In this document: positions 1 through 64,000 of the stretch, one piece after another
Position numbering within the stretch: the stretch's first letter is position 1
How the letters are laid out: the number at the start of each line of letters is the position of its first letter
Source of the DNA: Candidatus Babeliales bacterium
Lineage (GTDB): Bacteria; Babelota; Babeliae; Babelales; JBFXEV01
Reading direction: 5' to 3'
NCBI GenBank assembly: GCA_050179755.1
Contig: JBFXEV010000001.1
Span: 1,061,940-1,125,939 of the forward strand
DNA length: 64,000 nt
The notes under the pieces: generated by a model
The model's database searches: none
What the model was told of the DNA's origin: nothing
The model's input: only the letters and a program-made list of their open reading frames with translations
Position numbers and translations under genes: made by a program

Positions 1-735
1 GATTTAAATTCATTATTATTTGCTTTTTATTGGCCTATTCTCGATGTGCTAGTCTGGGGGTTCATGGGTGCATGGATACAGAGCGCGCAGACTGACGGTT
101 TTCAAAACTATCAAGCGGTTGCATTGCTTGGCATATTGCTTTGGCAAACGGCATCGCGTGGAGCTAACGTTATTGGTATTGCCTTTATGGAAGAGTTATG
201 GTCGGCAAACGTGGTGAATTTATTTTCACTGCCCATACGCATTAGGGAATGGATTATGGGAGTAATTCTGTATACTATGATCATGATGCTCATGACCACG
301 CTGTTTTCTATGGTTCTTATTTATCTATTGTATACTGTTTCAGTGCTGCAAGTCCTCAAAACATTTCTTATTTTTTTTCTTCCCATGTTTTTTTGTGGTA
401 TTTGGCTTGGGTTTACTATTTTGCAGCTTTTGGTGCTTTTGGGTAAACGTGGCATGGAACTTGCCTTTGTGATTGCTTGGTTTTTACTGCCATTTAGTGG
501 AGCGTTTTACCCTATTGATGTGTTGCCCTACTGGCTGCAAGTGGTGAGTAATGTATTCCCTATGAACTATGTGTTTGAAGGAATGCGTGGTTATTTGATG
601 CATCAACAAGATCCGACGCTCTATCTCATTAAAGGCTTTGTTTTAAGCGTCTTGTATGCTGCCTTTGCGATCGCTATGTTTGTGTATTGCTTTAACAGAA
701 GTAAGCAAAAAGGGCTTGCTCGATTAGTGGATTGA
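1..735 (+). CDS. ABC-2 type transporter permease (5' end outside window)
   Basis: Frame 1 is open from nt 1 with no stop before the listed GTG at 46. The protein is multi-helix and hydrophobic, typical of ABC-2 exporter permeases. Confidence 0.55.
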   Translation, partial: DLNSLLFAFYWPILDVLVWGFMGAWIQSAQTDGFQNYQAVALLGILLWQTASRGANVIGIAFMEELWSANVVNLFSLPIRIREWIMGVILYTMIMMLMTTLFSMVLIYLLYTVSVLQVLKTFLIFFLPMFFCGIWLGFTILQLLVLLGKRGMELAFVIAWFLLPFSGAFYPIDVLPYWLQVVSNVFPMNYVFEGMRGYLMHQQDPTLYLIKGFVLSVLYAAFAIAMFVYCFNRSKQKGLARLVD

Positions 736-821
736 GCGTGGAGAAATGCTCACCTGCCAGGCTATTTACTCTATTGAAAACTTAGAATGCATAATGGACA
801 TGTTGCTTTAGAGAATTAACG

Positions 822-1463
822 ATGCGCAAAGTTTTTTGGGATAACCCCTATCAACATACTCTTGTTACCAAAGTTGTCTCTGTAGATCGCGATATACTAC
901 TTTTTGAGTCAACGATTGCTTATTCTTTTGCTGGTGGACAGGAAAGTGATAAGGCTTTTGTTAATGGGATTTCTGTCTTAGATTCCAAAAGTGAGGGTAA
1001 TCTCATTTACTATACTTTACCTGACGGTCATGAACTTAGAGTGGGCGATGAAGTTACCATGATAATTGATTGGCCACGTAGGCATAAACTGATGCGATTA
1101 CATTTTGCGGCAGAACTAATTTTGGAAATAGTAACGCAAAAATATGGGCTAGAAAAAGTTGGTGCTCATATTGCAGAAACTAAATCTCGCATTGATTTTA
1201 TCTCAGATACTAATATTTCTACACTATTTGATGCAATATTAAGCGAATATAGTCACATAATTAGAAGTAATCTCCCTATAGAAAAAGGGTATTCAGATGT
1301 CCTGAATCAAAGGAGGTATTGGAAGATTGACAATTTTGCTCAGGTGCCTTGTGGTGGTACGCATGTTGACACAACAGGTGAAGTTGGATTTGTAACCTTA
1401 AAAAGGGACCGTCCGGGTAAATCAATTGAAAGAATTGAAATTAGGTTAGTTGATTCATACTAG
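822..1463 (+). CDS. AlaX-like alanyl/threonyl-tRNA synthetase editing-domain (tRNA_SAD) protein
   Basis: 213 aa with a C-terminal CGGTHV (CxxxH) motif and an upstream LHFAAEL region at the position of the HxxxH motif of AlaRS-type editing domains. Confidence 0.55.
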   Translation: MRKVFWDNPYQHTLVTKVVSVDRDILLFESTIAYSFAGGQESDKAFVNGISVLDSKSEGNLIYYTLPDGHELRVGDEVTMIIDWPRRHKLMRLHFAAELILEIVTQKYGLEKVGAHIAETKSRIDFISDTNISTLFDAILSEYSHIIRSNLPIEKGYSDVLNQRRYWKIDNFAQVPCGGTHVDTTGEVGFVTLKRDRPGKSIERIEIRLVDSY

Positions 1464-1710
1464 TTGTTGTAGCACTTATTTTTCTGGTGAAGTTGTATGG
1501 AAGATAGCATTTTGATTATACATTAGAACCCAACGATTACATGATGTTCGTGTTCTTTGCGAATGCTGTGGCATACCTGTTTTTTGGCTTTTAACGCCAC
1601 CCTTAGATCATAGACTAAGTCGTAATTGGATATTTGCGGGTATAATCGGGTATAATCGGATACATAGTTATACGCTTGGTAATCGCAACTATTTGTAAAG
1701 ATAATAAAAA

Positions 1711-2142
1711 ATGTTAGCAAAAACCGTAGCAAAAATTCTTATTTTTTATCTTAAAGATGAAAAGCCGCTCCTTTTGGTTCTTACGCGTTCTGCAAGTTCC
1801 TCTGCACCAGGTCTTGGTGATTTGCCTGGTGGTAAAATTGAAGATCATGAATCGATAGAAGAGGGTGCAAAAAGGGAAGTGATTGAGGAAACAGGCCTAT
1901 GTTTGCAGGAACTGCACTCTATTTGTTCTTACACTATGCCGCATCCTTCTGGCATTGATAAAATTGAACATTTATTTTGTGCCATTAGTGATATAAAAGA
2001 TATCAGGCTTAATCCAGATGAGCATAGTGAGTATGATTGGATTACGCTTGATTACTTATCAGCAAGCAAAATACATCCGGTAACACTTGGTGCAATTAAA
2101 GATCAGATCTCATCTATTGAGGACATGTTGCTTAAAAATTAA
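1711..2142 (+). CDS. NUDIX hydrolase
   Basis: Nudix box GGKIEDHESIEEGAKREVIEETGL (Gx5Ex7REUxEExGU). Confidence 0.8.
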   Translation: MLAKTVAKILIFYLKDEKPLLLVLTRSASSSAPGLGDLPGGKIEDHESIEEGAKREVIEETGLCLQELHSICSYTMPHPSGIDKIEHLFCAISDIKDIRLNPDEHSEYDWITLDYLSASKIHPVTLGAIKDQISSIEDMLLKN

Positions 2143-2155
2143 CTGCTTCTGTGAA

Positions 2156-2881
2156 TCATTTTAGGTGATTTGCAAGTTCGGCAAATGCTTTTGGCGCTCG
2201 TTCATGCGTAATAAAGTTATAAATCTTGTGTGCACATTGCTCTGCTGTTAATTTGGAAGTATCAACGCGCAGGTCATAGTTGTTATCAAAGTGATCATGC
2301 ACCGTTATATAATGGCTGCGCGCATGGCCTTCTACAAAGCTTCTACCGCGTGCTTTTTCACGCTCTTCTAATATTTCAATTGGGCAATCAACACCAATAA
2401 GGTATACGGTGGCGGCAGAGTGCCATGCTGCGTATAAATTGCTTATCCATGAACGTTTATATGCAATGTAATCAACAATACAATTACTGCCTTGCTGTGC
2501 ATAGGCTGCTATGGCATAATGCATGCCGTGCATTACTTTATCACCTTCGGGGCCCACGAGTAAAGTAAATAAGCGATTGCCTTGATCATCTTTCCCCACT
2601 TCGCCTTTCATAACAAGTTCGTGACTAATATCGTGGGGCAATTGTGGGCCAGTAACAAATCGTAGGGGCAATACGCCTACAAAAAAAGAATCAAGCCCCA
2701 TGCCTAAATAGGGTGTAGAAAAAAGTTTTTGTAATTCTTTTTGTATACTTGATTTGCCACTTGCTGATGCACCATTTAAAAGAATAATAATGGGTTTTGG
2801 TTGTTCAAGTTTGTTGCAGAGCACAAGCAGTGTTGTGAGAGCGCAGATGCTTAAAGCAATACTAATACTATATTTTTTCAT
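2156..2881 (-). CDS. Chloramphenicol-phosphotransferase-like P-loop kinase with N-terminal signal/anchor
   Basis: P-loop LLNGASASGKSS directly after a hydrophobic N-terminus. Size and layout resemble the CPT family. Confidence 0.5.
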   Translation of the reverse strand: MKKYSISIALSICALTTLLVLCNKLEQPKPIIILLNGASASGKSSIQKELQKLFSTPYLGMGLDSFFVGVLPLRFVTGPQLPHDISHELVMKGEVGKDDQGNRLFTLLVGPEGDKVMHGMHYAIAAYAQQGSNCIVDYIAYKRSWISNLYAAWHSAATVYLIGVDCPIEILEEREKARGRSFVEGHARSHYITVHDHFDNNYDLRVDTSKLTAEQCAHKIYNFITHERAPKAFAELANHLK

Positions 2882-3036
2882 ACTAAATAGTTGATCATTG
2901 GGTGAAATGTGGCTACCTTCTAATAATGTAACTTAGCATGTGGGAAACTGCAAATGTGATAATAAGTTACCAATCGAATATTGGTGAGTGCGCACAGGTG
3001 ATTGTTACAAAAGGCCACAATGAATTCTTTTAAAAT

Positions 3037-3092
3037 CCAGCCTACGCTGAGGTCCGCTCATGCTGAGCTTGTCGAAGGAAGGCGGACTAGAG
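3037..3092. repeat. GC-rich palindromic dispersed repeat copy
   Basis: Contains CCGCTCATGCTGAGCTTGTCGAAGGA (3054-3079), 25/26 identical to the reverse complement of 32847-32872. GTCCGC/GCGGAC arms flank it. Confidence 0.55.
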
Positions 3093-3104
3093 AGTGTCAC
3101 TAAT

Positions 3105-3866
3105 ATGTGTACGCAACAATTTTTATTAACATGTCTTCTTTTTTTAAATGAAGGTACGGGGTTTAACGTTAACCAGATAACAGAAAATTGCCGTTTGTTT
3201 AATAGTGGTAGTGCTGTAGAAACATGCAATAGAGTGTTGCATAATGGCATACCCACGTCTGCTGAAATATCGCTTATTAAAGAACAGTTTGGTAAATTGC
3301 CTTTTACGTGGGCAACTAATCCTGCGGATAAAAAGACGCATGCATTATTAGCAGCGCATGGCTTTACTTTGATTAATACGTTCCCCGCTATGTCAGTTTC
3401 TCTTACTGATTTTACGTGCTCTCCTTGTGATAATGATATTAGCATCCAAGAACTTACGCTTGCAGATCCAGAATTAATTGAATGGGCTTCAATCTTGGTG
3501 AGTTCCTTCTCTAATTTTGGGCATACCAAGCACGTGCTAAAAATGTTGCACACATTCCAAGAACAATTAGGTTCAAAGACTTATACTATTTTTCTTGCTC
3601 GCTATAATGGTGAGCCTGCAGCAGCGGGGCTTGTAGTAATTCATGGGGAGATTGCGAGCTTGCATAAAATTGGCACGCGGCCAGAATTTCGCCATAAAGG
3701 ATTGGGGTATGCAGTAACGCAAGCGCTCTTGGTACATGCAAAGAATAGAGGGTGTAAACAAGCTTTATTGATAGCATCTCCGCTTGGTAGGCCAGTATAT
3801 GAACGGTTAGGGTTTAGAGAATATGCAACATATACGTTTTATCGCTATGGTAAATTGCCTGAGTAG
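3105..3866 (+). CDS. GNAT family N-acetyltransferase (start uncertain)
   Basis: C-terminal acetyl-CoA binding region RHKGLGYAVTQALL...RLGFRE. The longest ORF starts at 3060 inside a dispersed repeat, so the ATG at 3105 is preferred. Confidence 0.6.
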   Translation: MCTQQFLLTCLLFLNEGTGFNVNQITENCRLFNSGSAVETCNRVLHNGIPTSAEISLIKEQFGKLPFTWATNPADKKTHALLAAHGFTLINTFPAMSVSLTDFTCSPCDNDISIQELTLADPELIEWASILVSSFSNFGHTKHVLKMLHTFQEQLGSKTYTIFLARYNGEPAAAGLVVIHGEIASLHKIGTRPEFRHKGLGYAVTQALLVHAKNRGCKQALLIASPLGRPVYERLGFREYATYTFYRYGKLPE

Positions 3867-3929
3867 GCACACTGTTGTAGTATTCTTGCTTTCGGAACAG
3901 TTTTTTTTTACGGAAAATGAAGGAGTTTT

Positions 3930-5114
3930 ATGATTGAATATATGGTTCGTCAAGTAATATTAGTAATAATAGTAGCGAGTCTTTTTGCAAATGTAACAGC
4001 TCAGACGTTGCTGCATTTATTTGAAGCGTTTCCTCAATTAAAAGCACAGATCCCGCACATTACGTTATGTGATTTGCCAACACCGGTTATGCAGCTTGAG
4101 AGCTTTGGTAACTACATTGGGCATGAAAATATCTATATTAAACGCGATGATCTTTCAGGCACTTATAAGGGAAATGGATTTCGGCTCAATGGTGGTAATA
4201 AACCGCGTAAATTAGAATTTCTGCTTGCTGATGCCATTGCTCATGATGCAGAAACTATTATTACTTATGGTTGTGCGGGCTCTAATCATGCTTTGGCAAC
4301 GGCAGTATATGCAAAAACATTGGGATTAAATTCCATATTGATGCTTAAGCCACAACCAAATTCATACACTGTTCGGCATAATTTGTTATTGGATTTGGCA
4401 CAAGATGCAGATATTCGTTGGTTTGCAAATAATACAACGCGCGCGGATGCTGCGCAAGAACTATTGTTTGAAGATCCGCATGCATATTTAATTCCGACCG
4501 GCGGTTCAAATGCAATTGGCGGGTTAGGGTTTGTAAATGCGGCGTTTGAGCTATATGAACAAGTTAAGCAAAATGAAGTGCCAATGCCAGACTATATATA
4601 TCTTGCAACAAGTAGCTGCGCAACCACCGCAGGGCTGCTTTTAGGATTTAAATTACTTGATATGCCTACCAAGGTGATGGCAATATGCATTGAACCAGAA
4701 GATTATCCAGGTCAGTTATTGCACACGCTTGAACAACTTTTTAAAGCGGTAAATCAAAAGTTACACGAGGCCGATGCATCAATTCCAGTGGTTGATTTTC
4801 CTCATGATCACCTGATTATTAATAAAAAATTCTGTGGCACTACGTATGGCTTATTTATTCCGGAGGGTCAAAACGCGGCGCAAGTTTTTAAAGATACAGA
4901 AAACATTCGCCTTGACGGTACGTATAGTGCAAAGCCTGTTGCAGCTATTATTGATGATGTACAAGCTGGCTTGCTCCAAGACAAAGTGGTATTATTTTGG
5001 AATACGTATTGCGGTATTGATTATTCTTATATGACGCATATGGCGCAGTTTCATGCATTGCCGCACGAGTTTCATTGCTATTTTGAAGAACCGGTGCAGC
5101 CATTTGCAAATTAA
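3930..5114 (+). CDS. PLP-dependent D-cysteine desulfhydrase / ACC deaminase family protein with signal peptide
   Basis: GGNKPRKLEFLL motif and a fold-type II PLP enzyme layout. Strong SD (GAAGGAG) upstream of the ATG. N-terminus VILVIIVASLFANVTAQ. Confidence 0.7.
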   Translation: MIEYMVRQVILVIIVASLFANVTAQTLLHLFEAFPQLKAQIPHITLCDLPTPVMQLESFGNYIGHENIYIKRDDLSGTYKGNGFRLNGGNKPRKLEFLLADAIAHDAETIITYGCAGSNHALATAVYAKTLGLNSILMLKPQPNSYTVRHNLLLDLAQDADIRWFANNTTRADAAQELLFEDPHAYLIPTGGSNAIGGLGFVNAAFELYEQVKQNEVPMPDYIYLATSSCATTAGLLLGFKLLDMPTKVMAICIEPEDYPGQLLHTLEQLFKAVNQKLHEADASIPVVDFPHDHLIINKKFCGTTYGLFIPEGQNAAQVFKDTENIRLDGTYSAKPVAAIIDDVQAGLLQDKVVLFWNTYCGIDYSYMTHMAQFHALPHEFHCYFEEPVQPFAN

Positions 5115-5210
5115 GACATTTGCTTTTTGACCATTTGCGCGCGATTTTACTCTGGAGTACTCTAACAGTAAAGAAGTAGTAAGATTAACCTTTAAAACTA
5201 AGGTGCGTCA

Positions 5211-5708
5211 ATGAAAAAGCACGTCTTTTATAATTCTATTTTTCTCTTATGTGCACTATGTATGTATGCTCATGATAGTATGTGCATGCGTAAAGTTAGC
5301 GCACAAGCAAGTGCATTGCAACGTTTACTAATGCCAAACGTTTTGCAGCGCGCGTATTCACTGCCCACCGTGCCCAAAGAAGTTGCTCCTCACATTATAG
5401 CTCTTGATGAGCAGATTAAGCAGCGTGAACAAGCGGTGAAAGCAATTAAGCGAACCAATTGGAAGGTGCGATTACAAGATATAGAATATATAAGTTACCT
5501 TCCTCTGCTCGTTGAATCTTGTTTTATTCTAAAATACGGGATTAAAGCAATGCTGCATCCTATAGGAATGACGGCACTGGCTGCAAGCTTGTTTGTTATG
5601 GCAGTAACGCCATTGACTCCTTATGATAAGCGTTTGATTGTACAACATAAAGCAGCAATTTCTGTATTGCAAGAAGAAAAAGTAGGGCTTTTCAAAAAAC
5701 ATACCTAG
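5211..5708 (+). CDS. Hypothetical membrane/secreted protein
   Basis: ORF with an N-terminal hydrophobic segment and an internal TM region. No recognisable family. Confidence 0.4.
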   Translation: MKKHVFYNSIFLLCALCMYAHDSMCMRKVSAQASALQRLLMPNVLQRAYSLPTVPKEVAPHIIALDEQIKQREQAVKAIKRTNWKVRLQDIEYISYLPLLVESCFILKYGIKAMLHPIGMTALAASLFVMAVTPLTPYDKRLIVQHKAAISVLQEEKVGLFKKHT

Positions 5709-5778
5709 CTAAATTAATTTGCCGTGCTAAAATTTGGTGATTGATTAACGTGAACTTACTACTAACAAAAGGTGTTTT

Positions 5779-6453
5779 ATGATATCATTGCAAAAACAAG
5801 CGCGTTATACAAGTATTTGGGTAGTGCTTATAAGTGGCACTTTGTATGCGCAACAAACTACTGAAATTAATCCTGTTACGTTAGAATATAAATACATGAA
5901 ATTAACACCAAAATCATTTTATTTTATTCGGCATGGGCAAACTGATTGGAACAAAATCCATCGTTTGCAAGGCCAAATTGATATTCCGTTAAACGAAGAA
6001 GGCCGCAGCCAAGCGCGCCAGCTGCAGCAACTTTTGCATAATCTGGATATTTGCCATGTTTATTATAGCCCATTATCCCGTGCGCAAGAGACCATGCACA
6101 TTGCGTGCGCGCATTTAGATATTCCTAAATTTGAGGTTGATGCGCTCAAAGAACGGCATTTTGGTGAATGGCAAGGCACAGAGTGGGATGAAGTTAAAAA
6201 GGATACGCATATGCATGTAGTGCCACAAAATGGTGAATCATATGCAGCATTTCATGAACGCGTGCTTACCACCATAAATGGGGTGCTAGAAGCTTCAGAA
6301 GGCACCGTGCTTTTTGTGGCGCATGCAGGAACATTTAGAGCCTTGTGTAGAGTTATTGATACGCATTTTGAGGCAGCAGTGCATAATTGCCAGTTATTTC
6401 ATTTTGTGGCACCAGATGCAACATGTGATCAATGGATGATTTATCAAATATAA
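5779..6453 (+). CDS. Histidine phosphatase (phosphoglycerate mutase) family protein with signal peptide
   Basis: Catalytic RHGQTDWN motif in FYFIRHGQTDWN. Paralog of 7068-7634. Confidence 0.8.
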   Translation: MISLQKQARYTSIWVVLISGTLYAQQTTEINPVTLEYKYMKLTPKSFYFIRHGQTDWNKIHRLQGQIDIPLNEEGRSQARQLQQLLHNLDICHVYYSPLSRAQETMHIACAHLDIPKFEVDALKERHFGEWQGTEWDEVKKDTHMHVVPQNGESYAAFHERVLTTINGVLEASEGTVLFVAHAGTFRALCRVIDTHFEAAVHNCQLFHFVAPDATCDQWMIYQI

Positions 6454-6468
6454 ACTTTAGGATAATTA

Positions 6469-7080
6469 GTGAAAAGATATATTTTTTTAGGCAGCATTTT
6501 ATTGTTTCAAACAATGTTTCTGCATGGTGAGAGCTGCCTGGATCAGGGGTCTAGTACTTTTGAAAGAGAAGCATCATGTGGCAAATTTATTGATGAGAAA
6601 GTAACTATGGTGGAACGGAATCTAGAAGAATTAGTGGGTGATTGGCAAACATTTTTTCAAACACATGACTGGCGCTCATTGGTTGCTGGAAGAACCGGGC
6701 TAAATCTAGGATGTGGGCTTGTATATGAATTGCCAAACTTTTTGAAGTATCCAAATGAAGATCTGGCCATTGTTGATATGACCGGTATTTCTATTTCGGA
6801 ACCACATTATCATCCTAACATGACAGAAATTTACTTTATGGTAGAAGGGTCAGGATGTGTCTATGTTGAAGGGGAAAAATATTGGCTGCAGCAAGGTGAT
6901 ACACTGGTAATTGCACCAAATAAAGCGCATTTTACCGTTCCTGATAAACAATGTGTGCTTGGCTGTGTGTGCACGCCGCCGTTTCACCCAGATAATTATA
7001 TTCCGCTTATGCAAACCAATTCAGAAGTAGGCTTTGATTTTGAACAGTTTAAAAATTTGCAAGAAAATTGCCGCACATGA
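6469..7080 (+). CDS. Cupin domain protein with signal peptide
   Basis: Cupin motifs HYHPNMTEIYFMVEGSG and GDTLVIAPNKAH. GTG start. Confidence 0.55.
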   Translation: MKRYIFLGSILLFQTMFLHGESCLDQGSSTFEREASCGKFIDEKVTMVERNLEELVGDWQTFFQTHDWRSLVAGRTGLNLGCGLVYELPNFLKYPNEDLAIVDMTGISISEPHYHPNMTEIYFMVEGSGCVYVEGEKYWLQQGDTLVIAPNKAHFTVPDKQCVLGCVCTPPFHPDNYIPLMQTNSEVGFDFEQFKNLQENCRT

Positions 7081-7634
7081 AATTAGTTCCTAAATCTTTT
7101 TATTTCATTCGCCATGGTCAAACTGATTGGAATGAAGAACAGCGTTTGCAAGGTCAGACAGATATTCCTTTAAACTTTATGGGGAAACAGCAAGCAGAAA
7201 CATTGCAGGCATTGGTTGCTACTATTCCTGTTTCTCATGTGTATTATAGCCCGCTTTCGCGTGCACAAGAAACTATGCATATTGCCTGCAAACATTTGCA
7301 TGTGCCTAAGGTGGTGTTAGAAGGGCTTAAGGAACGGCATTGTGGCGAGTGGGAAGGGGTAATACTAGATAAGGCAAAAAAAGAAACATTATTTTTCCAT
7401 CATGTTCCAGTAAAAGGTGAATCATATCAAGTTTATCATGATCGGGTGATTGGTGCTATAAATGCCGTGCTTAATGAAGCAGAAGGCCTTGTATTATTTG
7501 TAGGGCATGGTGGCAATTTTAGAGTATTATGTAAGGCAATTGAGACCAGCTTTGCTTTAGCAGGCAATTGTCAGCTTTTTTATTTTGAAGCACCAGATGA
7601 TGCAAATGATCAGTGGCGAATTTATGTGTTATGA
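7068..7634 (+). CDS. Histidine phosphatase (phosphoglycerate mutase) family protein
   Basis: FYFIRHGQTDWN motif. Clear paralog of 5779-6453. Overlaps the cupin gene stop. Confidence 0.8.
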   Translation: MPHMKLVPKSFYFIRHGQTDWNEEQRLQGQTDIPLNFMGKQQAETLQALVATIPVSHVYYSPLSRAQETMHIACKHLHVPKVVLEGLKERHCGEWEGVILDKAKKETLFFHHVPVKGESYQVYHDRVIGAINAVLNEAEGLVLFVGHGGNFRVLCKAIETSFALAGNCQLFYFEAPDDANDQWRIYVL

Positions 7635-7688
7635 CACATTGAAACGCTTGAAGATTATGCAAAGGATCGGCATTGTTGTTTGCACGCT

Positions 7689-8156
7689 TCAGTCAATGAT
7701 AGTTCCACCGTCTTTTGGTGAAGATAGCACTATATGTGTCAATGACCTCACTATCCCCAGTTTGCTTTTAAGTGAATCAGTAATAAATGATTCAAGTTCG
7801 TGAGTGTTCTTTACGCGGACTTTAAGAACATACGAGTATTCACCGGTGATATGATGGCATTCCATAATAGAAGGATTTTTTATTATTTCTTTTAAAAAAA
7901 ATTTATTATGTTGTGGCGTGTCTATAAGTACATAAATAAAGGCACACAGTGATTTTTCAATAGCAGTAGCTTGTACAAAGGCTGCTATTTTTTTTATAAT
8001 TCCCTGCGTATGCAGTTTGCGGATCCGCTCATGCGTTGCAGACGGGGAGAGGTTTATTTTCTGGGCAACTTCACTGTTGGTGAGACTTGCGTCTTCTTGC
8101 ATTGTTTCTAAAATCTTCTTGTCTATCTCGTCTATGGGCGTATTTTCTATTGACAT
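7689..8156 (-). CDS. Lrp/AsnC family transcriptional regulator
   Basis: Internal start MSIENTPIDEIDKKILETMQEDASLTNSEVAQKINLSPSATHERIRKL gives the wHTH plus RAM domain at the expected ~155 aa. The 235-aa ORF-track version is an upstream over-extension. Confidence 0.85.
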   Translation of the reverse strand: MSIENTPIDEIDKKILETMQEDASLTNSEVAQKINLSPSATHERIRKLHTQGIIKKIAAFVQATAIEKSLCAFIYVLIDTPQHNKFFLKEIIKNPSIMECHHITGEYSYVLKVRVKNTHELESFITDSLKSKLGIVRSLTHIVLSSPKDGGTIID

Positions 8157-8250
8157 TTTTTTATTTCTCCGTATAATATTCTGTATACTATGTGTTCCGT
8201 AGTAAATTATACTAAAATTAGCAGGTTTTGTCAACTTATGGAGGTTATTT

Positions 8251-8856
8251 ATGAGTTTAGTTACAGAAGGCATTGCTGTAGGCTTTTCTATTGCAGCTCC
8301 AGTGGGTGCTATTGGTTTGCTCTGTATAGAACATACCATAAATGGAGGGATTAGGCGCGGAATTGCTGCTGGATTAGGTGCTGCTACTGCTGACATGTTG
8401 TATGGTGTTTTGGTTGCACTTGGTTTTACCGCATTGCAAACAACGCTGCTTGAATATAAAGCGCCCTTAACTGTTATGGGTGGCTTATTTTTATGCTACC
8501 TTGGGATTAAGAAATTTTTCTCATCGCCAAAAAAGGCGGTGGCGCGTCCATTGAGTGGAGGGCTACTGGCAGCATTTGTGGTTACTTTTTTCTTAACGCT
8601 TACTAATCCTGCAACAATATTAGATTTTATGGCTCTTTTTACTGGTCTTAATATAAATATGTCTGGATTTATGGAATCTCTTAGTTTTGTTGCCGGTGTC
8701 TTTTTAGGATCCGCATTATGGTGGTGTATATTGTGTTTCGTTGTTAATGCGTTTAGAGTAAAAATTACTACACAAATTCTTAAGTATATTAATTATGTTG
8801 CTGGAATAGTAATTTTTGGTTTTGGCGTGTATGCCTTAAGTAAGTTATGGAATTAA
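8251..8856 (+). CDS. LysE/RhtB family amino-acid exporter
   Basis: ~200 aa with 5-6 TM helices, divergent from the Lrp-type regulator (a classic arrangement). Confidence 0.7.
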   Translation: MSLVTEGIAVGFSIAAPVGAIGLLCIEHTINGGIRRGIAAGLGAATADMLYGVLVALGFTALQTTLLEYKAPLTVMGGLFLCYLGIKKFFSSPKKAVARPLSGGLLAAFVVTFFLTLTNPATILDFMALFTGLNINMSGFMESLSFVAGVFLGSALWWCILCFVVNAFRVKITTQILKYINYVAGIVIFGFGVYALSKLWN

Positions 8857-9458
8857 ATATGATAAAATATATAATGGGATACGTAAACGTTTTTATTTTG
8901 GTAGTAACTATAAATTTATTTGCGCAACCGCACATGCAGTATGTGATTAGAAATGTTGACTATTCAGATAAAGAAAATTTAATGGCTCTTTACAAACGGG
9001 TGACTGCTTTGCCTGGTGGATTGATTCGCACGCCGTCAGAAGTTACTGACGGGTACATTGATGATCTTCTTAAGAATGGCATTAATCAAGGATTATGTTT
9101 AGTTGTTGATTGCAACGGTCTATTAATTGGTGCCATGACTAAATATAAGTTGGGTCCTCAAAATTTTGCACATGTGTTTTCCGGAGGAAGCATATTAGTG
9201 GATCCTGCGTATCAAGGAATAGGCGTGGGCACTCATTTGATCACTACATTTTTAGAACAGATTAAAGAGCAGTACCATGATATTTTACGCGTTGAAATTG
9301 TGGTGCGTGAGTCTAATCCTGCAATTTCTTTATACAAACGTCTTGGCTTTATAGAAGAGGGCAGATTAGAAAAACGATCACATACAAAAACAGGTAGTTT
9401 GGAAGCTGATATACAAATGGTTTGGTTTAATCCCAATTATAAACATAACAACGAGTAA
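8847..9458 (+). CDS. GNAT family N-acetyltransferase (hydrophobic N-terminus, start uncertain)
   Basis: QGIGVGTHLI...YKRLGFIEEG acetyl-CoA binding motif. Confidence 0.65.
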   Translation: MELNMIKYIMGYVNVFILVVTINLFAQPHMQYVIRNVDYSDKENLMALYKRVTALPGGLIRTPSEVTDGYIDDLLKNGINQGLCLVVDCNGLLIGAMTKYKLGPQNFAHVFSGGSILVDPAYQGIGVGTHLITTFLEQIKEQYHDILRVEIVVRESNPAISLYKRLGFIEEGRLEKRSHTKTGSLEADIQMVWFNPNYKHNNE

Positions 9459-9462
9459 AAAC

Positions 9463-9840
9463 ATGAAAAGAATTACCTTTTTTGCGCTCAGCATTATGAT
9501 TTTTAAAACTATGCACGTGTGCGGTATGGATCGAGAATCTATTACCAAAGTCACACCCCAAGAAATTAGTACGTTGCTTGAAAAAAAAGCATACGACTAT
9601 CAAAGAGCAATGTTTGCATCGTATACTGCTAGTGGCAAATTTCTTGATGGGCATATAAACCCAATAGAAGTGGATTATGACATTCTTCTGAAAGAGCAAG
9701 TTATTCCGCTATTGATAGCACAAAGAATACAAGGTGCAAAAGCGCAGGGAATAGCAATAGAAGAAACTGAAATTAGTAATGGAGTTACTGCGCAGGTTCA
9801 TGCACTATGGAATGCACGCAAAAAAACACGTAAACAATGA
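9463..9840 (+). CDS. Hypothetical secreted protein
   Basis: Signal-peptide-like N-terminus. No family recognised. Confidence 0.4.
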   Translation: MKRITFFALSIMIFKTMHVCGMDRESITKVTPQEISTLLEKKAYDYQRAMFASYTASGKFLDGHINPIEVDYDILLKEQVIPLLIAQRIQGAKAQGIAIEETEISNGVTAQVHALWNARKKTRKQ

Positions 9841-9855
9841 TACTTTAAGGGGTGT

Positions 9856-10827
9856 ATGAAAATAAAACCCATAATCATAAGTTTGCTAGTACTTGCTTGT
9901 TTTTCTCTGTATGCATCACAAGATGCGTATACAATAATCAAGCGACTGCCCAAAGCAGAATTGCATATACATTTAGGTGGTGCGTATCCTCTTAGTTATT
10001 TACGCACAATTGCAACGCCAGAGCAATTTGCAGCACTTCAAATGGGTCTAGATAAAGTAGCAGATAAAGTTGAGTATCAAAATATATTTTCTGCATTTGG
10101 TCTTGTCAGCCAAATTGTTAATTCTGAACAAAAGGTTGAAGATGGCACGTATGCTCTATGCAAAGAATTGCAAGCTGATAGCGTGGAATACGTAGAAATT
10201 CGTACGGGCCTTAAAAATATGGGTAATGGATATCAAAGTTATTTAGAGGCCGTACTGCGTGGTATAGAACGTGCAATGTGTGCAAACTTTAGAGCATGCG
10301 TTATTTTAAGTTTGCAACGCAATGCGACTATGGCATATGCACAAGCCACGATTGATCTTGCACGCGCGTATAAAGATCGCGGCATTGTGGGTATAGATAT
10401 TTCTGGCGATTCAGCCATTGGTGATATAAGGCCAATTTTGCCAATAGTGCTTCAAGCCAAAACTGCAGGTCTTAAAATTCTCGTGCATATTGGTGAATCC
10501 CAATTTGAAACTGACCAAATGCTGTTGCTGGAGACATTGCAGCCAGATAGAGTTGGCCATGCAGTGCATTTGTGTGATGAGGCATATCAATGGATTATTG
10601 CCCACAAAATTCCAGTAGAAGTTTGCTTAACAAGCGCTGAATTGACCATGATGATCGACCATCATACTATGCATCCTTGGATTGCATATTATCGCAAAGG
10701 TCATCCAATTATTATTGGTACTGATGATCCATTACTATTCAGAACTAATTTAACTAATGAATATATGCTGCTTTATGATGCAGGGTTGCTTACACTTGAA
10801 GAAATAGCAAATCTTACGCACAATTAA
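9856..10827 (+). CDS. add: Adenosine deaminase with signal peptide
   Basis: LPKAELHIHLGG metal-binding motif, a downstream HAVH motif and GTDDP. SD AAGGGG upstream. N-terminus IIISLLVLACFSLYASQ. Confidence 0.8.
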   Translation: MKIKPIIISLLVLACFSLYASQDAYTIIKRLPKAELHIHLGGAYPLSYLRTIATPEQFAALQMGLDKVADKVEYQNIFSAFGLVSQIVNSEQKVEDGTYALCKELQADSVEYVEIRTGLKNMGNGYQSYLEAVLRGIERAMCANFRACVILSLQRNATMAYAQATIDLARAYKDRGIVGIDISGDSAIGDIRPILPIVLQAKTAGLKILVHIGESQFETDQMLLLETLQPDRVGHAVHLCDEAYQWIIAHKIPVEVCLTSAELTMMIDHHTMHPWIAYYRKGHPIIIGTDDPLLFRTNLTNEYMLLYDAGLLTLEEIANLTHN

Positions 10828-10854
10828 TAATTTTAAAGATGCCAAGTCTATATT

Positions 10855-11205
10855 TTAAATATCTTTTCTATCTGCCTGTTCTTGTTGCTCTTGGTATTTT
10901 AATGCCAATAGCTTATAAAGTTTGTCTGGATCGCCGGTAAGATTTCGAGTGTTTGTAGACATGCTTGCCCTGCACAGCCCCAAATGATTACGAGTTACCT
11001 CTATAAACTCGTTTTGACTATTTCTAGCGTCATAACCTGGGTAGTGATGACCGTAAATCTGAGTAATTTTTGTTATCTTAAATTCTTTGAGCGCCGTTTC
11101 TATGCGTTGCGTTTCATCCATGGCATACAGCGTTGTATTTTGAAAGTGAACACACATAATAACAAGAATTGCGTGAATAGAGAGATAACGTCTAACAATA
11201 AACAT
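10855..11205 (-). CDS. Hypothetical secreted protein
   Basis: ORF with a hydrophobic N-terminus. No family recognised. Confidence 0.35.
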   Translation of the reverse strand: MFIVRRYLSIHAILVIMCVHFQNTTLYAMDETQRIETALKEFKITKITQIYGHHYPGYDARNSQNEFIEVTRNHLGLCRASMSTNTRNLTGDPDKLYKLLALKYQEQQEQADRKDI

Positions 11206-11225
11206 GAATTCTGTTCTTTCTTTGT

Positions 11226-12197
11226 TTAGTTTTGAGTAAACAGATGTTGCAATTTGGTATTAATATCTTGCATGCTTGTTTGTGCGGTAAAATCACACAT
11301 AAATGGCACTATAGTAATATAGCCTTGTGCAAGAGCAAGGTTGTCTGAATGAGCGGCAGTATCTTTATAATCTACTACGCATAAATCAATACAAAAATTG
11401 TTATCACCTTTATCATACGCTCTAAACACTGTATTTCCTTTAAGATACGTATCATACACTGCGTGGCCTGATTTGCATAATGCAATTCCTTTAATAGGAG
11501 CTTGTTCTGTTGCGTCAGCTTGTAATGCGGGAATATTCATATTTAATAAAACGCCATCAGGCAGAAGTTGATCGTTATCATCACGCTGTGCATCAAGTAA
11601 TTCCACAAAATAAGTAACAAATTTTGCCGTTTCTTGTATACGTGATTCATTTGCTCCTAAATTAATGCTTATGGCAATACTGGGTAGTGATTTTCTCCCC
11701 ATGCATACGCTGCGTGCCACTTGTGCAGCACCCACGGTGCCAGAATGCACACAACGAATGCTTACATTTTCACCACGGTTAGGCCCAGAAAGCACAATAT
11801 CAGGCTCACATCCAGCGCGGTACATTAATTCTTCACCCACAAGCACGCATTGGCCCGGAGTGGCCGGCCAGGATTTCCCTGCAAGTGGCCCAGCAATGTA
11901 GCCTATTTCTGTGCTTTGTACTGCAAATTCTTGATGGCCAAGTGGGATTAATTGCACATGCTTGCTTGAAAGTTGTACTGAGGTGCCGCAACCACTTTGG
12001 TTTGAAGAAGGGGCCACTAAAAATACGTTGTGGCCAGCATCACGCAGAGTTTGTTTGAGTGCTTGTATTTCAAGCGTGTGATAGCCATCATCATTAGTCA
12101 GAAGAATATTGAGCTTGCGTGGTTCTTTTGCGCAGACAAAATTTATTATAGTGGTGTTTGTAAGCACGATGCTGAGTAGGAGAAACATTTTCTTCAT
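11226..12197 (-). CDS. surE: SurE-type 5'/3'-nucleotidase with signal peptide
   Basis: ILLTNDDGYHTLEIQAL N-terminal SurE motif preceded by MKKMFLLLSIVLTNTTIINFVCA. Confidence 0.75.
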   Translation of the reverse strand: MKKMFLLLSIVLTNTTIINFVCAKEPRKLNILLTNDDGYHTLEIQALKQTLRDAGHNVFLVAPSSNQSGCGTSVQLSSKHVQLIPLGHQEFAVQSTEIGYIAGPLAGKSWPATPGQCVLVGEELMYRAGCEPDIVLSGPNRGENVSIRCVHSGTVGAAQVARSVCMGRKSLPSIAISINLGANESRIQETAKFVTYFVELLDAQRDDNDQLLPDGVLLNMNIPALQADATEQAPIKGIALCKSGHAVYDTYLKGNTVFRAYDKGDNNFCIDLCVVDYKDTAAHSDNLALAQGYITIVPFMCDFTAQTSMQDINTKLQHLFTQN

Positions 12198-12211
12198 GTG
12201 GTTCCTTTAAA

Positions 12212-12397
12212 GTGAAAATTTTCTTGGTAATCGTATGCCAAACATAGTAGTAATTTCGCGTGCATTACCGTCTGGTAATGTGCTTGCCAATTCTTCAAGC
12301 GTTATTGTGTGATTGCCTTGTTTGCCAATGATAATTACTTCTTCATCATTATAAACTTCATCTTGCCCAATATCCACCATAAATTGATCCATGCAAA
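12212..12397 (-). pseudogene. Orphan 3'-terminal fragment of alr (left direct repeat of the island)
   Basis: 186 nt with 2 mismatches to 17947-18132. Encodes MDQFMVDIGQDEVYNDEEVIIIGKQGNHTITLEELASTLPDGNAREITTMFGIRLPRKF. Everything upstream in the 95-aa ORF is unrelated to Alr. Confidence 0.85.
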
Positions 12398-12500
12398 ATA
12401 GATGCATGCGCAATACATCCAATTGCCTCAAGAGCTTCATCGTTATTTTGAGCTGCTGATGCAAGCGCTTGCCCGCTTTTCTTATAGACCACATTAAGTT

Positions 12501-12529
12501 TTACAAAATCTGACCCTTTGCAATATAAT
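12501..12529 (+). promoter_or_regulatory. Sigma70-like promoter TTACAA-N17-TATAAT upstream of the giant ORF
   Basis: Hexamers at 12501-12506 and 12524-12529. Confidence 0.4.
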
Positions 12530-12564
12530 CAGAAAATCTTGGGATGCGCTCAGTCTCATATGTG

Positions 12565-12593
12565 TTGAACTAGTATACTTATTGGAGTATAAT
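12565..12593 (+). promoter_or_regulatory. Sigma70-like promoter TTGAAC-N17-TATAAT
   Basis: Hexamers at 12565-12570 and 12588-12593. The -10 overlaps the listed TTG start, which argues for a downstream start such as the ATG at 12632. Confidence 0.4.
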
Positions 12594-15500
12594 TGAATGA
12601 GTTTTTACATCATGGAAGTGTCATCATTCCTATGTTTCGCTTAAGCTTGTCGGTACGTTTTCAACTAATATTAAGTTTGATTTACTTAGGTCTGATTTTT
12701 TTTGTATGGCCTAGCAAGCTGTACACATATTCTGTGGATACAATAACTTTTTCAGGCTCTTCGTATCCAAATGATTCAAACACCATTAGAGATCAAAAAC
12801 CGCGCATTTCGCAAGAAACTGCAAACATTCGTAGTCGTATTGAAAGCATTAATAATCCTGATACTATCCCTTCTGGTACGTTTCCAAAAAATAACAATTA
12901 TAGTGAGTATGAATTTATAGAAGAACGAGACCGAGATAGAAAAAGAGCAGAAAAAGAAAGACGTGGGCAAGCAGAAAACCAAAAACAAAAAGAAGAAAAA
13001 ATTATACAGAAGGAAGTTGCAAAAAAGTTATTAGATCAATCAAATAGAATTTCATCTTTTACACAGCAAACATCTTCCTCATCTCACTACGCTAAACAAG
13101 ACAAATCACCTGACTATATAACAAAACGCGCCACGTATTTAAAAAAGTTCCATGATGATCCTGATTATTACTACAGATCTACCGTCTATTTAAGGTATTC
13201 AAATTACCAAACAAGATCTCTTCTCGAGCAACACACGATTGATACGGATGAGTTTTATAATGAATTCTTCGGCAATCACTTGCAACATGGAATTCATGAA
13301 GAATATTTAAACATTGTCTCTCGTGTAACTAAAATTAATTTTGATAAAAACAACTGTCAACTCAGATCATTTATTGTATTGGCTGTGCAAACTTCCCGCG
13401 ATAACAATGTAAAAGGCAATTGTGTGACATCTTTAGAAATTAATGATTTTTGTCATCATATCCTGAATCCTAATTATCATGGTTTTCTTGCAGGTCAAAT
13501 TGCTCACTTACAAACAACTATTACCTATTATGAATCAAGTCATTGGAAACAAGCTCTAGGGTATCTAGCAGACGCTGCTCTAGGTGATCAAGAAATGCGC
13601 GCTTGCTTGAATGCTGCTCAAAAGTTTACTGAACAATTCAACATAATAAGGGATTCTCAATATAATGTGCAAGTTATAGAAATTATGGAGCAATTAAGCT
13701 TCAATGAACTTTCTGATCTCACGGCGCAGCGCCAATTTGAATTGTTAGAAAAACATCATGAAGCGATTGCCATAAAAGCATTACGAGCGCTAAATCAACA
13801 AAATATAAAAGATTTGCCAATTTTTGGTTATGCAGTTTCTATTCTTAAATTAGATAATCCACATAATGCATCAAATAGAAAGCTCATTGATTATTTATTA
13901 TATTCTAATGATTGTCTACATCGCGTTCATGAGCTCACGAATACGCCATATAGCTCTTTTCAGCAAAAAAATCCTTTCTTCACCGATAAAGGTATTCTTA
14001 AAGAATATGCTATTATTGCAGATATTGATAATTTGCCTATTCCGCCATTAGATCATTTAAAAAGCCCCGTATCTGCCCACGATTTATTATACACCTATTG
14101 TACAACTAATAAACTTGAGAAAAAAAAATTGGCTTATAGTGGCCTTTATCATGCAACCTATGCAACGATTCATCATCATTCTGAACGCTCAAAAGGCCAT
14201 GAGTTGCTTGCCGATAAGTATTATAAAACACTCTATAGTAGTGTGTTCAGTAAAAATGAAAAACTTATTGATTGGTGTGATGATCTTGCGTGCAGTTATG
14301 AAAACGTGTATCAACAAGAGGTGCACGATGAGCTTGTTTGGCTAACTAATTATTATATTGATACTCAAGAAAAAAGTATTAAAAAAGATGCAATCACCCT
14401 CAGATTGCTTGATGATATTGAGGATACTTTAATTACTGCCCATGGTTATAATCAAGATAATCAGTCAGAAAAAAGTCATGACCTTATTGCAAATATCGTA
14501 CATAACTTTGGTATGCTGCCAAAAGAAAATCAAAAAACACCCGATCTATTTCAATCACTCAATCTACTAGATGTTTCTAGAAATATAAGTAATAAAATAC
14601 AAGCAAGAGTTGCACATATTAAAGTGCATGCATGGTTAAATGATTATAATCTTGAAGAAACACTAGAGTATGCTCGGCATGAGCTTTCAAAAATGGAAAT
14701 ACAGCATGGCAAATTAATATGCCAAGCCGATTCAATTCAAGAAAGACCTGATGAGGTAATTCAATCACTATGTTTAGCAGAAGTTCTTGGATTTAGCGTA
14801 AAAACTGATGCAGATACTATTGATATTGGTTGCATTCCTAAAAAAGATCTTGCAACATTTAAAGACAATTGGCCAGAAGAAGAAGTGGTACAGAATGTAT
14901 TCAACCTTTGGCCTGAAGAAGTCCCCTTGTGTTCTGCAGGGTCACAAGGTGCAGCATATGAACGATATGCTGATCGCTATGATGCCTATCAAGAAACCAA
15001 ACTCACGCCGTATGTTTTTTTTGAAAGAACGTATGAAATTTCGAAAGAAGCTCAACAATTGCTTGATAAAAATGGAATAGATAGTGATTATTTAAAAGTT
15101 GGAACATACAATCGTATACAACATCAATTACATATAGAACTCATTGATATTCTTGAACAAACAACATCTTTAGACGCTCATCAAGAAGTGTGCGATTTAT
15201 TACGCTCGACAAACACTATGATGCTTGATTTTATATCAAGTGCAGCATATGAGAATAAAAATGGCAATATTTTACGCACGTGGACTATTGCTGATTTTTG
15301 TTGGGCAACGCTAGATTGTGGTCAAGCAATTCTTGAGGGAGCTCTTGAGGGCGGTGCTAATGCATTGATCTATCCTTTCAATTGTCCTGTTGAAACAATC
15401 TTGTTTACCGTAGCAGGTAAATATATGTTGTATTATCAACTTACAAAGCTTACTTATGAACTTGGCAGTGCGGTGTACGATCATCTTTCAAAAGAACAAG

Positions 15501-16516
15501 AAGAAAATACATCCAGCGAAACAAAAACTGCAATACAATTACGCGATATTTTAAAAGCTGCATCTTCTTTCGGTGCACAATTTTTGGTAGACCATAAAAT
15601 AGTAAATCCTATAGTTACGCAACGTATTAATTTAATGCAAAGTAAATTGGTCGATAAGTTTGTATTAGAAAATACGACTCAATGGTCTAAAATGAGACCA
15701 GAGGCTATTAAAGCTCCACAGACAGCGCAAGTGCAATTGGCAAGTGGTGAAAAAATTGAAGTAACTTTTCACAATGAAAATTTAGGGCAACGGCCGCAAG
15801 GCTTAAATTCTCCACAGAAACCGCGGAATTCATCGGGTGATAAAAAAGAATATCCAAGACCATCACCTGAAGAAATAGATCGCAATAGAGTAAATAAAAA
15901 TTTAGCAGATAAAGCTCGTAAACAAAAAGCTATTGATAATGCATCTCAAAAAGTGGAAAGAACCAATCGTCAAAAAATTAATACTGCCCAAAATATTCAA
16001 GATGCACAAATTTGTATCTTACATAAATATGACGAATTAGAAAAAATTTTTTATAAACATCTTTCACCTCATGCTGAATTTTTATATAAAAAATTTGGGA
16101 TAAGGATAAAAGGAATTGATTTTTATCATCATATGGAAAGAGATTTTAATCAAAATATAAAAGGTTATACAGGTTTTCATTCGGCACGCAATCATCCTGA
16201 GCATGTTTTTAAACTATTAGATGGTCCTAATGAGCATGGATTTGAAAATATTATTGTTGGTAGTGCAAGAAAAATAAAAAAAGCTCCTACCAGTACGTAT
16301 CCAAAAAACTGGGATGAAATTACTATCGGCCAGAGAGTTATTGAAGGGTTGCTTTCAGGAGAAGTTCATAAAAATAAGGGTGGAATCTTGGAAATACATG
16401 GAAAAGCTCAAAATTATTTACCTCATAGGGGTGTTGTTCCGTTTGATATTACAATTTTTTTAGAACCTAGTGGAATGATAAGGTCATCATTTCCACAATT
16501 AAATTTTAGGAAATAA
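12593..16516 (+). CDS. Giant (about 1300 aa) membrane-anchored protein with EndoU-like C-terminal toxin domain (polymorphic-toxin-like)
   Basis: N-terminal TM helix (LILSLIYLGLIFFVW), a KE-rich region and a long helical body with an internal repeat (HLQHGIHEEY.../RIQHQLHIEL...). The C-terminal ~168 aa (nt 16010-16516) carry GFHS...STYPKNWDEITIGQRVIEGL...IRSSFP, resembling bacterial EndoU nuclease toxin domains. The start may be the ATG at 12632. Confidence 0.65.
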   Translation: MNEFLHHGSVIIPMFRLSLSVRFQLILSLIYLGLIFFVWPSKLYTYSVDTITFSGSSYPNDSNTIRDQKPRISQETANIRSRIESINNPDTIPSGTFPKNNNYSEYEFIEERDRDRKRAEKERRGQAENQKQKEEKIIQKEVAKKLLDQSNRISSFTQQTSSSSHYAKQDKSPDYITKRATYLKKFHDDPDYYYRSTVYLRYSNYQTRSLLEQHTIDTDEFYNEFFGNHLQHGIHEEYLNIVSRVTKINFDKNNCQLRSFIVLAVQTSRDNNVKGNCVTSLEINDFCHHILNPNYHGFLAGQIAHLQTTITYYESSHWKQALGYLADAALGDQEMRACLNAAQKFTEQFNIIRDSQYNVQVIEIMEQLSFNELSDLTAQRQFELLEKHHEAIAIKALRALNQQNIKDLPIFGYAVSILKLDNPHNASNRKLIDYLLYSNDCLHRVHELTNTPYSSFQQKNPFFTDKGILKEYAIIADIDNLPIPPLDHLKSPVSAHDLLYTYCTTNKLEKKKLAYSGLYHATYATIHHHSERSKGHELLADKYYKTLYSSVFSKNEKLIDWCDDLACSYENVYQQEVHDELVWLTNYYIDTQEKSIKKDAITLRLLDDIEDTLITAHGYNQDNQSEKSHDLIANIVHNFGMLPKENQKTPDLFQSLNLLDVSRNISNKIQARVAHIKVHAWLNDYNLEETLEYARHELSKMEIQHGKLICQADSIQERPDEVIQSLCLAEVLGFSVKTDADTIDIGCIPKKDLATFKDNWPEEEVVQNVFNLWPEEVPLCSAGSQGAAYERYADRYDAYQETKLTPYVFFERTYEISKEAQQLLDKNGIDSDYLKVGTYNRIQHQLHIELIDILEQTTSLDAHQEVCDLLRSTNTMMLDFISSAAYENKNGNILRTWTIADFCWATLDCGQAILEGALEGGANALIYPFNCPVETILFTVAGKYMLYYQLTKLTYELGSAVYDHLSKEQEENTSSETKTAIQLRDILKAASSFGAQFLVDHKIVNPIVTQRINLMQSKLVDKFVLENTTQWSKMRPEAIKAPQTAQVQLASGEKIEVTFHNENLGQRPQGLNSPQKPRNSSGDKKEYPRPSPEEIDRNRVNKNLADKARKQKAIDNASQKVERTNRQKINTAQNIQDAQICILHKYDELEKIFYKHLSPHAEFLYKKFGIRIKGIDFYHHMERDFNQNIKGYTGFHSARNHPEHVFKLLDGPNEHGFENIIVGSARKIKKAPTSTYPKNWDEITIGQRVIEGLLSGEVHKNKGGILEIHGKAQNYLPHRGVVPFDITIFLEPSGMIRSSFPQLNFRK

Positions 16517-16517
16517 T

Positions 16518-17318
16518 ATGAATTCATTAATATTAAAGTATAATGATGGTTTTTATCGTTATAATGCATTCCAAATAACGAATGAATTGCTTGATTTGGC
16601 TGTGAGTCTGTTAACTACCGAAGAAATATGTACATCGGATTATTATAAAGAATTTATATACGAATTACCCTATAATACATACTCGGGTAATGCATATTAT
16701 ATGGAAAGAATAGATGATTATATCATTTTGGGTTGTCAATATAGCTTTGAAAGAGCATATTTGCATTTATATCAATTTGAAAATCTTATGAGTCAATGGC
16801 GAAAAGCATATGAAGATAAGCCAACTGAAATGATAATTTCAGTTGATGATAAAAATTTTATTATCTCGTATGAAAAAGATAGTAAGAGTATAAAATTAAC
16901 TTCAACATCAGAATATATAACATCAACATCGTTTTTAAGCGAATATCCTTATGCTGATAACTATGTTGAAATAGAGCCAATCTATGATGAATTACATGTG
17001 TTTGAATCTGATGATCGTAGGTTTAACGTATTTGCTTATTTACTGACAAGCAATATTCCTTCTTCAGATTATGTAGAAAAGTTGCAACAACCTCCTTATG
17101 AATATTATGATGATCGGTACTATTTAGCAATTGTTGAAGATAGAATTCTTATCTATGATAAAACAATGGAAATAAAAGTATTGCCAGCCTATAATAAATT
17201 TCTTGATCTTATGAAACAATGGCCACTAGCAGTACATAAAAAACCAAAACTTATTCGTATATATATTGAAAATGACTATGATCTTAAGATTTTTATATTG
17301 CAGCCAGTTTCTTTATAA
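16518..17318 (+). CDS. Candidate immunity protein (two tandem homologous domains)
   Basis: ATG lies 1 nt after the toxin stop. Acidic and Tyr-rich. The halves align (YYMERIDDYIILG...FENLMSQWRKAYEDKP vs YYLAIVEDRILIY...FLDLMKQWPLAVHKKP). Confidence 0.55.
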   Translation: MNSLILKYNDGFYRYNAFQITNELLDLAVSLLTTEEICTSDYYKEFIYELPYNTYSGNAYYMERIDDYIILGCQYSFERAYLHLYQFENLMSQWRKAYEDKPTEMIISVDDKNFIISYEKDSKSIKLTSTSEYITSTSFLSEYPYADNYVEIEPIYDELHVFESDDRRFNVFAYLLTSNIPSSDYVEKLQQPPYEYYDDRYYLAIVEDRILIYDKTMEIKVLPAYNKFLDLMKQWPLAVHKKPKLIRIYIENDYDLKIFILQPVSL

Positions 17319-17569
17319 TAGTTTTTGCATGGCTTAAACAATTGAGTTAAATCTTAGAAAGACAAAAAGTTAATGAATAGCGGATTGAACTTTATATTAT
17401 TTTTTTAACCAGGTGAAAATTTTATCTGGTAGGTTGTCGTTTGATGATCTAGTCGTTTGTATGTTCTGTGTATACGCTGTGACTGTATATAATCACATTT
17501 AATATGATAAAATAGATGTTAAGAGCATTTCTTAATTTTAATAAAGAGTAATACAATGAAAAAAACTAT

Positions 17570-17890
17570 ATGGTTGGTTGTTGTCCTGAGTGTAAATATT
17601 ATTTCTCCGTAATGGGTATGATGCGTTATGTGTATTGTGCAGAAGATGATACAACTGCTTCCTATTCAGCGATTTTATTAGCGACTGGCGTTGAAATTGT
17701 GACATGTGACAAAGAAAAAAAAGTATATCGTGCTTGTTTGACTCGTGTTGTATTATCACAAAAACCGGGTCGATTTACATTTGAGGAACAAGACCTTGAT
17801 TTTCCGCAATCAGTGTATGAGCAGTTAAAAGATAGGTATGAAGCAAATAAAACACGTGCATTGCAGACTTTTCAAACAAATATAGATTAA
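17570..17890 (+). CDS. Hypothetical protein (possibly frameshifted; see findings)
   Basis: 106-aa ORF. An 18-codon signal-peptide mini-ORF (17556-17612) sits in another frame over its 5' end. Confidence 0.3.
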   Translation: MVGCCPECKYYFSVMGMMRYVYCAEDDTTASYSAILLATGVEIVTCDKEKKVYRACLTRVVLSQKPGRFTFEEQDLDFPQSVYEQLKDRYEANKTRALQTFQTNID

Positions 17891-17941
17891 CAAAAACAGG
17901 AAGGCTTGAAATTGAAGAGATTGCGTGCGCATTTTCTTTTT

Positions 17942-19066
17942 TTATTGTAAAAATTTTCTTGGTAATCGTATGCCAAACATAGTAGTAATTTCGCGTGCAT
18001 TACCGTCTGGTAATGTGCTTGCCAATTCTTCAAGCGTTATTGTGTGACTGCCTTGTTTGCCAATGATAATTACTTCTTCATCATTATAAACTTCATCTTG
18101 CCCAATATCCACCATAAATTGATCCATGCAAATGCGCCCAATTATAGGGTAACGTTTGCCACGAATGATCACTTGCCCGCCATGCATAAATTGCCGATTA
18201 AAGCCGTCACCATAGCCAAGCGGCACCGTGATTACACGAGTATCTTTGGGTGCCTTCCACGTAAGGCCATAGCTCACGCCAGCACCCTCTTTGACTACTT
18301 TAAAATACACCACGCGTGAGCTGAGCGCCATAACTGCCTTTAATGCAATGCTGGTATGCATATGGGGTGCAGGTACTATGCCATACATAATGAGACCTGG
18401 CCGCACCATATCTAAATGGCTTTCTGGAAATTGTAAAATTGCGCCAGATGCTGCTATATGAAAAAGAGGTTTATTAGCAAAAATATGTGCATGGGCAACG
18501 CTTTGTTTAAAACGTTCAAGTTGTGTGCGAGCAAAAGTAAGGTCTTGTTCTTCACCCATTGCAAAATGAGAGAAAATGCCCACAACATCGCACCATTGTG
18601 TGGTGCTTGCATACTCGATGAGTTTATGCGCATTGTAATAATGAATGCCCGTGCGCTCAATGCCGGTATCAATTTCAAGATGTATGCGTGCGCGCTTTCG
18701 TGCGTGCTTTGCATGTTGTTCAATAGATTCTAGCTTGTTTAGTGATGCTGCGTTAATATCAAGATCATACTGTAAAAAGAGTTCAATTTGCCGGTGTAAA
18801 ATACCGCCAAGCACCACAATGGGCACTTTAATGTTTGCTTTTCTGAGTGCTATTCCTTCTTCAAGTAGTGCTACACCAAGCCATGAGGCTCCAATTTTTT
18901 GTAAGTGCTGAGCACATTCAATAAGGCCGTGCCCATACGCATTGCCTTTTACAATGGGCATAACATGCGCAGAGCCTACAAACGCTTGTATGGCGTGGAA
19001 GTTATGCTCAAGAGCAGAAAGATTAATGTTAATATAGGTGGGCCGTTGTTGCAGTTCTTCATACAT
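17942..19066 (-). CDS. alr: Alanine racemase
   Basis: PLP-lysine motif VKGNAYGHG, C-terminal beta domain and full length of 374 aa. Confidence 0.9.
   Translation of the reverse strand: MYEELQQRPTYININLSALEHNFHAIQAFVGSAHVMPIVKGNAYGHGLIECAQHLQKIGASWLGVALLEEGIALRKANIKVPIVVLGGILHRQIELFLQYDLDINAASLNKLESIEQHAKHARKRARIHLEIDTGIERTGIHYYNAHKLIEYASTTQWCDVVGIFSHFAMGEEQDLTFARTQLERFKQSVAHAHIFANKPLFHIAASGAILQFPESHLDMVRPGLIMYGIVPAPHMHTSIALKAVMALSSRVVYFKVVKEGAGVSYGLTWKAPKDTRVITVPLGYGDGFNRQFMHGGQVIIRGKRYPIIGRICMDQFMVDIGQDEVYNDEEVIIIGKQGSHTITLEELASTLPDGNAREITTMFGIRLPRKFLQ
17947..18132. repeat. Right direct repeat of the island (functional alr 3' end)
   Basis: 184/186 identical to 12212-12397 by manual alignment. 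Confidence 0.85.
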
Positions 19067-19092
19067 GGTTTATTTCTTTCCGCTCATCCCGA

Positions 19093-20148
19093 TCAAACCT
19101 TTAGTTGAGTTGAGGGACCAAAATAGTCACGCGCTCTTTCTAGCATTGCATTAAATTCATGCATATTGGTTTGCGTATCACGAACACCTTCAATATAAGT
19201 AATTCCTAAAATTCCGGAAGCTTTTGGTGCAAAATAAATATAGGCGGGTTTGCCGTGTTGCATTACGCGTACGTGTATAATGTATGTTAATGCGGCAATG
19301 GGCTGCTCTTTAAGGCGAATCAGATGGCCTTGCACAGGAATAATGCCCGAGTCATTGTTAAGTTGTTGTGCGCCTAGCCCGGTACAGTTAATAATAATTG
19401 ATTCATCTAGTTCATCAAAGGAAGTAATAGTGCGTTCATGCAACGAAATGCCAAGCTTTTGAGCGTGTGCTTTCATCTGTTGCATCATGTGATATGTGTG
19501 AATAAAGAGCGTGTTATATTCTCTTACCGCGTGCTGTTTGCCGTTGCCAAAATCTAGAGTGGCAAGCTTGGGCAATCCCCAAAAATTAAGCCGTGAATAT
19601 TTGCTTGTTAGATCTACATATTGCGGCAAGCGTTGTGCGGCAGAGGGTGCAATAAAAGGATGCTCTCCGTTGATAATGGCAGTATACTCTCGTAATGAAA
19701 CTTCTTGTGCGCGTTGGTATTTATTATACACGGGCGTAAAAGCAGTGTAAGGGAAAAATAAACCGACGGCGTTTTGCGACGTGGTGTTATCAAATTGTTT
19801 GGCAACTATTGTTACGGCATAGCCTTTTTGTGCGAGCGCAATGGCGCTTAAAAGCCCCATGCAGCCTGCACCAATAACGCAAATAGGTTTACTTTTGAAT
19901 GAGGGATGTTGCGTAAGTTGCGCTTCAAATTCTTCGAGCACTTGTTCTATAACGCCAAAAAGGAGTGTCCACCCCGATCCGCTGTGGCCATAATTGTGAA
20001 TAATAAGTTTATCATTTTTTACTTCCCCATAGAGTTGATAACCGTTTGCATGCTTAGGGCGAATGCATGATAAAAATTCTTCAATATGATCGGCTGAAAG
20101 AATGGGGGGTGTTAAATGGATTGTTTCCATGTAAGATTCTTGTTGCAT
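19093..20148 (-). CDS. D-amino-acid oxidase family FAD oxidoreductase, apparently circularly permuted
   Basis: HNYGHSGSGWTL (normally C-terminal) lies at residues ~51-62, ahead of the Rossmann motif ICVIGAGCMGLL (~89). INCTGLGA and PVQGH follow. 26 bp upstream of alr on the same strand. Confidence 0.7.
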   Translation of the reverse strand: MQQESYMETIHLTPPILSADHIEEFLSCIRPKHANGYQLYGEVKNDKLIIHNYGHSGSGWTLLFGVIEQVLEEFEAQLTQHPSFKSKPICVIGAGCMGLLSAIALAQKGYAVTIVAKQFDNTTSQNAVGLFFPYTAFTPVYNKYQRAQEVSLREYTAIINGEHPFIAPSAAQRLPQYVDLTSKYSRLNFWGLPKLATLDFGNGKQHAVREYNTLFIHTYHMMQQMKAHAQKLGISLHERTITSFDELDESIIINCTGLGAQQLNNDSGIIPVQGHLIRLKEQPIAALTYIIHVRVMQHGKPAYIYFAPKASGILGITYIEGVRDTQTNMHEFNAMLERARDYFGPSTQLKV

Positions 20149-20258
20149 AAGTAATAAAAGAATATTTGTTCAAGTATACAAAGAGTACCATGTGTCATGA
20201 AGAATGGGAATATGATATGCTAGTACTACTATATATTGGGATCTCTATAGGAAAATTA

Positions 20259-21884
20259 ATGAGAAAATTACACATTTTTTTAATTGTTATAATTTTAAGC
20301 CTTGGTGTCTATTGGGTTTGGTTTAAGCAATCTACGTTATCTCCATATGAGCTCTATAAAAATGAAATCCCTTATACATATCGTCTTGGACTTACTTCGT
20401 TAGAGCAAGAAATAATTATAGATAAGGTATCTATAATGGGGCACATTCCTGCATGGCTTTCTGGTACCTTGTTTCGTAATGGACCAGCCAAATTTACGCA
20501 AGGATCTAATTGGGTTTCCAATTGGTTTGATGGGCTTGCTATGATTCATGCTTTTTCCTTTCATGATGGCAAAGTTTCTTATGCCAACAAATTTTTACGC
20601 TCCGATGATTATGATTTTGTAGAGAAAACTGGAACTATGTCATATGCTGGTTTTGCACAAGATCCCTGTAAATCATATTTTAAACAATTATTTTCTTTGT
20701 TTGTGCCCGAAAAGAAGATAAAAAAAGAGTACGCATTGCCGAATGCAAATGTTAATATTGCATGTTATGGGCATCATATGGTGGCACTCACAGAAACACC
20801 TTTACCTATTGAATTTGACCCAAAAACTTTAAAAACAATTGGCGGTTTGCTTTACGATGATAAACTTCCAAAGCGTAGTATTCACGATACTGCTCATCCA
20901 CACTACGATAAAGAACGTAAAGAACATTTAGGGTATTATTCTCAATTTGGTAGAATTAGTACGCATAATCTTTTTCGTATACAAGATGGGTCTACTACTC
21001 GGGAAGTTCTGGCATCTATAGAAGTGCAAGAGCCTTCATACATGCATAGTTTTTTCTTGACAGAACATTATGCAATATTGACATTGCTGCCTTTGGTGGT
21101 GAATCCTCTTGATTTATTAACGAGTAAGAAGTCATTTATCAAGAACTTTAGATGGAAACCAGAGCTTGGAACCAAGCTAGTAGTCATTGATAGAATTAAT
21201 AATAAGATTCAGGGGTCATATAACACGCATGCGTTTTTTGCCTTTCATACGGTAAATGCTTTTGAGCAAGGTGACTCTCTTATAATGGACATTGTTACCT
21301 ATCCTGATGGTTCAGGAATTGGACAAGCAAAAATAGCCACAATTTTTGAAGGGAAGAATCCGGGAAACTTAGAACGCAATAAAGTATATACCGGAGAGCC
21401 AGACACAGATATTCTTGAGGTAGGTCAGCTAAATCGATTAACAGTGAATCTTTCGAGTGCGACTGTTGCTGTGCGTACGTTATATGATAACTTTATTGAG
21501 TTACCTCGTATTAATTATGAGCATTATAATACAAAACAATATTCCTATATCTATGCCTATGGAAAAAAGTATGCACCATTATTTGTTGCCGATAGGCTTG
21601 TAAAGGTTAATGTGAATACGGGTAAGTCTATTGAATGGTGGCAAGAGCATTGTTACCCCGGAGAGCCGATATTTGTAGCAGCTCCTTCGTTAAAATCGGA
21701 AGACGATGGAGTTATTCTTTCTGTTGTGCTTGATACACAAAAACAGACATCATTTTTGTTAGTGCTAGATGGTGAAACTTTTAAAGAACTGGCGCGAGCT
21801 TATGTGCCACATCATATTCCTTTTGGGATTCATGGACTCTTTATGGCTAATTCTTTCTTTTTAGGTGCGCCCAGCCGGGGTTGA
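20259..21884 (+). CDS. Carotenoid cleavage oxygenase (RPE65/CCD) family protein with N-terminal TM anchor
   Basis: FDGLAMIHAF, HPH.D, MHSFFLTEHY, FHTVNAFE and the terminal FGIHG motif (four-His iron site pattern). The ATG at 20259 is preferred over the TTG at 20166. Confidence 0.8.
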   Translation: MRKLHIFLIVIILSLGVYWVWFKQSTLSPYELYKNEIPYTYRLGLTSLEQEIIIDKVSIMGHIPAWLSGTLFRNGPAKFTQGSNWVSNWFDGLAMIHAFSFHDGKVSYANKFLRSDDYDFVEKTGTMSYAGFAQDPCKSYFKQLFSLFVPEKKIKKEYALPNANVNIACYGHHMVALTETPLPIEFDPKTLKTIGGLLYDDKLPKRSIHDTAHPHYDKERKEHLGYYSQFGRISTHNLFRIQDGSTTREVLASIEVQEPSYMHSFFLTEHYAILTLLPLVVNPLDLLTSKKSFIKNFRWKPELGTKLVVIDRINNKIQGSYNTHAFFAFHTVNAFEQGDSLIMDIVTYPDGSGIGQAKIATIFEGKNPGNLERNKVYTGEPDTDILEVGQLNRLTVNLSSATVAVRTLYDNFIELPRINYEHYNTKQYSYIYAYGKKYAPLFVADRLVKVNVNTGKSIEWWQEHCYPGEPIFVAAPSLKSEDDGVILSVVLDTQKQTSFLLVLDGETFKELARAYVPHHIPFGIHGLFMANSFFLGAPSRG

Positions 21885-21991
21885 CACGTTCAGGCGGGTT
21901 TTCTTCAATTGCCGGCATAAATTTTTTTTGTGTATTTAGATAACATTGTTAGTATAAAGTAAAGTAACATTTCCGCGTGGCATGCCATGAA

Positions 21992-22453
21992 TTACCTATA
22001 TTTCTCATAAAAATAATTCGTGAATAGTTCATGAGGATCATGCTGCTTTCTTAAATTAAGTAATTTGTGTAGAGAAGGATAAGCAGCTTGTATGTGCTTT
22101 GCGTCAGCATGAAGTTGGATTGGCAAGTAATAGGTTCCGTTTAAAGATATAGCAGTATTAATTAATTGCTGCGTCCATAATTTTGTAGTCGTGTTAGCAT
22201 CTTCTGTCATTGGTTGATTGAAAAATACTACAATACCAACACGATCTGTTGTGGTATAAGAAAGAAAGCTTTCTGTATTGCGGGGAATAAAGCGAAATGC
22301 CGCATGAAACCCTATTGTTGGGTCTTGCGATACGATTTTTAGATGTTCTACATATGCGGGCATTGTTAAATGTACCGTTTCTTGTTTGTAGAAGCTATGC
22401 CCGCCATTGGTAAGGCGAAAAAGTTCAGCGTTTTCACTACGGCTTGCGGTCAC
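21992..22453 (-). pseudogene. C-terminal remnant of an FAD-linked oxidase (DprE1/ALO-like)
   Basis: Only ~150 aa, ending NGTYYLPIQLHA...AYPSLHKLLNLRKQHDPHELF. The FAD-binding domain is missing. A signal-peptide mini-ORF (MQKKLIFIILFALSLSLY...) lies upstream in a different frame. Confidence 0.45.
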
Positions 22454-22757
22454 GATTGTGCCGTCAGCTTCATAATCTTGAGCGAATGTACAGACTCAAT
22501 GAGAGAGCAAAAAGGATAATAAAGATCAGTTTTTTCTGCATAGTTTATTTTGGCATAAATTGGTAAAAAATCTATATTTATCAATTTCAAATAGAATTTC
22601 CACATGACTGAGATGATTGATAAAAGAGCAGAAAATATAAGGACTTACTACACGAGAGAGGACAATTTTGTATGCTTGATTGCTTTGTTTACTTTGTGAT
22701 GTTTATCATTGTATCTTAAGTATTGGTATTAACTTTTTTTAATTTGAAAGGATTATT

Positions 22758-22982
22758 ATGTTTAGACAACTGATTACACGGTTTCATGATCTGGAATCGC
22801 ATCATCAAATAATAATTACGGTGATTGTGGCATTTGCTGCGATATGCGTGTCATGGGGAATAGAGAGATTATTAGAGCAATATTTTTTTCCTAATAAGCC
22901 AGCTCTTAGATATTTGATTGCAGTGATTGGTGGCTTATTAGTTCTTTATTTGGTTAAACATTTTTTATTGCGCGAAATATAA
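22758..22982 (+). CDS. Small two-TM membrane protein
   Basis: 74-aa ORF with two hydrophobic helices. Confidence 0.4.
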   Translation: MFRQLITRFHDLESHHQIIITVIVAFAAICVSWGIERLLEQYFFPNKPALRYLIAVIGGLLVLYLVKHFLLREI

Positions 22983-22998
22983 TAGAGCATAACGCGTT

Positions 22999-23071
22999 TA
23001 TGCATTTTTTGCTTCAAGTTGCTGTGCAGCTTTTGCAAAGTATTTTGCCCGCGTTGTGTGCGAAGGATGTG
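22999..23071 (-). pseudogene. Orphan 3'-terminal fragment of an M48-like peptidase paralog
   Basis: About 90% identical to 23741-23811 (5 substitutions and one 2-nt indel by manual alignment). Encodes ...HPSHTTRAKYFAKAAQQLEAKNA*. Confidence 0.6.
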
Positions 23072-23096
23072 CTAAATTAATTAACATTTAAGGGGA

Positions 23097-23735
23097 ATGA
23101 TAATGAGTAACGCAGCAATGCAAACTGGTAAATATAGATTATCGGTTGATAATGCAGTTCTTTTGCTGGTTGATCATCAAACAGGGCTTTTCCAATTGGT
23201 TCGGGATTATAGTCCAGATGAATTTAAGAATAACGTATGTGTATTGGCAGCTATTGGTAAAATGTATAATTTGCCTACTATTTTGACAACAAGTTTTGAA
23301 TCTGGGCCCAATGGCCCCTTGTTCCCCGAAATTCGTACATTACATCCTCACGCTACATTTATTGCGCGACCGGGTGAAATTAATGCTTGGGATAATAAAG
23401 ACTTTGTTGATGCGGTAAAAGCCACCGGCAGAAAAAAATTGCTCATTGCAGGCATTGTTACCGACGTGTGCGTGGCATTGCCAACACTTGCAGCACTTGC
23501 CGAAGGCTTTGATGTATATGTAGTAGCAGACGCTTGTGGCACCACAAGTGTTGCAGTGCGTGAACTTGCGCTCATGCGTATGGTACATGCGGGTGCAGTC
23601 ATTACTAATTGGTTTGCAGTATCATCTGAGTTACACCGTGATTGGCGGCATAATGGAGAGGCACTTGCAGCGCTATTGGGCCAGTACTTTGTGCCCTATG
23701 CTAATTTAATGAGCAGTTATAAAGCTAAGAAATAA
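23097..23735 (+). CDS. Isochorismatase / cysteine hydrolase family protein (YcaC-like)
   Basis: LLVDHQTGLF and IAGIVTDVCV (catalytic Cys) motifs. Confidence 0.8.
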   Translation: MIMSNAAMQTGKYRLSVDNAVLLLVDHQTGLFQLVRDYSPDEFKNNVCVLAAIGKMYNLPTILTTSFESGPNGPLFPEIRTLHPHATFIARPGEINAWDNKDFVDAVKATGRKKLLIAGIVTDVCVALPTLAALAEGFDVYVVADACGTTSVAVRELALMRMVHAGAVITNWFAVSSELHRDWRHNGEALAALLGQYFVPYANLMSSYKAKK

Positions 23736-24730
23736 TGTGCTATGCATTTTGTTTCAAGTTGTTGTGCAGCTCTTGCAAAGTATTTTGCGCGTGTTGTGTG
23801 CGAAGGATGTGGATCCATAATATCGGTTACTACTTGCGCTGGTGAATGATCATGCTCCGATAAAGCATTAAAATACTCACTGCGTGCTTTGAGTATTTCT
23901 GGGTCGCGTGTACGCTTGATAGAATCTTGATCGGCGCGATATTCTTGCCAATAAGTCCAAGCAGCGTTACATACTGCAGTGATTCCTATTTTGCCAAGTA
24001 ATGAAGGAATATGAGCAAGTCCGTGTAATACGGTATCTACAATGGTTGGGTCTGAAGCTAAGGTGTGTATATCAAAATAGCTTTTTAATTTTTCAGTTGT
24101 ATAAAGTGCCACTAAAACACTTGTGCCAAGGATTGCTATTCTTGTACGTGCATCTTTATGCAATAAATGTGAGCCTTCATGCAAAAGGGTGCCTTTCCAT
24201 AGAGCAAGCGTAGAGGCATCAATTGCAAATCCTGCTTGCTTTGCATTGGCAATAAAGACAGCAACAGGTAATTTGTTGAGTGCACTTTTTTGTGTAAGTT
24301 CTATTTCACTAAATCGTTGGGCATCTTGATTTTCTAATGCTTGTGCTTGATGCAGTTCAGCATCAGTTAAGTGTTCAGGTATGCTGATATATGATTTATT
24401 GTTGTAGTTTGTTGCAGCAAAATGAGATTGTGGTATTTTTACCACTTCAATATCAGCGCCTTGTAATTCAGGGTATCCTGCAAGTAACTGCTCACGCACG
24501 AATTTTTGGGTTTTAGGTTCCACGGGGCGTGCCTTGGCAACAAAGTCTTGCCGGTCTTGGAAGACCAAATACGCAGGAAGTGCCATAGGTATAACATAGT
24601 CAAGAGCTTGCATAGTTACATTAAAGCCAGAGGCTGCCAGATGGCCAACCCAGTCCATTGCTTTTGATTGCTGGATTATAGTAGATGCTGCTAAGAAGAT
24701 GAATCCGTAAAGTAGAGATTGCTTTTTCAT
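23717..24730 (-). CDS. Secreted HExxH zinc metallopeptidase, M48-like (paralog 1)
   Basis: Signal peptide, HEGSH, and EYRADQD ~80 aa downstream (the ExxAD third-ligand region of M48-type enzymes). Confidence 0.55.
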   Translation of the reverse strand: MKKQSLLYGFIFLAASTIIQQSKAMDWVGHLAASGFNVTMQALDYVIPMALPAYLVFQDRQDFVAKARPVEPKTQKFVREQLLAGYPELQGADIEVVKIPQSHFAATNYNNKSYISIPEHLTDAELHQAQALENQDAQRFSEIELTQKSALNKLPVAVFIANAKQAGFAIDASTLALWKGTLLHEGSHLLHKDARTRIAILGTSVLVALYTTEKLKSYFDIHTLASDPTIVDTVLHGLAHIPSLLGKIGITAVCNAAWTYWQEYRADQDSIKRTRDPEILKARSEYFNALSEHDHSPAQVVTDIMDPHPSHTTRAKYFARAAQQLETKCIAHYFLAL

Positions 24731-24880
24731 AGATTTACCCTTTTTTTACCCTGTTGCCAGAGATAATGCCTTTTTTATATTACTAATAGTATATATTATC
24801 TGGCAAATTTTGCAAGTTTTAGAGGGGGGGCCACATAGGGCAATTGCACTTAAAAGTCTTTATTCAAAAGATGCATTCAT

Positions 24881-24985
24881 ACCGCTCACCCTTCCCTCGA
24901 TACTAATCGCTGCGCGATTCACTCGGGATGAGCGGTTTATCGACTTGTCCTCCGTAGCTTTATGCGTAGGAGAAAAGGTCAAAGC
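24881..24985. repeat. GC-rich palindromic dispersed repeat copy
   Basis: ACCGCTCA (24881-24888) pairs with TGAGCGGT (24929-24936), with a nested AATCGC-tgc-GCGATT hairpin. Shares the CCGCTCATCC core with other copies. Confidence 0.5.
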
Positions 24986-25112
24986 GGGAAAATGAATGAG
25001 ATTAATCCCTATCTACACAATTTTAAATACATCTGCCTGAGGGGAAAGGTTTAGAGAAAAAAGCAAATTGAAACTGAAAGCTTACATTAGGGTAATTCCC
25101 GATTTGTGGTGG

Positions 25113-26162
25113 TTAATCACGCTTTATTAGTGCTTGTTTTTTTTCAAGCTTTTGTGCTGCATCAGCAAAATACTGAGCACGAGTCTTGAAGTTGAGATGA
25201 CTATCACCTAAATAATAATTTATTTTTTCTGGGATAGTTACAGGGCATGGCTGTGGTAAGGTAGCAAAATTACTACTAATTGCTTTTAATAAATTAGGAT
25301 TTTGTGTTCTTTTTATTGCATCTTGATCGGCACGATATTCATGCCAATAACGCCAAGTGCTAATGAGTAGGCCACAAGCTGCGACCTTGAGTGGTAATGA
25401 AACAATAGATCCTATTCCTCTTATCATATTATTGGCAGTTATGTTCTTAGGGTATTTTAGTGAAGTTAAACCAACAATTTTTTTAATTTTTTCTGTACCG
25501 AGAAGCACCAGAATATGCGGAGTAGGATTATATACAGTGCTAGGATCATAATGCAAAATGTGAGATCCTTCGTGTAAAAGAACGCCTTGCCAAAGGTTAA
25601 TAGTGGTAGGAGTCATCGCTTTGCCTTCAAGTTCACATTTGCTAATATATTCAGGCAATGTGAGTCTCTCTTTCCATCGTTCATTACTTGCAACTTTTCT
25701 CGTATAACCTAATACATTTTTTTCTTTAAGCGCACATGCTTTCCTATACTCTCGCTCATTAAAAGCAACGCTTATATACGCTGTGTTATTATGATACATA
25801 GCACCAAATGAATTGTTTTCAATAATTTGTATTTTAGTATCATTTAATTCTGGATAGGCATTTTTGATAAATGCTATTATTTTTCCTGCAGACTGTTCAG
25901 ATAGGCCTAGTAACGGATCTCGTGAACTTAGATCTTCATTATAGTCTTTTATGCTTATGAGTGCCCTTTGCCTTTCTTTATTCACTTTGTCGACGGTATA
26001 GCCAAAATAACCTATTACGCCCGCATAATTAAGCGCTTTCATGCCAAGCCTAAACCCATTACTGGCTTTTGGTGCAAAGCCTTTCATGGCATATGTTTGT
26101 TGGCCGAGAAAGGTCACTAGTAATAAGGTGAGTCCGTAGAATAAAGATTGTTTTTTAATCAT
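25113..26162 (-). CDS. Secreted HExxH zinc metallopeptidase, M48-like (paralog 2)
   Basis: Signal peptide, HEGSH and EYRADQDAIKRT. Overlaps the upstream paralog's stop by 8 nt. Confidence 0.55.
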   Translation of the reverse strand: MIKKQSLFYGLTLLLVTFLGQQTYAMKGFAPKASNGFRLGMKALNYAGVIGYFGYTVDKVNKERQRALISIKDYNEDLSSRDPLLGLSEQSAGKIIAFIKNAYPELNDTKIQIIENNSFGAMYHNNTAYISVAFNEREYRKACALKEKNVLGYTRKVASNERWKERLTLPEYISKCELEGKAMTPTTINLWQGVLLHEGSHILHYDPSTVYNPTPHILVLLGTEKIKKIVGLTSLKYPKNITANNMIRGIGSIVSLPLKVAACGLLISTWRYWHEYRADQDAIKRTQNPNLLKAISSNFATLPQPCPVTIPEKINYYLGDSHLNFKTRAQYFADAAQKLEKKQALIKRD

Positions 26163-27213
26163 GACTTATTTCAACTTTGTTCATTTCATGTGCTTGTTTT
26201 TCTTCAAGCTTTTGTGCTGCATCAGCAAAATACTTTGCACGAGTTTTAAATGCTGGGTGTGGATTACGAAGCATCATAAGTTTTGCAAATAAAGTAAGAT
26301 CCTGTGTTTTTTCAGCGCGTTCGTTGACGTAATGCATTTGTTCAAAAAAGTTACTCATAGCTTTTAGAACTCTTGGATCTTGCGTTTTTTCAATAGCATT
26401 TTGGTCAGCAGCATATTCACGCCAATTATCAAATGGCCATCGTAGGATCATGCAACATGCTATTTTGAGTGGGGTTGAAGGAATATAGCCTAATCCTTTT
26501 AGGATATTATTGGTGAGCGTTGGCTTTTGCAATAAATTACCAAGCCCGGTTGCGCGTTTTAAGATAGAGCTGCCAGCAATTACGAAAAGCGGTAGAGTAT
26601 TGCAAAGGCGATTTCTATTACGACAGTCGTTATGTGCAATGTGCGAAGCTTCATGAAGTAGCGATCCAGTCCACAAGGGCAGGGTTTGCGCTGTCATTGC
26701 GGTTCCCTCTGCTTCACACATAGCAATATATTCTGGAATGCTCATGCCATAATCTTGACCGATTAATTCAAGTTTTTCAGGCGTATAACGAGAAGTATTA
26801 AGCCTATTATACGTAAGAGCTGAGATGAGATCTTTATCACTGCATGGAGCAACTAAATAATCTTGATTGTTATGTAGTACTGCAGCCCATGATGTAAATG
26901 GTGCATGCACTACTTTAATATCTCTGTCTTTGAGCTCTGGATAAGCGTCGCGCATGGTGCTGAGAATGTATTCTTTTGATTCAGCGCCCAGTTTGTGCTC
27001 GTGTGGATTATTTGCCAAGTAGTCACTAAAAAGGCTTGCGCCGAGCTTATGTTCGTAAGCATAACATCCAGCAACTGCTGCTATGCTGAGTGCTTGCATG
27101 CCAAGCCTAAAGCCATGACTGGCTTTGTGCCCAAAGCCTTTCATGGCATGGGCTTCTTGGCACGTAATAATCAATAGGAATAGAATTGCGTAAAACGGGG
27201 ATTTTGTGTTCAT
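26155..27213 (-). CDS. Secreted HExxH zinc metallopeptidase, M48-like (paralog 3)
   Basis: Signal peptide, HEASH and EYAADQNAIEKT. Confidence 0.55.
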   Translation of the reverse strand: MNTKSPFYAILFLLIITCQEAHAMKGFGHKASHGFRLGMQALSIAAVAGCYAYEHKLGASLFSDYLANNPHEHKLGAESKEYILSTMRDAYPELKDRDIKVVHAPFTSWAAVLHNNQDYLVAPCSDKDLISALTYNRLNTSRYTPEKLELIGQDYGMSIPEYIAMCEAEGTAMTAQTLPLWTGSLLHEASHIAHNDCRNRNRLCNTLPLFVIAGSSILKRATGLGNLLQKPTLTNNILKGLGYIPSTPLKIACCMILRWPFDNWREYAADQNAIEKTQDPRVLKAMSNFFEQMHYVNERAEKTQDLTLFAKLMMLRNPHPAFKTRAKYFADAAQKLEEKQAHEMNKVEISHD

Positions 27214-27383
27214 ATATACGCTTTTAGTATTTTGGTAGGATTCAATCTATTTTAAGATATTTTATACTCTTAGTGTATATATACCAAAAAATTATACAAA
27301 TAAAATAAGGATATAATTTCACACTGTAATTTTTAAAAAGGGTGTTTGGCTGAACGATCTAGAAAATTGGTACATAGGGCAGC

Positions 27384-27411
27384 AAAAAAAGGGCGGGTAT
27401 AAGCCGCCCTT
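27384..27411 (-). terminator. Rho-independent terminator
   Basis: GGGCGG/CCGCCC stem with a 7-nt loop, followed on the minus strand by T7. Lies 19 nt after the stop of 27428-27862. Confidence 0.7.
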
Positions 27412-27427
27412 ATGCCAAATACTTTAG

Positions 27428-27862
27428 TTATGTTGGAAGAATTGGTCCTACCGCAGGAACTGGAGCTGTGGTAAGATCTGGTCGAGTTGAAACAGTTGGC
27501 AAGCTGCGTTTAGCATTTGCAATTTGTGCACGTAGTGCATTAATTCTATTTACAAAGGCAGGATTAGTATCTGTTTTTGCAAGTTCTGCAAATTGTGCAT
27601 CAGCCTTATCAAGGGCTTGATATAACTTAAGTACTAAATCATCTCTGTCTTTACCAGCAGGCATCGCTTTAATTTTGTCTACTGCAGCTTGTTGTAATGA
27701 CATTGCTTTTTCTGCAACCCATAATACGCCTCTTTGCAATAGCGTTGGTTCTTGCTGAGAGGGAGTTGGTTGCTGTTGGCCGCCAGTTGCTATAAGTTGG
27801 TTAGAGCCTAGTGCTCCTATAACAAGTGCAAGTAATGCACTATATACTAAATTTCTTTTCAT
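27428..27862 (-). CDS. Hypothetical secreted protein
   Basis: Signal peptide followed by a Q/A-rich helical region. Confidence 0.45.
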   Translation of the reverse strand: MKRNLVYSALLALVIGALGSNQLIATGGQQQPTPSQQEPTLLQRGVLWVAEKAMSLQQAAVDKIKAMPAGKDRDDLVLKLYQALDKADAQFAELAKTDTNPAFVNRINALRAQIANAKRSLPTVSTRPDLTTAPVPAVGPILPT

Positions 27863-28025
27863 GGAACTTCCTTTTTATTATATTTTTTCAACACCATGAG
27901 TGTGCCGAAAGCCTCTCCTATCCCTTATATTCTAGCATATTCAGGGTGAAATTCGCAATGGTTCAGGTTTATTAGAAAAGTTTTAATAAGTCGGTCAGGA
28001 AGGATTTTGCATAATGCAGGGCAAG

Positions 28026-28748
28026 TTATGTGGCTTTACTCTGCAGCCCAGGTTCAAGGCGCAAAGTATAGCCTTGCGCAGATTTCGCCAGAGGCTTCCA
28101 TTCAAGCAAATTAGGCGTATTAAGCATAATGGTTATAGCATCGTCTTCTGGTGAGGACGTGAGAAGGACTGGCTCCTCTGATGCTGCATGTTGTTTGAGC
28201 ATATTTTGAAGAATAGACACGATGTTTTTACCCTCACGCGCATTGGTGAGCAGATAAAGTTCGCGTTTCAATTTTAAGGTGAATGAAAAATTGAGCGTAA
28301 TATATTCATTCATACTTAATTCGCTGCAAAGAATATAGGCAACGTCACTTTTGGTAAGATGTGCTAATTGATTTTGCTTGGGACAATTTGGCAGTAGCGT
28401 GCATAGCTGTTCATATTGTGCAATGGTAAAGTAGAAAATACCTCCATTAAGGCTATAAGGGTATTTAAGATCATAACCATAAACAATAGTGCCAAAAGTG
28501 TCAGCGTCGCAGTGATCGTAATTATATTTTTTGAGTCTTGCATAATCAGGAAGTATAACTACATAATCACCAGCATTTTTTATACAAATGAGTGCATAGC
28601 AGCAGGGGCAATCTTCATCGTCAGAAACGGTATACACTTGCCCTGCTAGTACGCCAATTGAATTAATAAAGTCTTTATCATTCAAAAAAATAACAGGAGA
28701 GCGCTCATGAGCAAGTTGTTTTTTCTCAATTTTGAATATGGGTGTCAT
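28026..28748 (-). CDS. Hypothetical protein, last gene of the argR/ABC operon
   Basis: The ATG at 28748 has AGGAAG upstream and lies 10 nt after the ABC ATPase stop. Confidence 0.45.
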   Translation of the reverse strand: MTPIFKIEKKQLAHERSPVIFLNDKDFINSIGVLAGQVYTVSDDEDCPCCYALICIKNAGDYVVILPDYARLKKYNYDHCDADTFGTIVYGYDLKYPYSLNGGIFYFTIAQYEQLCTLLPNCPKQNQLAHLTKSDVAYILCSELSMNEYITLNFSFTLKLKRELYLLTNAREGKNIVSILQNMLKQHAASEEPVLLTSSPEDDAITIMLNTPNLLEWKPLAKSAQGYTLRLEPGLQSKAT

Positions 28749-28758
28749 GAGTCTTCCT

Positions 28759-29496
28759 TTATGCTTGAGGAATGGATCTTTGCTTACCAGCAATAAATTG
28801 TGCAATTTGTGGATATTGTTGCGGATTATTGAACAATGCGTGTTGAGGCGCTGATTCTATAATAGCACCGTTTTCCATTAAATGAATAGTTGCCGTTTTC
28901 AGGTGATTGACTAATGACGTATCATGCGTGGTTATAAGCACGGTAACACCATGCTGTGCAAGTTCCATAATGGTTTGTGCAACATGTGCGGTCAGCACAG
29001 GATCAAGTGCCGACGTAGGCTCATCAAGGCACAAAATGCGCGGCTTGAGCGCAAGCATACGCGCAAGAGCAAGCCGTTGTTTTTGCCCTCCGGAAAGATC
29101 TTGGGGATACATATGCGCTTTATCGGCAAGATCATACTGAGCAAGAAGAGCTTTTGCCTGTTCTTCTGCTTCTTGTTTTGCAACGCCTTGCACCTTTTCT
29201 AATGCGAGCGTGATGTTTTGGAGCGCACTCAAATGATCAAATAAATGAAATTGCTGAAACACCATCCCAATGATATGCGTGTTTGTTATGGTATCTTGAT
29301 TAAGTGGTTTGCCGTCAAACGTTATGGTGCCTGCGTCATACGTTTCTAAATTATTTAAAATGCGTAGCAACGTTGATTTGCCTACGCCAGATGATCCTAA
29401 AAGAATTGCAATCTCTCCTTGCGTGACGGTAAGCGATACGTTATTAAGAATCTTTTTTTTTCCAAACGCTTTGGAAAGATTAGTGATCGTAAGCAT
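28759..29496 (-). CDS. Polar amino-acid ABC transporter ATP-binding protein
   Basis: Walker A GSSGVGKST, signature LSGGQKQR and Walker B ILCLDEPTSALD. Confidence 0.85.
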   Translation of the reverse strand: MLTITNLSKAFGKKKILNNVSLTVTQGEIAILLGSSGVGKSTLLRILNNLETYDAGTITFDGKPLNQDTITNTHIIGMVFQQFHLFDHLSALQNITLALEKVQGVAKQEAEEQAKALLAQYDLADKAHMYPQDLSGGQKQRLALARMLALKPRILCLDEPTSALDPVLTAHVAQTIMELAQHGVTVLITTHDTSLVNHLKTATIHLMENGAIIESAPQHALFNNPQQYPQIAQFIAGKQRSIPQA

Positions 29497-30139
29497 AATG
29501 CATTTTCCTTGCTGCATACGATGCAGCAATTGATAAGAGGGTTGTTATTAGTAAATATATACATGCCATAGCGATATACACCGGTATTGGCTGATAAGTA
29601 ACGCTTATTATTCGTGAGCTTGATTTAAACAGTTCTACCACCCCGATAGTAGATGCCAGGCTTGAATCTTTAATGAGCGTAATGCTTTCATTAAGGAGTG
29701 CGGGAATTACCACGCGTAATGCTTGGGGCAGAATGATATACCGCATTGTTTGCGTTTTGGTAAAGCCTAAAACATGCGCTGCCTGCCATTGCCCTTTGTC
29801 AATCGATTGAATGCCACTCTTTATAATTTGGCTAATGTAGGCGGCGCTATTAAGACTTATTGCAAGAACGGCGCAAGTAAAAGCGGAAAGAGTAATGCCC
29901 AGCTGCGGGAGCAGTAAATAAATGCATGAAATTTGAATAAGCATTGGCGTGCCACGAAAAAGTGTTACATACAATGTAATAAGCGGATGCAAGAATTTAT
30001 TTGTTAGTGTGTGTAATGCGCCAAGTATGGTGCCACCAATAAAGCCAAACGTTGTTGAAAGCGCTGCAATTTTAAGTGTTGTAATGGTGCCTTCAATAAG
30101 TTGAGGGAGTATGGTAGTGATAAAAGAACTATCTATCAT
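29480..30139 (-). CDS. Polar amino-acid ABC transporter permease
   Basis: His/Glu/Gln/Arg-type permease layout with an EAA-like loop. The start shares an ATGA overlap with the binding-protein stop. Confidence 0.8.
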   Translation of the reverse strand: MIDSSFITTILPQLIEGTITTLKIAALSTTFGFIGGTILGALHTLTNKFLHPLITLYVTLFRGTPMLIQISCIYLLLPQLGITLSAFTCAVLAISLNSAAYISQIIKSGIQSIDKGQWQAAHVLGFTKTQTMRYIILPQALRVVIPALLNESITLIKDSSLASTIGVVELFKSSSRIISVTYQPIPVYIAMACIYLLITTLLSIAASYAARKMHYAYDH

Positions 30140-30891
30140 GAAAGCCCCCATTTTTTTGCAAGTTTTGAGATGGTGCCATCAGCAAACAAAGCATTGAGTT
30201 GTTGTTGAAGATCATGATGTAACTCAGGATATTTTTTTGAAACTGCAAGAGCTGCTGTATCTTCTGTATTTGGTATGTTGGTTACTAACCATTGTTCTTT
30301 GCCATGGAGAGCAAAAAATGGTTGCACAGAAGATGCTGCAGAAACAAAAGCGTCTGCTCGCCCACTATTCAATGTTAAAAATGCATCAGCTACGGATGGT
30401 AATCGCACGATATGGATATCATCTAGCGTTGAAATAAATGAATCGGCCGTAAACCCTTCATTTACAATAACTGTTTTTCCTTTGAGATTATTAAGTGACG
30501 TAACGCCTGAGCCTTGTGGTGTGATAAGTACTAATGGATCGCCGCTGTGATGCGGCGCTAAAAACAAGACATGCTGTGCGCGCTGTGCAGTGGGCGACAT
30601 TCCTGCAGCAATAACGTGAATGCTTCCCATTTGTAATTCAGGCAGCAGCGTGGTAAACGCCATATCTTTGAGAACTACTTTTTTGCCCATGCGCTGTGCA
30701 AGCTCGCGCACAAGATCAATATCAAAGCCAGTGATGTTGCCATCTTTTACGAAGCTATAGGGTTGATATTCAGCATTAGTGCCTACAATGAGCGTGTTAT
30801 GCATATCTAATGCTTCTTTTTTAAAATAATTCATCATTAAAGCTGCCGATAGTGCGGCAAGCACGAGTGGGGTTACGTATTTAAGCTGCAT
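30136..30891 (-). CDS. Amino-acid ABC transporter substrate-binding protein (family 3, Arg/His-type)
   Basis: Signal peptide, then YQPYSF...GFDIDL, typical of SBP_bac_3. Confidence 0.8.
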   Translation of the reverse strand: MQLKYVTPLVLAALSAALMMNYFKKEALDMHNTLIVGTNAEYQPYSFVKDGNITGFDIDLVRELAQRMGKKVVLKDMAFTTLLPELQMGSIHVIAAGMSPTAQRAQHVLFLAPHHSGDPLVLITPQGSGVTSLNNLKGKTVIVNEGFTADSFISTLDDIHIVRLPSVADAFLTLNSGRADAFVSAASSVQPFFALHGKEQWLVTNIPNTEDTAALAVSKKYPELHHDLQQQLNALFADGTISKLAKKWGLS

Positions 30892-30893
30892 GA

Positions 30894-31367
30894 TTAATCC
30901 TTAATTTGTTTAATGAGTAATAATTTACATACTTGATCATAAACTTTTGCTATCTCTTTAATGCTGTTTGGTGTTACAAACACCACATTTTCTCCGGCGA
31001 GCGTGCCAAGTATGTTAATGGTAGTGCCGTGTGCATCAAGATAATCACCTACAAAATCGGCAAGGCCAGCTAACGTATGCACTACAATGAGTGTTTCATT
31101 GTGCACCACTTTGGTGATGGCAAGGCGCAAAATTTCTTTTGCAGGGTCAGTTTTTTCCTCTGGTAGTTCGTAAATTAATTTATTTTCTATCGGTGTTTTG
31201 GTGACTCCCAATTTATGTAACTCGCGGGAAACAATTGTCTGATTGGTATCTATGCCATATTTAAGCCTAAGCAACTCTATGAGCTTATGCTGATCGGTAA
31301 TCTCATACGTTTGAATGAGTTCTTTTATGGCCTTTTGGCGTTCGGTTAATTTGATTTCTTGTTTCAT
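30894..31367 (-). CDS. argR: Arginine repressor
   Basis: N-terminal wHTH with QTIVSRELHKLGV. C-terminal oligomerisation domain with GTLAGENVVFV. Confidence 0.8.
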   Translation of the reverse strand: MKQEIKLTERQKAIKELIQTYEITDQHKLIELLRLKYGIDTNQTIVSRELHKLGVTKTPIENKLIYELPEEKTDPAKEILRLAITKVVHNETLIVVHTLAGLADFVGDYLDAHGTTINILGTLAGENVVFVTPNSIKEIAKVYDQVCKLLLIKQIKD

Positions 31368-31577
31368 ATTGATTGCCTTTCTTCCACTTTTGATAAATAC
31401 GGCAATTTCCGCATTGTAGTGTGAATGTTGCGTAGTATAACCCCTCGCAATTCACTTTCTGTCCACGGGCCACGAGAGAGAAATTTTTGTACTAACATCA
31501 TATGATCCTCTACTATACACAGGATTAATTTTTCAGTGATTAGTTTGCCCACATCTCTACCAAAACTTTTTCGGTTA

Positions 31578-31889
31578 TTAAAGATAATGAAGCATGGAAT
31601 AATATGTTGTACTTCTGCGGGGACACACCGTTGTTGCTAGTACTTTGCGTGTATGCCAGTGTATTCCTATGTTTGTAGTAATTGCTAATAAAGAATCATT
31701 ATTGGCAGAATTGCTTGAGAGCGCAGTGCTCAGAGCATCAGGACGTTCTTCAATAAGTGCTTGTATTTCATTATAGGCGTTTGCTTTAACTGCTTGTGTG
31801 AGAGCACAGGTAGTGCTCTTCATAGCATTAATTATGCACACTTGAAGGCCAATTAAGGTGGCAAAAGCCAATAAAAGTAATTTTTCCAT
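31578..31889 (-). CDS. Hypothetical small secreted protein
   Basis: ORF with a signal peptide. Confidence 0.35.
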   Translation of the reverse strand: MEKLLLLAFATLIGLQVCIINAMKSTTCALTQAVKANAYNEIQALIEERPDALSTALSSNSANNDSLLAITTNIGIHWHTRKVLATTVCPRRSTTYYSMLHYL

Positions 31890-32027
31890 GAGTTTTTCTC
31901 TGTAAATGAATAAATATTATCTTCTACTTAGAATAATAATTCATTTTGCGTTAAAAGTCAAGTAATAAGTGTTGATTGTGAGGAGAAGCCCAGTAATCAG
32001 GGCATTACTAGGCTCACAAAAGGTGCT

Positions 32028-32957
32028 CTAAGGCTTAGATTGCATTTTTGGTGATGTGGCGATCATTTTATGTATCGTTTGTAAAATAGTAATTTCTAAT
32101 TCTTTGGCGGCAACTTGCGGGAGCAATTTTTTGCCTAATGTTATCTTACTTTTCATTATTGCAGGAATTAATTGTGTGGCAATCAGTAAGGCAACATCTT
32201 TACCAAAGATAGTTTTCTTGCCTGGATCATTACAGGGGTTAGTTAAACTAATGAGTGCCGGAATAATATGCTTAATTTCTTGTGGAGCTAGTGTTGTTGC
32301 TAATGCTTTTCTAGTACGTTGGCTTCGCTTTGAGGAAATTTCCAGTAAAGTAGTGCCCGTGGCATCGGCAGTGTTTATATCAGCGCCAGCTTCAATGAGT
32401 ATTGGAATCGCTTGCCATACGTCTTTTTTTACTGCTAAAAATAAGGGTGTTTCACCGCATCCGTTTGGTGTGTTTACGCGCGCTCCAGAGTTTATGAGTG
32501 TTTTTATGCCAGAAAGAGCACATACTCGCACGGCAGCGTGTAATGGCGTATTAAGCCTTTGATCTTGCGCATTGGGATCAGCACCCCACGCAATTAATAT
32601 TTGTGGCGTGATTGGACTGGTAGTTGTTTTGCTAGGTGCACTATAAAATGCATAGTGTAAAGGTGTTGCTCCGCGTAAATCACGAATAGTTGGCTTTGCC
32701 CCTGCATCTAAAAGACATTGTGTCTTTACACTATCATTATTGCGGGCTGATTCAAATAATGAGTTATCCATCAGCCGTCGCTCCTCTGGAGCTTCCGCTA
32801 CGCCTAAGCTAGAGCATGTCCAGATGGCGTAATTGGTATCACGACGTCCTTCGACAAGCTCAGGATGAGCGGATTTTGGCGAAGTCTGATTCATTGCCTT
32901 AACTTGCCCTGACAAAATGTAGGCAAGAATGGCTGCTAATTGAAAAAATGGTTTCAT
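32028..32957 (-). CDS. Ankyrin-repeat protein with signal peptide, carrying a repeat-derived insert
   Basis: ANK motifs (GATPLHYA, NTPLHAAV, GETPLFLAV). Residues SAHPELVEGRRD...AEAPEERR are encoded by a dispersed GC-rich repeat. Confidence 0.8.
   Translation of the reverse strand: MKPFFQLAAILAYILSGQVKAMNQTSPKSAHPELVEGRRDTNYAIWTCSSLGVAEAPEERRLMDNSLFESARNNDSVKTQCLLDAGAKPTIRDLRGATPLHYAFYSAPSKTTTSPITPQILIAWGADPNAQDQRLNTPLHAAVRVCALSGIKTLINSGARVNTPNGCGETPLFLAVKKDVWQAIPILIEAGADINTADATGTTLLEISSKRSQRTRKALATTLAPQEIKHIIPALISLTNPCNDPGKKTIFGKDVALLIATQLIPAIMKSKITLGKKLLPQVAAKELEITILQTIHKMIATSPKMQSKP
32770..32880. repeat. GC-rich dispersed repeat copy embedded in-frame in the ankyrin ORF
   Basis: 32847-32872 is the reverse complement of the 26-mer at 3054-3079 (25/26). 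The block is GC-rich in an AT-rich gene. Confidence 0.55.
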
Positions 32958-33038
32958 GAATTATTAATTTCTCTGTTAATTAAGATATTCCGTGCTATTG
33001 TATTGCAGTTTTGTAAGTGAAGTAGTTATGATGCATCA

Positions 33039-33737
33039 TCATTCAATAAATTGTGTAATCTTTGAACAAATATTCAGCGTTTCTTTGCTTGCGCAATATT
33101 CAGTAATCTTGCCACGTTCAAGATAATACACCCGGTCAATAACTTGGCGTATAAAACTTGTGTCTTGGCTTGAAAGACCAATAGCAATTCCTTGTGTTGC
33201 CAAATTTTGCAAAATGCTCACTAAAATAGTGGTGTTTTCAGGATCAAGTGATGCGGTGGGTTCGTCGAGCAATAAAACTCTTGGATTCAAGCATAATGCT
33301 CGTGCAATGGCAACGCGTTGCTGCTGACCGCCAGAAAGTTCTTGCGGATATTTTTGCGCATATTCTTGCATGCCAAGTTGTTGCAAAGTATCATGTGCAC
33401 GTTTTTCGGCTTCTGGCGTGGCTACGCCTTGCACGAATAATGGGTCACTGCAATTTTGCAGGGCCGTTAAGTGTGGGAACAAATTAAAATCTTGGAATAC
33501 AAAACCAATCTGTTGTGAGCGTTCTTTTGCAGAAAGTGAACTTAATTGCTTGTTGTTAATTGTAATGCTTCCACGAGTTGTGGTGATAAGCCCTGCAAGG
33601 GCTTTTAGTAACGTTGTTTTGCCCGCACCACTTTTACCAATACATGCGGTAATGCGCCCTGGCTCTAGTGCACATGACGCTTCAGAAAGTATTGTTTGAT
33701 TGTTTATGAGTAACGTAATGTTATTAGCGATAACCAT
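33039..33737 (-). CDS. Amino-acid ABC transporter ATP-binding protein
   Basis: Walker A GKSGAGKTT, LSGGQQQR and LLLDEPTASLD. Confidence 0.85.
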   Translation of the reverse strand: MVIANNITLLINNQTILSEASCALEPGRITACIGKSGAGKTTLLKALAGLITTTRGSITINNKQLSSLSAKERSQQIGFVFQDFNLFPHLTALQNCSDPLFVQGVATPEAEKRAHDTLQQLGMQEYAQKYPQELSGGQQQRVAIARALCLNPRVLLLDEPTASLDPENTTILVSILQNLATQGIAIGLSSQDTSFIRQVIDRVYYLERGKITEYCASKETLNICSKITQFIE

Positions 33738-34392
33738 ATGATGTCCTTTGTTCAGTGTAAACTAAAGCGCCTTGGAGCACTGCAGAAAGTAGTAAGTACA
33801 GACAAGCAATTAAAATATAAACGGGCACGGGGTTAAGTTCCCGCGAAATAATATTCATACCAGCACGCGTTAGATCCATCACGCCAATTGCTGCAAAGAG
33901 AGCAGTGCTTTTTAGTATTTGTTCACCTTCACCAAAAAGTGCTGGCGCAATGGTGCGTATCGTTTGTGGCAAGATAATGCGTTTGAGCGTCGGTAATAAT
34001 GGATAGCCAAGTACGCTGCATGCTTGCCATTGCCCTTTGGGGACGGCATTTATGCCAGAGCGAATAATTTCAGTAACATAGCCGCTTGAACAAAAAGCAA
34101 GTGCGCCAGATGCCGCTATAAATCCGGATAGATTAATGCCAAGGAGCGCAGGTAGCGCAAAGTATGCAATAAGAATTTGCACGTAGGCAGGAATACCTTT
34201 TGCAATAAACGTGTAGATCCTTATGCACGTTTGCAGTCGTTTATATGCCAAGTATCTGCAGCTTACAATGCCAAATATGGTGCCGATGCTGATGCTAATA
34301 AGTGCCACTAATAGCCAGGCTGCAACAGTTGTTGCAGCGCCAGTCATAAGTAATGATGTATAAGGAGCTATACTTTGCATGAGATTCCCCAT
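33724..34392 (-). CDS. Amino-acid ABC transporter permease
   Basis: Paralog of 29480-30139. The start could be the ATG at 34380. Confidence 0.8.
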   Translation of the reverse strand: MGNLMQSIAPYTSLLMTGAATTVAAWLLVALISISIGTIFGIVSCRYLAYKRLQTCIRIYTFIAKGIPAYVQILIAYFALPALLGINLSGFIAASGALAFCSSGYVTEIIRSGINAVPKGQWQACSVLGYPLLPTLKRIILPQTIRTIAPALFGEGEQILKSTALFAAIGVMDLTRAGMNIISRELNPVPVYILIACLYLLLSAVLQGALVYTEQRTSYGYR

Positions 34393-35159
34393 TTTAGTTC
34401 AAAGGCCCGTAACATGCCCTGATTTTGTAACTGAGCAATGGCATCGGTTATTTGCTGTATGAGCTTTTTGTTTTCTTTCTTGATGGCAATACCGGTTCCC
34501 ATTACTTGAAATTCTTCTGCAAGAGGGACTTCAAGAATTTTGGTTTCAGGAAACCTGTTTTTAAACTTTGCAGCAATTGCCGGTTCCACGAGCGCAGCTT
34601 GTGCTTTGCCATATTGAATCATGAGTAACGCATCATCAACGCGTTCAGTGCTGAGCTTTGTGATATTTGGATATGTGTTGAGCACAGCTTCTTGTGATGA
34701 AGCAGGCTCCACACATATGGTCATGCCATTCATATCAGCAATGCTTGTAATGCCTTGTGGTATCTCTTTCCAAAATAGAAGTGAATAAGCGTTTACATCA
34801 TCACCTTGATAGCGCACCATGGCAACTTTTTCAAGTCGTGCTTTGGTGATAGATAATCCCCAAATTATTGCATCAATGCTGCCTTGTTCAAGTGCAATAA
34901 AAAGTGGCGCCATAGAACCTAGATCTTTGAGCACTAATGTTTTGCCCATTTGCTGTGCAAGAGCATTGGCCACATCAATATCAAAGCCTTCGTAATCGCC
35001 TTGCGCGTTTACGCTTACAAAGGGTGCATAATTACCCACGGTGCCAACAACAAAAACATCACCTTGCGATGATGGTAATGTTGCTTTTTTAAATAGCAGA
35101 TAACTACCAATTAAAGAAATAAATGCCACAAAAAGCATTATATTTGTTTTATAGTTCAT
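34368..35159 (-). CDS. Amino-acid ABC transporter substrate-binding protein (family 3)
   Basis: Signal/anchor, then YAPFVSV...GFDIDV. Confidence 0.8.
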   Translation of the reverse strand: MNYKTNIMLFVAFISLIGSYLLFKKATLPSSQGDVFVVGTVGNYAPFVSVNAQGDYEGFDIDVANALAQQMGKTLVLKDLGSMAPLFIALEQGSIDAIIWGLSITKARLEKVAMVRYQGDDVNAYSLLFWKEIPQGITSIADMNGMTICVEPASSQEAVLNTYPNITKLSTERVDDALLMIQYGKAQAALVEPAIAAKFKNRFPETKILEVPLAEEFQVMGTGIAIKKENKKLIQQITDAIAQLQNQGMLRAFELKWGISCKV

Positions 35160-35499
35160 AATAAATCCTCTAGTGATATTTGCTCTAAAAGAGTTTACGC
35201 AAATAAAACTAACTACAATGTGCGTATTAAAATTAAAATTAAGTTAAATAAAGTGAGATAAGATGACTTATCCCGAATGAGTTCCATTGGAACGAAATGA
35301 GGGATTAATGATGATGTGGATGAGAGAAAGAAGAAATAGAGATAGAGAACGCAGAGAATGCGCTTGAAATTTGATTGCGGGAAAGAGGGTTGTTTTGAGT
35401 AGGTATCATGATTACTCCTTTGATTACCTAACGGAATTATACTGTACAGTAGTTACTATAATAAATAAACTTCTATTTGTCAATCTCATAAATTGTTTT

Positions 35500-35531
35500 A
35501 GAAAAGGCGAATGTCATTTTGTGCATTCGCC
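35500..35531 (-). terminator. Rho-independent terminator
   Basis: GGCGAATG/CATTCGCC 8-bp stem followed on the minus strand by TTTTCT. Lies just after the stop of 35553-35807. Confidence 0.6.
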
Positions 35532-35552
35532 CATTCAGATAATAATTATAGA

Positions 35553-35807
35553 TTAGCCTTCAGCAGGTGGATTTGAGTCTGAGTTGTCTCGTGGCTTTGG
35601 CTTAAAAAACTTACTTAAGCTCGGGCGGGGGTGATAATGATTGGGGGTCATGTTGCCTTGATTTTGCATAGTTGATTTACCAACAACATAACCAACTACT
35701 AAGCCACTCATGCCTAATGCCGCAGCAGTTTTCTTGGGTCCGCCAGCGTTTGCTGCTAAGGTAACAAGCGAGCTTGCAAGAATTATTGTTTTGAATATGA
35801 GATTCAT
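35553..35807 (-). CDS. Small secreted/membrane protein (Gly-rich helix)
   Basis: Signal peptide followed by GMSGLVVGYVVG. Confidence 0.45.
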   Translation of the reverse strand: MNLIFKTIILASSLVTLAANAGGPKKTAAALGMSGLVVGYVVGKSTMQNQGNMTPNHYHPRPSLSKFFKPKPRDNSDSNPPAEG

Positions 35808-35851
35808 GAAAATGTTCCTTTCTATAAGGTGTTGTACGATATGCTTGTTTT

Positions 35852-37273
35852 TTAAGTCAATTTTTGGTCATTAAATTTACAACGCGCAGATTTAAAGCCC
35901 TCTTGATATTCAGGACGCTTGTTTTCTAAATACTTAAAGAGCATTACAGTTGCGCAGGTAGCTGCGCCAAATATGAGCGTGCCTTTACCGAAAAATGAAA
36001 AGCATTTCCAGGCGAAAATGGCCTTCTTTGGTGTTGGTATTTTGTGCATTTGGGGTGCATATTTAATCAGGTCTGCTGTGGCAAGCAAAACAACGCTCAG
36101 GCAAGTTGAACCTACATAAAATGATCCAGCTGCAGTATAAGCAAGCACATCTTGAACCTTTTCGCTGACAATTGCTTTTTTTATAGTGCCTGTTGCTCTC
36201 TGAAAGTGAGTAGGAGTTATTGCATTTTTTATTTTTGTTATTTCTTCTTTACTCAAACGATTGCAGCTTAAATCAATTTTAATATTTTCAATGTTAGAAA
36301 ACGTACCATTTTCAATTTTTTCAATTTCATTGCTATGTAGTATAAGACCAAAGCCTGCAGGCATCTTTTTGAAGTCAATTCTTCTCAAGTAACGCATTTT
36401 ATTATTTGCAAGATTAAGGCATTGTAAATTAGGAAAAATGGCAAGTAATTGTGGCAAGTTAACTCTCGTTAATTGATTATCATGCAAATCAAGAAGCGTT
36501 ACTTCTTGCGGATTAACAACGGATGTAACTTTTTGAATATCAAATAGGCTAGTAAGTCCTTTACCTGCAAGAATAAGTGCTTTATGTTGGCCCTTTAATG
36601 TTATATGCCAGTGATTTGGAAGTTTTACCGTGCAATTTGATGTAATATCATCAGTACCTATTATTTCTTGAGCAATTAACTTCTCAATTTGTTTACTATA
36701 TCGTGCAAATAATTCATAGGTACTCATATCTTCTTTAATATTTTCAACTAGCAAGTTGTAATAATTACAAAGGGCGTGCATGAGAGTTGGTTTTATGGCC
36801 AAATATTCTGCGGTGTGTAATAGAGTGCGCGCTGTCTCGGGGCTTTGTAAACTTATTTCTTTGGGGTTGTGCACGCACTCAAAAAGTACAGTAAGAGTAG
36901 GCGCTGTTAAATCAATTGCGGGATTATCGTAAATATCTTTTTGTGTGTTAGGTGTTGCAAATGAGAGTGCGCAATCACGGTGTGTTTTAAATTGCTTTTT
37001 TAGTATACTTTTGATGAATTCGCTTTTTTGCGCTAATTTTGGTTCAATTTCAATAATTTGGTTGTCTGCGCATTTGATTCGTATGTTTGGATTATCAAAT
37101 CCAAATGTGGTTGGAACAACGCGAGTACCTATTGCAAATGGATTTTTGCCCTGGCCATATTTTTTTTCAAATACGCGCTTCAAGGCAGTAAGATTTGGGT
37201 GTTGCTCCATAGCTTGTATAATGCCTGTACAAAGCAAAAGAGTACTTATAATGGCTCGTAATGTTTTTTTCAT
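35852..37273 (-). CDS. Eukaryote-like effector candidate: Skp1/BTB-POZ-like domain + leucine-rich repeats + C-terminal TM helices
   Basis: The ATG at 37273 has an AGGAG SD. IRIKCADNQIIEIEPKLAQKSEFIKSILKK and LLHTAEYLAIKPTLMHALC fit the Skp1/BTB pattern. LRRs include LDLHDNQLTRV and NLQCLNLANNKM. Two C-terminal hydrophobic helices. Confidence 0.6.
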   Translation of the reverse strand: MKKTLRAIISTLLLCTGIIQAMEQHPNLTALKRVFEKKYGQGKNPFAIGTRVVPTTFGFDNPNIRIKCADNQIIEIEPKLAQKSEFIKSILKKQFKTHRDCALSFATPNTQKDIYDNPAIDLTAPTLTVLFECVHNPKEISLQSPETARTLLHTAEYLAIKPTLMHALCNYYNLLVENIKEDMSTYELFARYSKQIEKLIAQEIIGTDDITSNCTVKLPNHWHITLKGQHKALILAGKGLTSLFDIQKVTSVVNPQEVTLLDLHDNQLTRVNLPQLLAIFPNLQCLNLANNKMRYLRRIDFKKMPAGFGLILHSNEIEKIENGTFSNIENIKIDLSCNRLSKEEITKIKNAITPTHFQRATGTIKKAIVSEKVQDVLAYTAAGSFYVGSTCLSVVLLATADLIKYAPQMHKIPTPKKAIFAWKCFSFFGKGTLIFGAATCATVMLFKYLENKRPEYQEGFKSARCKFNDQKLT

Positions 37274-37598
37274 AATACTCCTATATGGCTTCTGTAAAAC
37301 CAAATATTATATTTCTAATTGTATATTAAATTTAATATTTGTCAAGCGGATTTGGTGGGTTAATAGGCGCATTAATGCAGGCTTGACAAGCAGATTTTAA
37401 GCGCAGCGGCTTAAGTTGCTTTTTCTTATAGGTTGCCAGACCTGCTAGAGCAGTTTAAGAGCCTTTACAAAGGGCATTTTTTGGGCAATACTTAACTATA
37501 TTTATATCATATAAACCTGTTCCTTCTTTAATCTGAAAGCTGATCTTGGTATTGACCCAGGGGGCCTATGGCAGAGGAACTTTCAAAGGATACACACC

Positions 37599-37817
37599 GT
37601 GAAAACAGGTATTCACCCAGAATTACATGAAGTGACAATTACATGTGCATGTGGCAATGCTATTACTACGCGTTCTACCATGAAAGATGTAACCGTGACG
37701 CTATGCTCAAAATGCCACCCGTTCTTTACTGGCGAACAAAAGTTTGTAGATACAGCGGGCCGTATTGAGAAGTTCCAAGCTCGTTATAAAGCACCAGAGA
37801 CGAAAAAGAAGAAGTAA
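37599..37817 (+). CDS. rpmE: 50S ribosomal protein L31
   Basis: MKTGIHPE..., CxCG...CSKCHPFFTG zinc motif. GTG start. Confidence 0.9.
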   Translation: MKTGIHPELHEVTITCACGNAITTRSTMKDVTVTLCSKCHPFFTGEQKFVDTAGRIEKFQARYKAPETKKKK

Positions 37818-37879
37818 CCGTCTCATCTAGCCTTTTGGCTAGCTAATTCGGTCAAGACTTAATGGAAATGAAACAATAG

Positions 37880-38950
37880 ATGCAGATTGATTGGAGCAGC
37901 CTTCAGTCACGATATCAAGCTATTAATGAGCAATTGATGTCTGGCGATATTGATAACCGTAAGCGGTCTGAGCTTCAAAGTGAAGCAAAGCACCTCAAGA
38001 CGTTACTTGATGCACACACGCATATTCAAGAAGTTGAAAAACAACTTTCTGATGCCCGTGAGCAAGAAGCTCAAGCTGCTGATCCTGAGTATAAAGAGCT
38101 ATTTACCCAAGAAATTACCGAACTCTCTGATAAATTACAGGTGGCACAAGATGAATTAGAATATCTTATTGTGCCTCCTGATATTATGGATGAACGGTCT
38201 GTGTTTCTTGAAGTCCGTGCCGGCGCTGGAGGCAAAGAAGCCTCACTATTTGCCTCTGATTTGGTGCGTATGTATACCAACTATGCAATTGCCAAGGGTT
38301 GGCAAGTTGATCTTGCCGATATGAGCAACACAGAGCTTGGGGGCGTGCGAGAAGCAACGCTTCACATTCAAGGCAAAGGTGCGTATGCGCATTTAAAAAA
38401 AGAAGCTGGCGTGCATCGTGTGCAGCGTGTTCCTAAAACGGAAACGCAAGGTAGAGTGCATACGTCTACAGCAACTATCGCTGTAATGCCTGAAGCAAAA
38501 GAAGTAGATATTGATATTAATCCTGCGGATTTGCGCGTTGATACGTACCGGGCAAGTGGTGCAGGTGGTCAGCACGTAAATAAAACAGATTCTGCCATTC
38601 GTATAACACATATTCCTACGGGCGTAGTGGTTGCGTGCCAAGAAGAACGCTCACAACATAAAAATAGAGCTAAAGCTCTTAAAATGCTGCAGTCTCGGTT
38701 GCTCCAAGCTGAGCGTGAAAAACAAGAAGCTCTAGAGGCAAAGCAACGCAAAGACCAAGTAGGGTCTGCCATGCGTTCTGAAAAAGTGCGCACCTATAAC
38801 TATCCTCAAAATCGCGTGACCGATCATCAGGTTGAATTGACGCTTAATAAGCTTGATATGATCATGGAAGGTCAGCTTGATGAAATTGTTGCTGCACTTA
38901 TGCAGCATGAGCGAGAAGAGCGCAAAAGACTTGCTATTGCAAAGGTATAG
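37880..38950 (+). CDS. prfA: Peptide chain release factor 1
   Basis: [20 protein letters not shown] and an RVP.TE.QGR.HTS region of RF1 type. Confidence 0.95.
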
Positions 38951-39085
38951 TCCTCATCGCTCAGAGCGCTGTGCCCGCCGTAGCCAGCCAAGTTTGAAGA
39001 CCTGGATTGGCGTAGGCCGGGAGTGTTCTTCAAGCCTTCAGGCTATGACGGATGTATCGAGGGGTTGCAAAGGTTTAACTACCAA
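38951..39085. repeat. GC-rich block, probable dispersed-repeat copy
   Basis: CCGCCGTAGCC / GGCGTAGGCCGG motifs resemble those flanking tRNA-Phe. Composition contrasts with the surrounding AT-rich spacer. Confidence 0.35.
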
Positions 39086-39231
39086 TATCTCCTGCTGATG
39101 CAGGTTTATAAACCTGACAAATAAACTATCAATATATCTATAAATATCAATATATAGATCTAATCGATGTATCCAAAATGTTATATTTAAACCTGTAAAT
39201 AAAAGTTTTTATAAAAACTTATCAAAAACCC

Positions 39232-39261
39232 TTGCTTATCGAGCTTTCAATAAGTTATAGT
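39232..39261 (+). promoter_or_regulatory. Sigma70-like promoter TTGCTT-N18-TATAGT in front of the stem-module array
   Basis: Hexamers at 39232-39237 and 39256-39261. Confidence 0.4.
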
Positions 39262-39264
39262 ATA

Positions 39265-39615
39265 AGTAGGAAGTGGCTTGAAGAGTAGTAACTTGATACA
39301 AGTTATGAGATCTCCCAAAAGAGAGGCCTTAAAGTCCACTTCCTACTAAAATTGACATATAAGTTGGAGATATTTAAGGTGTTTTTAACTGAGGTTAAAA
39401 GGCGAGTGAGTAATCAGCACAGTAAATATCTCCTCTAAATTGGGAAACGTTAACAGGCGTTCTTATGCATTTATCTTTAAAAGGAGACAATGAGTAATGA
39501 ATCTTAAGTGACGTTTCCCTCTAAATTGGGAAACGTAACAGGCGTTCTTATGAATTTATCTTTAAAAGGAGACAATACGTAATGAATCTTAAGTGACGTT
39601 TCCCTTTATTTTTTT
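39265..39615 (+). ncRNA. Candidate structured RNA: array of four stem-closed modules (strand inferred)
   Basis: Perfect closing helices: 39265-39276/39336-39347 (12 bp), 39366-39376/39423-39433 (11 bp), 39442-39450/39511-39519 (9 bp), 39528-39536/39596-39604 (9 bp). A CTAAA(A)TTG linker separates modules. TTTATTTTTTT follows the last stem. Confidence 0.35.
39442..39613. repeat. 86-bp tandem duplication (modules 3 and 4)
   Basis: Two near-identical units. The second overlaps the last codons and stop of the NUDIX gene. Confidence 0.8.
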
Positions 39616-40131
39616 AAACATTCTAAGCACTGATTGTTCGCGAGTGGGAAGCTCGCTCATATCTAATTTTATCCAACGTAATTCTTTTGATTCATGATTT
39701 TGTATAACTTGCTCATCGCTGGTTACCTGCAATAAAAACCGTATATCATAATGATCATGCGCAGGTTCATGTGTGCGCTCAGGGATTTGATGGATATCAA
39801 TATCAAAAATTTCCAATGAAACCGGCTCAATGCCGCGTATGCCAGATTCTTCTTGCGCTTCTCTGAGTGCTACTTTGAGTACGTCAGTATCGCCATCACA
39901 ATGTCCGCCAAGTTGTAGCCACTTATCAAGTTTGGTGTGGTGCAAAAGCAAAGCATGCGTGTGAGCTTTATTGAGTATAAATGCAGAGCCTGTAATATGG
40001 CCTATTGCAAGCGTACGTTCAAAGCAATTAGCATATGTGTTGATAAACTTGATCGTACGTTCTTTATATTCAGTTTCTTCATGTGTGGGATGATATGCCG
40101 CAAGAAGTTTAAGTAGTTGATTTCTATGCAT
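39589..40131 (-). CDS. NUDIX hydrolase
   Basis: Nudix box GGHCDGDTDVLKVALREAQEESGI. The ATG at 40131 is preferred; the longest ORF uses a GTG at 40167. Confidence 0.75.
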   Translation of the reverse strand: MHRNQLLKLLAAYHPTHEETEYKERTIKFINTYANCFERTLAIGHITGSAFILNKAHTHALLLHHTKLDKWLQLGGHCDGDTDVLKVALREAQEESGIRGIEPVSLEIFDIDIHQIPERTHEPAHDHYDIRFLLQVTSDEQVIQNHESKELRWIKLDMSELPTREQSVLRMFKKIKGNVT

Positions 40132-40246
40132 GAAATGTTCCGTATAATGCTTGAAAAAAGAGCGCACCTTTTAAATTGTTGACTATTGAAACGGCACTGG
40201 CCTATGCTTTGTTATGTATAGTATAAGGCACAAAAAAGGGATATCA

Positions 40247-41815
40247 ATGCAAAAGAGCATAATACGTATTGTAGGAGTGTTAGTTGTTTTATTATCATTG
40301 CCAAAAGCGCAAGCAATGTTTGCACTTGATGATGCGTTGTATCAAGCAGCAGCACAAGGTGACGTTGCCAAGGTAAACGAGCGGATACAGGCTCATGTAA
40401 ACATAAACGAGGTAGGCGTTAACAACGGTGATACTGCACTTCATCTTGCGGTGCGTAATGGACATCTGGCCGTCGTAAATGCTCTTCTTGATGTTAACGT
40501 AGATGTTGCTAAAGAAAACCATAAACGCGAAACTCCTTTGAGCATTGCGCGTGATGCCTATATAAAAGCTGTGGAGGCTGGTGATTTAGATAAGCAACAA
40601 ATCTATCTTGATATACTTAATGCGTTTTTAGGTAATAATACTGATACTGATCGAGATTTATTGCGTCACATAGTTCTTGAAAATATTCCAGGCATAAAAA
40701 GAGCGCTTAATCAGGGTGCAAATGCAAATTCACGTGGCAGAGGTCTGCATGGCATGATGCCTGTTCATTATGTTATTGCTCATTATCCCGTTGATCGCGT
40801 TTTGCCCATGGTAAAACTATTGCTTGAAAAAAATGCAGATAAAAATCAGCAAGATGATGATGGCATGACGCCACTTGCTCATGCTACTGTGCGGCGATTA
40901 CAGGAAGTTGTAGAATACTTGTTAGCGCAAAAAGTAAATGTTGATCAAGCTGATAAAACAGGTCAAACGCCCTTACATCATTATGCAGCTCGTGGTGATC
41001 TTGAAGGAGTTAATGCTTTGCTGAGTGCGCATGCCAATCCAAATGCTGTAGATCAATCCAACCAAACGCCGCTCTTTTTTGCTGCAATGCGTGGATATGA
41101 TGCGGTAGTTGCTGCATTGCTTGCGGCTCAAGCCGATCCCAATGCACAAGCGTCGGCTTATGCCTATACACAAGATAAAAAAGGTTTGACGGTGGTACAA
41201 GTGGCACAAAATTCAAATATCGTTCGTATGCTTGTGGAAAAGGGCGCAAATCCGCATCAGTTTATGAATCCTACTACCCATGAAACATTATTGCATTATG
41301 CAGTAAAAACAGGCGATGCGCAGCTCGTACGCTTATTACTTGAGAAAAATGTTGATGTAAATGCGCCAGATCACGTTCTGCGAACGCCCTTGCATTTTAT
41401 AGTACAGTATGCGAATGTTGCAACTAAGCCAATCGTTTCACTTTTGCTTGCAAAAGGCGCAAATCCTACATTAGAAAATCTCACTGGTGAAACTCCGATT
41501 GATTTTGCACGGCGTGGGCAATTGGCGCTTGCAGGCCGTATACTATCCCGTGGTGAGTTAGAGCATGAAGATTACGATGCGCTTATTGATGAGCTCACTC
41601 ATGCAAGTGCGCCTTTTGTTCAAACGGTAAAGACAACAAAACCGTTGCCAGAAAAGCCTGTAAAACCATTATCAACAAAACCGTTGCCCACTAAACCAAC
41701 GCAATTGCCGGCAAGTACATGCCCAATAAAGCCAGCATCGCCTCCTGAGCTCCAAGACGTATTAGAAGATTTAGTACGTGCGCTCGAAAAATTGGAAGAT
41801 CAAATACGTGCGTAA
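40247..41815 (+). CDS. Ankyrin-repeat protein with signal peptide and Pro-rich C-terminus
   Basis: Many ANK units (GDTALHLAVRNGH, GQTPLHHYAARGD, NQTPLFFAAMRGY). C-terminal KPLPEKPVKPLSTKPLPTKP. The longest ORF starts at 40214. Confidence 0.85.
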   Translation: MQKSIIRIVGVLVVLLSLPKAQAMFALDDALYQAAAQGDVAKVNERIQAHVNINEVGVNNGDTALHLAVRNGHLAVVNALLDVNVDVAKENHKRETPLSIARDAYIKAVEAGDLDKQQIYLDILNAFLGNNTDTDRDLLRHIVLENIPGIKRALNQGANANSRGRGLHGMMPVHYVIAHYPVDRVLPMVKLLLEKNADKNQQDDDGMTPLAHATVRRLQEVVEYLLAQKVNVDQADKTGQTPLHHYAARGDLEGVNALLSAHANPNAVDQSNQTPLFFAAMRGYDAVVAALLAAQADPNAQASAYAYTQDKKGLTVVQVAQNSNIVRMLVEKGANPHQFMNPTTHETLLHYAVKTGDAQLVRLLLEKNVDVNAPDHVLRTPLHFIVQYANVATKPIVSLLLAKGANPTLENLTGETPIDFARRGQLALAGRILSRGELEHEDYDALIDELTHASAPFVQTVKTTKPLPEKPVKPLSTKPLPTKPTQLPASTCPIKPASPPELQDVLEDLVRALEKLEDQIRA

Positions 41816-41845
41816 ATGCTAGGCAAATAAAACAATTTTAATTAT

Positions 41846-41897
41846 ACTCCTAAGCAGTTCGTTTAAAAATATAAACAAAATTGCTTAGGAGTTTTTT
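41846..41897 (+). terminator. 11-bp perfect hairpin + T-run; its 3' arm contains the nupC Shine-Dalgarno
   Basis: ACTCCTAAGCA (41846-41856) pairs with TGCTTAGGAGT (41882-41892), then TTTTT, then the ATG at 41899. Confidence 0.5.
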
Positions 41898-41898
41898 C

Positions 41899-43170
41899 AT
41901 GTCACTGCTTGCGTATTTGCTAGAACATAATCGTTATATGAACTTGCTTGGCATATTCGTAATACTATTTATTGCATTTTTATTTTCAAAAAGACGCAGC
42001 GCCATAAATTATAAGTTAGTAGTAAGTGCGTTGATTTTGCAATGTGCAATTGGTTTTGCCATTTTACGGACTACTCTTGGTCAGCGCGTTGTTGATTATG
42101 TGGCCCATGGCGTGAATCGTTTATATCAATTTGCAGAAGTTGGCTCTGGATTTGTTTTTGGCAAATTAGCACAAGCAGATGGCCCGTGGGGGTTTGTGTT
42201 TGGTATTAAAGTGCTGCCCATAATTATCTTTTTTGGAGCATTAATGGCGCTGCTATTCCATCTTGGCATTGTGCAACTGGTGGTGCGAGGTATCAGTTTT
42301 GTGGTGCGTCCTATCTTAGGAACGTCTGGTGCAGAAACGTTGTGCGCCATTTCAAATAGTTTTTTAGGTCAAACTGAAGCGCCTCTCTTGGTGCGCCCTT
42401 ACTTAAAAAATATGACTAAATCAGAAATGTTGGTGGTTATGGTGAGTGGTATGGCAACAATTTCTGGTGCGATACTTGCAGTATTTGCTGCTATGGGTGT
42501 GCCTGCAGAACATTTATTAACAGCAAGTGTTATGTCTATCCCTGCATCATTGCTTATTGCAAAAATTTTGCTTCCGGAAACAGAAAAACCACTTACGGCT
42601 GGCGATGCTCCTGTTGCCTTTGAAAGATCAACTAGCAACGTTATTGATGCAGTTTCTGCAGGAACCTCAGATGGTATGTATCTGGCGTTAAATGTTGGTG
42701 CCATGTTAATTTCATTTTTATCTCTTCTTGCGCTCATTAATTTTTTCTTGGGTTGGGGCACCGAATATATTAATGGGTTCTTACATTTCTTAGGTTTGGC
42801 AGTGCAGCTGCCCGTACTTACACTTAATCTTATTTTTGCCTATGTGTTCGCACCATTTGGCTATCTGTTGGGATTAACAGGCATGGAAGCACTGCAAGCT
42901 GGTGCACTTCTTGGCACTAAAGTTGCGGTGAATGAGCTTATTGCCTATGGTGAAATGGTTGCAATGAATTTGTCCCCTCGTGCTGAAGCGTTACTTACCT
43001 ATGCGCTGTGTGGTTTTTCTAATTTTTCCTGTATTGGCATTCAAGTGGGTGGTATTGGCGCGCTTGTGCCAGAAAAACGTTCATGGCTTTGTGAGCTTGG
43101 TTTATATGCAGTTCTTGGTGGCGCGCTTTCTAATTTGCTTAATGCTATGATTGCGGGATTATTACTGTAA
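41899..43170 (+). CDS. nupC: NupC/CNT family concentrative nucleoside transporter
   Basis: ~420 aa polytopic protein with CNT-like N- and C-terminal regions (GFVFG..., LCGFSNFSCIGIQ). TAGGAG SD 7 nt before the ATG at 41899. Confidence 0.75.
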   Translation: MSLLAYLLEHNRYMNLLGIFVILFIAFLFSKRRSAINYKLVVSALILQCAIGFAILRTTLGQRVVDYVAHGVNRLYQFAEVGSGFVFGKLAQADGPWGFVFGIKVLPIIIFFGALMALLFHLGIVQLVVRGISFVVRPILGTSGAETLCAISNSFLGQTEAPLLVRPYLKNMTKSEMLVVMVSGMATISGAILAVFAAMGVPAEHLLTASVMSIPASLLIAKILLPETEKPLTAGDAPVAFERSTSNVIDAVSAGTSDGMYLALNVGAMLISFLSLLALINFFLGWGTEYINGFLHFLGLAVQLPVLTLNLIFAYVFAPFGYLLGLTGMEALQAGALLGTKVAVNELIAYGEMVAMNLSPRAEALLTYALCGFSNFSCIGIQVGGIGALVPEKRSWLCELGLYAVLGGALSNLLNAMIAGLLL

Positions 43171-43179
43171 AGGCACAAC

Positions 43180-45048
43180 ATGAAAAAACAAAAGGTAGGT
43201 AGCATATGCATGTTGTTGTTACATGTTTCATGGAATTATGCTATGTACATGTCTGGCGAGCAGGCAAAAAGAATTGCACCACGTTTAGTGGCACGTGGTC
43301 AATTGGAGCAAGTTGAAGAGCCAGCTAATTTTAATACATTCAATGGCTATTGGTTTAAAGCTGAATTGCTAGAGCATCCGGCCATACAAAGGCTTGAGCA
43401 ACTTGATCAAGTAGTGAAAGATGCGGCGTTAGGTGTTGTGGGTGATCTTTCAACAAGGGGAAAGAAGTATCTTGCAGCTTGCGCAATGGCAGCTGGGGCA
43501 AATCATGAACAAACATGTGGAAAATTAGTTTCATGGCTTTCTGAAGCAATAGAAAGAGATGATATTAATTTTGTGGCGACTATGGCGCCTTTTAAGCCTA
43601 ATCCAAACCGGCGTGAAATGTGCTATAAAGAATCATTTGCGCAAGTGCCACTTTTTGCGACACCTCGTGTGTTTACCGCAGAAAGAATAGCGCATCATAT
43701 GGAAATCCCTCTTTTTTTCAAGGTGCAAAGCCCGCAAATGGCTTTATGGCTTTGGACGCTTAATGCTGATTACACGCAGCGAGGTGGTATAGATGATGGG
43801 ACGGTGCTTCATCATCTGTGCTCGTTTCCGCCAGAACGGCATAGCGATGCTGCTGCATTATGCGCATTTTATTTAAAAAAAGGTGCTGATCCCCACGCAG
43901 TAGATGCTGTTGGTCGTCTGCCCTTACATTGTATTGCACGTCGCGTGAATAATCTGAATATCGAGCAATTATTGCCATGTATGCTTCTTATGCTGCGCGC
44001 AGGTGCTGATACTGGCCGAAAGGATAATCATGGCATGTCATTTGAAGATTATATGCAACGAAGCTTATATAATTCAATTAGTAGTCGAATACAAATTAAT
44101 GTACTCAATGCATATCAAGAATCGCGAGACAAAAACAAATGCGGGCGAGCTGAATACTATACATCATATGAGTCAGATTTGCTGAAAGCAGAAGAGCCTG
44201 CATGCTATTGTGAGTGCCTGGAGACTGAACAAACAAGTGAAAGCAAAGACTTAGATTTTTTGCGTAGTTGCATAGTAAAAGCGGCTGAAAAGCCATTAGA
44301 AAAACGGGTTAATTTTAATTGTAGGGAACTCCAGCAACACCCTGCACTTTCACATTGGCGGCCCCTGTTGTTATCTGGCAAGAATTTGGAAGAGCTTTTG
44401 CCAGATATGAGGGTAGAAATTTGGCAAGCGGTTGTGGCTTCATTGCTTGATTATAATGTGGGACGCACACTTGCCGCATTTTTTGCCATTATTTTGCGTG
44501 ATGATGCATTTTTGGCACTTGGCGATGCTAACATAGTCATGGAAGATGACTATGATGTGACTTCATTCATGTTCCAACATGTCAAACCAAAACCAGATGA
44601 ATTTTGCACGTGTTTGTCTGCTCGCACTCTGCCTATGGCCAAGCTTTTAAAACGATATGGGTATTATACACAATTCGTTGACGCACAAGAGAACACGCCA
44701 TTTCATTATTTTGCGCGCCATGGCAAGTTGGTAGAGCCCGGACTTATTGATTTTTATGTAAAAGAAAATGTTGATCCCTGCGCTAAGAACAGTGAGGATC
44801 AAACAGCAGCGGACCTATTGGTAGAATATAGTTATCGTTTTGATGGACATGAAGAAAAATTAGCGGCATTTTTGACCATGTTAAAATTGCATGGTGCAGT
44901 GTCTAAACGTGCACATGAAAAAACTGGCAAAACGCTATTAGAAGCTGCGCAAGAGGCACATAGCGTGTGGGAATTGCCATGCACCGCGTTGGTTGTTACT
45001 ATGTTGCAAGAATTAGACGGCGAAAAAGAGCAGATTACCAAATTATGA
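43180..45048 (+). CDS. Large hypothetical protein with ankyrin-like repeats
   Basis: ANK-like units (GTVLHHLC, GRLPLHCIARR, NTPFHYFARHG). Confidence 0.55.
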   Translation: MKKQKVGSICMLLLHVSWNYAMYMSGEQAKRIAPRLVARGQLEQVEEPANFNTFNGYWFKAELLEHPAIQRLEQLDQVVKDAALGVVGDLSTRGKKYLAACAMAAGANHEQTCGKLVSWLSEAIERDDINFVATMAPFKPNPNRREMCYKESFAQVPLFATPRVFTAERIAHHMEIPLFFKVQSPQMALWLWTLNADYTQRGGIDDGTVLHHLCSFPPERHSDAAALCAFYLKKGADPHAVDAVGRLPLHCIARRVNNLNIEQLLPCMLLMLRAGADTGRKDNHGMSFEDYMQRSLYNSISSRIQINVLNAYQESRDKNKCGRAEYYTSYESDLLKAEEPACYCECLETEQTSESKDLDFLRSCIVKAAEKPLEKRVNFNCRELQQHPALSHWRPLLLSGKNLEELLPDMRVEIWQAVVASLLDYNVGRTLAAFFAIILRDDAFLALGDANIVMEDDYDVTSFMFQHVKPKPDEFCTCLSARTLPMAKLLKRYGYYTQFVDAQENTPFHYFARHGKLVEPGLIDFYVKENVDPCAKNSEDQTAADLLVEYSYRFDGHEEKLAAFLTMLKLHGAVSKRAHEKTGKTLLEAAQEAHSVWELPCTALVVTMLQELDGEKEQITKL

Positions 45049-45136
45049 AAGTGATACTAATGAGAATCGCTCGTAAGGTTATAAGCTTGTTTTGGGGCTA
45101 TGAGAAAGTTTTGATAGCAAGGTCTGAAGGAAAACA

Positions 45137-45622
45137 ATGACGCAAGAACAAAAATTGTATGAGCTATTTGATGAACTTGGCATAGCATATACAATCTACG
45201 AGCACGAGGCTTTATTCACCGTTGATCAAGCCCAAGAAGCAGAAAAAAATATTCCGGGAACGCATTGCAAAAATCTTTTTCTAAAAGATGATAAAAAGCG
45301 ATTTTGGCTTTTAGTAGCCTATAATAGAGCAGCAGTTGATTTACGCAAGATTGCACATGCTCTTAATGCAAAGGGGCTACGTTTTGCGCAACCAGAATTA
45401 TTGGATCAATACTTGGGATTAAAGCCTGGTTCGGTAACTCCGTTTGGCTTAATTAATGATACTGAGCGTGCAGTGCATGTAATTCTTGATGAAAATTTGT
45501 TGAAGTCTGAGTTAGTGGGCTTTCATCCACTCAGGAACACCGCAACGGTTACGTTAATGCCACAAGATTTGCTAAAATTTTTGAAGCATCAAGGTAATGC
45601 TCTCTCGGTGTATACGTTATAG
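45137..45622 (+). CDS. YbaK/ProX-type aminoacyl-tRNA trans-editing deacylase
   Basis: HCKNLFLKDDKKRFWLLV and GSVTPFG motifs, ~160 aa. Confidence 0.7.
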   Translation: MTQEQKLYELFDELGIAYTIYEHEALFTVDQAQEAEKNIPGTHCKNLFLKDDKKRFWLLVAYNRAAVDLRKIAHALNAKGLRFAQPELLDQYLGLKPGSVTPFGLINDTERAVHVILDENLLKSELVGFHPLRNTATVTLMPQDLLKFLKHQGNALSVYTL

Positions 45623-45647
45623 TGTGTTGGTAGTTTAAGGAATAATT

Positions 45648-46487
45648 ATGAGAAAATTATGTATCCTTGTGTTATTGATTTTTGGGGTGATGCATGCAAT
45701 GGACCATGAAGAACCGCAAGGATCGTCTTATCAAGAAGAGAAAACCTCTGAATTCAATAATCCTCTGTATGGACTCAAATGGGTTCGAGGCTGCCATGAG
45801 CAAAAGCTGCGTGAAAAATTAGACGCAGACTCGTTCCAACAAATGCTTGCTTGCCCGCGTATTATGCGCGATTCCGGATATGGAAAACTAAAAGATTGTA
45901 TTGAACGTCATGATACAAAGCGCGTAGCGCAATTATTAGTGGCAGGTTGTGATCCTGATGGCAGTAGATCTCTTTTTGAAGATAAAAAGTTACAGATATA
46001 TCTTGACGGTGTTGAAATGAAAGAGCCTGAGCAAGCTCCTGTGCCATCCCCCTTATTTTTGGCATGTCAAAAAGGCGCTGTTCACTGTGCACGGCTGCTT
46101 CTTAAGCATGGTGCAGATCCTGATGGTCCGGGTCTTTTTAAGCGAACTCCTTTGCATGCAGTGTGTACGCACCCACTTTCTTTTTTAGAGTCAAGTCGTG
46201 AGCTTGTTATGTTGTTATTAGCGTTTGGTGCTACTATAGAAGCGCGTGATATTAGTGAACAAACTGCGGTTGATTGTGCCGATGGAAATCCTGATTTCTT
46301 ACAATTTTTACGTGCAAGTATAGAAGAAGCTAAGAAAGTGCCATTTGATGTTCTTACGCACAGAGCACAAAAAAAGAAAGAGCGGGAGGCAATAATTAGA
46401 GAACTAATAGAGAAGTGGCAAAAAGATTCTCATAGCAGTTTTGGTTGCAGCAGTTCAGGCGGTGGTATGCGTGCACTATTAATGTAA
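45648..46487 (+). CDS. Ankyrin-repeat protein with signal peptide
   Basis: SPLFLACQKGAVHCARLLLKHGADPD and RTPLHAVC. Confidence 0.75.
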   Translation: MRKLCILVLLIFGVMHAMDHEEPQGSSYQEEKTSEFNNPLYGLKWVRGCHEQKLREKLDADSFQQMLACPRIMRDSGYGKLKDCIERHDTKRVAQLLVAGCDPDGSRSLFEDKKLQIYLDGVEMKEPEQAPVPSPLFLACQKGAVHCARLLLKHGADPDGPGLFKRTPLHAVCTHPLSFLESSRELVMLLLAFGATIEARDISEQTAVDCADGNPDFLQFLRASIEEAKKVPFDVLTHRAQKKKEREAIIRELIEKWQKDSHSSFGCSSSGGGMRALLM

Positions 46488-46578
46488 TTAAAGAGTAATT
46501 ATGTATTCTTGCGCAATGTCTTGTGGTCATGTTACGCTGGTGATGTGGGGTATACAGTTATAAAAAGGGAGGCATGTA

Positions 46579-46785
46579 ATGAAGAAAGCACTTTTATTTT
46601 TGATGGTGGCTGCGTTATTGATTGTAGGTTTATTAAAAATAACGCGAGCATTTAATGTTGAGCATAAGATCAAGCAAGATGTTAAACCTTGGTTGGTGCA
46701 ATCGCAAGATAATCGTGATCCAAAGGATGTAAATTCCAGTGCCGAATCGCGCAAGCGGCGGAGAGAAGATCAATTACAACGATAG
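46579..46785 (+). CDS. Small secreted/anchored protein
   Basis: SD GGGAGG upstream and a signal-like N-terminus. Preferred over the antisense ORF at 46527-46754. Confidence 0.4.
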   Translation: MKKALLFLMVAALLIVGLLKITRAFNVEHKIKQDVKPWLVQSQDNRDPKDVNSSAESRKRRREDQLQR

Positions 46786-46903
46786 TTACATGTTTTAATT
46801 AAAGATTTTTATCTTTGAGTGATATTGTTTAAATTATTTGGTGAGCTATTCTTTTACGGGGTAGCTCGTTTTTTTATGTAAGATATTTTTTTTAGGTATA
46901 ATT

Positions 46904-48145
46904 ATGCAGAAACGGTTTTTATTTATCGTAGCACATACGCTTTTTTTTGTTGTACGTTCAATGGATAATCCAGTAGATCCAGCAGTTCTGGAAATGCATA
47001 CAGGTATCGCAAAATTAGAAGTCGATCGCGTTAAACATGCGTTAGCACAGGGTGCAGATGTGTGGGCGGTCGATGAGAGAGGTGATACTTTTTTGCATCA
47101 TATTGTATATCGTGCCGAGCGGTGCAATGAGCAGCAGCAGCAAGAACTTGTAATTCCTATAATGCAGGTACTGCTCGATGCTGGAGCACTTGTAAATGCT
47201 GTAAATAGTATAGGAGTTGTTCCTTTGCATGCGGCAGTATATCAAGACGCAAAGTACATTATAGATTGCCTGCGTAAGCAAGGCGCAGACGATACGATAA
47301 AAGACAACCAGGGGCGAGGATTGCTTGATATCAGCTTACATGGTTGGAAGTGCCGTCGCTTGCTTACTGCTGCTAGTATTGAGGAAATGCAACAACTTTT
47401 AGAAGAGGGTGCAAATCCTGACGGCGCGCGTAATAGGCAAGGATTTGCATTACATCATGCAGTGCAAAAGTTGGATTGGGAAAAAGTTCAATTACTGTTG
47501 TATCATGGTGCAAACGCAAATGCGCAAGCAGCTGGTGGCAAAACACCACTGCATCATTTAGTTGAAGTAACTTCTCTTTATTGTGAGCAGGAGGGAGAGG
47601 TATTTGACCTGGCTCAATTGCTTGTGGAATATGCAGCAGACGTAGATGCAGTAGATGTGTTTGGTAATGCTGCATTACATTTTGCAGCAGAAAAAATGTT
47701 AGGAAATTGGCTTATTTTTTTGTTGCTTCATAACGCACGTTTAGTCGTTAAAAATAAAGCAGGGCAGACGCCTTTGCATTGTTTATTTCAAAATAATATG
47801 TTAAACAAGAATCAACGCGGATTTGTACAAAATATTTTGCTAATTGCTGCCCGTAATCAAATCAAAGCGATTGTGCCTCAAGAATATTCATTCGATGAGC
47901 TCGTTGCAATTTTTTTGGAAACAATAAGAGCATCAGTGGGCACAGGAGATGCGAGCGGCAGAACTTTGATGCAGCTTAGTAACAGTAATAGTATCTCTTC
48001 TTTGGTTGATCCATGTTTAATTACAGAAAATTTTTATGATGATGCCGTAACTTTTTGTGCGGGCCTTAGGCAAGATCATGTGCATGATGTTGCTTTTAAG
48101 AGTCGCAAAGATCAAAAATTAAAGCCACTGCGCAAGTCAAGGTAA
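46904..48145 (+). CDS. Ankyrin-repeat protein with signal peptide
   Basis: GDTFLHHIV, VVPLHAAV, GKTPLHHLV, GNAALHFAA and GQTPLHCL. Confidence 0.85.
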   Translation: MQKRFLFIVAHTLFFVVRSMDNPVDPAVLEMHTGIAKLEVDRVKHALAQGADVWAVDERGDTFLHHIVYRAERCNEQQQQELVIPIMQVLLDAGALVNAVNSIGVVPLHAAVYQDAKYIIDCLRKQGADDTIKDNQGRGLLDISLHGWKCRRLLTAASIEEMQQLLEEGANPDGARNRQGFALHHAVQKLDWEKVQLLLYHGANANAQAAGGKTPLHHLVEVTSLYCEQEGEVFDLAQLLVEYAADVDAVDVFGNAALHFAAEKMLGNWLIFLLLHNARLVVKNKAGQTPLHCLFQNNMLNKNQRGFVQNILLIAARNQIKAIVPQEYSFDELVAIFLETIRASVGTGDASGRTLMQLSNSNSISSLVDPCLITENFYDDAVTFCAGLRQDHVHDVAFKSRKDQKLKPLRKSR

Positions 48146-48150
48146 TGATA

Positions 48151-48774
48151 TTAAGTAATTTGGGTGACTTGTATACCTTTGCCAAGTCTTTCTAAAAGCT
48201 GTTGTACGGCAGCAGCATTTTGGCATCTAATAGCGAGTTGTGGCCGATTCTGTGCAAGCCGTGCGCCATGCTTCAGCAACCATTCTATCATGGCAAGTTG
48301 TTTAATTTGATCTATGCCGGGTAGCCCTTTCAACGCACATTCAAGTGGCGTCATGCCAAAAGGTGTTTCATGATTAAGTTCAGCCCCTGCGTCTTGTAAT
48401 GCTTGTGCCATTGCAATATTGCCTGATCGTGCAGCTTTAAAAATTGGTGTTTCGCCTAAATAATTACGCGCATTGGCATCTGCTTTTAGAGCGAGCAGGT
48501 GCGTTACAACTATCAATCGTTCTTGCGCTGCTGCTTGATGCAACGGAGGAGATGCATGGCCATGTTGCGTAATATCAGCAAACGTGGCAAGTCTGGTAAT
48601 CTCAGTAAGATCGCCTTTTGCAATAGCTGGAATAAGTGCATACTGCGCGTCAGTTTTTATAGGAAAATCAAATATAGTTTTTTTGGTACCATATGTTGCT
48701 GGGTGGTCATACATGCCAATTAGATTACATGCGTAGAATATGAGTGTGCTTAGCAAGAGTGTATGTACAAACAT
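48151..48774 (-). CDS. Ankyrin-repeat protein with signal peptide
   Basis: SPPLHQAAAQE, GETPIFKAARSGN and GMTPLECA. The ATG at 48774 is preferred over the GTG at 48828. Confidence 0.8.
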   Translation of the reverse strand: MFVHTLLLSTLIFYACNLIGMYDHPATYGTKKTIFDFPIKTDAQYALIPAIAKGDLTEITRLATFADITQHGHASPPLHQAAAQERLIVVTHLLALKADANARNYLGETPIFKAARSGNIAMAQALQDAGAELNHETPFGMTPLECALKGLPGIDQIKQLAMIEWLLKHGARLAQNRPQLAIRCQNAAAVQQLLERLGKGIQVTQIT

Positions 48775-48989
48775 AATAAGGATTCCTTGTGGTAATGCTG
48801 GTTGCTTGTAGCAGATACTATAGCACACTAAAAATGTAAGTATACCATGTATAATTGTTGGAATTGTGCGTGCTCGTAGTACGCATCTTTTATGTGTTAT
48901 ATTTGCTAATAGTCAACGTTTGTATATACTATGTAAGGTACTTTTGTAGGGCAAGAGGCACTGTTATAAAATTGTCTTGATGGAATCGC

Positions 48990-49553
48990 ATGCAAAAATT
49001 TATATTTCTCCTTTTATGGGCACAGCTGGCGAGCGTTTTTTTTGGGTCTGCTATGCAGTCAATAAAAGCAATGAGCCGTTCAGCTTCTCAGCCTAGCATG
49101 ATACGTAAATCTCCTATTCCTAAAGGTCAAATAAATAAGCCCGATAACGAAGGGAACGCTCGGCTGCATCTTGCCGTGTTAGATGGTAATTCAATGAGAG
49201 CAAAAGAATTGCTAACAGAAGAAGCAGAAGAAGCTAATCCAAATGTAGAACAATCGCTCAGTAAAAGAACACCTTTGCATTTAGCTGCTAATCATAAAAC
49301 TAAGCCAAAAAAATCTTTGAACATTGCTAAGTTATTGCTATTTCATGGTGCAACAGTTGATCCGGTAGATAGTAAAAAAAGAACGCCATTGCATTATGCT
49401 TGCAGAAGAGGCAGAAGAGAAATGGTCTTTTTGTTGCTTTCAGCGGGCGCAAAAACTGACGTTATAGATATCGTTGGAAAAACCCCCCGAGATCTTGATG
49501 AAAGCCAATTAATCAGGGCGTATGAAGAGTCATTGACCAAGCAAGAAAAGTAA
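48990..49553 (+). CDS. Ankyrin-repeat protein with signal peptide
   Basis: GNARLHLAV, RTPLHLAA and RTPLHYACRRG. Confidence 0.8.
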   Translation: MQKFIFLLLWAQLASVFFGSAMQSIKAMSRSASQPSMIRKSPIPKGQINKPDNEGNARLHLAVLDGNSMRAKELLTEEAEEANPNVEQSLSKRTPLHLAANHKTKPKKSLNIAKLLLFHGATVDPVDSKKRTPLHYACRRGRREMVFLLLSAGAKTDVIDIVGKTPRDLDESQLIRAYEESLTKQEK

Positions 49554-49844
49554 TATAAGGGCAAGCGATTTTTGCGTAATGATGCCTTAGCGAAGAGTAA
49601 AATTGTTAATGCTAGTACGGTAAATGAATAACTGAGCAAAGTTGTGGTTTAAAAATAACGTTCTTGCACTTAGAATTCTTCACACCATTTTCCCAAAACC
49701 CTCTACTTACATCAGTAAATTTGATATGTCATCAAGCAATAATTGTCTAATTGTAACTTTTTGTGAAAATGGGTACGTTAACCAAAAAGCCATTCTTTGG
49801 TACTCTTATACTATTGAGCATCCATTAAAGAATAAGGGGTATCT

Positions 49845-50450
49845 ATGGTTTCTAAAATTCGTGTGAAAAATTCAACAACGTTCTTAGTTCTTTCGTTAGT
49901 GATTCTAGCAGGTATGGTGGCTTCTCGTACCGTTTCCTTTAATGGTAATTGTGGTGCGATTAATACCTGCGCTGAAGGCAGACCATTTTCTTTTTCAGGT
50001 TCTGCAAAGATAGCAGACAAAACAATACCGTCTTTGAGTGGCGCGGGATCGGCAACACTTAAAGATGTTATCGTGCAAGGTGCAGCCAAGCACAGTGGTT
50101 CGTTCAAGGCCGAAGGCGGCAGTTTTGGTAGCTTAAAAGTCAGTGGCGCTGTAACGCTTAGTGAAACGTCTGTTGCAGGAAAAACAAAAATATCAGGTTG
50201 TCTTGATGGCAAAAAGACTACCTTTGCTGCTATTGAAATTGCTTCGAATAAAAGTGTTTTAACTGAATGTACTGCGGCTTCTATTGCCGTAAAGGCTTCT
50301 AGTTGGCCTATCGTTTCACCAATACTTGAATTAGATGGCACTACAGTTCTTGGTGATATTACTTTTGAAGGCACTGAAGGCCAAGTTATCATGCGCAATG
50401 GTGCTGTTGTTAAAGGTAACATAAGCAACGGAGTAATTGTTCAGGGTTAA
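49845..50450 (+). CDS. Membrane-anchored bactofilin-like (beta-helical, DUF583-like) protein
   Basis: N-terminal TM helix, then a G-x-hydrophobic periodic sequence (SGAVTLSETSVAGKTKISGCLDG...). Paralog of 51298-51900. SD AAGGGG upstream. Confidence 0.45.
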   Translation: MVSKIRVKNSTTFLVLSLVILAGMVASRTVSFNGNCGAINTCAEGRPFSFSGSAKIADKTIPSLSGAGSATLKDVIVQGAAKHSGSFKAEGGSFGSLKVSGAVTLSETSVAGKTKISGCLDGKKTTFAAIEIASNKSVLTECTAASIAVKASSWPIVSPILELDGTTVLGDITFEGTEGQVIMRNGAVVKGNISNGVIVQG

Positions 50451-50574
50451 TGCGTAGAGCGTAGCCTAGCCAGGATAATAGATTAAAATAATAACGTCTT
50501 GTGCAAAATGTTTGAGCGAGCTATTCTTAAATTGAATAGTTCGCTTTTTTAATTGTGTAAAAGGAGATAAGCAT

Positions 50575-51279
50575 ATGAAAATAGCCTTAGTGGTGTTGAT
50601 GCTTAGCGTATGTGGTAGTGCGTATAGCATGAAAGATAGCATAAATAAAAGGAGCCCACTTTTTGATGCAATTGATAAGGGGCAAGCAGAGCAAGTAAAA
50701 GAATCAGCTAAAAATCGTGATTTATTGGAGGAAAAGGATGATATTGGGCGTACTCCTTTGCAGTACGCAGTCTGTGTTTATCCCGAAAAATTGGCGATCG
50801 TTAGCGCACTTCTTGAATGTGGCGCAAATGTTAATAGTAAAGACCTTAATGGCTATACTGTGTTGCATTTTGTTGAATTGGAAGATCTTGCACGATTGCT
50901 TCTTGATCATGGAGCGCAGTTGCTGTCCGATGGTTTTGGCAATACGCCAGTTCATAGTGCGGCCTGGGCAGGTCATACTGGCATTGTTCGCGTATTGCTT
51001 ACCCATGTTACACCGGCAGATATTCCTGCAGATAGTCACAAGGCCCAAAAGAAAGAGGTTATAGAGAATATAATCAAAAGAAAATTAGAAGCTGCACGGC
51101 ATTGGCTTGCAACAGGCAATATGTTTAGTGAAAATCCACATGCTTATGCAGGATCACGCGGCGCCATTTCTTTTGGAGGAGAATCTGAACTGTCTCGTTT
51201 GATTGATGGTGCGCATATAGAGGGACTGAGAGAATGCATCCGGCAAAGTGCAAGTAAGGTTTTAAGTAAAAGAAATTGA
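50575..51279 (+). CDS. Ankyrin-repeat protein with signal peptide
   Basis: GRTPLQYAV, GYTVLHF and GNTPVHSAAWAGH. Confidence 0.8.
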   Translation: MKIALVVLMLSVCGSAYSMKDSINKRSPLFDAIDKGQAEQVKESAKNRDLLEEKDDIGRTPLQYAVCVYPEKLAIVSALLECGANVNSKDLNGYTVLHFVELEDLARLLLDHGAQLLSDGFGNTPVHSAAWAGHTGIVRVLLTHVTPADIPADSHKAQKKEVIENIIKRKLEAARHWLATGNMFSENPHAYAGSRGAISFGGESELSRLIDGAHIEGLRECIRQSASKVLSKRN

Positions 51280-51297
51280 AGCAATTAAAGGATAATC

Positions 51298-51900
51298 ATG
51301 CATGCAAAACGAGGAACATTTGTAGTGGCGTTGTTGGTACTAGCTGTAGCAGCTACATCTGGAGTTTTTTTAATGAAAAAGACTACTTTTTTAGATAATT
51401 TGTGTGTGGGGAGTGCACGAGTAACAAGCGATGGATTTTCGTTTGCGGGTGCAGCGCATCTTGCACATAAAACAATCGCATCATTGCATGGTGCTGGGTC
51501 AGTAATTCTTGACACGGTGATTGTACAAGAAGTGGCAGAAGTTAGTGGGTCACTAAAAGCAAAGGGTGGTGGCTTTGGCAGTATAAAAGTTAGTGGGTCA
51601 GTTATATTAGCAGATACAGCAGTTTCTGGGTTAACGCATGTGATAGGTAGTTTACATGCTACGCATACAGTGTTTGCAGATATTGAGTGTACATCAAACA
51701 AGATTATCCTCTCTTTTTGCACGGCAGATTCCATTATTATGAATGCGCCAGAGGGTTTTACTGAACCATTGATTGTTGAATTAATTGGTACAACCATTTC
51801 TGTTGATATTATGTTTAATGGCGCTCAGGGGAGAGTCATTTTGCAAGATGGCGCAGCAGTTAATGGCAAAATTATTAATGGTGTTTCAGTATATTCTTGA
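51298..51900 (+). CDS. Membrane-anchored bactofilin-like (beta-helical) protein, paralog
   Basis: Same architecture as 49845-50450, with collinear similarity to it (LKAKGGGFGSIKVSGSVILADTAVSG...). Confidence 0.45.
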   Translation: MHAKRGTFVVALLVLAVAATSGVFLMKKTTFLDNLCVGSARVTSDGFSFAGAAHLAHKTIASLHGAGSVILDTVIVQEVAEVSGSLKAKGGGFGSIKVSGSVILADTAVSGLTHVIGSLHATHTVFADIECTSNKIILSFCTADSIIMNAPEGFTEPLIVELIGTTISVDIMFNGAQGRVILQDGAAVNGKIINGVSVYS

Positions 51901-52080
51901 TTTCAAAATCATAATTACTAAAAACGATGCAACTTTGTAATTATGCGGAGATAAAGATCTTATATAGATACGTGGGTACTAATTGTGCAAGTACATTTAG
52001 TGAAAGTATAAAGAAGCCTTAGGTACGTTATAATTTAGCATTGATGAGATTCATAGACTGCAAATGAGCGAAAGCAAAAA

Positions 52081-52464
52081 ATGAAAGTGTTATTAATTGT
52101 ACTGATTTGTTCTCTATCTTGTTATGCTTACGGGATGCAAGAGAACTTGTGCGATGCTACAAAGAAAAGTAGTAAAGAAATAGTGAAAATGCTTATTGCT
52201 GCCAAACCCGAACAACAAACTCCAGATAATCTTGAAGATTCCAGACGTAGGCTTGTTGAAGCTGGTGTTATTGCTGTTGCTGCATTGAAAAAGAAGGCAC
52301 CTCATGCTAAAAAACGTGGATTATCGAGAGAAATCATTCAAAAAATTGCGAGTCACAAATACTTACCAGCTATTGTACATTTAGATACGTTTATTGGAGG
52401 CCCGGATTTAATTTGGGACATGAACCCCCGCTTGCAGCGCGTGGTGCAAATTATTGCGCAGTAA
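52081..52464 (+). CDS. Hypothetical secreted protein
   Basis: ORF with a signal peptide. Confidence 0.4.
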   Translation: MKVLLIVLICSLSCYAYGMQENLCDATKKSSKEIVKMLIAAKPEQQTPDNLEDSRRRLVEAGVIAVAALKKKAPHAKKRGLSREIIQKIASHKYLPAIVHLDTFIGGPDLIWDMNPRLQRVVQIIAQ

Positions 52465-53206
52465 ACGATCTGACCCATTTTTGCACTCGTTCTTCAACAA
52501 TATCCCAATTAATGGCATCCCAAAATACTTGCAAATATGGTGAGCGCTGTATGCCAAAATCAATCATATACGCATGTTCATACACATCTAAAACCAAGAG
52601 TGGCATTGCAAGCACGGGAACATGCTGATTATGTTCTTCAAGCACATAATTATGCACTAATTTATCATCGAGTGAATAGCAGGTGAGCACCCAGCCGCGT
52701 GCACTGTTGCCACTTGCCATAAAATCTTGTTTAAACGCTTCTAAACTACCAAAGCTATCGATAATTAATTTTTCTGTGAGCGGCCCCATTTTTGTAGGCT
52801 TTGGTGAAAGATTTTCAAAATATAATTCATGTAAAATTGAACCATTCACCGCATAGGTTTCTGCAATTTTGAGTGATCTAAAATGAGAGTATGTTCTGCT
52901 TTTTGCGTTTATACGGTCTGCTGTTTCTAATGCTTTTGCAATTTCATTGCGGCTTTTTACATAACCTGCGTAAAGTGTCATGTGCTGTTTGAGCTGGCTT
53001 GCACTTAAACCGTCAATTTTGCCTGCAATATCAAATTCTTTTACACTGTACTGTGTTGGAACATTCGTGATTGTTTCTTGTGTAATTGAGGCAGGAATTT
53101 CTGGTGGGGTTGCAGGATCATGTTTCCATTTGAGCGTGAGTGTGAGTGCAATAAGTGCAAAGAGTGCTGCAATAATAAGATAGGTACGTGATCCATTGAG
53201 CTTCAT
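52451..53206 (-). CDS. sodB: Fe/Mn superoxide dismutase with N-terminal membrane anchor/extension
   Basis: LHELYFENL and DVYEHAYMIDFG motifs, preceded by about 50 extra residues including a TM helix. Confidence 0.85.
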   Translation of the reverse strand: MKLNGSRTYLIIAALFALIALTLTLKWKHDPATPPEIPASITQETITNVPTQYSVKEFDIAGKIDGLSASQLKQHMTLYAGYVKSRNEIAKALETADRINAKSRTYSHFRSLKIAETYAVNGSILHELYFENLSPKPTKMGPLTEKLIIDSFGSLEAFKQDFMASGNSARGWVLTCYSLDDKLVHNYVLEEHNQHVPVLAMPLLVLDVYEHAYMIDFGIQRSPYLQVFWDAINWDIVEERVQKWVRSFTAQ

Positions 53207-53225
53207 CTTTTTTTTGTCCTTTTTT

Positions 53226-53256
53226 GTAAAAATAAGCCCTGCGTTATGCAGGGCTT
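53226..53256 (-). terminator. Rho-independent terminator
   Basis: AAGCCCTGC/GCAGGGCTT 9-bp stem followed on the minus strand by ATTTTT. Lies downstream of 53278-53523. Confidence 0.6.
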
Positions 53257-53277
53257 ACTCATAGTGTTCAAAATTGC

Positions 53278-53523
53278 TTATGCAAAATCTTCTTTTTCCC
53301 AATTTACATTGGCAGAATGTGACCCTGAAACGCGTTGTTGTTGAGGAGCTACGTGTGCTACTTCACATACTTCTTCTTTGCAACAGTCTGTTTGATTGTC
53401 GCAGCGTTCTTCACATGCTTGTTCGTGGCAAGCTTCAGGCGGGCAGCTACGCTTGTTGCAGCAACCGCAACCTGCTAGCAATGCAAGCAGTGAAAGGGTA
53501 GAAATTATTGAAAATTTTTTCAT
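53278..53523 (-). CDS. Small Cys-rich lipoprotein
   Basis: Lipobox LLAGC followed by 11 further Cys in 81 aa. Confidence 0.5.
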   Translation of the reverse strand: MKKFSIISTLSLLALLAGCGCCNKRSCPPEACHEQACEERCDNQTDCCKEEVCEVAHVAPQQQRVSGSHSANVNWEKEDFA

Positions 53524-53581
53524 AATGGTTCCTTAATGGTTAATTAATTTCATGTGTTAAAAGAATAAAATATTTTATTAA

Positions 53582-54754
53582 TTATCGCAAGTAGGTAAAT
53601 AATGAAAGTACTAATGTTGCAAGCACGGGTATCTTGACTGGTTTAAATCCAAATATTTTATAGGCTAGATTACAAAACATAAGCACTATCAATATGGGAT
53701 AACCAACTTCAATAAATGGTGCTGAATATTTAAGAATTGCATCGAGCCCCGAATATGAAATAACAAACGTTGCAATGAGCGTGATAAGTAGTGCGGTGGA
53801 ATATGCTAACTTTCGCTTAAATACAACTGTGTGTAGATAATCAGCAAATACAGCAGCAAGCGCAATAATGGTAGAAAAACATGCCATAAGAACCGCTGTG
53901 CTTATAACAAATGCTCCATGTGCGCCTAGAACTTGAAATGAAATGGCGCTAAACAGTTGCCCTTCATTCTTGGCAAGGGAGATTTGTTCGCCGCTGCCAA
54001 AGTAAGCGCCTAAATAGCTTAAGCCAAGATAAATCAGGCCAAGAAGAGCAGTTCCTATTGCGCCTGCTTTTAGGCTGATGAGCGCAAGCTCTTGTTGATC
54101 TGCTTTGTTATTTTTCTCAGCAAAGTTTTGCTTTAAAATAGTGAGTACTATTGAGCCAAAGAATATGCCCGCAAGCACGTCAAGAGTTTGATAGCCATAT
54201 TTAATATTTTGCCAGATTAAAGTAAGTGTAGGAATTTGAGGGTTTTGAGTTACGCCAATACCCATTATTGCTTTGCCAATAATAATGAGTAATGAAACGA
54301 GTAATATCGGGCTTATAATGTTGCCTAATACGTCCATAATTTTATTTTCTCGTACTGTTGCCAAGAACGTGGCCCCTAAAAATACAAGGCTAAACAGTTC
54401 CATAGATACTGAAGGTATAAAGGGTGAAATCATGGTATATGATAAAGTGACAATACGTGGCATAGCAATGAGAGGCCCTACGGTGAGCAAACAAGCAAGT
54501 GCCATAAGAGTGCCGGGATAGGTGCCAAGTCTATTAAAAAATGCTTCGTAATCACCATTAAATAAAATAATAGTTACAATGCCCACAAGCGGGAGTAAAA
54601 TCGCAGTGATCATAAACGCGCTGATAGCAATAAGATATTGTGAACCTGCTGTTAAACCCACATTGATAGGGAACATTAAATTACCTGCGCCAAAGAGCAT
54701 AGAGAATATTGCAAGACTTGTAGTTATTAAGAGAGAACTCATCAGTTTTTTCAT
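53582..54754 (-). CDS. brnQ: Branched-chain amino-acid transport system II carrier (LIVCS family)
   Basis: N-terminal MLFGAGNLMFP motif and ~12 TM helices. Confidence 0.85.
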   Translation of the reverse strand: MKKLMSSLLITTSLAIFSMLFGAGNLMFPINVGLTAGSQYLIAISAFMITAILLPLVGIVTIILFNGDYEAFFNRLGTYPGTLMALACLLTVGPLIAMPRIVTLSYTMISPFIPSVSMELFSLVFLGATFLATVRENKIMDVLGNIISPILLVSLLIIIGKAIMGIGVTQNPQIPTLTLIWQNIKYGYQTLDVLAGIFFGSIVLTILKQNFAEKNNKADQQELALISLKAGAIGTALLGLIYLGLSYLGAYFGSGEQISLAKNEGQLFSAISFQVLGAHGAFVISTAVLMACFSTIIALAAVFADYLHTVVFKRKLAYSTALLITLIATFVISYSGLDAILKYSAPFIEVGYPILIVLMFCNLAYKIFGFKPVKIPVLATLVLSLFTYLR

Positions 54755-54989
54755 TGGTATCCTTTAATCAAAACAATAGAGAATTTGGAAAAAGAGGGCG
54801 ATAAATTAGTATCAAATAATGAGCTTTTAGTATATCGCAACTTACCTATATCTGCAAACTACGCGTAATGCAAGATCAGTTCTTGATTTATACGCATGAT
54901 TGTTGCATTTATGCAGCCCGATATTTTATACTTACACTAAGTACGTTAAAATGAAGCGTATACGATTCAATCACTAATGGAGGTTAGTA

Positions 54990-57506
54990 ATGAAAAAAAG
55001 TTATATACTATGTATTGTGGTTATTGCCGCGATCAGAACAGGGTTCTGTTTTGGTCATCAACAAGATCTTGATCGTTTAGGAAATTTAAATATGCACTAC
55101 GTAAAACCATTTCAAGAACTGGGCATTGATGATGTACCTTTAGTTGGCGGTAAGAATGCTTCACTTGGTCAAATGATTCAGGGTCTTACAAAAGAAGGGT
55201 TGCGTATCCCTGATGGATTTGCAATAACCGCACAAGGCTATTGGCATTTTATTAAGCATAATAATTTAATTGAAAAACTTAAAAAAGTTGCGCAGCAGCT
55301 ACAAGATCCATCTGATCTTACCATGCTCCAAAAAGTGGGCCATGAAATGCGGGCGCTTGTGGAATCTGGTACCTTGCCCGAAGACTTGCGTACAGAAATT
55401 GTCAGTGCATATCAGGCACTTTCGCAAGAATATGGCACGCAAAATTGTGATGTTGCGGTGCGTTCATCGGCAACTGCCGAAGATTTGCCGGAAGCTTCTT
55501 TTGCAGGGCAACAAGAAACTTATTTGAATGTACATGGGCAAGATGATCTTCTTAAAAGCGTAATTAAATGTTTTGCCTCGCTTTTTACTGATCGCGCGAT
55601 TGTGTATCGCATGGAAAAAGGGTTTGATCAATTTGAAGTTGGCCTTTCGGTGGGTGTGCAAAAGATGATTAGATCTGATCTTGCCTGTTCAGGTGTAATG
55701 TTTACGCTTGATACGGAGACTGGTTTTAAAGACATGATTATGATTAATGGTGCCTACGGCCTTGGTGAAGCAATAGTACAAGGCATTGTAAATCCAGACG
55801 AATATCGTGTGTATAAACCAACACTCAAACAAGGGTTTTCACCAATTGTTAAAAAAAGTGTAGGCAGCAAAACAATTAAAATGGTGTATGCCGAAAAAGG
55901 TGCTTCGCTCATACAAAAAATTGATGTTCCTGACGAAGAGCAAGTGCTATTTTGTTTGAACAATCAAGAAATATTAGAACTGGCACGTGCTGGTTTGATT
56001 ATTGAACAATATTATTCTGATCGGAATGGCCGTTGGACTCCTATGGATATTGAATGGGCCAAAGACGGTAAAGATGGCAAGTTATATATTTTGCAAGCAC
56101 GCCCTGAGACCGTGCATGCTGCAGATCAAGATAACGTAGTGCATCAATATAAATTTATTGATGTGAAAGAAGACCAACTCAAGCAACAATTGATTGTGAC
56201 GGGCCAAAGTGTTGGTCAGGAAATTGCTTCTGGCAAAGCTCGAGTAGTAGAATCTATACATGATATAGCTCGTTTTAATAAAGGTGATGTTCTGGTTACC
56301 GATATGACCGACCCTGATTGGGTGCCTGTTATGAAAAAAGCATCTGCCATTGTTACCAATCGTGGCGGCAGAACGTGCCACGCAGCAATTGTTTCTCGTG
56401 AGCTTGGCATTAGTGCGGTAATTGGTGCTGATGGCGCTACTGATACGATTAAAGATGGCCAGGAAATTACTATAGATTGCAGTAAGGGTGAAACGGGTTA
56501 CGTATACAATGGGCTTATTCCTTTTGAAGTAGAGACTATAAAGCTTGATGCGCTTCCTGAATTGCCTGTAAAATTAATGGTTAATTGTGCTGATCCTGAT
56601 CGTGCATTAACTTTATCATTCTTGCCTGTCTCAGGTGTGGGCCTTGCACGACTTGAATTTGTTATTAGCAATTGGATTAAAATGCACCCCATGGTGGCTA
56701 TTAAACCAGACGTGCTTAAAGGCGCAGAAGAACAAGCTGCCATTAAAGAATTAACAGCTGCCTATAATGGTGATATTAAGAAGTTCTTTGTAGATTCTCT
56801 TGCGCAAGGTATTGCAAGTATTGCAGCAGCGTTTTATCCCCGCCCTATCATTGTGCGATTTTCTGATTTTAAGAGTAACGAATATTTTAACTTACTTGGT
56901 GGTAAATATTTTGAGCCCGATGAAGAAAACCCTATGATCGGCTTTCGTGGTGCTTCTCGTTATTATTCACCGCATTACCAGCCTGCTTTTGAGCTTGAAT
57001 GCCAAGCAATGAAAAAAGTGCGTGATGATATGGGGCTCACCAACGTATGGGCAATGATTCCATTTGTACGTACCGTAACTGAAGGGCAGAAAGTGCTTGA
57101 AGTTATGAAGAATCAAGGCCTTGAAAAAGGTAAAAATGGTTTAAAAGTGATTATGATGTGTGAAATACCTTCAAATGTAATTTTAGCCGATGAATTTCTA
57201 AAAACATTTGATGGTTTTTCTATTGGTTCAAATGATTTAACGCAAATGACATTGGCAGTTGACCGTGATTCTGCATTACTTGCGCCTCTTTTTGATGAGC
57301 GTGATGCGGCAGTTAAAAAAATGCTCGAGCTTGCAGTTGAAGCTTGCAATCGCCATGACAAATACAGCGGCATCTGTGGGCAAGCACCGTCAGATCATCC
57401 AGAGATTGCACAATTCTTGATTGATAAAGGGATTGGATCATTGTCGCTTAATGCTGACACGGTGATGCCGTTTATCGTACGCTTTAGTAAGCGCGGTAAG
57501 AACTAA
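54990..57506 (+). CDS. ppsA: Phosphoenolpyruvate synthase (pyruvate, water dikinase) with a hydrophobic N-terminal extension
   Basis: VGGKNASLGQM, GGRTCHAAIVSRELGI (phospho-His) and a C-terminal PEP-utilising domain. GGAGG SD 6 nt before 54990. Alternative start at 55092. Confidence 0.9.
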   Translation: MKKSYILCIVVIAAIRTGFCFGHQQDLDRLGNLNMHYVKPFQELGIDDVPLVGGKNASLGQMIQGLTKEGLRIPDGFAITAQGYWHFIKHNNLIEKLKKVAQQLQDPSDLTMLQKVGHEMRALVESGTLPEDLRTEIVSAYQALSQEYGTQNCDVAVRSSATAEDLPEASFAGQQETYLNVHGQDDLLKSVIKCFASLFTDRAIVYRMEKGFDQFEVGLSVGVQKMIRSDLACSGVMFTLDTETGFKDMIMINGAYGLGEAIVQGIVNPDEYRVYKPTLKQGFSPIVKKSVGSKTIKMVYAEKGASLIQKIDVPDEEQVLFCLNNQEILELARAGLIIEQYYSDRNGRWTPMDIEWAKDGKDGKLYILQARPETVHAADQDNVVHQYKFIDVKEDQLKQQLIVTGQSVGQEIASGKARVVESIHDIARFNKGDVLVTDMTDPDWVPVMKKASAIVTNRGGRTCHAAIVSRELGISAVIGADGATDTIKDGQEITIDCSKGETGYVYNGLIPFEVETIKLDALPELPVKLMVNCADPDRALTLSFLPVSGVGLARLEFVISNWIKMHPMVAIKPDVLKGAEEQAAIKELTAAYNGDIKKFFVDSLAQGIASIAAAFYPRPIIVRFSDFKSNEYFNLLGGKYFEPDEENPMIGFRGASRYYSPHYQPAFELECQAMKKVRDDMGLTNVWAMIPFVRTVTEGQKVLEVMKNQGLEKGKNGLKVIMMCEIPSNVILADEFLKTFDGFSIGSNDLTQMTLAVDRDSALLAPLFDERDAAVKKMLELAVEACNRHDKYSGICGQAPSDHPEIAQFLIDKGIGSLSLNADTVMPFIVRFSKRGKN

Positions 57507-57530
57507 AAAACGAGTAGTAAAAATACTAAT

Positions 57531-57568
57531 GGGCGGATCAATGCCTTAGCAAGATCCGCCCAATTTAT
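57531..57568. terminator. Hairpin between convergent genes (possible bidirectional terminator)
   Basis: GGGCGGATC/GATCCGCCC 9-bp stem with a 13-nt loop. Flanking U-tracts are weak. Confidence 0.45.
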
Positions 57569-57579
57569 TGAGAAGTTTT

Positions 57580-57897
57580 TTATCGATTGGTTCTGCAAAC
57601 AGAAGTGCATGCGCGTTGCTCTGGTTCACATTGTTCTGATGGTTGATAGCGCACAATTTCAAGAGCCCGCGGTGCGCGATAATGCCAACATTGCTCGCAG
57701 CGGCCACGATTGAATGAATGGCGGTATCTGCTGCATGGGCAATTACATTGTACGTGATGATATTTTTTAAAGTCAGGGCCACATGAACGATCTAAATGAA
57801 AGCTATTATCCATGCAATCAATATCAGCGCGCATGCGTGTACTAAAAAGAATTAATAAAATATTGAATAATAAAAAGAGCCAGACGTATCGCTTCAT
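57580..57897 (-). CDS. Small Cys-rich secreted protein
   Basis: The ATG at 57897 has a GGAG SD. Signal peptide, then a mature part rich in Cys, His and Arg. Confidence 0.45.
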   Translation of the reverse strand: MKRYVWLFLLFNILLILFSTRMRADIDCMDNSFHLDRSCGPDFKKYHHVQCNCPCSRYRHSFNRGRCEQCWHYRAPRALEIVRYQPSEQCEPEQRACTSVCRTNR

Positions 57898-57963
57898 GAT
57901 AATCTCCATTTAGATTTTGCTTCTACAATGAGTATATCACGAAAAAAATTCTAATAGCAATAA

Positions 57964-58881
57964 CTATAGGACGCGTTCCATAATTTTAGCGGGCTTCACC
58001 ATAAACTGCTCTAGTTGCTCAAGTTCTTTAAAGTATGCTCGAATTTCAGCGCTATACCGCGGATCTTGTAAAGCAAAGCTTATATTTGCTTTTAACCACC
58101 CTGCGGGTGTGCCAATGTCATAACGTGTACCTTGTACTTTATACGCAAATACTTTTTCACCATTGCGCATCATATTGGCAATACCATCAGTTAATTGTAA
58201 TTCGCCAGAGAAATCAGTTTCAATTTCTTCAAGCGCGGGAAACAGCTTGTGCGAAAGTATGTAACGCCCCACTATGGCCAAATTGGAAGGCGTATCTTTT
58301 TCTGCTGGTTTTTCAACCAAGTGAGATACTTGGAATAATTGTGGGGTAAATTGCTTTTTTATGCCTACCATGCCGTAGTGGTGTGATTTATCGGTAGGAA
58401 CTTCTGCTACCGCAATAACGCTGGCTTTTTCTTGACGAGCAATGCGCATAAGTTGATCAAGAGCGGGAATTTTTGAAACAATAATATCATCTGGCAAGCA
58501 AACGCCAAAATATTCTTTATTAATGGAATGTCGCGCGCGCCAAATGGCATGCCCTAGCCCGCGTGGTTCTGCTTGGCGAATATAGGTAAAGTTGGCAATA
58601 GTTGCAATTCGCTCTATATCGGCGAGTGCACTTAATTTTGCTTTATCTTTTAAGAATAGATCAAGTTCAAAATTATGATCAAAGTAATTTGCCATGTCAT
58701 GGCTGCGTTTGTTGGTGATCACGAAGAAATTATCAATGCCAGATTGCATGCCTTCGTCTACTATGTAATGGAGGGCAGGCTTATTGAGCAAGGGCAGCAT
58801 CTCCTTGGGTATTGTTTTGGTGCAAGGCATAAACCGTGTGCCAAGTCCTGCTGCAGGAATAATTGCTTTAATGATCTCCAT
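57964..58881 (-). CDS. galU: UTP--glucose-1-phosphate uridylyltransferase
   Basis: AIIPAAGLGTRFMPCTKTIPKEMLPL N-terminal motif. Confidence 0.9.
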   Translation of the reverse strand: MEIIKAIIPAAGLGTRFMPCTKTIPKEMLPLLNKPALHYIVDEGMQSGIDNFFVITNKRSHDMANYFDHNFELDLFLKDKAKLSALADIERIATIANFTYIRQAEPRGLGHAIWRARHSINKEYFGVCLPDDIIVSKIPALDQLMRIARQEKASVIAVAEVPTDKSHHYGMVGIKKQFTPQLFQVSHLVEKPAEKDTPSNLAIVGRYILSHKLFPALEEIETDFSGELQLTDGIANMMRNGEKVFAYKVQGTRYDIGTPAGWLKANISFALQDPRYSAEIRAYFKELEQLEQFMVKPAKIMERVL

Positions 58882-58897
58882 AAAAACTCCTTAATGA

Positions 58898-59932
58898 TCA
58901 AAATTGCTGTAGAAAATTTACTTTCGCGCTATGCAGCAAGCGAATGTCATTGATACCGTATTTAAGCATAGCCAGGCGTGTGATACCAAAACCAAAAGCA
59001 AAGCCGCTATATACTGTTGGATCAATATTTACACTTTTGAGTACGTGAGGGTGAATCATGCCCGCGCCAGCAATTTCAATCCAGCGAGATTGTTTGCAAG
59101 TTGCGCAACCATTTGAACAGAATGGGCATGACATACAAATATCAAGGCCAGGTTCTACAAACGGGAAATAGCTGGGTCCAACGCGAATTTCCAATTTTTT
59201 GTCTTCAAAAATAGCTTGTAAAAATGTTTTTACCGTAGCAAGTAAATTGCTTACTGATACATTCTTATCAATAAATAATCCTTCAAGTTGCATAAACACA
59301 AAATCATGCGATGCATCTGTAGCTTCGTGTCTATAGCATCTACCGGGAGCAATTACTGCAAGAGGTAATTCATGTTGTTCCATGGCATGCACTTGCACAG
59401 GAGACGTATGTGTTCTTAATAATAAATCAGGGACATTTAGATAAAAAGTATCCCACATATCACGTGCAGGGTGATCGGCAGGAATATTTAGTGCTTCAAA
59501 ATTATAAAAGGTTGTTTCAACTTCTGGACCATCTGCAATGCGATACCCCATAGAGATAAAGACGTCTTCTATATGATCAACAATTTGCGTAATAGGGTGT
59601 ATGCTGCCTGAAAGTGTGCCGGGCGTATAAGAAGTAACATCAAAATACTGCTGTTTTTTTAATTCTTCTTGAACGCTAAGTACATCTAAAGCTTTAAGTT
59701 TTTGGTCAAATGATGCTGTAAGCTCTTCTTTAAGTGCATTAAGAAGCGGTCCCATTTCTCGTTTTTCTTCGACTGATGCATTTTTAAGGTGGCCCATCAG
59801 CTCTGTAAGGGTGCCTTGGCGCCCCAGATAGGTCACGCGAACTGCTTCAAGAGCACTTGCATCTTGAGCTGCTGCGAGCGCATTATTAAAGGCTTTTTTT
59901 GTATTGGTTATTAATTCTTTAAGAGATTTCAT
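58898..59932 (-). CDS. pheS: Phenylalanine--tRNA ligase alpha subunit
   Basis: Class II motifs (HPARDMWDTFY, FRHEATDASH...) and 344 aa. No pheT follows it. Confidence 0.95.
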   Translation of the reverse strand: MKSLKELITNTKKAFNNALAAAQDASALEAVRVTYLGRQGTLTELMGHLKNASVEEKREMGPLLNALKEELTASFDQKLKALDVLSVQEELKKQQYFDVTSYTPGTLSGSIHPITQIVDHIEDVFISMGYRIADGPEVETTFYNFEALNIPADHPARDMWDTFYLNVPDLLLRTHTSPVQVHAMEQHELPLAVIAPGRCYRHEATDASHDFVFMQLEGLFIDKNVSVSNLLATVKTFLQAIFEDKKLEIRVGPSYFPFVEPGLDICMSCPFCSNGCATCKQSRWIEIAGAGMIHPHVLKSVNIDPTVYSGFAFGFGITRLAMLKYGINDIRLLHSAKVNFLQQF

Positions 59933-59934
59933 AA

Positions 59935-60130
59935 ATTCCCTGCGGGTGTTGTTGATGCAGTGAGTTTACCAAACAAAATGGTGATGAGCAAGCAATATAG
60001 GTCCGCCGTCGCGCTTACTGCGCTATGGCGTGACACTCTACGCCTTAGCTCTAAAGGAGCGGCGGCGAGTGAGTTTACCAAACAAAATGGTGATGAGCAA
60101 GGATCGAGGCTAGTAAACCTGCGGTAACGT
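59935..60130. repeat. Composite repeat block in the pheS/tRNA-Phe intergenic region
   Basis: 33-bp perfect direct repeat GTGAGTTTACCAAACAAAATGGTGATGAGCAAG at 59960-59992 and 60069-60101. GC-rich arm at 60003-60044. Confidence 0.6.
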
Positions 60131-60150
60131 GTTTGTTGGATGAAAAAACG

Positions 60151-60178
60151 TTGACAAAAGAACAGGGGCGGGTATGAT
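60151..60178 (+). promoter_or_regulatory. Sigma70-like promoter TTGACA-N16-TATGAT for tRNA-Phe
   Basis: Hexamers at 60151-60156 and 60173-60178, 22 nt before the tRNA 5' end. Confidence 0.5.
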
Positions 60179-60200
60179 ATATAACATATTTTTAAGTAAT

Positions 60201-60275
60201 GCCGAGGTAGCTCAGTGGTAGAGCGTAAGCCTGAAGAGCTTAGCGTCGGGGGTTCAATTCCCTCTCTCGGCACCA
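60201..60275 (+). tRNA. tRNA-Phe (anticodon GAA), CCA encoded
   Basis: Hand-folded cloverleaf. Acceptor GCCGAGG/TCTCGGC, D arm GCTC..GAGC, anticodon stem TAAGC/GCTTA with loop CTGAAGA, T arm GGGGG-TTCAATT-CCCTC, then ACCA. Confidence 0.9.
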
Positions 60276-60276
60276 C

Positions 60277-60345
60277 TCGCCTACGCTCCGTAGGAGCTAC
60301 GGCGTAGTGCCACGCCATAGCGCTTTGCGCGACGGCGGGCAGTCT
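60277..60345. repeat. GC-rich repeat copy; inverted partner of 60003-60044
   Basis: The reverse complement of 60301-60338 (CCGCCGTCGCGC..GCGCTATGGCGTG.CAC.TACGCC) matches 60003-60044 apart from a few changes. Confidence 0.6.
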
Positions 60346-60583
60346 GCCAACCCCCCAAGCAAAAGTTTGTTCACGGCACGGGTCAGTTCCGTATAAAAAA
60401 ACAACACGCTAAACGCGCTCAACATTTATCTATTTTTTAGGTATAATTCTTATGTTACTAAAAATATTTTGATCAAATACTATGCATTCTCTTGCAAATT
60501 GATTCTCAAATATACTATTATCTAGTTTGTAGCAACTTAAGCTAACATTTATTTAATTATTTAATCTACTGGAGAGTAAGATT

Positions 60584-61321
60584 ATGAAAACACTTTTTTT
60601 ATCAGTACTTTTAAGTTCTATAATGTTGACAATTCAGGTGAGTAAAGGAATGGATAAAGGTTCTGAACCAAAAGAACTAAAGCCACGAGCAAAAAGTTAT
60701 TTTATACGACGAGGTAAGACAGATAAAGTAGAAACGCGTCGTAATTCTGCATCGGCAATTGAAGGTGCAGCATCTCAAGGAATCATAAAAAAAAGAGGTT
60801 CATTTATATTTGGGCAAAAATCTTCTTCTCGAAGATCAGAATCACAACAAATTAATATTGAAGAAACACCTGACAATATAATAGAGCATGGTAGTCAAAT
60901 TGTTGCAGCGGTTGCATTGAGTAAAGGTGCTCGTCAATCATCGGTAGCTCAACCAGCTGATCTTCCAAAGAGTTTTCAGTTTCAGGTGCAACAAAGTGAT
61001 GGAACATTTACAACTAAAATAACAGATGTTGCTCCGGAAAAAAAACTGGCACTCCCTCCGCATTTACGTGCTGCACAAATTACATTAGCTCGCCGTGCTA
61101 ACTTATGCCATGTTGAATTAAAACGAACTGGTAGAGATAGTATGGCAGATCAATCTGCACAAGATCTTTTGGGTGAGTCTGGCAAAGGTGCATTGCTGCA
61201 AGGTCCTTTGCTAAAGCAATCACCGCGTAGTGATGATACGGTAACGCCGCGCAGCTCGGAATCTACTCCGCGCAGCGACGATAGTTCATCACCGCGTGTA
61301 GAAGATGCTGGGCCAAATTAG
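60584..61321 (+). CDS. Secreted, largely disordered protein with C-terminal S/P/R/D repeats
   Basis: Signal peptide. C-terminus SPRSDDTVTPRSSESTPRSDDSSSPR. Confidence 0.45.
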   Translation: MKTLFLSVLLSSIMLTIQVSKGMDKGSEPKELKPRAKSYFIRRGKTDKVETRRNSASAIEGAASQGIIKKRGSFIFGQKSSSRRSESQQINIEETPDNIIEHGSQIVAAVALSKGARQSSVAQPADLPKSFQFQVQQSDGTFTTKITDVAPEKKLALPPHLRAAQITLARRANLCHVELKRTGRDSMADQSAQDLLGESGKGALLQGPLLKQSPRSDDTVTPRSSESTPRSDDSSSPRVEDAGPN

Positions 61322-61431
61322 CCAATCGGTGACAATTAAAATACTACAAAATAATTTTAATATTTTTCTGTTGCGTAGTTTTTTTTTATGGTATCATGAG
61401 GGCATAGGGTAATTTTAAGCTGGGAATAACA

Positions 61432-61809
61432 ATGAAGCAACAACCTTCTGATAACTATTCAGTTGCGTGGTTTAAATTGGCAGAGTTTGTCAGCCGGGGT
61501 GAAAAGGTCCGGGCAATGGGGCTCTATCGTTTACTTGCGCATTCACTTGATGATCAAGCACTTATCCTTCAACTTGAAGGTGATTTATTACGTTCTTTTG
61601 ACGATGCAAATGCTATTGAGCGGTATGAACATGCAGCGCTTGCCTATAAAGCAAGTGGGCGCTATATGGAAGCAGTGTCTATATATGAACATTTGATGGT
61701 GCTCAATCCTCAACAACCACTCTATCGCCAAGCTGCTGTTAAATTGTATGCGTTGCTTGATATTCCAGAGCGTGCGGCAATGCATCAAGAGATCTTGGAT
61801 AAGAATTAA
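61432..61809 (+). CDS. Hypothetical helical (TPR-like) protein
   Basis: 125-aa ORF with Ala/Leu-rich helical-pair periodicity. Overlaps the convergent dnaE stop by 4 nt. Confidence 0.4.
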   Translation: MKQQPSDNYSVAWFKLAEFVSRGEKVRAMGLYRLLAHSLDDQALILQLEGDLLRSFDDANAIERYEHAALAYKASGRYMEAVSIYEHLMVLNPQQPLYRQAAVKLYALLDIPERAAMHQEILDKN

Positions 61810-64000
61810 ATTTCCAATGTTACACTCATGCCATGCGCATCTTCAAGTTCATGGAGCTGCTCTGGATCAAGTTTAATTTTTTTTCCCGTTTTTAAACGTA
61901 ATTTTTTGCCATTCTCATGAAAAATAATATGGAGCGGTGTATTGCCCTTTGTTAGATCTTCTTTTAGCGCTGCGATTAATTTTGGCTCAACAGTGGCGGG
62001 TAAATGGAACGCTGCATGATTAATTTCAGGCCATTCTTGGTAAAATAATTCTACCGGCACCATTTGATTTGCTTTAATCTTGCATTGGTGTGTTGATGTA
62101 ACATCCAAAAATCCTTTGATCACAAACACGTGATACTGTTCAAGCCATTCTTCAACTTTGGTAAATACTTTAGGAAACACTACAATCTCTGCATGTGATT
62201 CAGTATCCTCAAGTTGCACAAATGCCATGCGATCACCTTTTTTAGTGACAATAACTTTGCTTGATTTAAGTAACCCGCAGCCAAGCACCATAGGCTCATC
62301 AGTAGTTTGCTCATGTTTGGCGAGCGTGGCAGAAAATGAAGGGATTGCAAGTCGTTTTAAATGCCGTTTATACGTATCCAAAGGATGTGCACTTAAATAA
62401 AAACCAATAACTTCTTTTTCCTGTTCTAACTTTTCTTTATTGTTCCACGGCTCGCGCGGCGTAAAAGCATAGGCAGGTGTTTCACTTTGTTCGCTTGGGC
62501 TGCTCATTGAGAATAATCCCATTTGGCCCGTTTCAAGTTGCCGCTTGCGCTCAGTTGCTTGCTCGATAATAATAGATAGTTCATCATATTGTTGAGCGCG
62601 ATGGCCAGGTAGAGTATCAAAAGCTCCTGCACAAATTAAATTTTCAATGACGCGCTTATTGACCGTGCGTAAATCACAACGTGTACAAAAATCAAGTAAA
62701 TCAGTAAATGGTTTTTTAGTGCGCTCAAGCAGAATATTATCAAGCGCCGCATGCCCCACGTTCTTAATGCCAAGAAGACCAAACAAAATGCCACCGTCAG
62801 CAACGGTAAATTCTTGCTGAGATTGATTAATATTTGGTGGGCGGATAGTGAGCCCCATATCTTTTGCTTCTTGCAAATAGAAGCTCATTTTTTCTGCGTG
62901 CGTTGCTTCAAGCGAAATCAAGCATGCCATAAATTCGGCAGGGTAGTTTGCTTTGAGGTATGCCGTTTGATAGGTAATGAGGCTATACGCTCCTGCATGT
63001 GACTTATTAAAGCCATAGCCTGCAAAGTATTCCATCAAGTCAAAAAGCTGCCCCGCTTTTTTGGGGTCAAAATTACGTTCACCAGCTTTGGTTAAAAAGA
63101 TCTGGCGTTGTTCTGCCATAACTTCTACTTTTTTCTTACCCATGGCACGGCGTAGAATATCTGATTCACCAAGTGAATAACCGGCGATGGTAGAGGCTAC
63201 TTTCATAACCTGCTCTTGATAGACAATCACGCCATAGGTTTCTGCAAGGATTGGTGCGAGTTCTTCAAAAAGATAGGTTATCTTTTGTCTGCCATGTTTA
63301 CGCTCAATAAAATCGTCTACCATGCCAGAGCCTAATGGCCCGGGGCGATAGAGCGCGTTCACCGCAATAAGATCTTCAAATTTTTCTGGTTGCAGTTTGC
63401 GCAAAACATCTTTCAGGCCGCTTGATTCAAATTGAAACACGCCCGAAGTTTCGCCGTTTTTAAGCAGTTGAAATGTTTTTTCGTCCTCAAGAGGCAATCT
63501 ATCTATATCTATCGATACGCCATGAATGTTTTTGATCATTTTGACTGCACGGTCAATAAGCGTTAAGTTTTTAAGCCCCAAAAAGTCAATTTTCAAAAAT
63601 CCAATGCTTTCAAGCTCGGTCATGGCATATTGTGTTACAATATCATTGGTTTTTGGTGGAATATAAATGGGTAAAATTTGATCGATAGGATCTGGCGTAA
63701 TCACAATGCCCGCTGCATGCTTGGAGGCATGGCGTGTTAAACCCTCTAATTTAAAGGCAATATCAAATAAATGTTTAACCTTTGGATTACTTTCTATAAG
63801 ATCGCGAAGCCGTGGCTCTTGATCAACTGCTTCTTGGAGTGAGATTTTAAGTTGTTCTGGGATTAAGCGTGTAATGTGATTTGAATCTTCAAACGGAATG
63901 CCAAGTACGCGTGCCACGTCTTTGACCACGCCTTTTGCGGCCATGGTACCAAACGTAATAATTTGACCAACTTTATCGTGCCCGTATCTATCTTTGCAGT
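61806..64000 (-). CDS. dnaE: DNA polymerase III alpha subunit (C-terminal ~730 aa; 5' end outside window)
   Basis: The frame stays open to nt 64000. DnaE finger and beta-binding regions are present (GLLGLKNL..., FNKSHAGAYS, OB-fold tail). Confidence 0.95.
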   Translation of the reverse strand, partial: CKDRYGHDKVGQIITFGTMAAKGVVKDVARVLGIPFEDSNHITRLIPEQLKISLQEAVDQEPRLRDLIESNPKVKHLFDIAFKLEGLTRHASKHAAGIVITPDPIDQILPIYIPPKTNDIVTQYAMTELESIGFLKIDFLGLKNLTLIDRAVKMIKNIHGVSIDIDRLPLEDEKTFQLLKNGETSGVFQFESSGLKDVLRKLQPEKFEDLIAVNALYRPGPLGSGMVDDFIERKHGRQKITYLFEELAPILAETYGVIVYQEQVMKVASTIAGYSLGESDILRRAMGKKKVEVMAEQRQIFLTKAGERNFDPKKAGQLFDLMEYFAGYGFNKSHAGAYSLITYQTAYLKANYPAEFMACLISLEATHAEKMSFYLQEAKDMGLTIRPPNINQSQQEFTVADGGILFGLLGIKNVGHAALDNILLERTKKPFTDLLDFCTRCDLRTVNKRVIENLICAGAFDTLPGHRAQQYDELSIIIEQATERKRQLETGQMGLFSMSSPSEQSETPAYAFTPREPWNNKEKLEQEKEVIGFYLSAHPLDTYKRHLKRLAIPSFSATLAKHEQTTDEPMVLGCGLLKSSKVIVTKKGDRMAFVQLEDTESHAEIVVFPKVFTKVEEWLEQYHVFVIKGFLDVTSTHQCKIKANQMVPVELFYQEWPEINHAAFHLPATVEPKLIAALKEDLTKGNTPLHIIFHENGKKLRLKTGKKIKLDPEQLHELEDAHGMSVTLEI

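What the first reader, a model, noticed from the sequence alone, without database searches (positions are those of the whole stretch)
12212..18132. 5.5-kb AT-rich island at the 3' end of alr, bounded by a 186-bp near-perfect direct repeat, with no integrase
- **Repeat:** 12212-12397 and 17947-18132 differ at only 2 of 186 positions by my manual alignment.
- **What the copies are:** The right copy is the genuine 3' end of a full-length alanine racemase gene. The left copy is an orphan fragment; upstream of nt 12397 the 95-aa ORF has no Alr similarity.
- **Cargo:** Between the copies lie three plus-strand ORFs convergent with alr: a giant toxin-like gene, a candidate immunity gene and a 106-aa ORF. 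Two good sigma70-like promoters precede them.
- **Composition:** The cargo is much more AT-rich than the flanks. Single-line spot counts give 16/60 vs 30/60 G+C.
- **Interpretation:** This layout is what integrative elements leave when they target the 3' end of a gene and carry a replacement copy of it, as tRNA/tmRNA-targeting islands do. Here the target is a protein-coding gene and I can find no recombinase, transposase or terminal inverted repeats. The near-identity of the repeats implies a recent event, or ongoing gene conversion or excision.
Basis: partly seen in the sequence, partly recalled or inferred. Interest (0 to 1): 0.8.

Follow-up and report, generated by a model that had tools for sequence, protein, structure and literature searches.

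The report
Toxin island splitting alr from surE
A 5.5-kb toxin-plus-antidote gene cassette has been inserted right behind the alanine racemase gene of an uncultured amoeba-associated bacterium (Babeliales), and a second copy of the gene's last 62 codons keeps the gene whole; this is a real but fairly ordinary genomic-island scar whose insertion enzyme is unknown.

Summary
Positions 12212-12397 and 17947-18132 are a 186-nt direct repeat with 2 mismatches. The right copy ends a full-length alr. The left copy is an orphan fragment still joined to surE.

Two sister Babeliales genomes (Alr 81% and 78% identical) keep the same gene order but have one alr end, followed 6-10 nt later by surE. So 12398-17945 is an insertion.

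- **Cargo:** a secreted polymorphic toxin with a divergent EndoU-like RNase C-terminus, its conserved 266-aa partner (candidate immunity protein), and a 106-aa gene. The only relative found for that gene lies 3 kb from alr in a sister genome.
- **Usual location:** in three other Babeliales contigs the toxin-immunity pair sits next to ftsH, without flanking repeats.
- **Recombinase:** none was found in the island (all six frames) or among the ORFs checked across the 64-kb window.
- **Composition:** the AT-richness is real but modest (32.8% vs about 39% G+C). The cassette shows the same bias in relatives, so it does not prove foreign origin.

The layout matches integrase-less, att-flanked islands (CIME-like, or e14 in icd). 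The joining mechanism is unresolved. It could be recombination with an island-borne alr end, or a duplication made in place during insertion.

I rate it a new member of a known kind, of modest interest.

The parts
11226..12197 (-). surE-like gene (323 aa, N-terminal signal-like segment). It is the native downstream neighbour of alr.
   Evidence: Pfam SurE, E 1.6e-37. It is 73% and 70% identical to the SurE that follows alr by 6-10 nt in L167 and L177.
12212..12397 (-). Left repeat copy: an orphan alr 3' fragment (codons 313-372 plus its own ending FSL*, stop at 12207-12209). It is still joined to the native TAAAGGAA...ATG junction with surE.
12207..12494 (-). 95-aa chimeric ORF: 33 unrelated codons from the island's left end, read in frame into the orphan alr fragment.
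   Evidence: Pfam Ala_racemase_C matches only residues 34-92.
12398..12631 (+). Non-coding left end of the island, with two sigma-70-like sites (12500-12529 and 12565-12593) upstream of the toxin gene.
   Evidence: No similarity to relatives' loci or to the rest of the window.
12632..16516 (+). Polymorphic toxin gene. The ORF is open from TTG 12593 (1307 aa), and ATG 12632 (1294 aa) is the likelier start. It has a signal/TM-like N-terminus, a shared middle domain at about residues 787-1007 (about nt 14951-15613), and an EndoU-like C-terminal domain at about residues 1168-1303 (about nt 16094-16501).
16518..17318 (+). 266-aa candidate immunity gene. It starts 2 nt after the toxin stop and is 27.7% G+C.
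   Evidence: Homologues (44-59% identical) follow every related toxin C-terminus, including an orphan pair.
17570..17890 (+). 106-aa ORF of unknown function. It is 48% identical to a 111-aa gene lying between adenosine deaminase and acetyltransferase in the sister genome.
17947..18132 (-). Right repeat copy: the functional 3' end of alr. Its ending TTACAATAA (FLQ*) is the same as in sister genomes.
17942..19066 (-). Full-length alanine racemase gene (374 aa).
   Evidence: Pfam N- and C-terminal domains. 100% match to an NCBI protein named 'MAG: alanine racemase [Candidatus Babeliales bacterium]'.

Best explanation
**Shown**
- An ancestor of this Babeliales genome had DAO-alr-surE, with alr's stop 6-10 nt from surE's start.
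- A 5.55-kb segment (12398-17945) now lies between them. It carries a Sec-type polymorphic toxin with a divergent EndoU-like RNase end, its cognate 266-aa partner, and a small 106-aa gene.
- The last ~62 codons of alr are present on both sides of the segment. alr therefore stays intact, and the displaced copy stays attached to surE.

**Inferred**
- The incoming DNA carried its own copy of the alr end. It joined the chromosome by recombination within that shared sequence.
- The joining route could be a site-specific recombinase supplied in trans, RecA-dependent Campbell-type integration of a circle, or homology-anchored illegitimate recombination.
- The right copy would then be the imported one and the left copy the native one.
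- The island has no recombination genes of its own, so it is now a passive, att-flanked remnant (CIME-like).
- The 186-nt repeats could still allow RecA-mediated loss of the island. They also allow gene conversion, which may explain their 99% identity.
- The toxin presumably acts on competing bacteria or on the host, and the 266-aa protein presumably protects the producer.
For: **Insertion**
- L167/L168 (Alr 81% identical) and L176/L177 (78%) share the flanking gene order and have one alr end abutting surE.

**Repeat anatomy**
- The repeat has sharp edges with no residual homology beyond them.
- The left copy keeps the native stop-to-surE junction. The right copy has a different ending, FLQ*, identical to L167's TTACAATAA. 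This is as expected if the two ends came from different alleles.
- Identity is perfect for 84 nt next to the inner junction and falls off toward the stop codon.

**No recombinase**
- Pfam finds none in the three ORFs, in 35 six-frame pieces of the island, or in the 30 ORFs checked by Pfam between 21 and 64 kb. None appears either among the precomputed Pfam labels on the Logan contig covering the left flank.
- PHROGs gives no match for the island proteins.

**The cassette moves between loci**
- The homologous toxin-immunity pair sits beside ftsH in L006, L172 and L173.
- The genome carrying the empty alr site L167 also holds both immunity homologues P0275 and P0276.

**Toxin identity**
- Full-length homologues P0002 and P0123 are 43-44% identical.
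- The middle domain occurs in most of 190 library hits. Some of these end in Ntox35 or colicin-E3-type Cytotoxic domains.
- C-terminal relatives P0211 and P0214 pass Pfam's EndoU_bacteria threshold, and 5 of 7 members of the C-terminal alignment match that family.
- L006 carries an orphan C-terminal domain plus immunity pair.

**Known precedent for the layout**
- e14 is flanked by icd on one side and the icdC C-terminal pseudogene on the other (PMC13626634).
Against: - No integrase, circular junction or cognate autonomous element was seen anywhere, and only 64 kb of a 1.53-Mb genome was available.
- A 186-nt, 99%-identical repeat is long for a site-specific att site. It also requires a nearly conspecific donor, or later homogenisation by gene conversion.
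- The other loci carrying this cassette have no flanking host-gene repeats. The cassette therefore has no demonstrated habit of carrying a target-gene end.
- The 106-aa gene looks local rather than imported.
- The three clustered differences in the last two codons could also be a mutational scar on a copy made in place.
Confidence: 0.5

Rival explanations
1. The duplication was made in place during an illegitimate insertion. Either a break with widely staggered ends was filled in, or a replication template switch (FoSTeS/MMBIR-like) left alr near the stop codon, copied 5.5 kb from elsewhere, and re-entered about 190 nt upstream. Both copies would derive from the resident alr, and no element or recombinase would be involved.
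For: - There is no recombinase in the island or the window.
- The copies are 99% identical, including synonymous sites, as expected if both come from the same gene.
- The right (functional) copy keeps the FLQ* ending seen in three relatives at about 80% identity, which is one candidate for the ancestral state.
- The cargo looks composite: a toxin pair that elsewhere sits beside ftsH, plus a gene from the local neighbourhood.
- A second, smaller case of a gene-end repeat bracketing an extra convergent gene lies 5 kb away, at 23007-23071 / 23747-23811.
Against: - It requires three substitutions within 5 nt (12210, 12211, 12214) in the orphan copy against one in the other 180 nt.
- Target duplications of about 190 nt, or kilobase-scale template-switch insertions, are not established processes in bacteria (my own knowledge).
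- No near-identical source copy of the cargo exists in the same samples. The island assembles as one clean 5.6-kb contig, and homology searches find no second copy in this MAG.
Confidence: 0.27
2. The assembly shows an alternative configuration. The organism may really have an empty alr-surE site plus a separate 5.7-kb circular molecule (repeat plus cargo), or a mixture of both states, and the assembler threaded them into one path.
For: - k=31 Logan contigs break inside every repeat copy.
- The assembly graph {surE side, cargo right end} -> repeat -> {cargo left end, alr body} fits both configurations.
Against: - The source is a single 1.53-Mb contig.
- The two copies differ at 12214 and 12313 and at their stop ends, so reads or k-mers of 100 nt or more can tell the paths apart.
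- Even the circle-plus-empty-site state would imply the same island and the same repeat, merely excised.
Confidence: 0.06
3. It is an autonomous integrative element whose recombinase belongs to an unrecognised family and is hidden in the giant protein, the 266-aa protein or the 106-aa protein.
For: None of the three proteins matches any Pfam, PHROGs or PDB sequence family directly.
Against: - The giant protein is homologous over its full length to toxins that sit at another locus without repeats.
- The 266-aa protein co-varies with toxin C-termini, as immunity proteins do.
- The 106-aa protein's only detected homologue sits in the sister genome's chromosomal alr neighbourhood.
Confidence: 0.03

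Closest known systems
e14 / phage 21 integration into the 3' end of icd in E. coli (icd plus the icdC pseudogene)
   Same: - The target is a protein-coding gene, not a tRNA gene.
- The intact gene extends into the element at one end.
- A C-terminal pseudogene fragment sits at the other end.
- The copies are near-identical with a few substitutions.
- Loss of the element would recombine the gene with the orphan end (PMC13626634, citing Hill et al. 1989).
   Different: - e14 encodes its own integrase and excisionase and is a 15-kb prophage remnant.
- This island is 5.5 kb, has no recombinase or phage genes, and excision has not been observed.
[quoted passage not shown]
   Same: - Direct repeats made from the 3' end of the target gene flank a cargo that has no recombination or transfer genes. 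This matches the definition in PMC5704250.
   Different: - CIMEs are defined by descent from, and mobilisation by, a cognate ICE or IME. No such element, integrase or conjugation system was seen here.
- The known examples I recall have far shorter repeats, for instance about 27 bp in fda of Streptococcus thermophilus (from memory, not tested).
- Conjugation is doubtful for an intracellular Dependentiae bacterium.
Polymorphic toxin systems (CDI/Rhs/LXG-type loci with immunity genes and orphan cassettes) carrying EndoU-type RNase ends
   Same: - A long secreted protein has a shared trunk domain joined to different toxin ends in different proteins (EndoU, Ntox35, colicin-E3-type).
- A partner gene lies immediately downstream.
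- Relatives carry arrays of immunity paralogues and an orphan C-terminal domain plus immunity pair.
   Different: - The N-terminal and middle domains match no Pfam family.
- The secretion route is unknown, and only a signal-like N-terminus is seen.
- The window's own C-terminal domain fails the Pfam EndoU_bacteria threshold and is linked to the family only through intermediates.
- The host is an obligate intracellular lineage.
Homology-facilitated illegitimate recombination (one end anchored by homology, the other joined illegitimately)
   Same: - It needs no site-specific recombinase.
- One side of the insert would be resolved within homologous alr sequence (concept as in PMC3240628).
   Different: - It is usually described with deletion or simple insertion at the illegitimate end, not with a 186-nt duplication of the anchor.
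- Natural competence is unknown for this organism.

Membership tests
Integrative element targeting the 3' end of a gene (e14-icd type, ICE/IME/prophage) | Insertion is absent from the same site in relatives (an empty site exists). | tested here: met
   L167/L168/L169 and L176/L177 have DAO-alr-surE with a 6-10 nt spacer and a single alr end.
Integrative element targeting the 3' end of a gene (e14-icd type, ICE/IME/prophage) | Direct repeats at both ends are made of the target gene's 3' end, and the gene is reconstituted. | tested here: met
   186 nt with 2 mismatches. alr is full length, and the orphan copy lies next to surE.
Integrative element targeting the 3' end of a gene (e14-icd type, ICE/IME/prophage) | The element encodes its own integrase or recombinase (tyrosine, serine or DDE). 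| tested here: not met
   No Pfam recombinase in the 3 ORFs or in 35 six-frame pieces of 45 aa or more. No PHROGs match.
Integrative element targeting the 3' end of a gene (e14-icd type, ICE/IME/prophage) | Excision to a circular form and an empty site. | not testable with these tools
CIME (cis-mobilizable element) | Flanked by attL/attR-like repeats but lacking integration and transfer genes. | tested here: met
   Repeats are present. No such genes are in the island. Whether the repeats function as att sites was not tested.
CIME (cis-mobilizable element) | Derived from, or mobilisable by, a cognate ICE/IME whose integrase recognises the same site. | tested here: inconclusive
   No integrase among the window ORFs checked. 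The remaining ~1.47 Mb of the genome was not available.
Polymorphic toxin system | A shared N-terminal or trunk region is joined to alternative C-terminal toxin domains in different proteins. | tested here: met
   The middle domain (residues ~787-1007) dominates 190 library hits. Members end in Ntox35 (P0125), Cytotoxic (P0152) or EndoU (P0211) domains.
Polymorphic toxin system | A cognate immunity gene lies immediately downstream and co-varies with the toxin end. | tested here: met
   Homologues of the 266-aa protein follow each related C-terminal domain in the window, L006 (twice) and L172. The protective function was not tested.
Polymorphic toxin system | Toxicity of the C-terminal domain and its neutralisation by the partner protein. 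| not testable with these tools
   This requires expression experiments.
EndoU_bacteria (PF14436) RNase toxin domain | Match to the family model above Pfam's threshold, with the His/His/Lys catalytic pattern. | tested here: inconclusive
   - The window's C-terminal domain alone gives no Pfam match, even at E up to 10.
- phmmer links it (E 6e-9 and 7e-9) to P0211 and P0214, which score 34 and 67 bits against a 25.3-bit cut-off.
- 5 of 7 aligned relatives match the family.
- The motifs GFHS..HPE and K..PST.YP..W are conserved.
- The structure model is too poor to test the fold: pLDDT 56, with the central (putative catalytic) part below 50.
Transposon / insertion sequence | Transposase, terminal inverted repeats and a short target-site duplication. 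| tested here: not met
   No transposase. No terminal inverted repeats at the island ends. The duplication is 186 nt.

The most novel reading that the evidence does not exclude
This lineage may insert genes through a recombinase-independent process that duplicates the 3' end of the neighbouring convergent gene, for example replication template switching or fill-in of widely staggered breaks. The alr island would be a fresh, large example. The 65-nt repeat bracketing the isochorismatase gene at 23007-23811 would be an older, smaller one. If so, 'gene-end duplication' would be a recurrent route by which reduced intracellular genomes that lack mobile-element enzymes take up new genes without destroying their neighbours.
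Probability: 0.12. Interest if true: 0.6.

Novelty: new member of a known kind. Interest (0 to 1): 0.33.

Why it matters
- **A clean insertion example.** It documents a recent gene insertion in Dependentiae/Babeliales, a poorly known phylum of protist-associated bacteria, with the empty site preserved in sister genomes.
- **Toxin cassettes move.** These reduced genomes carry polymorphic toxin-immunity cassettes and move them between loci. That bears on whether intracellular symbionts compete with each other.
- **Gene-safe insertion.** The insertion keeps both alr and the alr-surE junction intact by duplicating 186 nt. This is a useful test case for how islands without integrases arise.
- **An undescribed toxin domain.** The shared middle domain, which accounts for most of the 190 hits, has no Pfam family. 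It is a candidate new trunk or translocation module for polymorphic toxins.

Tried and rejected
- **Alr scans of genome contigs and metagenome contigs.** Only relatives at 55% identity or less came back (Lysobacterales and others). The empty sites came instead from the protein search plus contig look-ups.
- **Exact look-up of Alr and P0003.** Not on record.
- **Host-gene repeats around the cassette elsewhere (L006, L172) and around this genome's second toxin locus (L174).** Only immunity paralogue and orphan-cassette repeats were found.
- **Residual homology beyond either repeat boundary.** Not above shuffled controls.
- **DNA similarity of the island's non-coding ends to relatives' loci or the rest of the window.** None.
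- **Elevated synonymous conservation at alr codons 300-335 vs L167.** Suggestive of an embedded site, but not significant after allowing for multiple windows and for the excess of two-codon amino acids. I set it aside.
- **Direct family and structure searches for the toxin end.** Pfam at E up to 10, and PDB searches by sequence and by profile, found nothing. AlphaFold with a 2-sequence alignment gave pLDDT 56.5, with the central, putative catalytic part of the domain below 50. The Foldseek PDB search on that model returned only noise.
- **Viral contigs, plasmid and phage collections.** No relative of the toxin and no copy of the repeat.
- **Literature searches.** Nothing for Dependentiae with polymorphic toxins, or Babeliales with genomic islands.
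- **Transposon and autonomous-element readings.** Rejected for lack of transposase, inverted repeats or any recombinase.
Full report
**1.

- The repeat finder reports one outstanding direct repeat, 12195-12397 / 17930-18132. It is the longest in the whole 64-kb window.
- Base-by-base comparison gives exact blocks 12215-12312 and 12314-12397.
- Beyond either edge, similarity is no better than in shuffled sequence.
- The right copy is the end of a 374-aa ORF with complete alanine racemase N- and C-terminal domains. The left copy lies in a 95-aa ORF in which only residues 34-92 are Alr-like.
- Three plus-strand ORFs fill the interval.
- The cargo is 32.8% G+C against 38.8% and 39.9% for the flanks. 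It is the most AT-rich 5.5-kb stretch of the window.
- Two strong sigma-70-like sites precede the giant gene. Such sites are not over-represented in the region.

**2. Source and assembly support**

- The giant protein and Alr are identical to proteins of an NCBI MAG named Candidatus Babeliales bacterium (Dependentiae), on a 1.53-Mb contig.
- Independent k=31 Logan assemblies of three runs reproduce the surE side, the whole island and the alr side at 100% identity.
- Each contig ends about 30 nt inside a repeat copy. All four junction sequences therefore exist in reads.
- Those contigs cannot tell the integrated state from an empty site plus a 5.7-kb circle.

**3. It is an insertion**

- The protein search found Alr relatives at 78-81% identity.
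- Their contigs show the same neighbourhood as the window: RPE65, DAO, alr, surE, adenosine deaminase, acetyltransferase, LysE, AsnC.
- They have a single alr end followed directly by surE, 6 nt away in L167/L168/L169 and 10 nt away in L176/L177. SurE is 70-73% identical.

**4. Which copy is which**

- The left copy keeps the native stop-to-surE junction (TAAAGGAAC..ATG, as in L177 and L167), but it ends in TCA CTT TAA (FSL*).
- The right copy, fused to the alr body, ends in TTA CAA TAA (FLQ*). That is letter for letter the ending in L167, and it is shared by three relatives at the protein level.
- The last residues vary among relatives (FLQ, FVY, FIT...), so FSL could be this lineage's native allele.
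- Identity between the copies is perfect for 84 nt next to the inner junction. One SNP follows, then 98 perfect nt, then three differences within 5 nt at the stop end.
- This gradient suits recombination at or near the inner edge with an incoming, slightly different alr end, perhaps later homogenised by gene conversion.
- It can also be read as a local mutational scar on a copy made in place.

**5. The cargo**

*Toxin*
- The giant protein has full-length homologues P0002 and P0123 at 43-44% identity.
- An exhaustive HMMER scan found 190 proteins at E of 0.001 or less.
- Most share only a middle domain (residues ~787-1007) that has no Pfam family.
- Among those checked, some end in Ntox35 or colicin-E3-type Cytotoxic domains. 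That is the polymorphic-toxin pattern.
- The last ~135 residues hit P0211 and P0214, which pass Pfam's EndoU_bacteria threshold. Five of seven aligned relatives match that family.
- The window's own domain does not match directly. I therefore call it EndoU-like by transitive homology.

*Candidate immunity protein*
- The 266-aa protein has homologues directly after each related toxin end. These include an orphan C-terminal domain plus immunity pair in L006 and an array of paralogues in L172.

*Location in relatives*
- In L006, L172 and L173 the cassette sits by ftsH and a conserved 217-227-aa gene, with no host-gene repeats.
- Both immunity homologues P0275 and P0276 map to the 1.87-Mb contig, the same one that carries the empty alr site L167.
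- The cassette is also AT-rich relative to its flanks there: toxin ~37% and immunity gene ~27%, against flanks of 40-42%. Low G+C is therefore a trait of the cassette, not proof of recent import.

*Third ORF*
- The 106-aa ORF is 48% identical to a 111-aa gene lying 3 kb from alr in the sister genome.
- The window's ORF at that position is unrelated. The cargo therefore looks composite.

**6. No recombinase**

- Pfam finds none in the three ORFs, in 35 out-of-frame pieces of the island, or in the thirty ORFs checked between 21 and 64 kb.
- The left flank's precomputed annotations show only metabolic genes.
- PHROGs gives nothing for the island proteins.
- The island ends carry no inverted repeats.
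- No relative of the toxin or copy of the repeat occurs in the viral, plasmid or phage collections.

**7. Interpretation**

What is shown is a toxin-immunity island inserted between alr and surE, with a 186-nt (possibly ~191-nt) duplication of the alr end that keeps alr intact. How it was joined is inferred.

- **Recombination with an island-borne alr end (about 0.5).** This makes the island an integrase-less, att-flanked remnant comparable to a CIME (PMC5704250), with the same layout as e14 in icd/icdC (PMC13626634).
- **Duplication made in place by illegitimate insertion or template switching (about 0.27).**
- **Mis-threaded assembly, or an excised circle plus an empty site (about 0.06).**
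- **A hidden novel recombinase (about 0.03).**

The single most informative missing datum is the alr ending in island-free strains of the same species.

**8. Verdict**

- The finding is genuine and well delimited.
- Every component belongs to a known category: a gene-end-flanked island and a polymorphic toxin with an immunity gene.
- It is new for the phylum, and the toxin's trunk domain is undescribed.
- A second, smaller gene-end repeat bracketing an extra gene lies 5 kb away. It leaves a small chance of a recurrent, recombinase-free insertion process, and I report that as the novel case.

Noticed in passing
window 23007-23071 and 23747-23811 (with 23097-23735 between): A 65-nt direct repeat (92% identical) is made of the near-3' end of an M48-peptidase-like gene (23717-24730, minus strand) and an orphan fragment that still encodes ...HPSHTTRAKYFAKAAQQLEAKNA*. 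The two copies bracket a convergent isochorismatase gene that the sister genome L167 lacks at this place. The layout is the alr island in miniature. However, the M48-like genes form a tandem family (337, 349 and 352 aa), so the orphan may simply be a decayed paralogue.
   Followed up: partly
L174 6846-9670 (same organism, Logan SRR27751816; NCBI AB7F19_01245): The same MAG has a second toxin, P0124 (600 aa), that shares the middle domain at 37% identity. It is followed by three paralogous small ORFs (94, 95 and 137 aa) that look like an immunity array. No host-gene repeat flanks it.
   Followed up: partly
window ~14951-15613 (toxin residues ~787-1007): This middle domain has no Pfam family. 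It accounts for most of the 190 hits among the 1.84 billion representative proteins. Those proteins are mostly 400-700 aa long, and several end in different toxin domains. It is a candidate undescribed trunk or translocation domain of polymorphic toxins.
   Followed up: partly
L006 15000-16733: In a sister Babeliales contig, the full toxin plus immunity pair is followed by a displaced copy of the toxin's last ~1.7 kb region. This comprises an orphan 126-aa C-terminal domain and a 272-aa immunity gene, 70-85% identical at the DNA level. That is the classic orphan-cassette arrangement.
   Followed up: yes
window 17570-17890 vs L167 14228-14563: The island's third ORF (106 aa) is 48% identical to a 111-aa gene that lies between adenosine deaminase and acetyltransferase in the sister genome. 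The window's ORF at that position (9463-9840) is unrelated. The small gene seems to have changed place within the neighbourhood.
   Followed up: partly
window 18030-18170 (alr codons ~300-335): This stretch has the highest nucleotide identity (0.91-0.93) and identical-codon fraction (about 0.8 vs 0.55 overall) between this alr and the sister species' alr. It straddles the inner repeat boundary and contains a TGGATA-17-TATAAT site facing surE (12376-12348 in the left copy). It is not significant after allowing for amino-acid composition and multiple windows.
   Followed up: partly
window 17942-19066 and relatives: Outside a small Babeliales clade, the closest Alr sequences (54-58% identical) belong to Bdellovibrionota and Lysobacterales. 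In a more distant Babeliales contig (L175), alr sits beside ftsZ instead. This hints at lateral acquisition or relocation of the DAO-alr-surE block.
   Followed up: no
window 39438-39607: Two tandem copies of an 85-nt unit (88% identical) lie in an intergenic stretch upstream of a NUDIX gene.
   Followed up: no
window 32028-51279: There is a dense run of ankyrin-repeat genes (at least seven ORFs) plus an LRR protein, typical of protist-associated bacteria.
   Followed up: no

Follow-up and report, generated by a model that had tools for sequence, protein, structure and literature searches.

A gene for a very large putative toxin and a smaller partner gene lie side by side in a 64,000-nt stretch of DNA (here called the window) from a Candidatus Babeliales bacterium (Dependentiae). 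Both are located within an AT-rich insertion of 5.5 kb, on either side of which lies a 185-nt copy of the 3' end of alr (alanine racemase). The following features were annotated, given in sequence order:

12213..12397, minus strand: left direct-repeat copy, a duplicated alr 3'-end fragment that adjoins surE and bounds the insertion on the left.
12500..12529, plus strand: TTTACA-18-TATAAT (11/12 consensus positions), the best match to a sigma-70-like promoter ahead of the big gene.
12593..16516, plus strand: giant gene of the putative toxin, an unbroken ORF encoding 1307 aa from TTG 12593 or ~1294 aa from ATG 12632.
12632..12724, plus strand: putative Sec-type signal peptide or signal anchor, residues 14–44 of the 1307-aa ORF (Kyte-Doolittle scan).
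13142..13477, plus strand: body module copy 1, residues ~184–295, with the motifs GNHLQHGIH…SLEINDFC.
14990..15325, plus strand: body module copy 2, residues ~800–911, YNRIQHQLHIE…TIADFCWATLDCGQA.
15713..16009, plus strand: basic low-complexity linker, residues ~1041–1139 (from composition).
16010..16099, plus strand: helix before the predicted nuclease domain, residues 1140–1169 (AF2 helix 3–29, pLDDT >90; alignment A3).
16100..16501, plus strand: predicted divergent EndoU_bacteria-type RNase domain, residues 1170–1303.
16518..17318, plus strand: partner gene for a predicted immunity protein of 266 aa, pI 4.6, without a signal peptide.
17319..17947, no strand assigned: right-hand remainder of the insertion, whose sole content is a 106-aa Cys-rich ORF (17570–17890, plus strand).
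17948–18132, minus strand: right direct-repeat copy, within the intact alr gene (17942–19066, minus strand).

The locus was read as an insertion because the two repeat copies form a direct repeat of the alr 3' end with 184/185 nt matching, and because its GC content is low (0.33, versus 0.40 in the rest of the window). An ORF at 12207–12494 matched Ala_racemase_C at positions 69–126 of 127. For the Cys-rich ORF, neither a family nor a homolog was found, including in Pfam, NCBIfam, PADLOC, and PHROGs. The idea that the island stems from a mobile element carrying an integrase was dropped, as no integrase gene is present within it. Evidence for the promoter is weak, since promoter-like sites were not enriched in this AT-rich region compared to shuffled sequences.

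The big protein is 100% identical to one NCBI Candidatus Babeliales protein. Its true start is likely ATG 12632, with the product beginning MFRLSLSVRFQLILSLIYLGLIFFVW…. In a Kyte-Doolittle scan, the N-terminal segment was the only hydrophobic segment of the protein, and all four full-length homologs open with a short basic stretch and then a hydrophobic segment that is likewise the only one in each; L12, L3, L2, and P0015 share these basic-then-hydrophobic N termini with the window protein. A first-pass annotation, made from the sequence alone, had described the protein as membrane anchored by one N-terminal transmembrane helix. The single N-terminal hydrophobic segment was confirmed, but it is better termed a Sec-type signal peptide or signal anchor. 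The same annotation correctly pointed to a KE-rich stretch (14 K/R and 13 D/E within residues 101–150) and to an internal duplication of the body, which covers ~111 aa (residues ~184–295 versus ~800–911; hhalign 91.9%, E 6.8e-7) and was also detected by BLAST. The second copy is the best-conserved part of the body (58–70% identity among four proteins), and the ~110-aa module occurs as a single copy in the shorter EndoU proteins P0015 (E 1.7e-10) and L11_579 (E 5e-16). It appears to be a new module outside any described family. A role as a catalytic Cys/His peptidase was dropped for this module, whose His residues are not conserved in L11_579.

As the annotation had noted, a known delivery domain is missing: the body had no match in Pfam, NCBIfam, PADLOC, PHROGs, or PDB sequences, and only the Sec-type N terminus is present. 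T5SS/FHA, Rhs-YD, PAAR/T6SS, LXG/WXG T7SS, MafB-N, MuF, and TANFOR modules were absent from the proteins scanned with the first four of these collections. No CdiB gene, TPS domain, FHA repeats, or VENN pretoxin motif was found, nor was a secretion or delivery apparatus linked to the locus. For one cultured Babeliales, Sec has been described as the export route (PMC6561590). We infer that the toxin is exported beyond the inner membrane and that its C-terminal domain (CT) is released at the linker.

The last ~135 aa of the big protein are predicted to be a divergent EndoU_bacteria RNase domain. The preceding helix (residues 1140–1169) is kept in shorter relatives, too. The C-terminal motifs quoted in the first-pass annotation are present as written and correspond to the conserved columns of the family alignment A3 (H, G-x-H-S, K-x-K, S-T-x-[FY]-P-x-x-W, and a terminal aromatic-Pro). 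Based on the EndoU residue definitions in PMC3482391, PMC7297114, and PMC9086364, the candidate catalytic residues are H1179, H1196, K1227/K1229, and S1233/T1234, and the C-terminal F1300-P1301 is also present; thus, the window CT contains two His, Lys, Ser/Thr, and the C-terminal aromatic-Pro. Paired N-proximal His residues and a C-terminal aromatic-x-Pro, which packs on these His residues, are among the defining features of EndoU_bacteria (PMC7297114). H1179 and H1196 are spaced by 17 residues, equal to the catalytic pair H187–H204 of 5HKQ (PMC9086364).

Searches with profiles agreed in substance with the EndoU assignment of the first-pass annotation. PF14436 itself gave no match to the window CT at E<=10, and since the model misses it, the domain does not directly reach Pfam's curated family threshold (25.3-bit gathering score). 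Homology to members that do pass was nevertheless evident at the profile level, where the Babeliales CT profile aligned with Pfam-passing members over 131 columns (hhalign 99.8%, E 3e-30). A phmmer search of 1.84e9 proteins with the window CT yielded 12 matches, nine of them distant proteins matching PF14436; eight of these nine exceed its gathering score (31–67 bits versus 25.3), and the window CT was linked to the proteins scoring 31–67 bits with E values of 6e-10 to 7e-4. An HMM built from Pfam-passing seeds alone scored 84.6 bits over residues 1170–1303 and <=6 bits for every other ORF of the window, although the 84.6-bit score is not fully independent because the seeds were picked by similarity to the query. 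The CT of a close homolog, P0002, matched PF14436 with E 5e-4 and 20.9 bits over model positions 17–128 of 129, while the orphan P0009 scored 13 bits and P0008 gave no score.

Neither the CT by itself nor profiles A1, A2, A3, A4, and A5 retrieved anything credible from PDB sequences. The fold expected of the family is a two-subdomain alpha/beta structure like those of 5HKQ, XendoU, and Nsp15; Foldseek comparison of the CT model with PDB and BFVD retrieved noise only (e.g., orange carotenoid protein and NTF2-like folds, TM ~0.25). Scans of the big protein, the CT, the partner, and the 106-aa ORF against Pfam, NCBIfam, PADLOC, and PHROGs produced chance-level matches only, namely RNase_H (E 0.044) and PhnS (E 0.13). 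The missing direct Pfam match and the missing structural match would fit a remote, nonfunctional similarity, with the big gene encoding a structural protein or adhesin that is secreted, and with a co-transcribed but unrelated gene downstream of it. This is exceedingly improbable given the strong profile evidence and the conservation of every EndoU active-site residue class among proteins that are just 24–58% identical; nor would it account for the findings described below, namely that a partner strictly follows the CT, that the two co-vary, and that their charges are opposite. For the CT, we predict toxicity and RNase activity, which in this family would be metal independent and leave a 2',3'-cyclic phosphate.

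The partner gene starts 1 nt past the toxin stop codon (…AGGAAATAA-T-ATG), and an AGGA motif precedes its ATG by 8 nt. In its product, a ~120-aa domain occurs twice (encoded at about 16518–16892 and 16935–17315), with a disordered linker in between. The homology of the two halves, which had been recognized from the sequence together with their acidic character, was clear in hhalign (98.9%, E 3e-17) and BLAST (3e-6). With a pI of 4.6, the partner is opposite in charge to the CT (pI 9.4), and its N terminus is not hydrophobic. Seven two-domain and seven single-domain partners had no Pfam match, the partner had no match among PDB sequences, and no profile match was obtained to the described Tox-EndoU immunity families (SUKH, Imm-SuFu, Imm28, and CdiI). 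The ~120-aa domain thus appears to be new, matching no known family. Foldseek matches of the partner model to sliding clamps in PDB were rejected as artifacts of duplicated topology (RMSD ~17 Å).

Collinear homologs of 1381–1435 aa are encoded in three other loci, so that the family sample is tiny (four full-length loci, all metagenomic). The partner domain was found directly 3' of this EndoU clade in 13/13 readable modules. Eleven of these matches were significant (window, L002, L003 twice, L012, L008, L009, L010, L011 twice, and L014; E 1e-6 to 1e-70) and two were weaker (L013, 1e-4; L016, 0.02). Single-domain homologs of the partner were also found downstream of related EndoU genes; L008 has two tandem single-domain copies, and in L002 there are two additional partner paralogs that lack a toxin. 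Identities of the CT and of the adjacent partner were well correlated (r = 0.91, 10 pairs), and both were decoupled from the body: L12 and L3 share 71% identity in the body, 49% in the CT, and 43% in the partner. The identity profile flips at residue ~1080, and the orphan fragment L3_73 aligns to residues 1041–1095 of the big protein. In relatives, the linker (residues ~1041–1139) is the recombination junction of body and CT cassette.

Orphan modules of CT plus partner were present in L003, L011, and L014. In L011, the order is toxin–partner–orphan CT–partner–CT remnant. The orphan region of L003 is a frameshifted linker and CT that matches the 3' end of the L012 gene with 82% identity across 741 nt; its sharing with L003's own gene at the DNA level is limited to a 148-nt junction block. 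L3_272, the partner of this frameshifted CT, is intact. Judged by these comparisons, the CT and the partner move together as one cassette, independently of the body, and in L003 an old CT has been displaced, its toxin piece decaying while the partner gene was retained. The homologs hence favor a polymorphic over a conserved C terminus, as a toxin/immunity pair had led the first-pass annotation to expect, although all CTs found are of the EndoU type; no other toxin type was seen on the same body among the homologs found. An A7 profile search for the same body with other CTs had no returns, but it also missed the known positives P0001 and P0002, so that its empty result was given no weight, and the first full-length protein search likewise missed P0008. 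Nothing was found when metagenomes were scanned for the body or the partner, nor in a viral contig scan or plasmid tblastn searches, and a GTDB genome scan retrieved the L003 organism only.

The comparative context supports the partner being a cognate immunity protein: its domain always follows this EndoU clade, co-varies with the CT, and stays intact beside a decayed, displaced CT. Physical neutralization of the CT by the partner is predicted. Tightly coupled genes for a toxin and an inhibitor on a small acquired island without other obvious cargo could also represent an addiction (toxin–antitoxin-like) module that stabilizes the island, with the EndoU domain acting inside the producer upon island loss and the partner serving as antitoxin, and RelE and other classical TA toxins do belong to the BECR-fold RNases (PMC3482391). 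Unlike TA toxins, however, the toxin here forms the end of a protein of ~1300 aa whose Sec-type N terminus is conserved in all four homologs. The toxin gene comes first and the inhibitor second, the inhibitor exceeds typical antitoxin size, and orphan arrays are typical of polymorphic toxins rather than TA modules. Moreover, the L003 and L012 loci are not on an island but chromosomal and syntenic, with ftsH and tol genes as neighbors. We consider an addiction module very improbable.

In all, the interpretation as a toxin/immunity pair largely holds on sequence comparison. The locus probably represents a ~5.5-kb horizontally acquired polymorphic-toxin-type locus that encodes a Sec-exported EndoU toxin and its cognate immunity gene. 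Three features expected of polymorphic toxins are present (a large protein with a toxin domain at its extreme C terminus, a partner gene directly downstream, and cassette variation with orphans), whereas a fourth, a recognizable trafficking module, is missing. The big protein would comprise, in this order, a signal peptide, a KE-rich stretch, a helical body with two ~110-aa modules, a basic disordered linker, and the EndoU CT. The partner gene would be translationally coupled and its product cytoplasmic, where it may bind and block the basic EndoU domain in producer and sibling cells. The toxin would leave through Sec and then be displayed or released, the body might mediate contact and entry, and the CT would enter a cell without the matching immunity protein. 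A related bacterium in the same infection is the most likely recipient, the protist host a less likely one. Inside the recipient, the CT would cleave RNA by a metal-independent His-His-Lys mechanism; the precedent substrate is tRNA.

A different target is assumed if the RNase is host directed or nutrient scavenging, acting on protist RNA for host manipulation or nucleotide salvage, and if the partner, by barnase/barstar logic, only protects the producer before export without any interbacterial conflict. Dependentiae are obligate protist parasites with massive secretomes, Deeg et al. assigned Chromulinavorax endoU genes to the breakdown of host biopolymers (PMC6561590), and toxins of intracellular bacteria are mostly aimed at the host according to Zhang et al. 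(PMC3482391). The lack of T5SS, T6SS, T7SS, or Rhs machinery linked to the locus would also agree with a host target, as would the nearby genes for SurE and a signal-peptide-bearing adenosine deaminase; the proximity of these salvage genes is, however, accidental, since they lie outside the insertion. Host-directed toxins lack adjacent immunity genes by the criterion of PMC3482391, whereas here an immunity-like gene is always present. The extra partners of L002, the orphan modules of L003, L011, and L014, and cassette replacement bear the marks of a diversifying conflict among related bacteria, and simple self-protection does not predict them, nor that the old partner is kept after replacement. 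We therefore regard a host-directed or scavenging RNase as unlikely.

One of the closest known parallels is provided by the bacterial EndoU toxins of polymorphic systems (Tox-EndoU, PF14436), such as CdiA-CT(STECO31)/CdiI (PDB 5HKQ, a tRNA-Glu anticodon nuclease), where the nuclease is likewise located at the extreme C terminus of a very large exported protein and a basic toxin domain is directly followed by an acidic inhibitor gene. Both CTs have an N-proximal His pair with a 17-residue spacing, a K…ST.FP..W block containing the Lys and Ser/Thr, and the terminal aromatic-Pro, and systems of this type also have orphan CT/immunity modules downstream and CT replacement by recombination at a conserved junction. 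In contrast to Tox-EndoU, the window domain scores below the Pfam threshold, and no solved relative was found by sequence. The window locus also differs in lacking a CdiB partner, haemagglutinin/FHA repeats, and the VENN motif. Its partner, a tandem duplication of a putatively new domain, is unrelated to CdiI(STECO31) and any Pfam Imm family, and its host is a Dependentiae bacterium instead of a free-living proteobacterium.

Neisseria MafB/MafI (Sec-dependent, "T2SS" class of Zhang et al. 2012) resembles the window locus in having a signal peptide as the only recognizable export signal, a family-specific N-terminal region with a variable C-terminal toxin (including EndoU types), an immunity gene directly downstream, orphan cassettes, and a genomic-island location. 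Unlike MafB, the window body is about four times longer, shows no DUF1020/MafB-N similarity, and has its own duplicated ~110-aa module; so far, its family includes EndoU-type CTs only. In barnase/barstar, too, an RNase of the BECR superfamily is exported through Sec while an acidic inhibitor in the cytoplasm protects the producer, but barnase is a small free enzyme without a giant carrier, and that pair has no cassette polymorphism, orphan modules, or immunity arrays. Among amoeba-associated intracellular bacteria, polymorphic toxins with immunity genes have been described in Odyssella, and Tox-URI in Simkania and Rickettsia bellii (Zhang et al. 2012, PMC3482391). Those cases, too, combine a toxin with an adjacent immunity gene in bacteria sharing a protist host cell, and they were interpreted as co-resident conflict; the phylum (Dependentiae), toxin clade, immunity family, and carrier architecture are all different here.

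Polymorphic EndoU toxin/immunity systems are already well known in free-living and pathogenic bacteria. New here are a toxin clade too divergent for the curated Pfam model, an immunity domain without described relatives, a carrier without a known trafficking module, and the occurrence in Dependentiae, which are reduced protist parasites. For annotation, this adds two or three putative new domain families and corrects two public gene starts. More speculatively, and with considerable doubt on our part, the body with its duplicated module may be a new Sec-dependent platform that injects an EndoU RNase into rival bacteria in the same protist cell without T5, T6, or T7 systems, with the ~120-aa domain founding a new immunity family. 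The only published reading of Dependentiae endoU genes that we found is the digestion of host biopolymers, and the prevailing view is that immunity genes are mostly missing from intracellular bacteria, whose toxins are meant for the host. Because of the immunity arrays and the cassette displacement, we suggest that Babeliales compete with each other, which provides a testable handle on strain exclusion within one host cell. If true, this would amount to kin warfare among bacteria within a eukaryotic host cell, and in a phylum whose secretome is thought to be aimed only at the host.

The two ORFs described in the first-pass annotation were both present. They lie in an AT-rich island whose features are as follows:

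12593..16516, + strand: big ORF, 1,307 aa counted from TTG
16518..17318, + strand: partner ORF, 266 aa
17570–17890, + strand: Cys-rich ORF, 106 aa (MVGCCPECKYYF…), the island's sole additional ORF
12213–12397 and 17948–18132: direct repeat, 185 nt with 1 mismatch, bracketing the whole toxin locus

The C-terminal domain of the big protein (CT) had been assigned to the EndoU toxins; this identity was upheld by profile comparisons and defining residues, but not by a direct match to the Pfam model PF14436. No EndoU match was obtained for the CT against Pfam, even at E ≤ 10, or against NCBIfam, PADLOC, and PDB sequences. An exhaustive phmmer search of 1.84 billion representatives, with residues 1090–1307 as the query, yielded 12 proteins, 3 of them close relatives and 9 distant; one of the distant proteins is a CT fragment of 88 aa, and the other eight, 157–607 aa long, matched at their C termini. 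All nine distant proteins matched PF14436 (EndoU_bacteria), eight of them above the gathering score (31–67 bits versus 25.3), and the Babeliales CT profile aligned with the profile of the distant members over 131 columns (99.8% probability; E = 3e-30). An HMM built from Pfam-passing proteins only scored residues 1170–1303 of the big protein at 84.6 bits, compared with ≤6 bits for all other ORFs in the window. The CT of P0002, a 43%-identical homolog, scored 20.9 bits against PF14436 over model positions 17–128 of 129. The conserved columns of the CT are those that define the EndoU family: histidines H1179 (IDxxH) and H1196 (GxHS) are 17 residues apart, exactly as H187 and H204 in the solved EndoU toxin CdiA-CT(STECO31) (PDB 5HKQ; PMC9086364), Lys and Ser/Thr are located in K.K..ST.[FY]P..W, and the domain ends with aromatic-Pro, an element that packs onto both histidines (Mushegian et al., PMC7297114). 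An AF2 model of the CT (pLDDT of 81.9 and pTM of 0.80 overall, poor near the histidines) yielded no meaningful Foldseek match in PDB or BFVD, nor did the profile of Pfam-passing members match any PDB sequence. On sequence-profile grounds, we filed the CT as a putative divergent member of the EndoU_bacteria family.

The partner was confirmed to begin 1 nt past the stop codon of the big gene, with AGGA 8 nt upstream of its ATG, and to consist of two homologous halves (98.9%; E = 3e-17). It lacks an export signal and matched no Pfam family, PDB sequence, or credible fold. Partners were acidic (pI 4.6–6.5, five of six <5.4) and CTs basic (pI 8.9–9.4). A two-domain partner directly followed the big gene at all four full-length loci (the window, L002, L003, and L012; L003 was also fetched as L001, L004, and L007), while each of the distant EndoU genes was followed by a ~120-aa gene for a single-domain homolog of the partner halves. 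Two such copies stood in tandem at L008 (E = 1e-14 and 6e-10); partner-domain matches had E values of 6e-14 at L014 and 1e-6 to 1e-9 at L009, L010, and L011 (twice), and were weak at L013 (1e-4) and L016 (0.02, truncated).

A hypothetical protein encoded on a 1.53-Mb contig of a Candidatus Babeliales MAG was 100% identical to the big protein. In the NCBI annotation of the same genome, the big protein begins at an internal GTG (1,260 aa) and thereby loses its hydrophobic N terminus (window 12593–12733); the partner is likewise called at only 205 aa (window 16518–16700 affected). An in-frame ATG at 12632 would give a protein beginning MFRLSLSVRFQLILSLIYLGLIFFVW. In every full-length homolog, the N terminus runs from a short basic stretch through a hydrophobic segment to small residues, and this segment is the sole hydrophobic stretch in each protein, including the big protein. 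The homolog comparison supports the longer forms of both proteins over the NCBI starts. The big protein had also been described as membrane anchored. The single N-terminal hydrophobic segment is indeed there, but since it is the only one and follows a basic start shared by homologs, the designation Sec signal peptide or signal anchor suits it better. In one cultured member of the Babeliales, Sec has been described as the export route, and apparent outer membrane vesicles were observed (Deeg et al., PMC6561590).

Within the body, i.e., the part before the CT, both the KE-rich stretch and the internal duplication of ~111 aa were real (hhalign, 91.9%; E = 6.8e-7). The body matched nothing in any library searched (families and PDB sequences), in line with the earlier claim that it carries no known delivery domain. 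Its module, with the motif GN.LQH..H.E … INDFC….L.C, occurs in one copy each in P0015 (607 aa) and L11_579 (579 aa), which both end in EndoU; by this shared module, carriers of differing length form a small family. A word-indexed protein search that used the body alignment to look for bodies joined to CTs other than EndoU returned nothing and also missed the identical database entry; with the full-length query, this kind of search missed the clear homolog P0008. Its nulls are unreliable for this low-complexity-rich protein.

Comparison of relatives revealed exchange of the CT together with its partner. The toxin proteins of L012 and L003 are encoded in synteny (ftsH – toxin – partner – 209/227-aa gene – tol genes) and share 55–92% identity in the body; beyond residue ~1080, the value drops to 25–49%. 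Against L012, the reverse pattern was seen for the window protein, whose identity was 22–51% over most of the body but 67–70% across the CT. Across five CT/partner modules, CT identity predicted the identity of the adjacent partners (r = 0.91), not that of the bodies. Behind its first partner, L003 carries a frameshifted linker-plus-CT remnant. Across 741 nt, this remnant matches the L012 gene's 3′ end at 82% identity, but it has only a 148-nt junction block (83%) in common with L003's own gene. Next comes L3_272, an intact partner gene most closely related to L12_289. In cdiA and rhs loci, recombination at a conserved junction brings in a new CT-plus-immunity cassette and shifts the resident pair downstream, where the old toxin piece decays and the old immunity gene is retained. 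By analogy, the L003 arrangement is that of this displacement mechanism. The order toxin–partner–orphan CT–partner–CT remnant in L011, the orphan CT fragment and partner in L014, and two extra partner paralogs in L002 fit the same picture. Because of the identity switch, the apparently displaced pair, and the orphan modules, the C terminus is polymorphic rather than conserved among homologs, as expected of the proposed toxin; all variants found were EndoU-type.

Further genes were observed at these loci. In L014 (GCA_009612935.1, contig WBZM01056193.1), the orphan EndoU fragment and partner are preceded by the C-terminal part of another protein and by two small genes, paralogs of 125 and 119 aa (all within 2–1868); none of these had a Pfam match, and the locus may represent a mixed array in which the toxin/immunity cassettes differ in type. 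At L010:2076–2858, 3′ of the L10_127 partner, a 260-aa gene with an in-frame stop opens with another partner-type domain (E = 9e-11), to which a second domain is fused; the gene upstream, L010:2–469, ends in this second domain as well. Homologous genes for a secreted-looking protein of 209–230 aa flank the toxin locus 3′ in L003 (10943–11626) and L012 (11000–11629) and 5′ in L002 (1700–2392), in each case on the opposite strand. They are absent from the window, and the product could be an accessory factor or a mere neighbor.

The island spans 5.5 kb (12398–17947) with a GC content of 0.33 (0.28 in the partner gene), against 0.40 in the rest of the window. The repeat corresponds to the 3′ end of the alanine racemase gene alr, one copy being a fragment beside surE and the other lying within intact alr. 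Since this repeat brackets an AT-richer segment with neither integrase nor transposase, it suggests that a circular DNA bearing an alr 3′ fragment inserted here by a Campbell-type or site-specific event. The toxin locus of L003 and L012 occupies another, syntenic chromosomal site. The Cys-rich ORF had no family match and no homolog in related loci, and may or may not be a real gene.

Around the island, adenosine deaminase (9856–10827, + strand) and the SurE nucleotidase (11226–12197, − strand) have signal-peptide-like hydrophobic N termini, a hint that this host-dependent bacterium exports nucleoside-salvage enzymes. Small proteins encoded at 9463–9840 (+ strand) and 10855–11205 (− strand) have a hydrophobic N terminus followed directly by (A/G)-M-(D/E). 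The same motif occurs in the 209–230-aa proteins of L003, L002, and L012 (all − strand); it may mark a site of signal-peptide cleavage or sorting specific to this lineage. A DAO-type FAD oxidoreductase gene (19093–20148, − strand) adjoins alr, which may point to D-alanine handling, and is followed by an RPE65/carotenoid-oxygenase-family gene (20166–21884, + strand), an unexpected enzyme in a reduced parasite genome.

The locus is best read as a polymorphic-toxin-type EndoU/immunity cassette, a reading that we consider probable; an addiction module is unlikely, as is a locus without function. An RNase that acts on the host or serves scavenging, paired with a barstar-like inhibitor, would accord with how endoU genes of Chromulinavorax have been interpreted in print (PMC6561590), and we regard it as improbable here. 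Adjacent immunity genes, rare in intracellular bacteria, are taken by Zhang et al. (PMC3482391) as the mark of intraspecific conflict, and the extra and orphan putative immunity genes found here point the same way. A literature search found no paper describing polymorphic toxins in Dependentiae. The family is very small and all its members are metagenomic. EndoU polymorphic toxins are already known; new here are a divergent EndoU clade, the predicted immunity domain, the carrier module, and the occurrence of such a putative system in Dependentiae.

Follow-up and report, generated by a model that had tools for sequence, protein, structure and literature searches.

A DAAO-like flavoprotein gene next to alr

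In this study, we analysed a 64,000-nt stretch of the genome of a Candidatus Babeliales bacterium (hereafter the window), in which a gene for a flavoprotein resembling D-amino-acid oxidase (DAAO) and the alanine racemase gene alr lie on the same strand, with alr downstream (Table 1). The sequence-only reading of this DNA had placed the flavoprotein gene 26 bp upstream of alr on the same strand, and the coordinates and the Pfam matches bear this out. The two genes are probably co-transcribed. A scan for promoters and terminators around the pair gave no more sites than shuffled sequence and was thus uninformative, and no regulator such as dadR/lrp is adjacent at this locus. The NCBI call for the flavoprotein gene starts at Met7 and gives a protein of 345 aa, and a 100% identical protein in a Candidatus Babeliales MAG is annotated as 'FAD-dependent oxidoreductase'. 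The protein lacks a signal peptide, suggesting that it is cytoplasmic in this genome.

Table 1. Positions, in the window, of the gene pair and of the modules and motifs of the flavoprotein
Feature	Position	Strand	Basis
Alanine racemase gene alr	17942..19066	-	PF01168 (E 2.7e-61) and PF00842 (E 8.7e-38)
Permuted DAAO-like flavoprotein gene	19093..20148	-	351 aa; ORF list, Pfam DAO 100.2 bits
Residues 8-85, corresponding to the C-terminal module of canonical DAAO	19894..20127	-	Matches DAAO/DDO ~270-340
C28-I29-R30-P31, equivalent of G-x-R-P	20056..20067	-	Read from DNA
H51-N52-Y53-G54-H55-S56-G57, equivalent of pig DAAO H307-G313	19978..19998	-	Read from DNA
Residues 86-346: Rossmann start, rest of the FAD domain, substrate/interface domain	19111..19893	-	Match to DAAO
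G93-A94-G95-C96-M97-G98, dinucleotide-binding GxGxxG, internal rather than N-terminal	19855..19872	-	Read from DNA; aligned to DAAO 7-12

The modules of DAAO occur in swapped order

The N-terminal module contains the carboxylate-binding Arg strand (C28-I29-R30-P31), a beta-hairpin, an HNYGHSGSG loop (residues 51-59) and a helix (63-80), and is joined to the Rossmann strand by an 8-residue linker (81-88). The larger module includes NCTG (254-257), PVQGH (271-275) and Y305, and ends after the helix 330-343. The DNA positions of CIRP, HNYGHSG and GAGCMG put the HNYGH motif ahead of the Rossmann motif. The full motif around R30 is C28-I29-R30-P31-K-H, with Cys in place of Gly and His in place of the second Arg in this clade; a GxRPxR motif has been described for bacterial DAAOs (PMC9844085). 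HNYGHSG was aligned to the HNYGHGG of pig and human DAAO, and the loop and helix (51-59 and 63-80) to residues 300-338 of the pig enzyme. In pig DAAO, the equivalent of R30 is R283, which binds the substrate carboxylate, and Y305 aligns with Y228, the active-site Tyr that hydrogen-bonds the same group. Across 36 homologs (41-77% identity), C28, R30, H51, N52, G54 and G57 are invariant, as are G93, A94, G95, C96, G98, N254, C255, Y305 and others. The equivalent of the lid Tyr224 (pig Y224) is not conserved, and subfamily-specific changes comprise PVQGH versus the canonical RGQ, Cys versus Gly in GxRP, and Phe where pig DAAO has Q53.

In canonical DAAO, the Rossmann unit is N-terminal and the HNYGH module C-terminal. 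Here the order is swapped, and the canonical order was regained only by un-permuting the sequence in silico. The native sequence matched Pfam DAO with 100.2 bits (cut-off 27.9) in two stretches; the un-permuted sequence gave 109.1 bits in a single stretch (profile 2-346/353) and was colinear with pig DAAO 3-331, which is the outcome that the alignment check proposed with the sequence-only reading had looked for. The N-terminal 79 aa alone matched DAO profile positions 298-346 (E 1e-4). In PDB sequence searches with the single protein, residues 29-81 matched 7ct4 DAAO 327-379, residues 45-77 matched pig DAAO 301-333 and residues 86-333 matched RgDAAO 6-255. With the family profile, positions 25-68 matched D-aspartate oxidase 9vpf 315-358 (E 7.5e-11), positions 24-84 matched 7ct4 325-385 and positions 86-349 matched pig DAAO 3-263. 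Residues 86-346 correspond to DAAO 3-~265, and the chain ends at about DAAO 268. These two-part DAAO/DDO matches in swapped order uphold the claim that the C-terminal part of DAAO had moved to the N-terminus. The break point also lies where it had been placed: the protein ends where canonical DAAO continues ...LEPTLKNA..GFRPVRP and begins with a homolog of that stretch, LTPPILSADHIEEFLSCIRP.

The best PDB sequence matches were RgDAAO, pig and human DAAO, and human DDO. Judged by these alignments, the match of both modules to DAAO is far beyond chance, and the protein is of the DAAO/DDO lineage rather than ThiO or DadA.

Predicted structure

AlphaFold gave one compact model (ma96501514299; pLDDT 92.1, pTM 0.90), in which the N-terminal module (pLDDT 92-98) comprises strands 8-11, 22-33, 38-44 and 47-53 and helix 63-80, and the Rossmann unit comprises strand 89-92 and helix 96-107. 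When the model was searched against the PDB with Foldseek, ranks 1-33 were all DAAO/DASPO (probability 1.00, TM 0.47-0.61 across ~275 columns). Because Foldseek aligns sequentially, an alignment that covers the rest of the protein has to leave out the permuted module. Glycine oxidase, sarcosine oxidase and opine dehydrogenase were among the weaker matches. All matches in the PDB sequence and Foldseek searches were canonical, and no solved structure with the permuted order was found among them. Structure prediction, which had been suggested as a further check, thus returned a compact and confident DAAO-like fold, and the modelled protein has the two-domain architecture of DAAO.

The permuted order is shared by a multi-phylum family

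A search for homologs of the same order, likewise suggested earlier, found more than 100 full-length proteins in Dependentiae alone. Furthermore, 83 of the 85 ORFs fetched from unrelated genomes have the permuted order with shared start and end points, in taxa including Xanthomonas, Sphingomonas, Bradyrhizobium, Acidobacteriota, Planctomycetota, Verrucomicrobiota and Chlamydiae. The permuted layout is therefore not peculiar to the window gene but defines a large multi-phylum bacterial family. Outside the intracellular lineages, a Tat signal is present in most members and is often accompanied by a lipobox Cys. Phylogenetic analysis (bootstrap, custom code) separated two deep subfamilies, A with altered motifs and B with the Tat-exported Xanthomonas/Sphingomonas-type proteins, which have GLRPFRP in place of the CIRPKH of the window protein and, given their Tat signals and frequent lipobox, are presumably periplasmic. 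The tree, which included only two canonical sequences, is compatible with a single origin of the permutation. A metagenome scan with the single protein returned distant marine Tat-type relatives only and no new Dependentiae loci. In one close relative, two tandem DAO genes lie 2 bp apart (P0010-P0004), both already permuted and full length.

The family appears to be undescribed as such. Its members are named 'FAD-dependent oxidoreductase' in the databases, and Tat-type proteins such as WP_218499138.1 bear the UniProt auto-name 'D-amino-acid oxidase'. No family-specific curated model was found in NCBIfam, which gave only sub-threshold ThiO and DadA matches. In the literature on DAAO circular permutation and on bacterial, Dependentiae or Xanthomonas DAAO, we found no paper noting the permutation, and a literature search found no biochemically characterised member of the permuted family.

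The unusual order might in principle reflect mis-assembly, or a chimeric or decaying gene in which the tail of one DAO copy is fused to a 3'-truncated second copy, as in the remnant of a tandem-duplication pseudogene. The tandem pair in the close relative could be read in this way, and textbooks derive circular permutations from a duplication that is then truncated at its two ends. However, both copies of that pair are themselves permuted and full length, the start and end points are shared by the homologs described above, invariant residues occur in both modules, and the AlphaFold model is one compact, confident fold. Moreover, the homologs come from NCBI, ENA, JGI and Logan sources rather than from one contaminated assembly. 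Given this conservation across independent assemblies of many phyla, we rejected an artefact or pseudogene, which is hardly credible. We conclude that the gene encodes a DAAO-like flavoenzyme with a genuine, ancient circular permutation, in which the usual last ~78 residues come first.

Proposed activity and the pairing with alr

The sequence and the model together make it likely that the gene encodes an intact, functional, circularly permuted FAD-dependent amino-acid oxidase or dehydrogenase of the DAAO/DDO lineage. A canonical DAAO chain ends with the carboxylate-binding Arg strand, a beta-hairpin, the HNYGHxG loop and a last helix packed against the flavin domain. In the window protein these elements would be provided by residues 8-80, followed by the linker (81-88) and the first Rossmann strand with GxGxxG (89-98), and the chain would stop after the helix that, in a canonical enzyme, leads into the Arg strand. 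With the N-terminal module, the linker and the chain end so placed, the same two-domain fold and active site would be formed with new termini. The carboxylate of a D-amino acid would be held by R30 and Y305, with its amino group near the backbone of G57. Hydride would pass to N5 of FAD, and the imino acid would hydrolyse to a 2-oxo acid and ammonium. FADH2 would then pass its electrons to O2, forming H2O2, or to a different acceptor. D-stereospecificity, D-Ala as the substrate and the choice between oxidase and dehydrogenase are our inferences. The cytoplasmic location of the protein and the position of its gene ahead of alr make the removal or catabolism of racemase-made D-alanine (L-Ala <-> D-Ala -> pyruvate + NH4+) the most likely physiological role.

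The pairing with alr was found in all four members of the clade at at least 77-78% identity (the window, P0003, P0004 and P0005), and the order DAO-alr-SurE is kept at the P0003, P0004 and P0005 loci. In a distant Babeliales MAG (L006), the two genes occur once in the inverted order, alr->DAO. No alr neighbour was found at six of the 11 Dependentiae loci examined (P0007, P0008, P0011, P0029, P0058 and L041), nor at the remaining 79 of the 80 genome loci. Among 96 flanking ORFs at the genome loci, called by a crude method that missed the DAO gene itself at several GC-rich loci, no conserved partner gene emerged; the commonest families occurred in only two to three loci, and no neighbour was conserved across phyla. 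A RidA/YjgF imine-deaminase-type gene adjoins the DAO gene at L003 and L004.

The sequence-only reading had described the two genes as a dadA/dadX-like pair. The adjacency stood, but the flavoprotein is not a DadA ortholog and the pairing is not family-wide. Since the pairing is kept only in close relatives and once inverted, a dadA/dadX-like role is plausible at most, and since the protein is not a DadA ortholog, the analogy is best taken as a reasonable functional hypothesis. Because alr adjacency is mostly absent outside the clade, D-Ala may not be the substrate of the permuted family as a whole. It is accordingly conceivable, although rather improbable, that the protein is a permuted DAO-superfamily enzyme acting on glycine, sarcosine, an opine, a D-amino-acid-containing peptide or another amine, with the alr neighbourhood a lineage-specific accident. 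The restriction of the adjacency to one shallow clade and one other genome, the lack of a neighbour conserved across phyla, the weaker Foldseek matches to glycine oxidase, sarcosine oxidase and opine dehydrogenase, and the altered motifs of subfamily A would all fit such an enzyme. Nevertheless, the carboxylate-binding Arg, the Tyr equivalent to Y228 and the DAAO/DDO-type HNYGHxG loop are kept, the DAAO/DDO matches in sequence and fold are far stronger than those to glycine and sarcosine oxidases, and two independent gene orders tie the DAO gene to alr.

If D-Ala is the substrate, the enzyme and alr might serve the homeostasis or detoxification of D-Ala destined for the cell wall, acting on the peptidoglycan D-Ala pool like a safety valve, rather than pyruvate-feeding catabolism of the dadAX kind. 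In the relatives alr is followed by surE and unrelated genes rather than by transport or catabolic genes, no dadR/lrp-type regulator is adjacent, and Dependentiae are reduced intracellular bacteria. The chemistry of homeostasis and catabolism is identical, so that sequence cannot separate them; we regard the safety valve as unlikely, albeit less so than a different substrate.

Significance

To our knowledge, circular permutations of Rossmann-type flavoenzymes are rare. In the one described here, part of the active site (the substrate-binding Arg and the HNYGH loop) and the flavin-stabilising helix lie at the start of the chain, yet the fold is kept. It thus offers a natural test of fold plasticity that may be of use in folding studies and in the engineering of DAAO, an industrial and biosensor enzyme. 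A review of 2022 counted about ten known bacterial DAAOs, all from Actinobacteria, and noted that such genes are hard to find (PMC9844085). The permuted family, which occurs in whole genera such as Xanthomonas and Sphingomonas, may widen this range, and may have been overlooked because searches based on motif order miss it. Its Tat and lipobox signals suggest a periplasmic site of D-amino-acid oxidation, accessible to direct study in culturable species. Tentatively, this ancient permuted DAAO-like lineage might even supply Gram-negative bacteria with their main DAAO-type enzyme. Free-living Proteobacteria, Acidobacteriota, Planctomycetota and Verrucomicrobiota would export it through Tat to the periplasm, often with a lipid anchor, where it would oxidise D-amino acids from the cell wall or the environment. 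In the intracellular Dependentiae, after loss of the signal and recruitment to a place beside alr, it would serve as a cytoplasmic D-Ala oxidase. If true, the view that only Actinobacteria have bacterial DAAOs (PMC9844085) would no longer hold.

Comparison with known systems

The best matches in sequence and fold are the canonical DAAO (EC 1.4.3.3) and D-aspartate oxidase (EC 1.4.3.1) of eukaryotes and actinobacteria, exemplified by pig and human DAAO (1VE9, 2DU8), Rhodotorula DAAO (1C0I) and human DASPO (6RKF), to which the window protein has about 17-23% identity. In common with them it has the Rossmann GxGxxG, NCTG, the R-P strand, the HNYGHxG loop, the terminal helix, the Tyr equivalent to Y228 and the two-domain fold; unlike them it has the permuted order, no conserved Tyr224, PVQGH for RGQ and Cys for Gly in GxRP.

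In E. coli and Pseudomonas, dadA-dadX is an operon for D-amino-acid dehydrogenase and a catabolic alanine racemase. The window locus resembles it in having a DAO-superfamily gene directly ahead of a co-oriented alanine racemase gene, and in the predicted chemistry, L-Ala <-> D-Ala -> pyruvate + NH4+. It differs in that the flavoenzyme falls in the DAAO/DDO branch and is permuted, and in that the pairing is not conserved through the family. As a DadA ortholog, the protein was rejected at 27.7 bits against a cut-off of 383 (NF001933) and 23.7 against 494 (NF009074), matching at the Rossmann end only.

ThiO and monomeric sarcosine oxidase, which are members of PF01266, share the superfamily fold in canonical order (Foldseek E 1e-6 to 1e-5). 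Assignment to glycine oxidase ThiO was likewise rejected (TIGR02352, 56 bits against a cut-off of 250.8, Rossmann end only). Glycine oxidase 7cyx gave an insignificant match with the single protein (E 0.71), and glycine oxidase a marginal one with the family profile (E 0.0013), limited to the Rossmann region at profile positions 83-128.

The Tat-exported proteins of Xanthomonas, Sphingomonas, Bradyrhizobium, Acidobacteriota and other taxa (subfamily B) are 25-29% identical to the window protein. Unlike it, they have a Tat signal and often a lipobox Cys, keep the canonical RGQ and have no alr neighbour, but they show the same permuted order and the same break point, with GxRP and HNYGHGG ahead of GxGxxG.

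Sequence evidence for a circular permutation

The positions of HNYGHSG and GAGCMG in the DNA (see the table) place the HNYGH loop (residues 51–57) of the window protein ahead of its Rossmann GxGxxG (residues 93–98), the reverse of the order in canonical D-amino-acid oxidase (DAAO). A 100% match, called from Met7 and annotated "FAD-dependent oxidoreductase", is present in a Candidatus Babeliales (Dependentiae) MAG. Against Pfam DAO (PF01266), the native protein scored 100.2 bits (cut-off 27.9), split into two stretches, the main one being residues 89–346 (profile positions 2–299 of 353). In a PDB sequence search, residues 86–333 aligned to Rhodotorula DAAO 6–255, residues 45–77 to pig DAAO 301–333, and residues 29–81 to Rasamsonia DAAO 327–379. 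A 36-homolog profile matched positions 86–349 to pig DAAO 3–263, positions 41–79 to pig DAAO 300–338, positions 24–84 to 325–385 of 7ct4 (Rasamsonia DAAO), and positions 25–68 to D-aspartate oxidase 9vpf 315–358, there as the sole stretch (E 7.5e-11). The first 79 residues by themselves matched DAO profile positions 298–346 (E 1e-4).

The decisive test was un-permutation in silico, in which residues 86–346 were joined ahead of residues 8–85. The re-joined protein gave a single colinear match to Pfam DAO (2–346 of 353) at 109.1 bits, above the native score, and single colinear alignments to pig DAAO 3–331, human DAAO 3–325 and human D-aspartate oxidase (DDO) 15–325. The C-terminus of the window protein, ...MLERARDYFGPS, corresponds to the pig DAAO helix ending ...IWEGCCR, and its N-terminus, ...IHLTPPILSADHIEEFLSCIRP, to LEPTLKDAKIVGEYTGFRP; the junction is clean, with about 78 residues relocated. 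The sequence-only reading had proposed a circularly permuted DAAO homolog with its C-terminal segment shifted to the N-terminus, and the swapped two-part matches, resolved into one by un-permutation, bear this out.

Coordinates of the features discussed (window positions unless a locus is named)
Feature	Position	Strand	Evidence
DAO-like ORF, 351 aa	19093..20148	-	ORF list
CIRP motif	20056..20067	-	read from DNA
HNYGHSG motif	19978..19998	-	read from DNA
GAGCMG motif (Rossmann GxGxxG)	19855..19872	-	read from DNA
alr (alanine racemase), 374-aa ORF, 26 bp downstream of DAO gene	17942..19066	-	PF01168 E 2.7e-61; PF00842 E 8.7e-38
Two Pfam-orphan ORFs, 1307 aa and 266 aa	12593..17318	+	
surE	11232..12197	-	
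RPE65-type carotenoid oxygenase gene	20166..21884	+	PF03055 E 5e-115
Remnant of D-arabinono-1,4-lactone-oxidase-like FAD gene	21992..22512	-	
YjgF/RidA-family gene adjoining permuted DAO, two related MAG loci	L003 3259..3816; L004 3280..3942	-	PF14588 E 2e-25
Tandem DAO paralog P0010	L081/L084 3871..4998		

Predicted fold and catalytic residues

AlphaFold2, using a 36-sequence alignment, gave one compact model of the window protein (mean pLDDT 92.1, pTM 0.90). In the model, the N-terminal module (pLDDT 92–98; strands 8–11, 22–33, 38–44 and 47–53, helix 63–80) repeats the strand-strand-strand-helix order known from the C-terminal module of canonical enzymes, and an 8-residue linker leads from it to strand 89–92 and helix 96–107 of the Rossmann unit. 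The closest PDB folds were DAAO and D-aspartate oxidase, which occupied all of Foldseek ranks 1–33 (probability 1.00); their TM values of 0.47–0.61 over ~275 columns are as expected from a sequential aligner given a chain with roughly one fifth of its length permuted. Scores were weaker for glycine oxidase, sarcosine oxidase and opine dehydrogenase.

R30, in CIRP, is equivalent to the carboxylate anchor R283 in GFRP of pig DAAO, Y305 to pig Y228 and G57 to pig G313, all three being invariant; in the FAD/substrate site of pig DAAO, T45 and AAGLWQPY are the counterparts of the invariant S124 and the AVGLFFPY stretch, and NCTG 254–257 is equivalent to NCTG, with N254 and C255 invariant. Tyr224, which belongs to the lid in mammalian DAAO, is not conserved. 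The window protein scored 56 bits for ThiO (cut-off 250.8) and 27.7 bits for DadA (cut-off 383), and glycine oxidase did not reach significance when the protein was searched singly (E 0.71) and was marginal with the family profile, in the Rossmann region only (positions 83–128, E 0.0013). By sequence, the protein groups with DAAO/DDO and not with ThiO or DadA. From this grouping and the catalytic equivalents, we assign it as a putative FAD-dependent enzyme of permuted DAAO-like type, either an amino-acid oxidase or a dehydrogenase, whose stereospecificity, substrate and electron acceptor we infer.

Spread and subfamilies of the permuted order

A homolog search across NCBI, ENA, JGI and Logan assemblies yielded over 100 proteins with a length of ~350 aa (94–98% query coverage, 40–78% identity), besides a few shorter fragmentary entries (coverage 78–85%). 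The 36 aligned homologs have common start and end points and 45 invariant positions across both modules, including C28, R30, H51, N52, G54, G57, G93–G98, N254, C255, Q273–H275 and Y305. An artefact is ruled out, because the permuted order recurs in assemblies made independently and across many phyla. Beyond Dependentiae, a scan of species-representative genomes found the permuted order in Sphingomonas, Xanthomonas, Bradyrhizobium, Dyella, Acidobacteriota, Planctomycetota, Verrucomicrobiota, Myxococcota, Bacteroidota and Rhabdochlamydiaceae. HNYGH lay ~35–45 residues ahead of GxGxxG in 83 of the 85 extractable ORFs, only those of Nannocystis (L054) and Melainabacteria (L069) being canonical; the Xanthomonas protein likewise gave a swapped DAAO match (residues 63–119 to DAAO 274–337). 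An exhaustive profile search of 1.84 billion representatives returned 201 clusters (50% identity) at E ≤ 1e-30, and among the 150 listed the match was mostly a single colinear stretch.

By neighbour joining (321 columns, 100 bootstraps), a tree of 37 sequences, in which the two canonical ones had been permuted in silico for alignment, contained two deep permuted subfamilies. The window protein falls in subfamily A together with the other Dependentiae, one Rhabdochlamydiaceae MAG and a small cluster made up of loci L003, L005, L006 and L007; this subfamily has PVQGH (window residues 271–275) at the position of canonical RGQ, and its aligned Dependentiae share invariant Cys28, where GxRP has its Gly, and Cys96 (GAGC). 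Canonical RGQ and GLRPxRP are retained in subfamily B, to which Proteobacteria, Acidobacteriota, Planctomycetota and others belong. The canonical sequences split from all permuted ones with 100% bootstrap support, which, with the common break point, is compatible with a single origin of the permutation, a weak test with two canonical sequences.

A twin-arginine signal lies upstream of the mature domain in at least 59 of 83 permuted ORFs (e.g. MDRRRFIASTALLALPGC, MHRRHFLRSAGVALAAAS), and at least 31 of the 83 have a lipobox Cys; N-termini bearing such signals include L009, L013, L030, L043, L051, L070, L071 and L088–L096. Such Tat signals are thus carried by most permuted proteins from outside Dependentiae. 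They predict Tat export of the family, frequently in lipoprotein form, wherever the host lineage is not intracellular, and hence flavoenzymes lipid-anchored in the periplasm of Xanthomonas, Sphingomonas, Bradyrhizobium, Acidobacteriota and others. A signal peptide is absent from the window protein; some paralogs (P0009, P0010) have Sec-like hydrophobic N-termini.

Several variants were observed. In a close relative, P0010 (375 aa, 51% identity), already permuted, lies just upstream of the homolog P0004, and an APH/choline-kinase gene lies between RPE65 and DAO; the window has neither. P0215 (779 aa) and P0216 (768 aa) are fusions in which a permuted DAO domain of subfamily A forms the C-terminal part and a SufS-like class-V PLP enzyme the N-terminal part (TIGR01979 E 3.8e-78, below cut-off), a second link of the permuted flavoenzyme to a PLP-dependent amino-acid enzyme. 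Insertion variants P0170, P0181, P0184, P0226 and P0245 (457–533 aa) carry ~110–190 additional aa right behind the GHLI(T/S)LK(N)QP strand; a Verrucomicrobiota MAG is the source of one of the cluster members.

Genomic neighbourhood

The sequence-only reading had also seen a dadA/dadX-like pair with alr. The same-strand adjacency held, and the order DAO-alr-SurE recurs in all three relatives examined at 77–78% identity, the two genes abutting in P0003, lying 17 bp apart in P0004 and overlapping in P0005. In a distant Babeliales MAG (L006, 33% identity), alr precedes DAO on one strand with 62 bp between them, an independent arrangement that supports a functional link with alr. L006 is the only one of 80 genome loci with alr within 4 kb of DAO, and alr was not near DAO in six other Dependentiae loci (P0007, P0008, P0011, P0029, P0058 and L041). 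No partner was conserved among 96 flanking ORFs surveyed, the sole suggestive neighbours being the RidA/YjgF-type gene of L003 and L004 and peroxiredoxin-type genes at two loci; the former is predicted to be an imine deaminase, which fits an imino-acid-producing oxidase. The dadA/dadX-like pairing is not a family property; for the window protein's clade a dad-like role is plausible, and the analogy (L-Ala <-> D-Ala -> pyruvate + NH4+) is the best available hypothesis.

The RPE65-type gene is the divergent neighbour of DAO, an arrangement retained in relatives L081 and L104. The orphan-ORF block between alr and surE (28–35% GC vs 42–44% for DAO/alr) looks like an insertion, because surE directly follows alr in L081, L100 and L104. 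With the 499-aa L100 homolog of the lactone-oxidase-like gene, tblastn recovered only residues ~155–243 and 356–475, in different frames; the remnant is probably a decaying pseudogene and a 153-aa ORF its tail.

Discussion

The window protein has undergone a genuine, ancient circular permutation, which defines a branch of DAAO-like flavoenzymes that is widespread, carries generic annotation and has apparently not been described before. Its members are annotated "FAD-dependent oxidoreductase" at NCBI and, automatically, "D-amino-acid oxidase" in UniProt. We found no family-specific NCBIfam model, no solved structure specific to the permuted family in PDB sequence and Foldseek searches, and no publication describing the permutation in a literature search. 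In a 2022 survey, the known bacterial DAAOs numbered only about ten, all from Actinobacteria, with GxRPxR and YGHGGxG as hallmarks (PMC9844085). Both hallmarks are present here, but with their positions reversed.

Follow-up and report, generated by a model that had tools for sequence, protein, structure and literature searches.

Direct repeats of a gene's 3' end that flank an insert are known from site-specific integrative elements that enter gene 3' ends and supply a replacement end, such as e14 or phage 21 in icd and the islands in tRNA genes. In these systems, one repeat copy forms part of the intact gene and the other is left as an orphan at the far end of the insert. Campbell-type integration, in which a circle that bears part of the target gene enters by a single crossover (suicide plasmids are an example), yields exactly the order of gene, insert, and duplicated fragment, and its repeats have the length of the homology; if the circle stems from the same genome, the outcome equals a tandem duplication. 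Truncated family fragments beside intact paralogs are also a feature of tandem paralog arrays, which evolve by birth and death and by gene conversion. Finally, a displacement model proposed for Rhs and type VI effector loci likewise involves orphaned 3' regions (PMC5361080).

The repeat and its edges

Here, we describe a layout of this kind in a stretch of 64 kb (the window, meaning the whole stretch of DNA analysed) from a member of the Babeliales, obligate intracellular parasites of amoebae. An orphan fragment, A1, and the 3' end of an intact M48-like gene, A2, flank a single hydrolase gene, as follows.

22758..22982, plus strand: gene for a 74-aa membrane protein, convergent with A1
22998..23071, minus strand: A1, an orphaned M48_1-type 3' end of 23 codons and the stop TAA; translation ...HPSHTTRAKYFAKAAQQLEAKNA followed by the stop
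23072..23102, plus strand: short hydrolase-gene leader containing a ribosome-binding site, AAGGGGA; the M48_1 homology stops sharply at its left edge
23097..23735, plus strand: gene for a predicted YcaC-type isochorismatase-family cysteine hydrolase (Pfam and NCBIfam profile matches)
23740..23811, minus strand: A2, the repeat copy formed by the 3' end of the intact M48_1 gene (alignment)
23717..24730, minus strand: M48-like paralog 1 (M48_1), with a HEGSH motif and an N-terminal signal-like segment
25113..26162, minus strand: M48-like paralog 2, its last ~55 nt 94.5% identical to paralog 3
26155..27213, minus strand: M48-like paralog 3 (ORF and family profile)

An initial annotation, made from the letters alone, had described A1 as a ~72-bp copy of the 3' coding end of M48_1. 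This copy is real, and a recount returned the same five substitutions and one 2-nt indel. The ungapped core of the repeat (repeat family D2; 23007-23071 versus 23747-23811) is 92% identical, and with the indel included 22999-23071 aligns to 23741-23811 over 73 columns at 90.4% identity (blastn, E 8e-20). In 100 shuffles, no chance match to a 37-mer of the repeat was obtained with up to 3 mismatches. Because the A1/A2 region is matched at 100% identity by two Logan contigs assembled from other runs, the repeat is not an assembly artefact. At the right, the homology breaks off sharply (23071/23072 versus 23811/23812), and at the left it ends with the stop codon (TAA at 22998-23000 versus TAG at 23740-23742). 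Two apparent extensions were dismissed: tblastn carried the M48 homology past 23071 to 23105, but, by eye, about 6 of the 34 added nucleotides match, and a match of the form ATAAyGyG between the sequence past the stop codon and the hydrolase stop region was too short and too diverged. No further M48 sequence was detected by tblastn around or to the left of A1, which comprises the last 23 codons only. Devoid of a start codon and of the catalytic region, A1 is a truncated segment homologous to an intact family member, and it shares just 60-69% identity with the 3' ends of paralogs 2 and 3. No intrinsic terminator was predicted within it.

Three of the five substitutions are synonymous (ACA/ACG, CGC/CGG, and CAA/CAG), and the other two, R->K and T->A, are conservative. 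Since the substitutions are of this kind, the homology terminates exactly with the stop codon, and 16 nt separate A1 from the stop of the convergent 74-aa gene, A1 seems once to have belonged to a working gene, with five substitutions being too few to serve as proof of coding constraint. A1 ends ...QQLEAKNA followed by the stop, and the M48_1 orthologs of the relatives L003 and L004 similarly stop a few codons past a conserved ...AAQ.LE segment, in support of the earlier suggestion that A1 retains the ancestral-looking short C-terminus. The 2-nt difference said to lengthen the functional gene into the 3' end of its neighbor was also seen: a 2-nt loss in A2 shifts the frame, and the M48_1 ORF therefore runs on to 23717, overlapping the hydrolase gene by 19 nt.

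The gene between the copies

As originally described, a plus-strand isochorismatase-family gene, convergent with M48_1, lies alone between A1 and A2, where it is the sole ORF with a family match. Its likely start is the ATG at 23103, giving a protein of 210 aa, as called in other assemblies. The gene is predicted to encode a YcaC-type cysteine hydrolase: it matches the Pfam family Isochorismatase (PF00857; 3e-21, 76.6 bits, cut-off 27) and the NCBIfam family YcaC (NF041461) at 2e-90 and 301.5 bits, just below the cut-off of 310, and D26, K113/K114, and C125 are invariant in the alignment.

The search for relatives covered several sources. Exact-protein look-up of M48_1 and the 74-aa gene returned the same strain only, and neither a DNA-pattern scan nor a protein-profile scan of JGI metagenomes found closer relatives. 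The hits of a genome scan with the hydrolase profile were for the most part Gammaproteobacteria, along with a single distant Babeliales chromosome that has no M48 neighbors. One candidate, P0009, turned out to be a non-Babeliales contig.

The initial annotation regarded the hydrolase gene as inserted cargo. The comparison with L003, L004, and L086 contradicts this, since in all three the gene occupies the same relative position, tail-to-tail with an M48-family gene or relic at a distance of 1-5 nt, as expected of a gene inherited vertically at this place; in L003, RPE65 lies upstream of it, as in the window. When its phylogeny was checked against a core gene, no foreign signal emerged: hydrolase identities decrease from L085 (88%) over L086 (85%) and L003 (83%) to L004 (79-81%), following those of DAO (L085, 73%; L004, 66%), and the hydrolase tree agrees with these identities. 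Its G+C content of 42.6% equals that of the neighboring genes, in contrast to 28-36% in the alr cargo described below, so neither G+C content nor the tree compared with DAO reveals an anomaly. A profile search detected no recombinase, transposase, or other mobility gene between A1 and A2, and there are no terminal inverted repeats around 23072-23739. The locus thus resembles the site-specific elements of gene 3' ends in its direct repeats and in the placement of the orphan copy, but differs from them in lacking an integrase, in that the putative insert is a single 0.64-kb resident gene present in relatives, and in the 7% divergence of its repeat. It differs from a transposon or insertion sequence in the absence of a transposase match and of terminal inverted repeats. 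These comparisons indicate that the hydrolase gene is a long-standing resident of the locus, packed against the M48-like array, and not cargo. L088, the closest relative by alr, RPE65, and DAO, has no hydrolase gene at this locus but a divergent copy elsewhere, and, given this absence, a history of loss and regain is conceivable.

The alr island and recombination at the locus

The initial annotation had compared the M48_1 repeat with a second structure about 5 kb away, the alr island.

12195..12397, minus strand: orphan 3' end of alr, spacer, and surE ATG (repeat alignment)
12398..17929, plus strand: alr-island insert, G+C-poor and missing from the alr-surE junction of relatives
17930..18132, minus strand: repeat copy formed by the 3' end of the intact alr gene at 17942-19066 (repeat alignment)

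This precedent proved sound. The repeat is real (96% identity over 203 nt and 98% over 192 nt), both A-B-A structures lie within 11 kb, and they share polarity and order as described. Because DAO, alr, and surE are contiguous in three relatives, with an alr-surE gap of 6-10 nt, the island is a true insertion and, judged from these genome comparisons, the one genuine acquisition here; the hydrolase gene, in contrast, is present at its site in L003, L004, and L086. The insert encodes proteins of 1307, 266, and 106 aa; the first shows weak similarity to a Babeliales EndoU polymorphic toxin, and the last has a homolog (48%) in L088. A profile search of this cargo gave no recombinase match, and no terminal inverted repeats surround the insert. 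The island is explicable by known integrase-free recombination.

From the two structures, it had been concluded that a dedicated, undescribed mechanism inserts cargo together with a copy of 70-200 nt of the recipient gene's 3' end. Two A-B-A structures of the same polarity within 11 kb, both devoid of integrase, transposase, and inverted repeats, are what such a mechanism might leave behind. However, with the hydrolase gene being resident, just one of the two cases is an acquisition, and the repeats are bounded differently, that of alr taking in the spacer and the surE ATG and that of M48 ending at the stop codon. Alignment of the junctions revealed no shared motif; ATGCA(T), found at one edge of both repeats, was discarded because ATGCAT occurs 49 times in the window. 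Nor did the 64 kb contain a third orphan 3' fragment, a 101-nt repeat at 5894/7075 representing two intact HisPhos paralogs. We consider a dedicated mechanism very improbable, and the notion of a recurrent, undescribed mode of gene acquisition was not borne out, with at most one acquisition (alr) and with integrase-free recombination yielding the same architecture.

The architecture initially proposed could also have arisen by known general recombination and from native rather than foreign DNA, if a native segment comprising the leader, the hydrolase gene, and the M48_1 3' end recombined with the resident M48_1 and orphaned the resident 3' end. The donor would have been DNA of a close relative or a sister chromosome. 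A2, continuous with the intact M48_1, would represent the homologous anchor on one side. The event might have combined a homologous crossover on one side with an illegitimate joint at 23071/23072 (homology-facilitated illegitimate recombination), or else circularisation may have been followed by a single Campbell-type crossover, although the M48_1 locus bears no sign of a circular intermediate or of vector sequence. Either route would create the A-B-A layout in one step, and the homology would stop at the stop codon because the copies came from different downstream contexts. The alr island, a true insertion of the same layout without integrase, and the lack of the hydrolase gene from this locus in L088 are in line with this possibility. 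It would further share with the Rhs and type VI displacement model the independence from an integrase, an anchor continuing into the intact gene, and an old 3' end pushed downstream and orphaned (PMC5361080), and the nearby alr cargo is polymorphic-toxin-like. Unlike in that model, the intervening DNA is a native housekeeping-type gene, and neither a donor nor a mosaic boundary was identified. Moreover, re-insertion calls for a prior precise loss of the hydrolase gene where it is ancestral, and for a very close donor: the copies are 92% identical, whereas this segment is only ~65% identical to the L003 ortholog. The native-like G+C content and tree of the hydrolase gene also speak against it, yet a donor as close as the repeat identity of 92% would escape both tests. 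Lastly, A1 and A2 have diverged by 7% compared to ~0.5% over 183 nt for the alr copies, and it is not obvious that both events belong to the same type. Overall, we regard such a re-insertion as possible but somewhat unlikely.

If true, an insertion at this locus would point to integrase-free transfer of single genes between intracellular bacteria, for which opportunities for gene exchange are commonly assumed to be scarce. It is tempting to speculate that short conserved 3'-terminal segments are portable homology anchors for the integrase-free insertion or swap of cassettes between close Babeliales lineages, orphaning the resident 3' end each time and constituting a general, recurrent route of gene flow that placed the toxin module behind alr and the hydrolase gene behind M48_1. 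We consider this generalization improbable.

Direct repeats most commonly originate from tandem duplication. A 740-bp duplication spanning the leader, the hydrolase gene, and the terminal 72 nt of M48_1, with subsequent loss of the upstream hydrolase copy, would account for the joint at 23071/23072, which is exactly as a duplication of 23072-23811 would make it. However, no remnant of a first hydrolase copy exists to the left of A1, the deletion would need an endpoint no more than a few bases from the M48 stop codon without selection for it, and the left flank is a tightly packed convergent gene that is located elsewhere in L004. We therefore consider this history improbable.

Turnover of the M48-like family

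The three M48-like paralogs appear to be distant, borderline members of peptidase family M48. Paralogs 1 and 3 score 20.6 and 22.0 bits against PF01435 (cut-off 20.3) and paralog 2 gives no match to this profile; the HExxH zinc motif is present in all three as HEGSH or HEASH. The proteins of paralogs 2 and 3 are ~37% identical, yet the last 55 nt of their genes are 94.5% identical, and in this 3' segment identical codons encode 15 of 17 identical residues versus 52 of 111 elsewhere (Fisher p = 0.001). This pattern indicates gene conversion, a process demonstrably active at the 3' ends of these two genes. The order and copy number of blocks in the array differ across the window, L003, L004, and L088. 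M48_1 orthologs share 61% identity in L003, the highest value among the relatives, and 54-55% in L004, and the tail type DPHPSHTTRA.YF (A-type) is native to them. The M48 relic beside the hydrolase gene of L003 is 190 nt long, internally deleted, and frameshifted; it aligns collinearly with M48 residues 77-90, 101-111, and 314-328 and matches M48_1-type proteins best. Comparison of these genomes thus shows an M48 family that is turning over by gain, loss, and decay.

The explanation we favor, tentatively, is that A1 is all that remains of a second gene copy of the M48_1 type. We infer that a full-length copy formerly stood at the position of A1, between the 74-aa gene, with which it would have been convergent, and the hydrolase gene, from which it would have been divergent. 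A deletion of ~940 nt, beginning inside this copy and stopping 31 nt before the hydrolase start codon, would have spared the hydrolase ribosome-binding site. The close likeness of A1 to paralog 1 would mean that the lost copy arose recently or that short-tract conversion acted on the conserved 3' segment. Support comes from the A-type tail being native to M48_1 orthologs, from the L003 relic, and from a second apparent relic in the same 1.2-kb stretch. As in tandem paralog arrays, a truncated fragment lies near intact paralogs, copy number and order vary, another relic is found in L003, and 3' ends evolve in concert. Unlike in such arrays, A1 is situated beyond an unrelated gene rather than within the array, and none of the relatives found has a full-length gene there: directly upstream of the hydrolase gene lie 32 nt in L003, 91 nt in L004, and 198 nt in L086 (the length shown), and no full-length M48 gene is located there in these three distant relatives. 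The origin of A1 as a remnant also requires at least two events, the arrival of a second copy and its deletion, and it is weakened by a layout formally the same as that of the alr island, a true insertion.

The locus resembles the usual debris left when gene families turn over and recombine, and not a new mode of acquisition. It offers a small case of paralog turnover in Babeliales, in which a resident gene adjoins the remains of a secreted protease-like family that evolves fast and undergoes gene conversion, and it cautions that layouts of fragment, gene, and intact gene are not always insertions, while directing attention to the alr island as the sole real acquisition here.

The second apparent relic is the following ORF.

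21992..22453, minus strand: 153-aa ORF matching only the C-terminal end of FAD-linked sugar-lactone/DprE1-type oxidases

With its ALO/DprE1-type C-terminus, this ORF is probably a gene relic as well. Like A1, it lies in the lineage-specific 1.2 kb that separate RPE65 from the hydrolase gene. The 74-aa gene has a homolog in L004 (61%) at a different place, where it adjoins DAO.

The repeated 3' end of M48_1

The fragment is a real feature, corresponding to the last 23 codons and stop codon of M48_1 (23717-24730), the first of three M48-like paralogs, and it lies in the following setting.

Genes around the fragment
11226-12197, minus: surE
12207-12494, minus: alr fragment
12593-17890, plus: three unannotatable genes
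17942-19066, minus: alr
19093-20148, minus: DAO-type oxidase
20166-21884, plus: RPE65-type oxygenase
21992-22453, minus: 153-aa ORF with matches confined to the C-terminal end of FAD-linked oxidases
22758-22982, plus: 74-aa membrane protein
22998-23071, minus: M48_1-type fragment
23097-23735, plus: YcaC-type isochorismatase-family hydrolase
23717-27213, minus: three M48-like paralogs

The initial annotation's claim that an M48-like 3' end is duplicated here was borne out. Fragment and M48_1 are 92% identical ungapped over 65 nt and 90% identical over 73 columns with a 2-nt indel, the five substitutions comprise three synonymous changes, R->K, and T->A, and a 37-mer from the repeat was never found in shuffles at up to 3 mismatches. 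Across the region, two independent Logan assemblies show 100% identity, so misassembly does not account for the layout. The tail DPHPSHTTRA.YF is native to M48_1 orthologs, which identifies the fragment as M48_1 type. The 2-nt loss is located in the functional gene and lengthens its ORF by 19 nt into the hydrolase gene, as had also been claimed.

The fragment has a sharp right edge; the probable hydrolase start, at 23103, is 31 nt downstream of it. On the left, the edge coincides with the stop codon, and 16 nt separate this codon from that of the convergent 74-aa gene. A promoter-like site, TAAACA-17-TATAAT, was noted from sequence at 22955-22983, at the end of the latter gene. If this site is used, the hydrolase mRNA would carry the fragment as its 5' leader, a stretch with 92% complementarity to the M48_1 mRNA 3' end.

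The hydrolase gene in related loci

Two M48_1 homologs detected among 5.8 billion proteins, together with the nearest hydrolase homologs, led to four related loci.

Related loci, with identity of their hydrolase to that of the window
L004, 81%: four UPF0149 genes ->, hydrolase ->, <- M48b, <- M48_1 ortholog; convergent stops 1 nt apart
L086, 85%: convergent M48-type tail (TRARYFAQAAQKLESQQASQRKN*) 1 nt after the hydrolase stop
L003, 83%: RPE65 ->, hydrolase ->, <- 190-nt M48 remnant, <- M48_2-like gene
L085, 88%: hydrolase directly after DAO, without M48 neighbor

An order of DAO or RPE65, hydrolase, M48 array, and ArgR-ABC transporter is common to the lineages. At 42.6%, the G+C content of the hydrolase gene is the same as for alr, DAO, and M48_1. 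By neighbor joining, the Babeliales hydrolases fell into a single group, ((window, L085), L086), (L003, L004), and their identities to the window protein rank as do those of the neighboring DAO gene. Conserved position, native composition, and DAO-like relationships mean that the hydrolase gene is best regarded as a resident of the locus. The initial annotation took it for inserted cargo and had itself listed residency of this kind among the results that would refute that reading; in L003, L004, and L086 the gene abuts M48-family DNA.

The closest relative as judged by alr (81%), RPE65 (83%), and DAO (77%) is L088/L093 (ERZ25039540 contig_1103), a complete genome of 1.87 Mb. Its syntenic locus reads UPF0149, UPF0149, <- beta-lactamase-fold gene, <- M48-like gene, and the hydrolase gene is absent from it. 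The sole copy, 71-73% identical, resides ~80 kb away among unrelated genes; it adjoins cupin and peptidase C11 genes, with EndoU toxin and small genes arrayed nearby. Most simply, the L088 lineage lost or relocated the gene, but the window's lineage may nevertheless have lost and regained it.

Origin of the fragment

Homology ending exactly at a stop codon, tight packing on the convergent gene, and mostly synonymous or conservative substitutions suggest that the fragment was formerly the end of a functioning gene that already had the present left-hand neighbor. For this reason we tentatively favor, at somewhat less than an even chance, a relic of a second M48_1-type copy, whose 5' part of ~940 nt would have been deleted down to the hydrolase ribosome-binding site. 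The 1.2-kb stretch between RPE65 and hydrolase is lineage specific (32 nt in L003) and also holds a second apparent relic as well as the 74-aa gene, which is located elsewhere in L004. The former, the 153-aa ORF at 21992-22453, present only in the window strain among the loci compared, matches FAD-linked sugar-lactone/DprE1-type oxidases just over their last ~100 residues and is probably a truncated gene relic. No full-length M48 gene was seen at the fragment position in the relatives compared, and the searched collections yielded no relative close enough to show one.

The M48 array itself is unstable and recombining. The order beside the hydrolase gene is M48_1, M48_2, M48_3, p144 in the window; relic, M48_2-like, ABC-ArgR, M48_1, p144 in L003; and M48b, M48_1, ABC-ArgR, p144 in L004. 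In L003, the slot adjoining the hydrolase gene contains a frameshifted M48 remnant of ~190 nt (15214-15412); in three frames, it matches M48 residues 77-90, 101-111, and 314-328 in collinear order and is hence an internally deleted pseudogene. At the distance of L003 the tail segment is ~65% identical, implying that fragment and M48_1 split recently or were homogenized. Homogenization is plausible because paralogs 2 and 3, ~37% identical as proteins, share a 3' segment of 55 nt (25130-25184 and 26190-26244) at 94.5% identity. Identical codons there encode 15 of 17 identical residues, versus 52 of 111 elsewhere (p = 0.001), indicating short-tract gene conversion.

Import of a leader-hydrolase-M48_1 tail segment from a very close relative, anchored by homology, could have taken either of two routes, a Campbell-type crossover or homology-facilitated illegitimate recombination. 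Such import would produce the same layout in one step and account for the stop-codon edge, but it needs prior precise loss of the resident gene and an undetectably close donor, and we consider it rather unlikely. Still less probable is that 740 bp were duplicated in tandem and the first hydrolase copy was then lost, since an unselected deletion endpoint would have to fall at the stop codon and no trace is left. The fragment is of a kind already known, a gene relic or a by-product of general recombination, and an insertion at the M48/hydrolase locus is not supported.

The alr island and other repeats

The alr island, put forward in the initial annotation as the precedent, does hold as an insertion: DAO, alr, and surE are contiguous in L088, L091, and L092, with gaps of 6-10 nt, so that the 5.5-kb segment 12398-17929 is a real insert. 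Within the island (12195-18132), the repeat covers the alr stop, a 9-nt spacer, and the surE ATG and is near-perfect over ~183 nt, with 1 mismatch; the intact copy retains the ancestral tail ...RKFLQ*, and the orphan the ancestral surE ribosome-binding site. Just past the perfect part of the orphan, 12397-12480 resembles a scrambled alr continuation with small insertions, in which the blocks GCGGGCAAG, AATTGG, and GCGCAT recur with altered spacing; either a complex junction or decay left untouched by conversion may account for it.

The insert is low in G+C (28-36%), gave no Pfam or NCBIfam matches, and revealed neither recombinase nor inverted repeats. Its 1307-aa protein shows weak similarity to a Babeliales EndoU polymorphic toxin, and L088 encodes a 48% homolog of its 106-aa protein close to the adenosine deaminase gene. 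The insert thus combines a polymorphic-toxin-like gene with a likely immunity gene. A comparable layout, in which displaced toxin modules leave orphaned 3' regions, has been discussed in connection with Rhs and type VI loci (PMC5361080).

The alr and M48 cases differ in their age, in the edges of the repeats, in composition, and in whether relatives lack the insert, and the two are therefore not evidence for the one recurrent process proposed earlier. A dedicated new insertion mechanism, for which their shared layout is the entire case, appears very improbable.

Further repeats were observed in the window. At 5779-7634, a cupin-like gene lies between two histidine-phosphatase paralogs that are 61% identical, an intact paralog-unrelated gene-paralog layout within the same genome. 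Upstream of a Nudix-like ORF, 39432-39607 contains a unit of 85-89 nt twice in tandem, the copies being 88-95% identical. A 27-nt inverted match (3053-3079 and 32847-32873; 96%), falling in the ...HPELVEGRR... region of an ankyrin-like ORF (32028-32957), and a group of short repeats, both direct and inverted, around 60 kb (59959-60338) are possibly small dispersed repeat elements.
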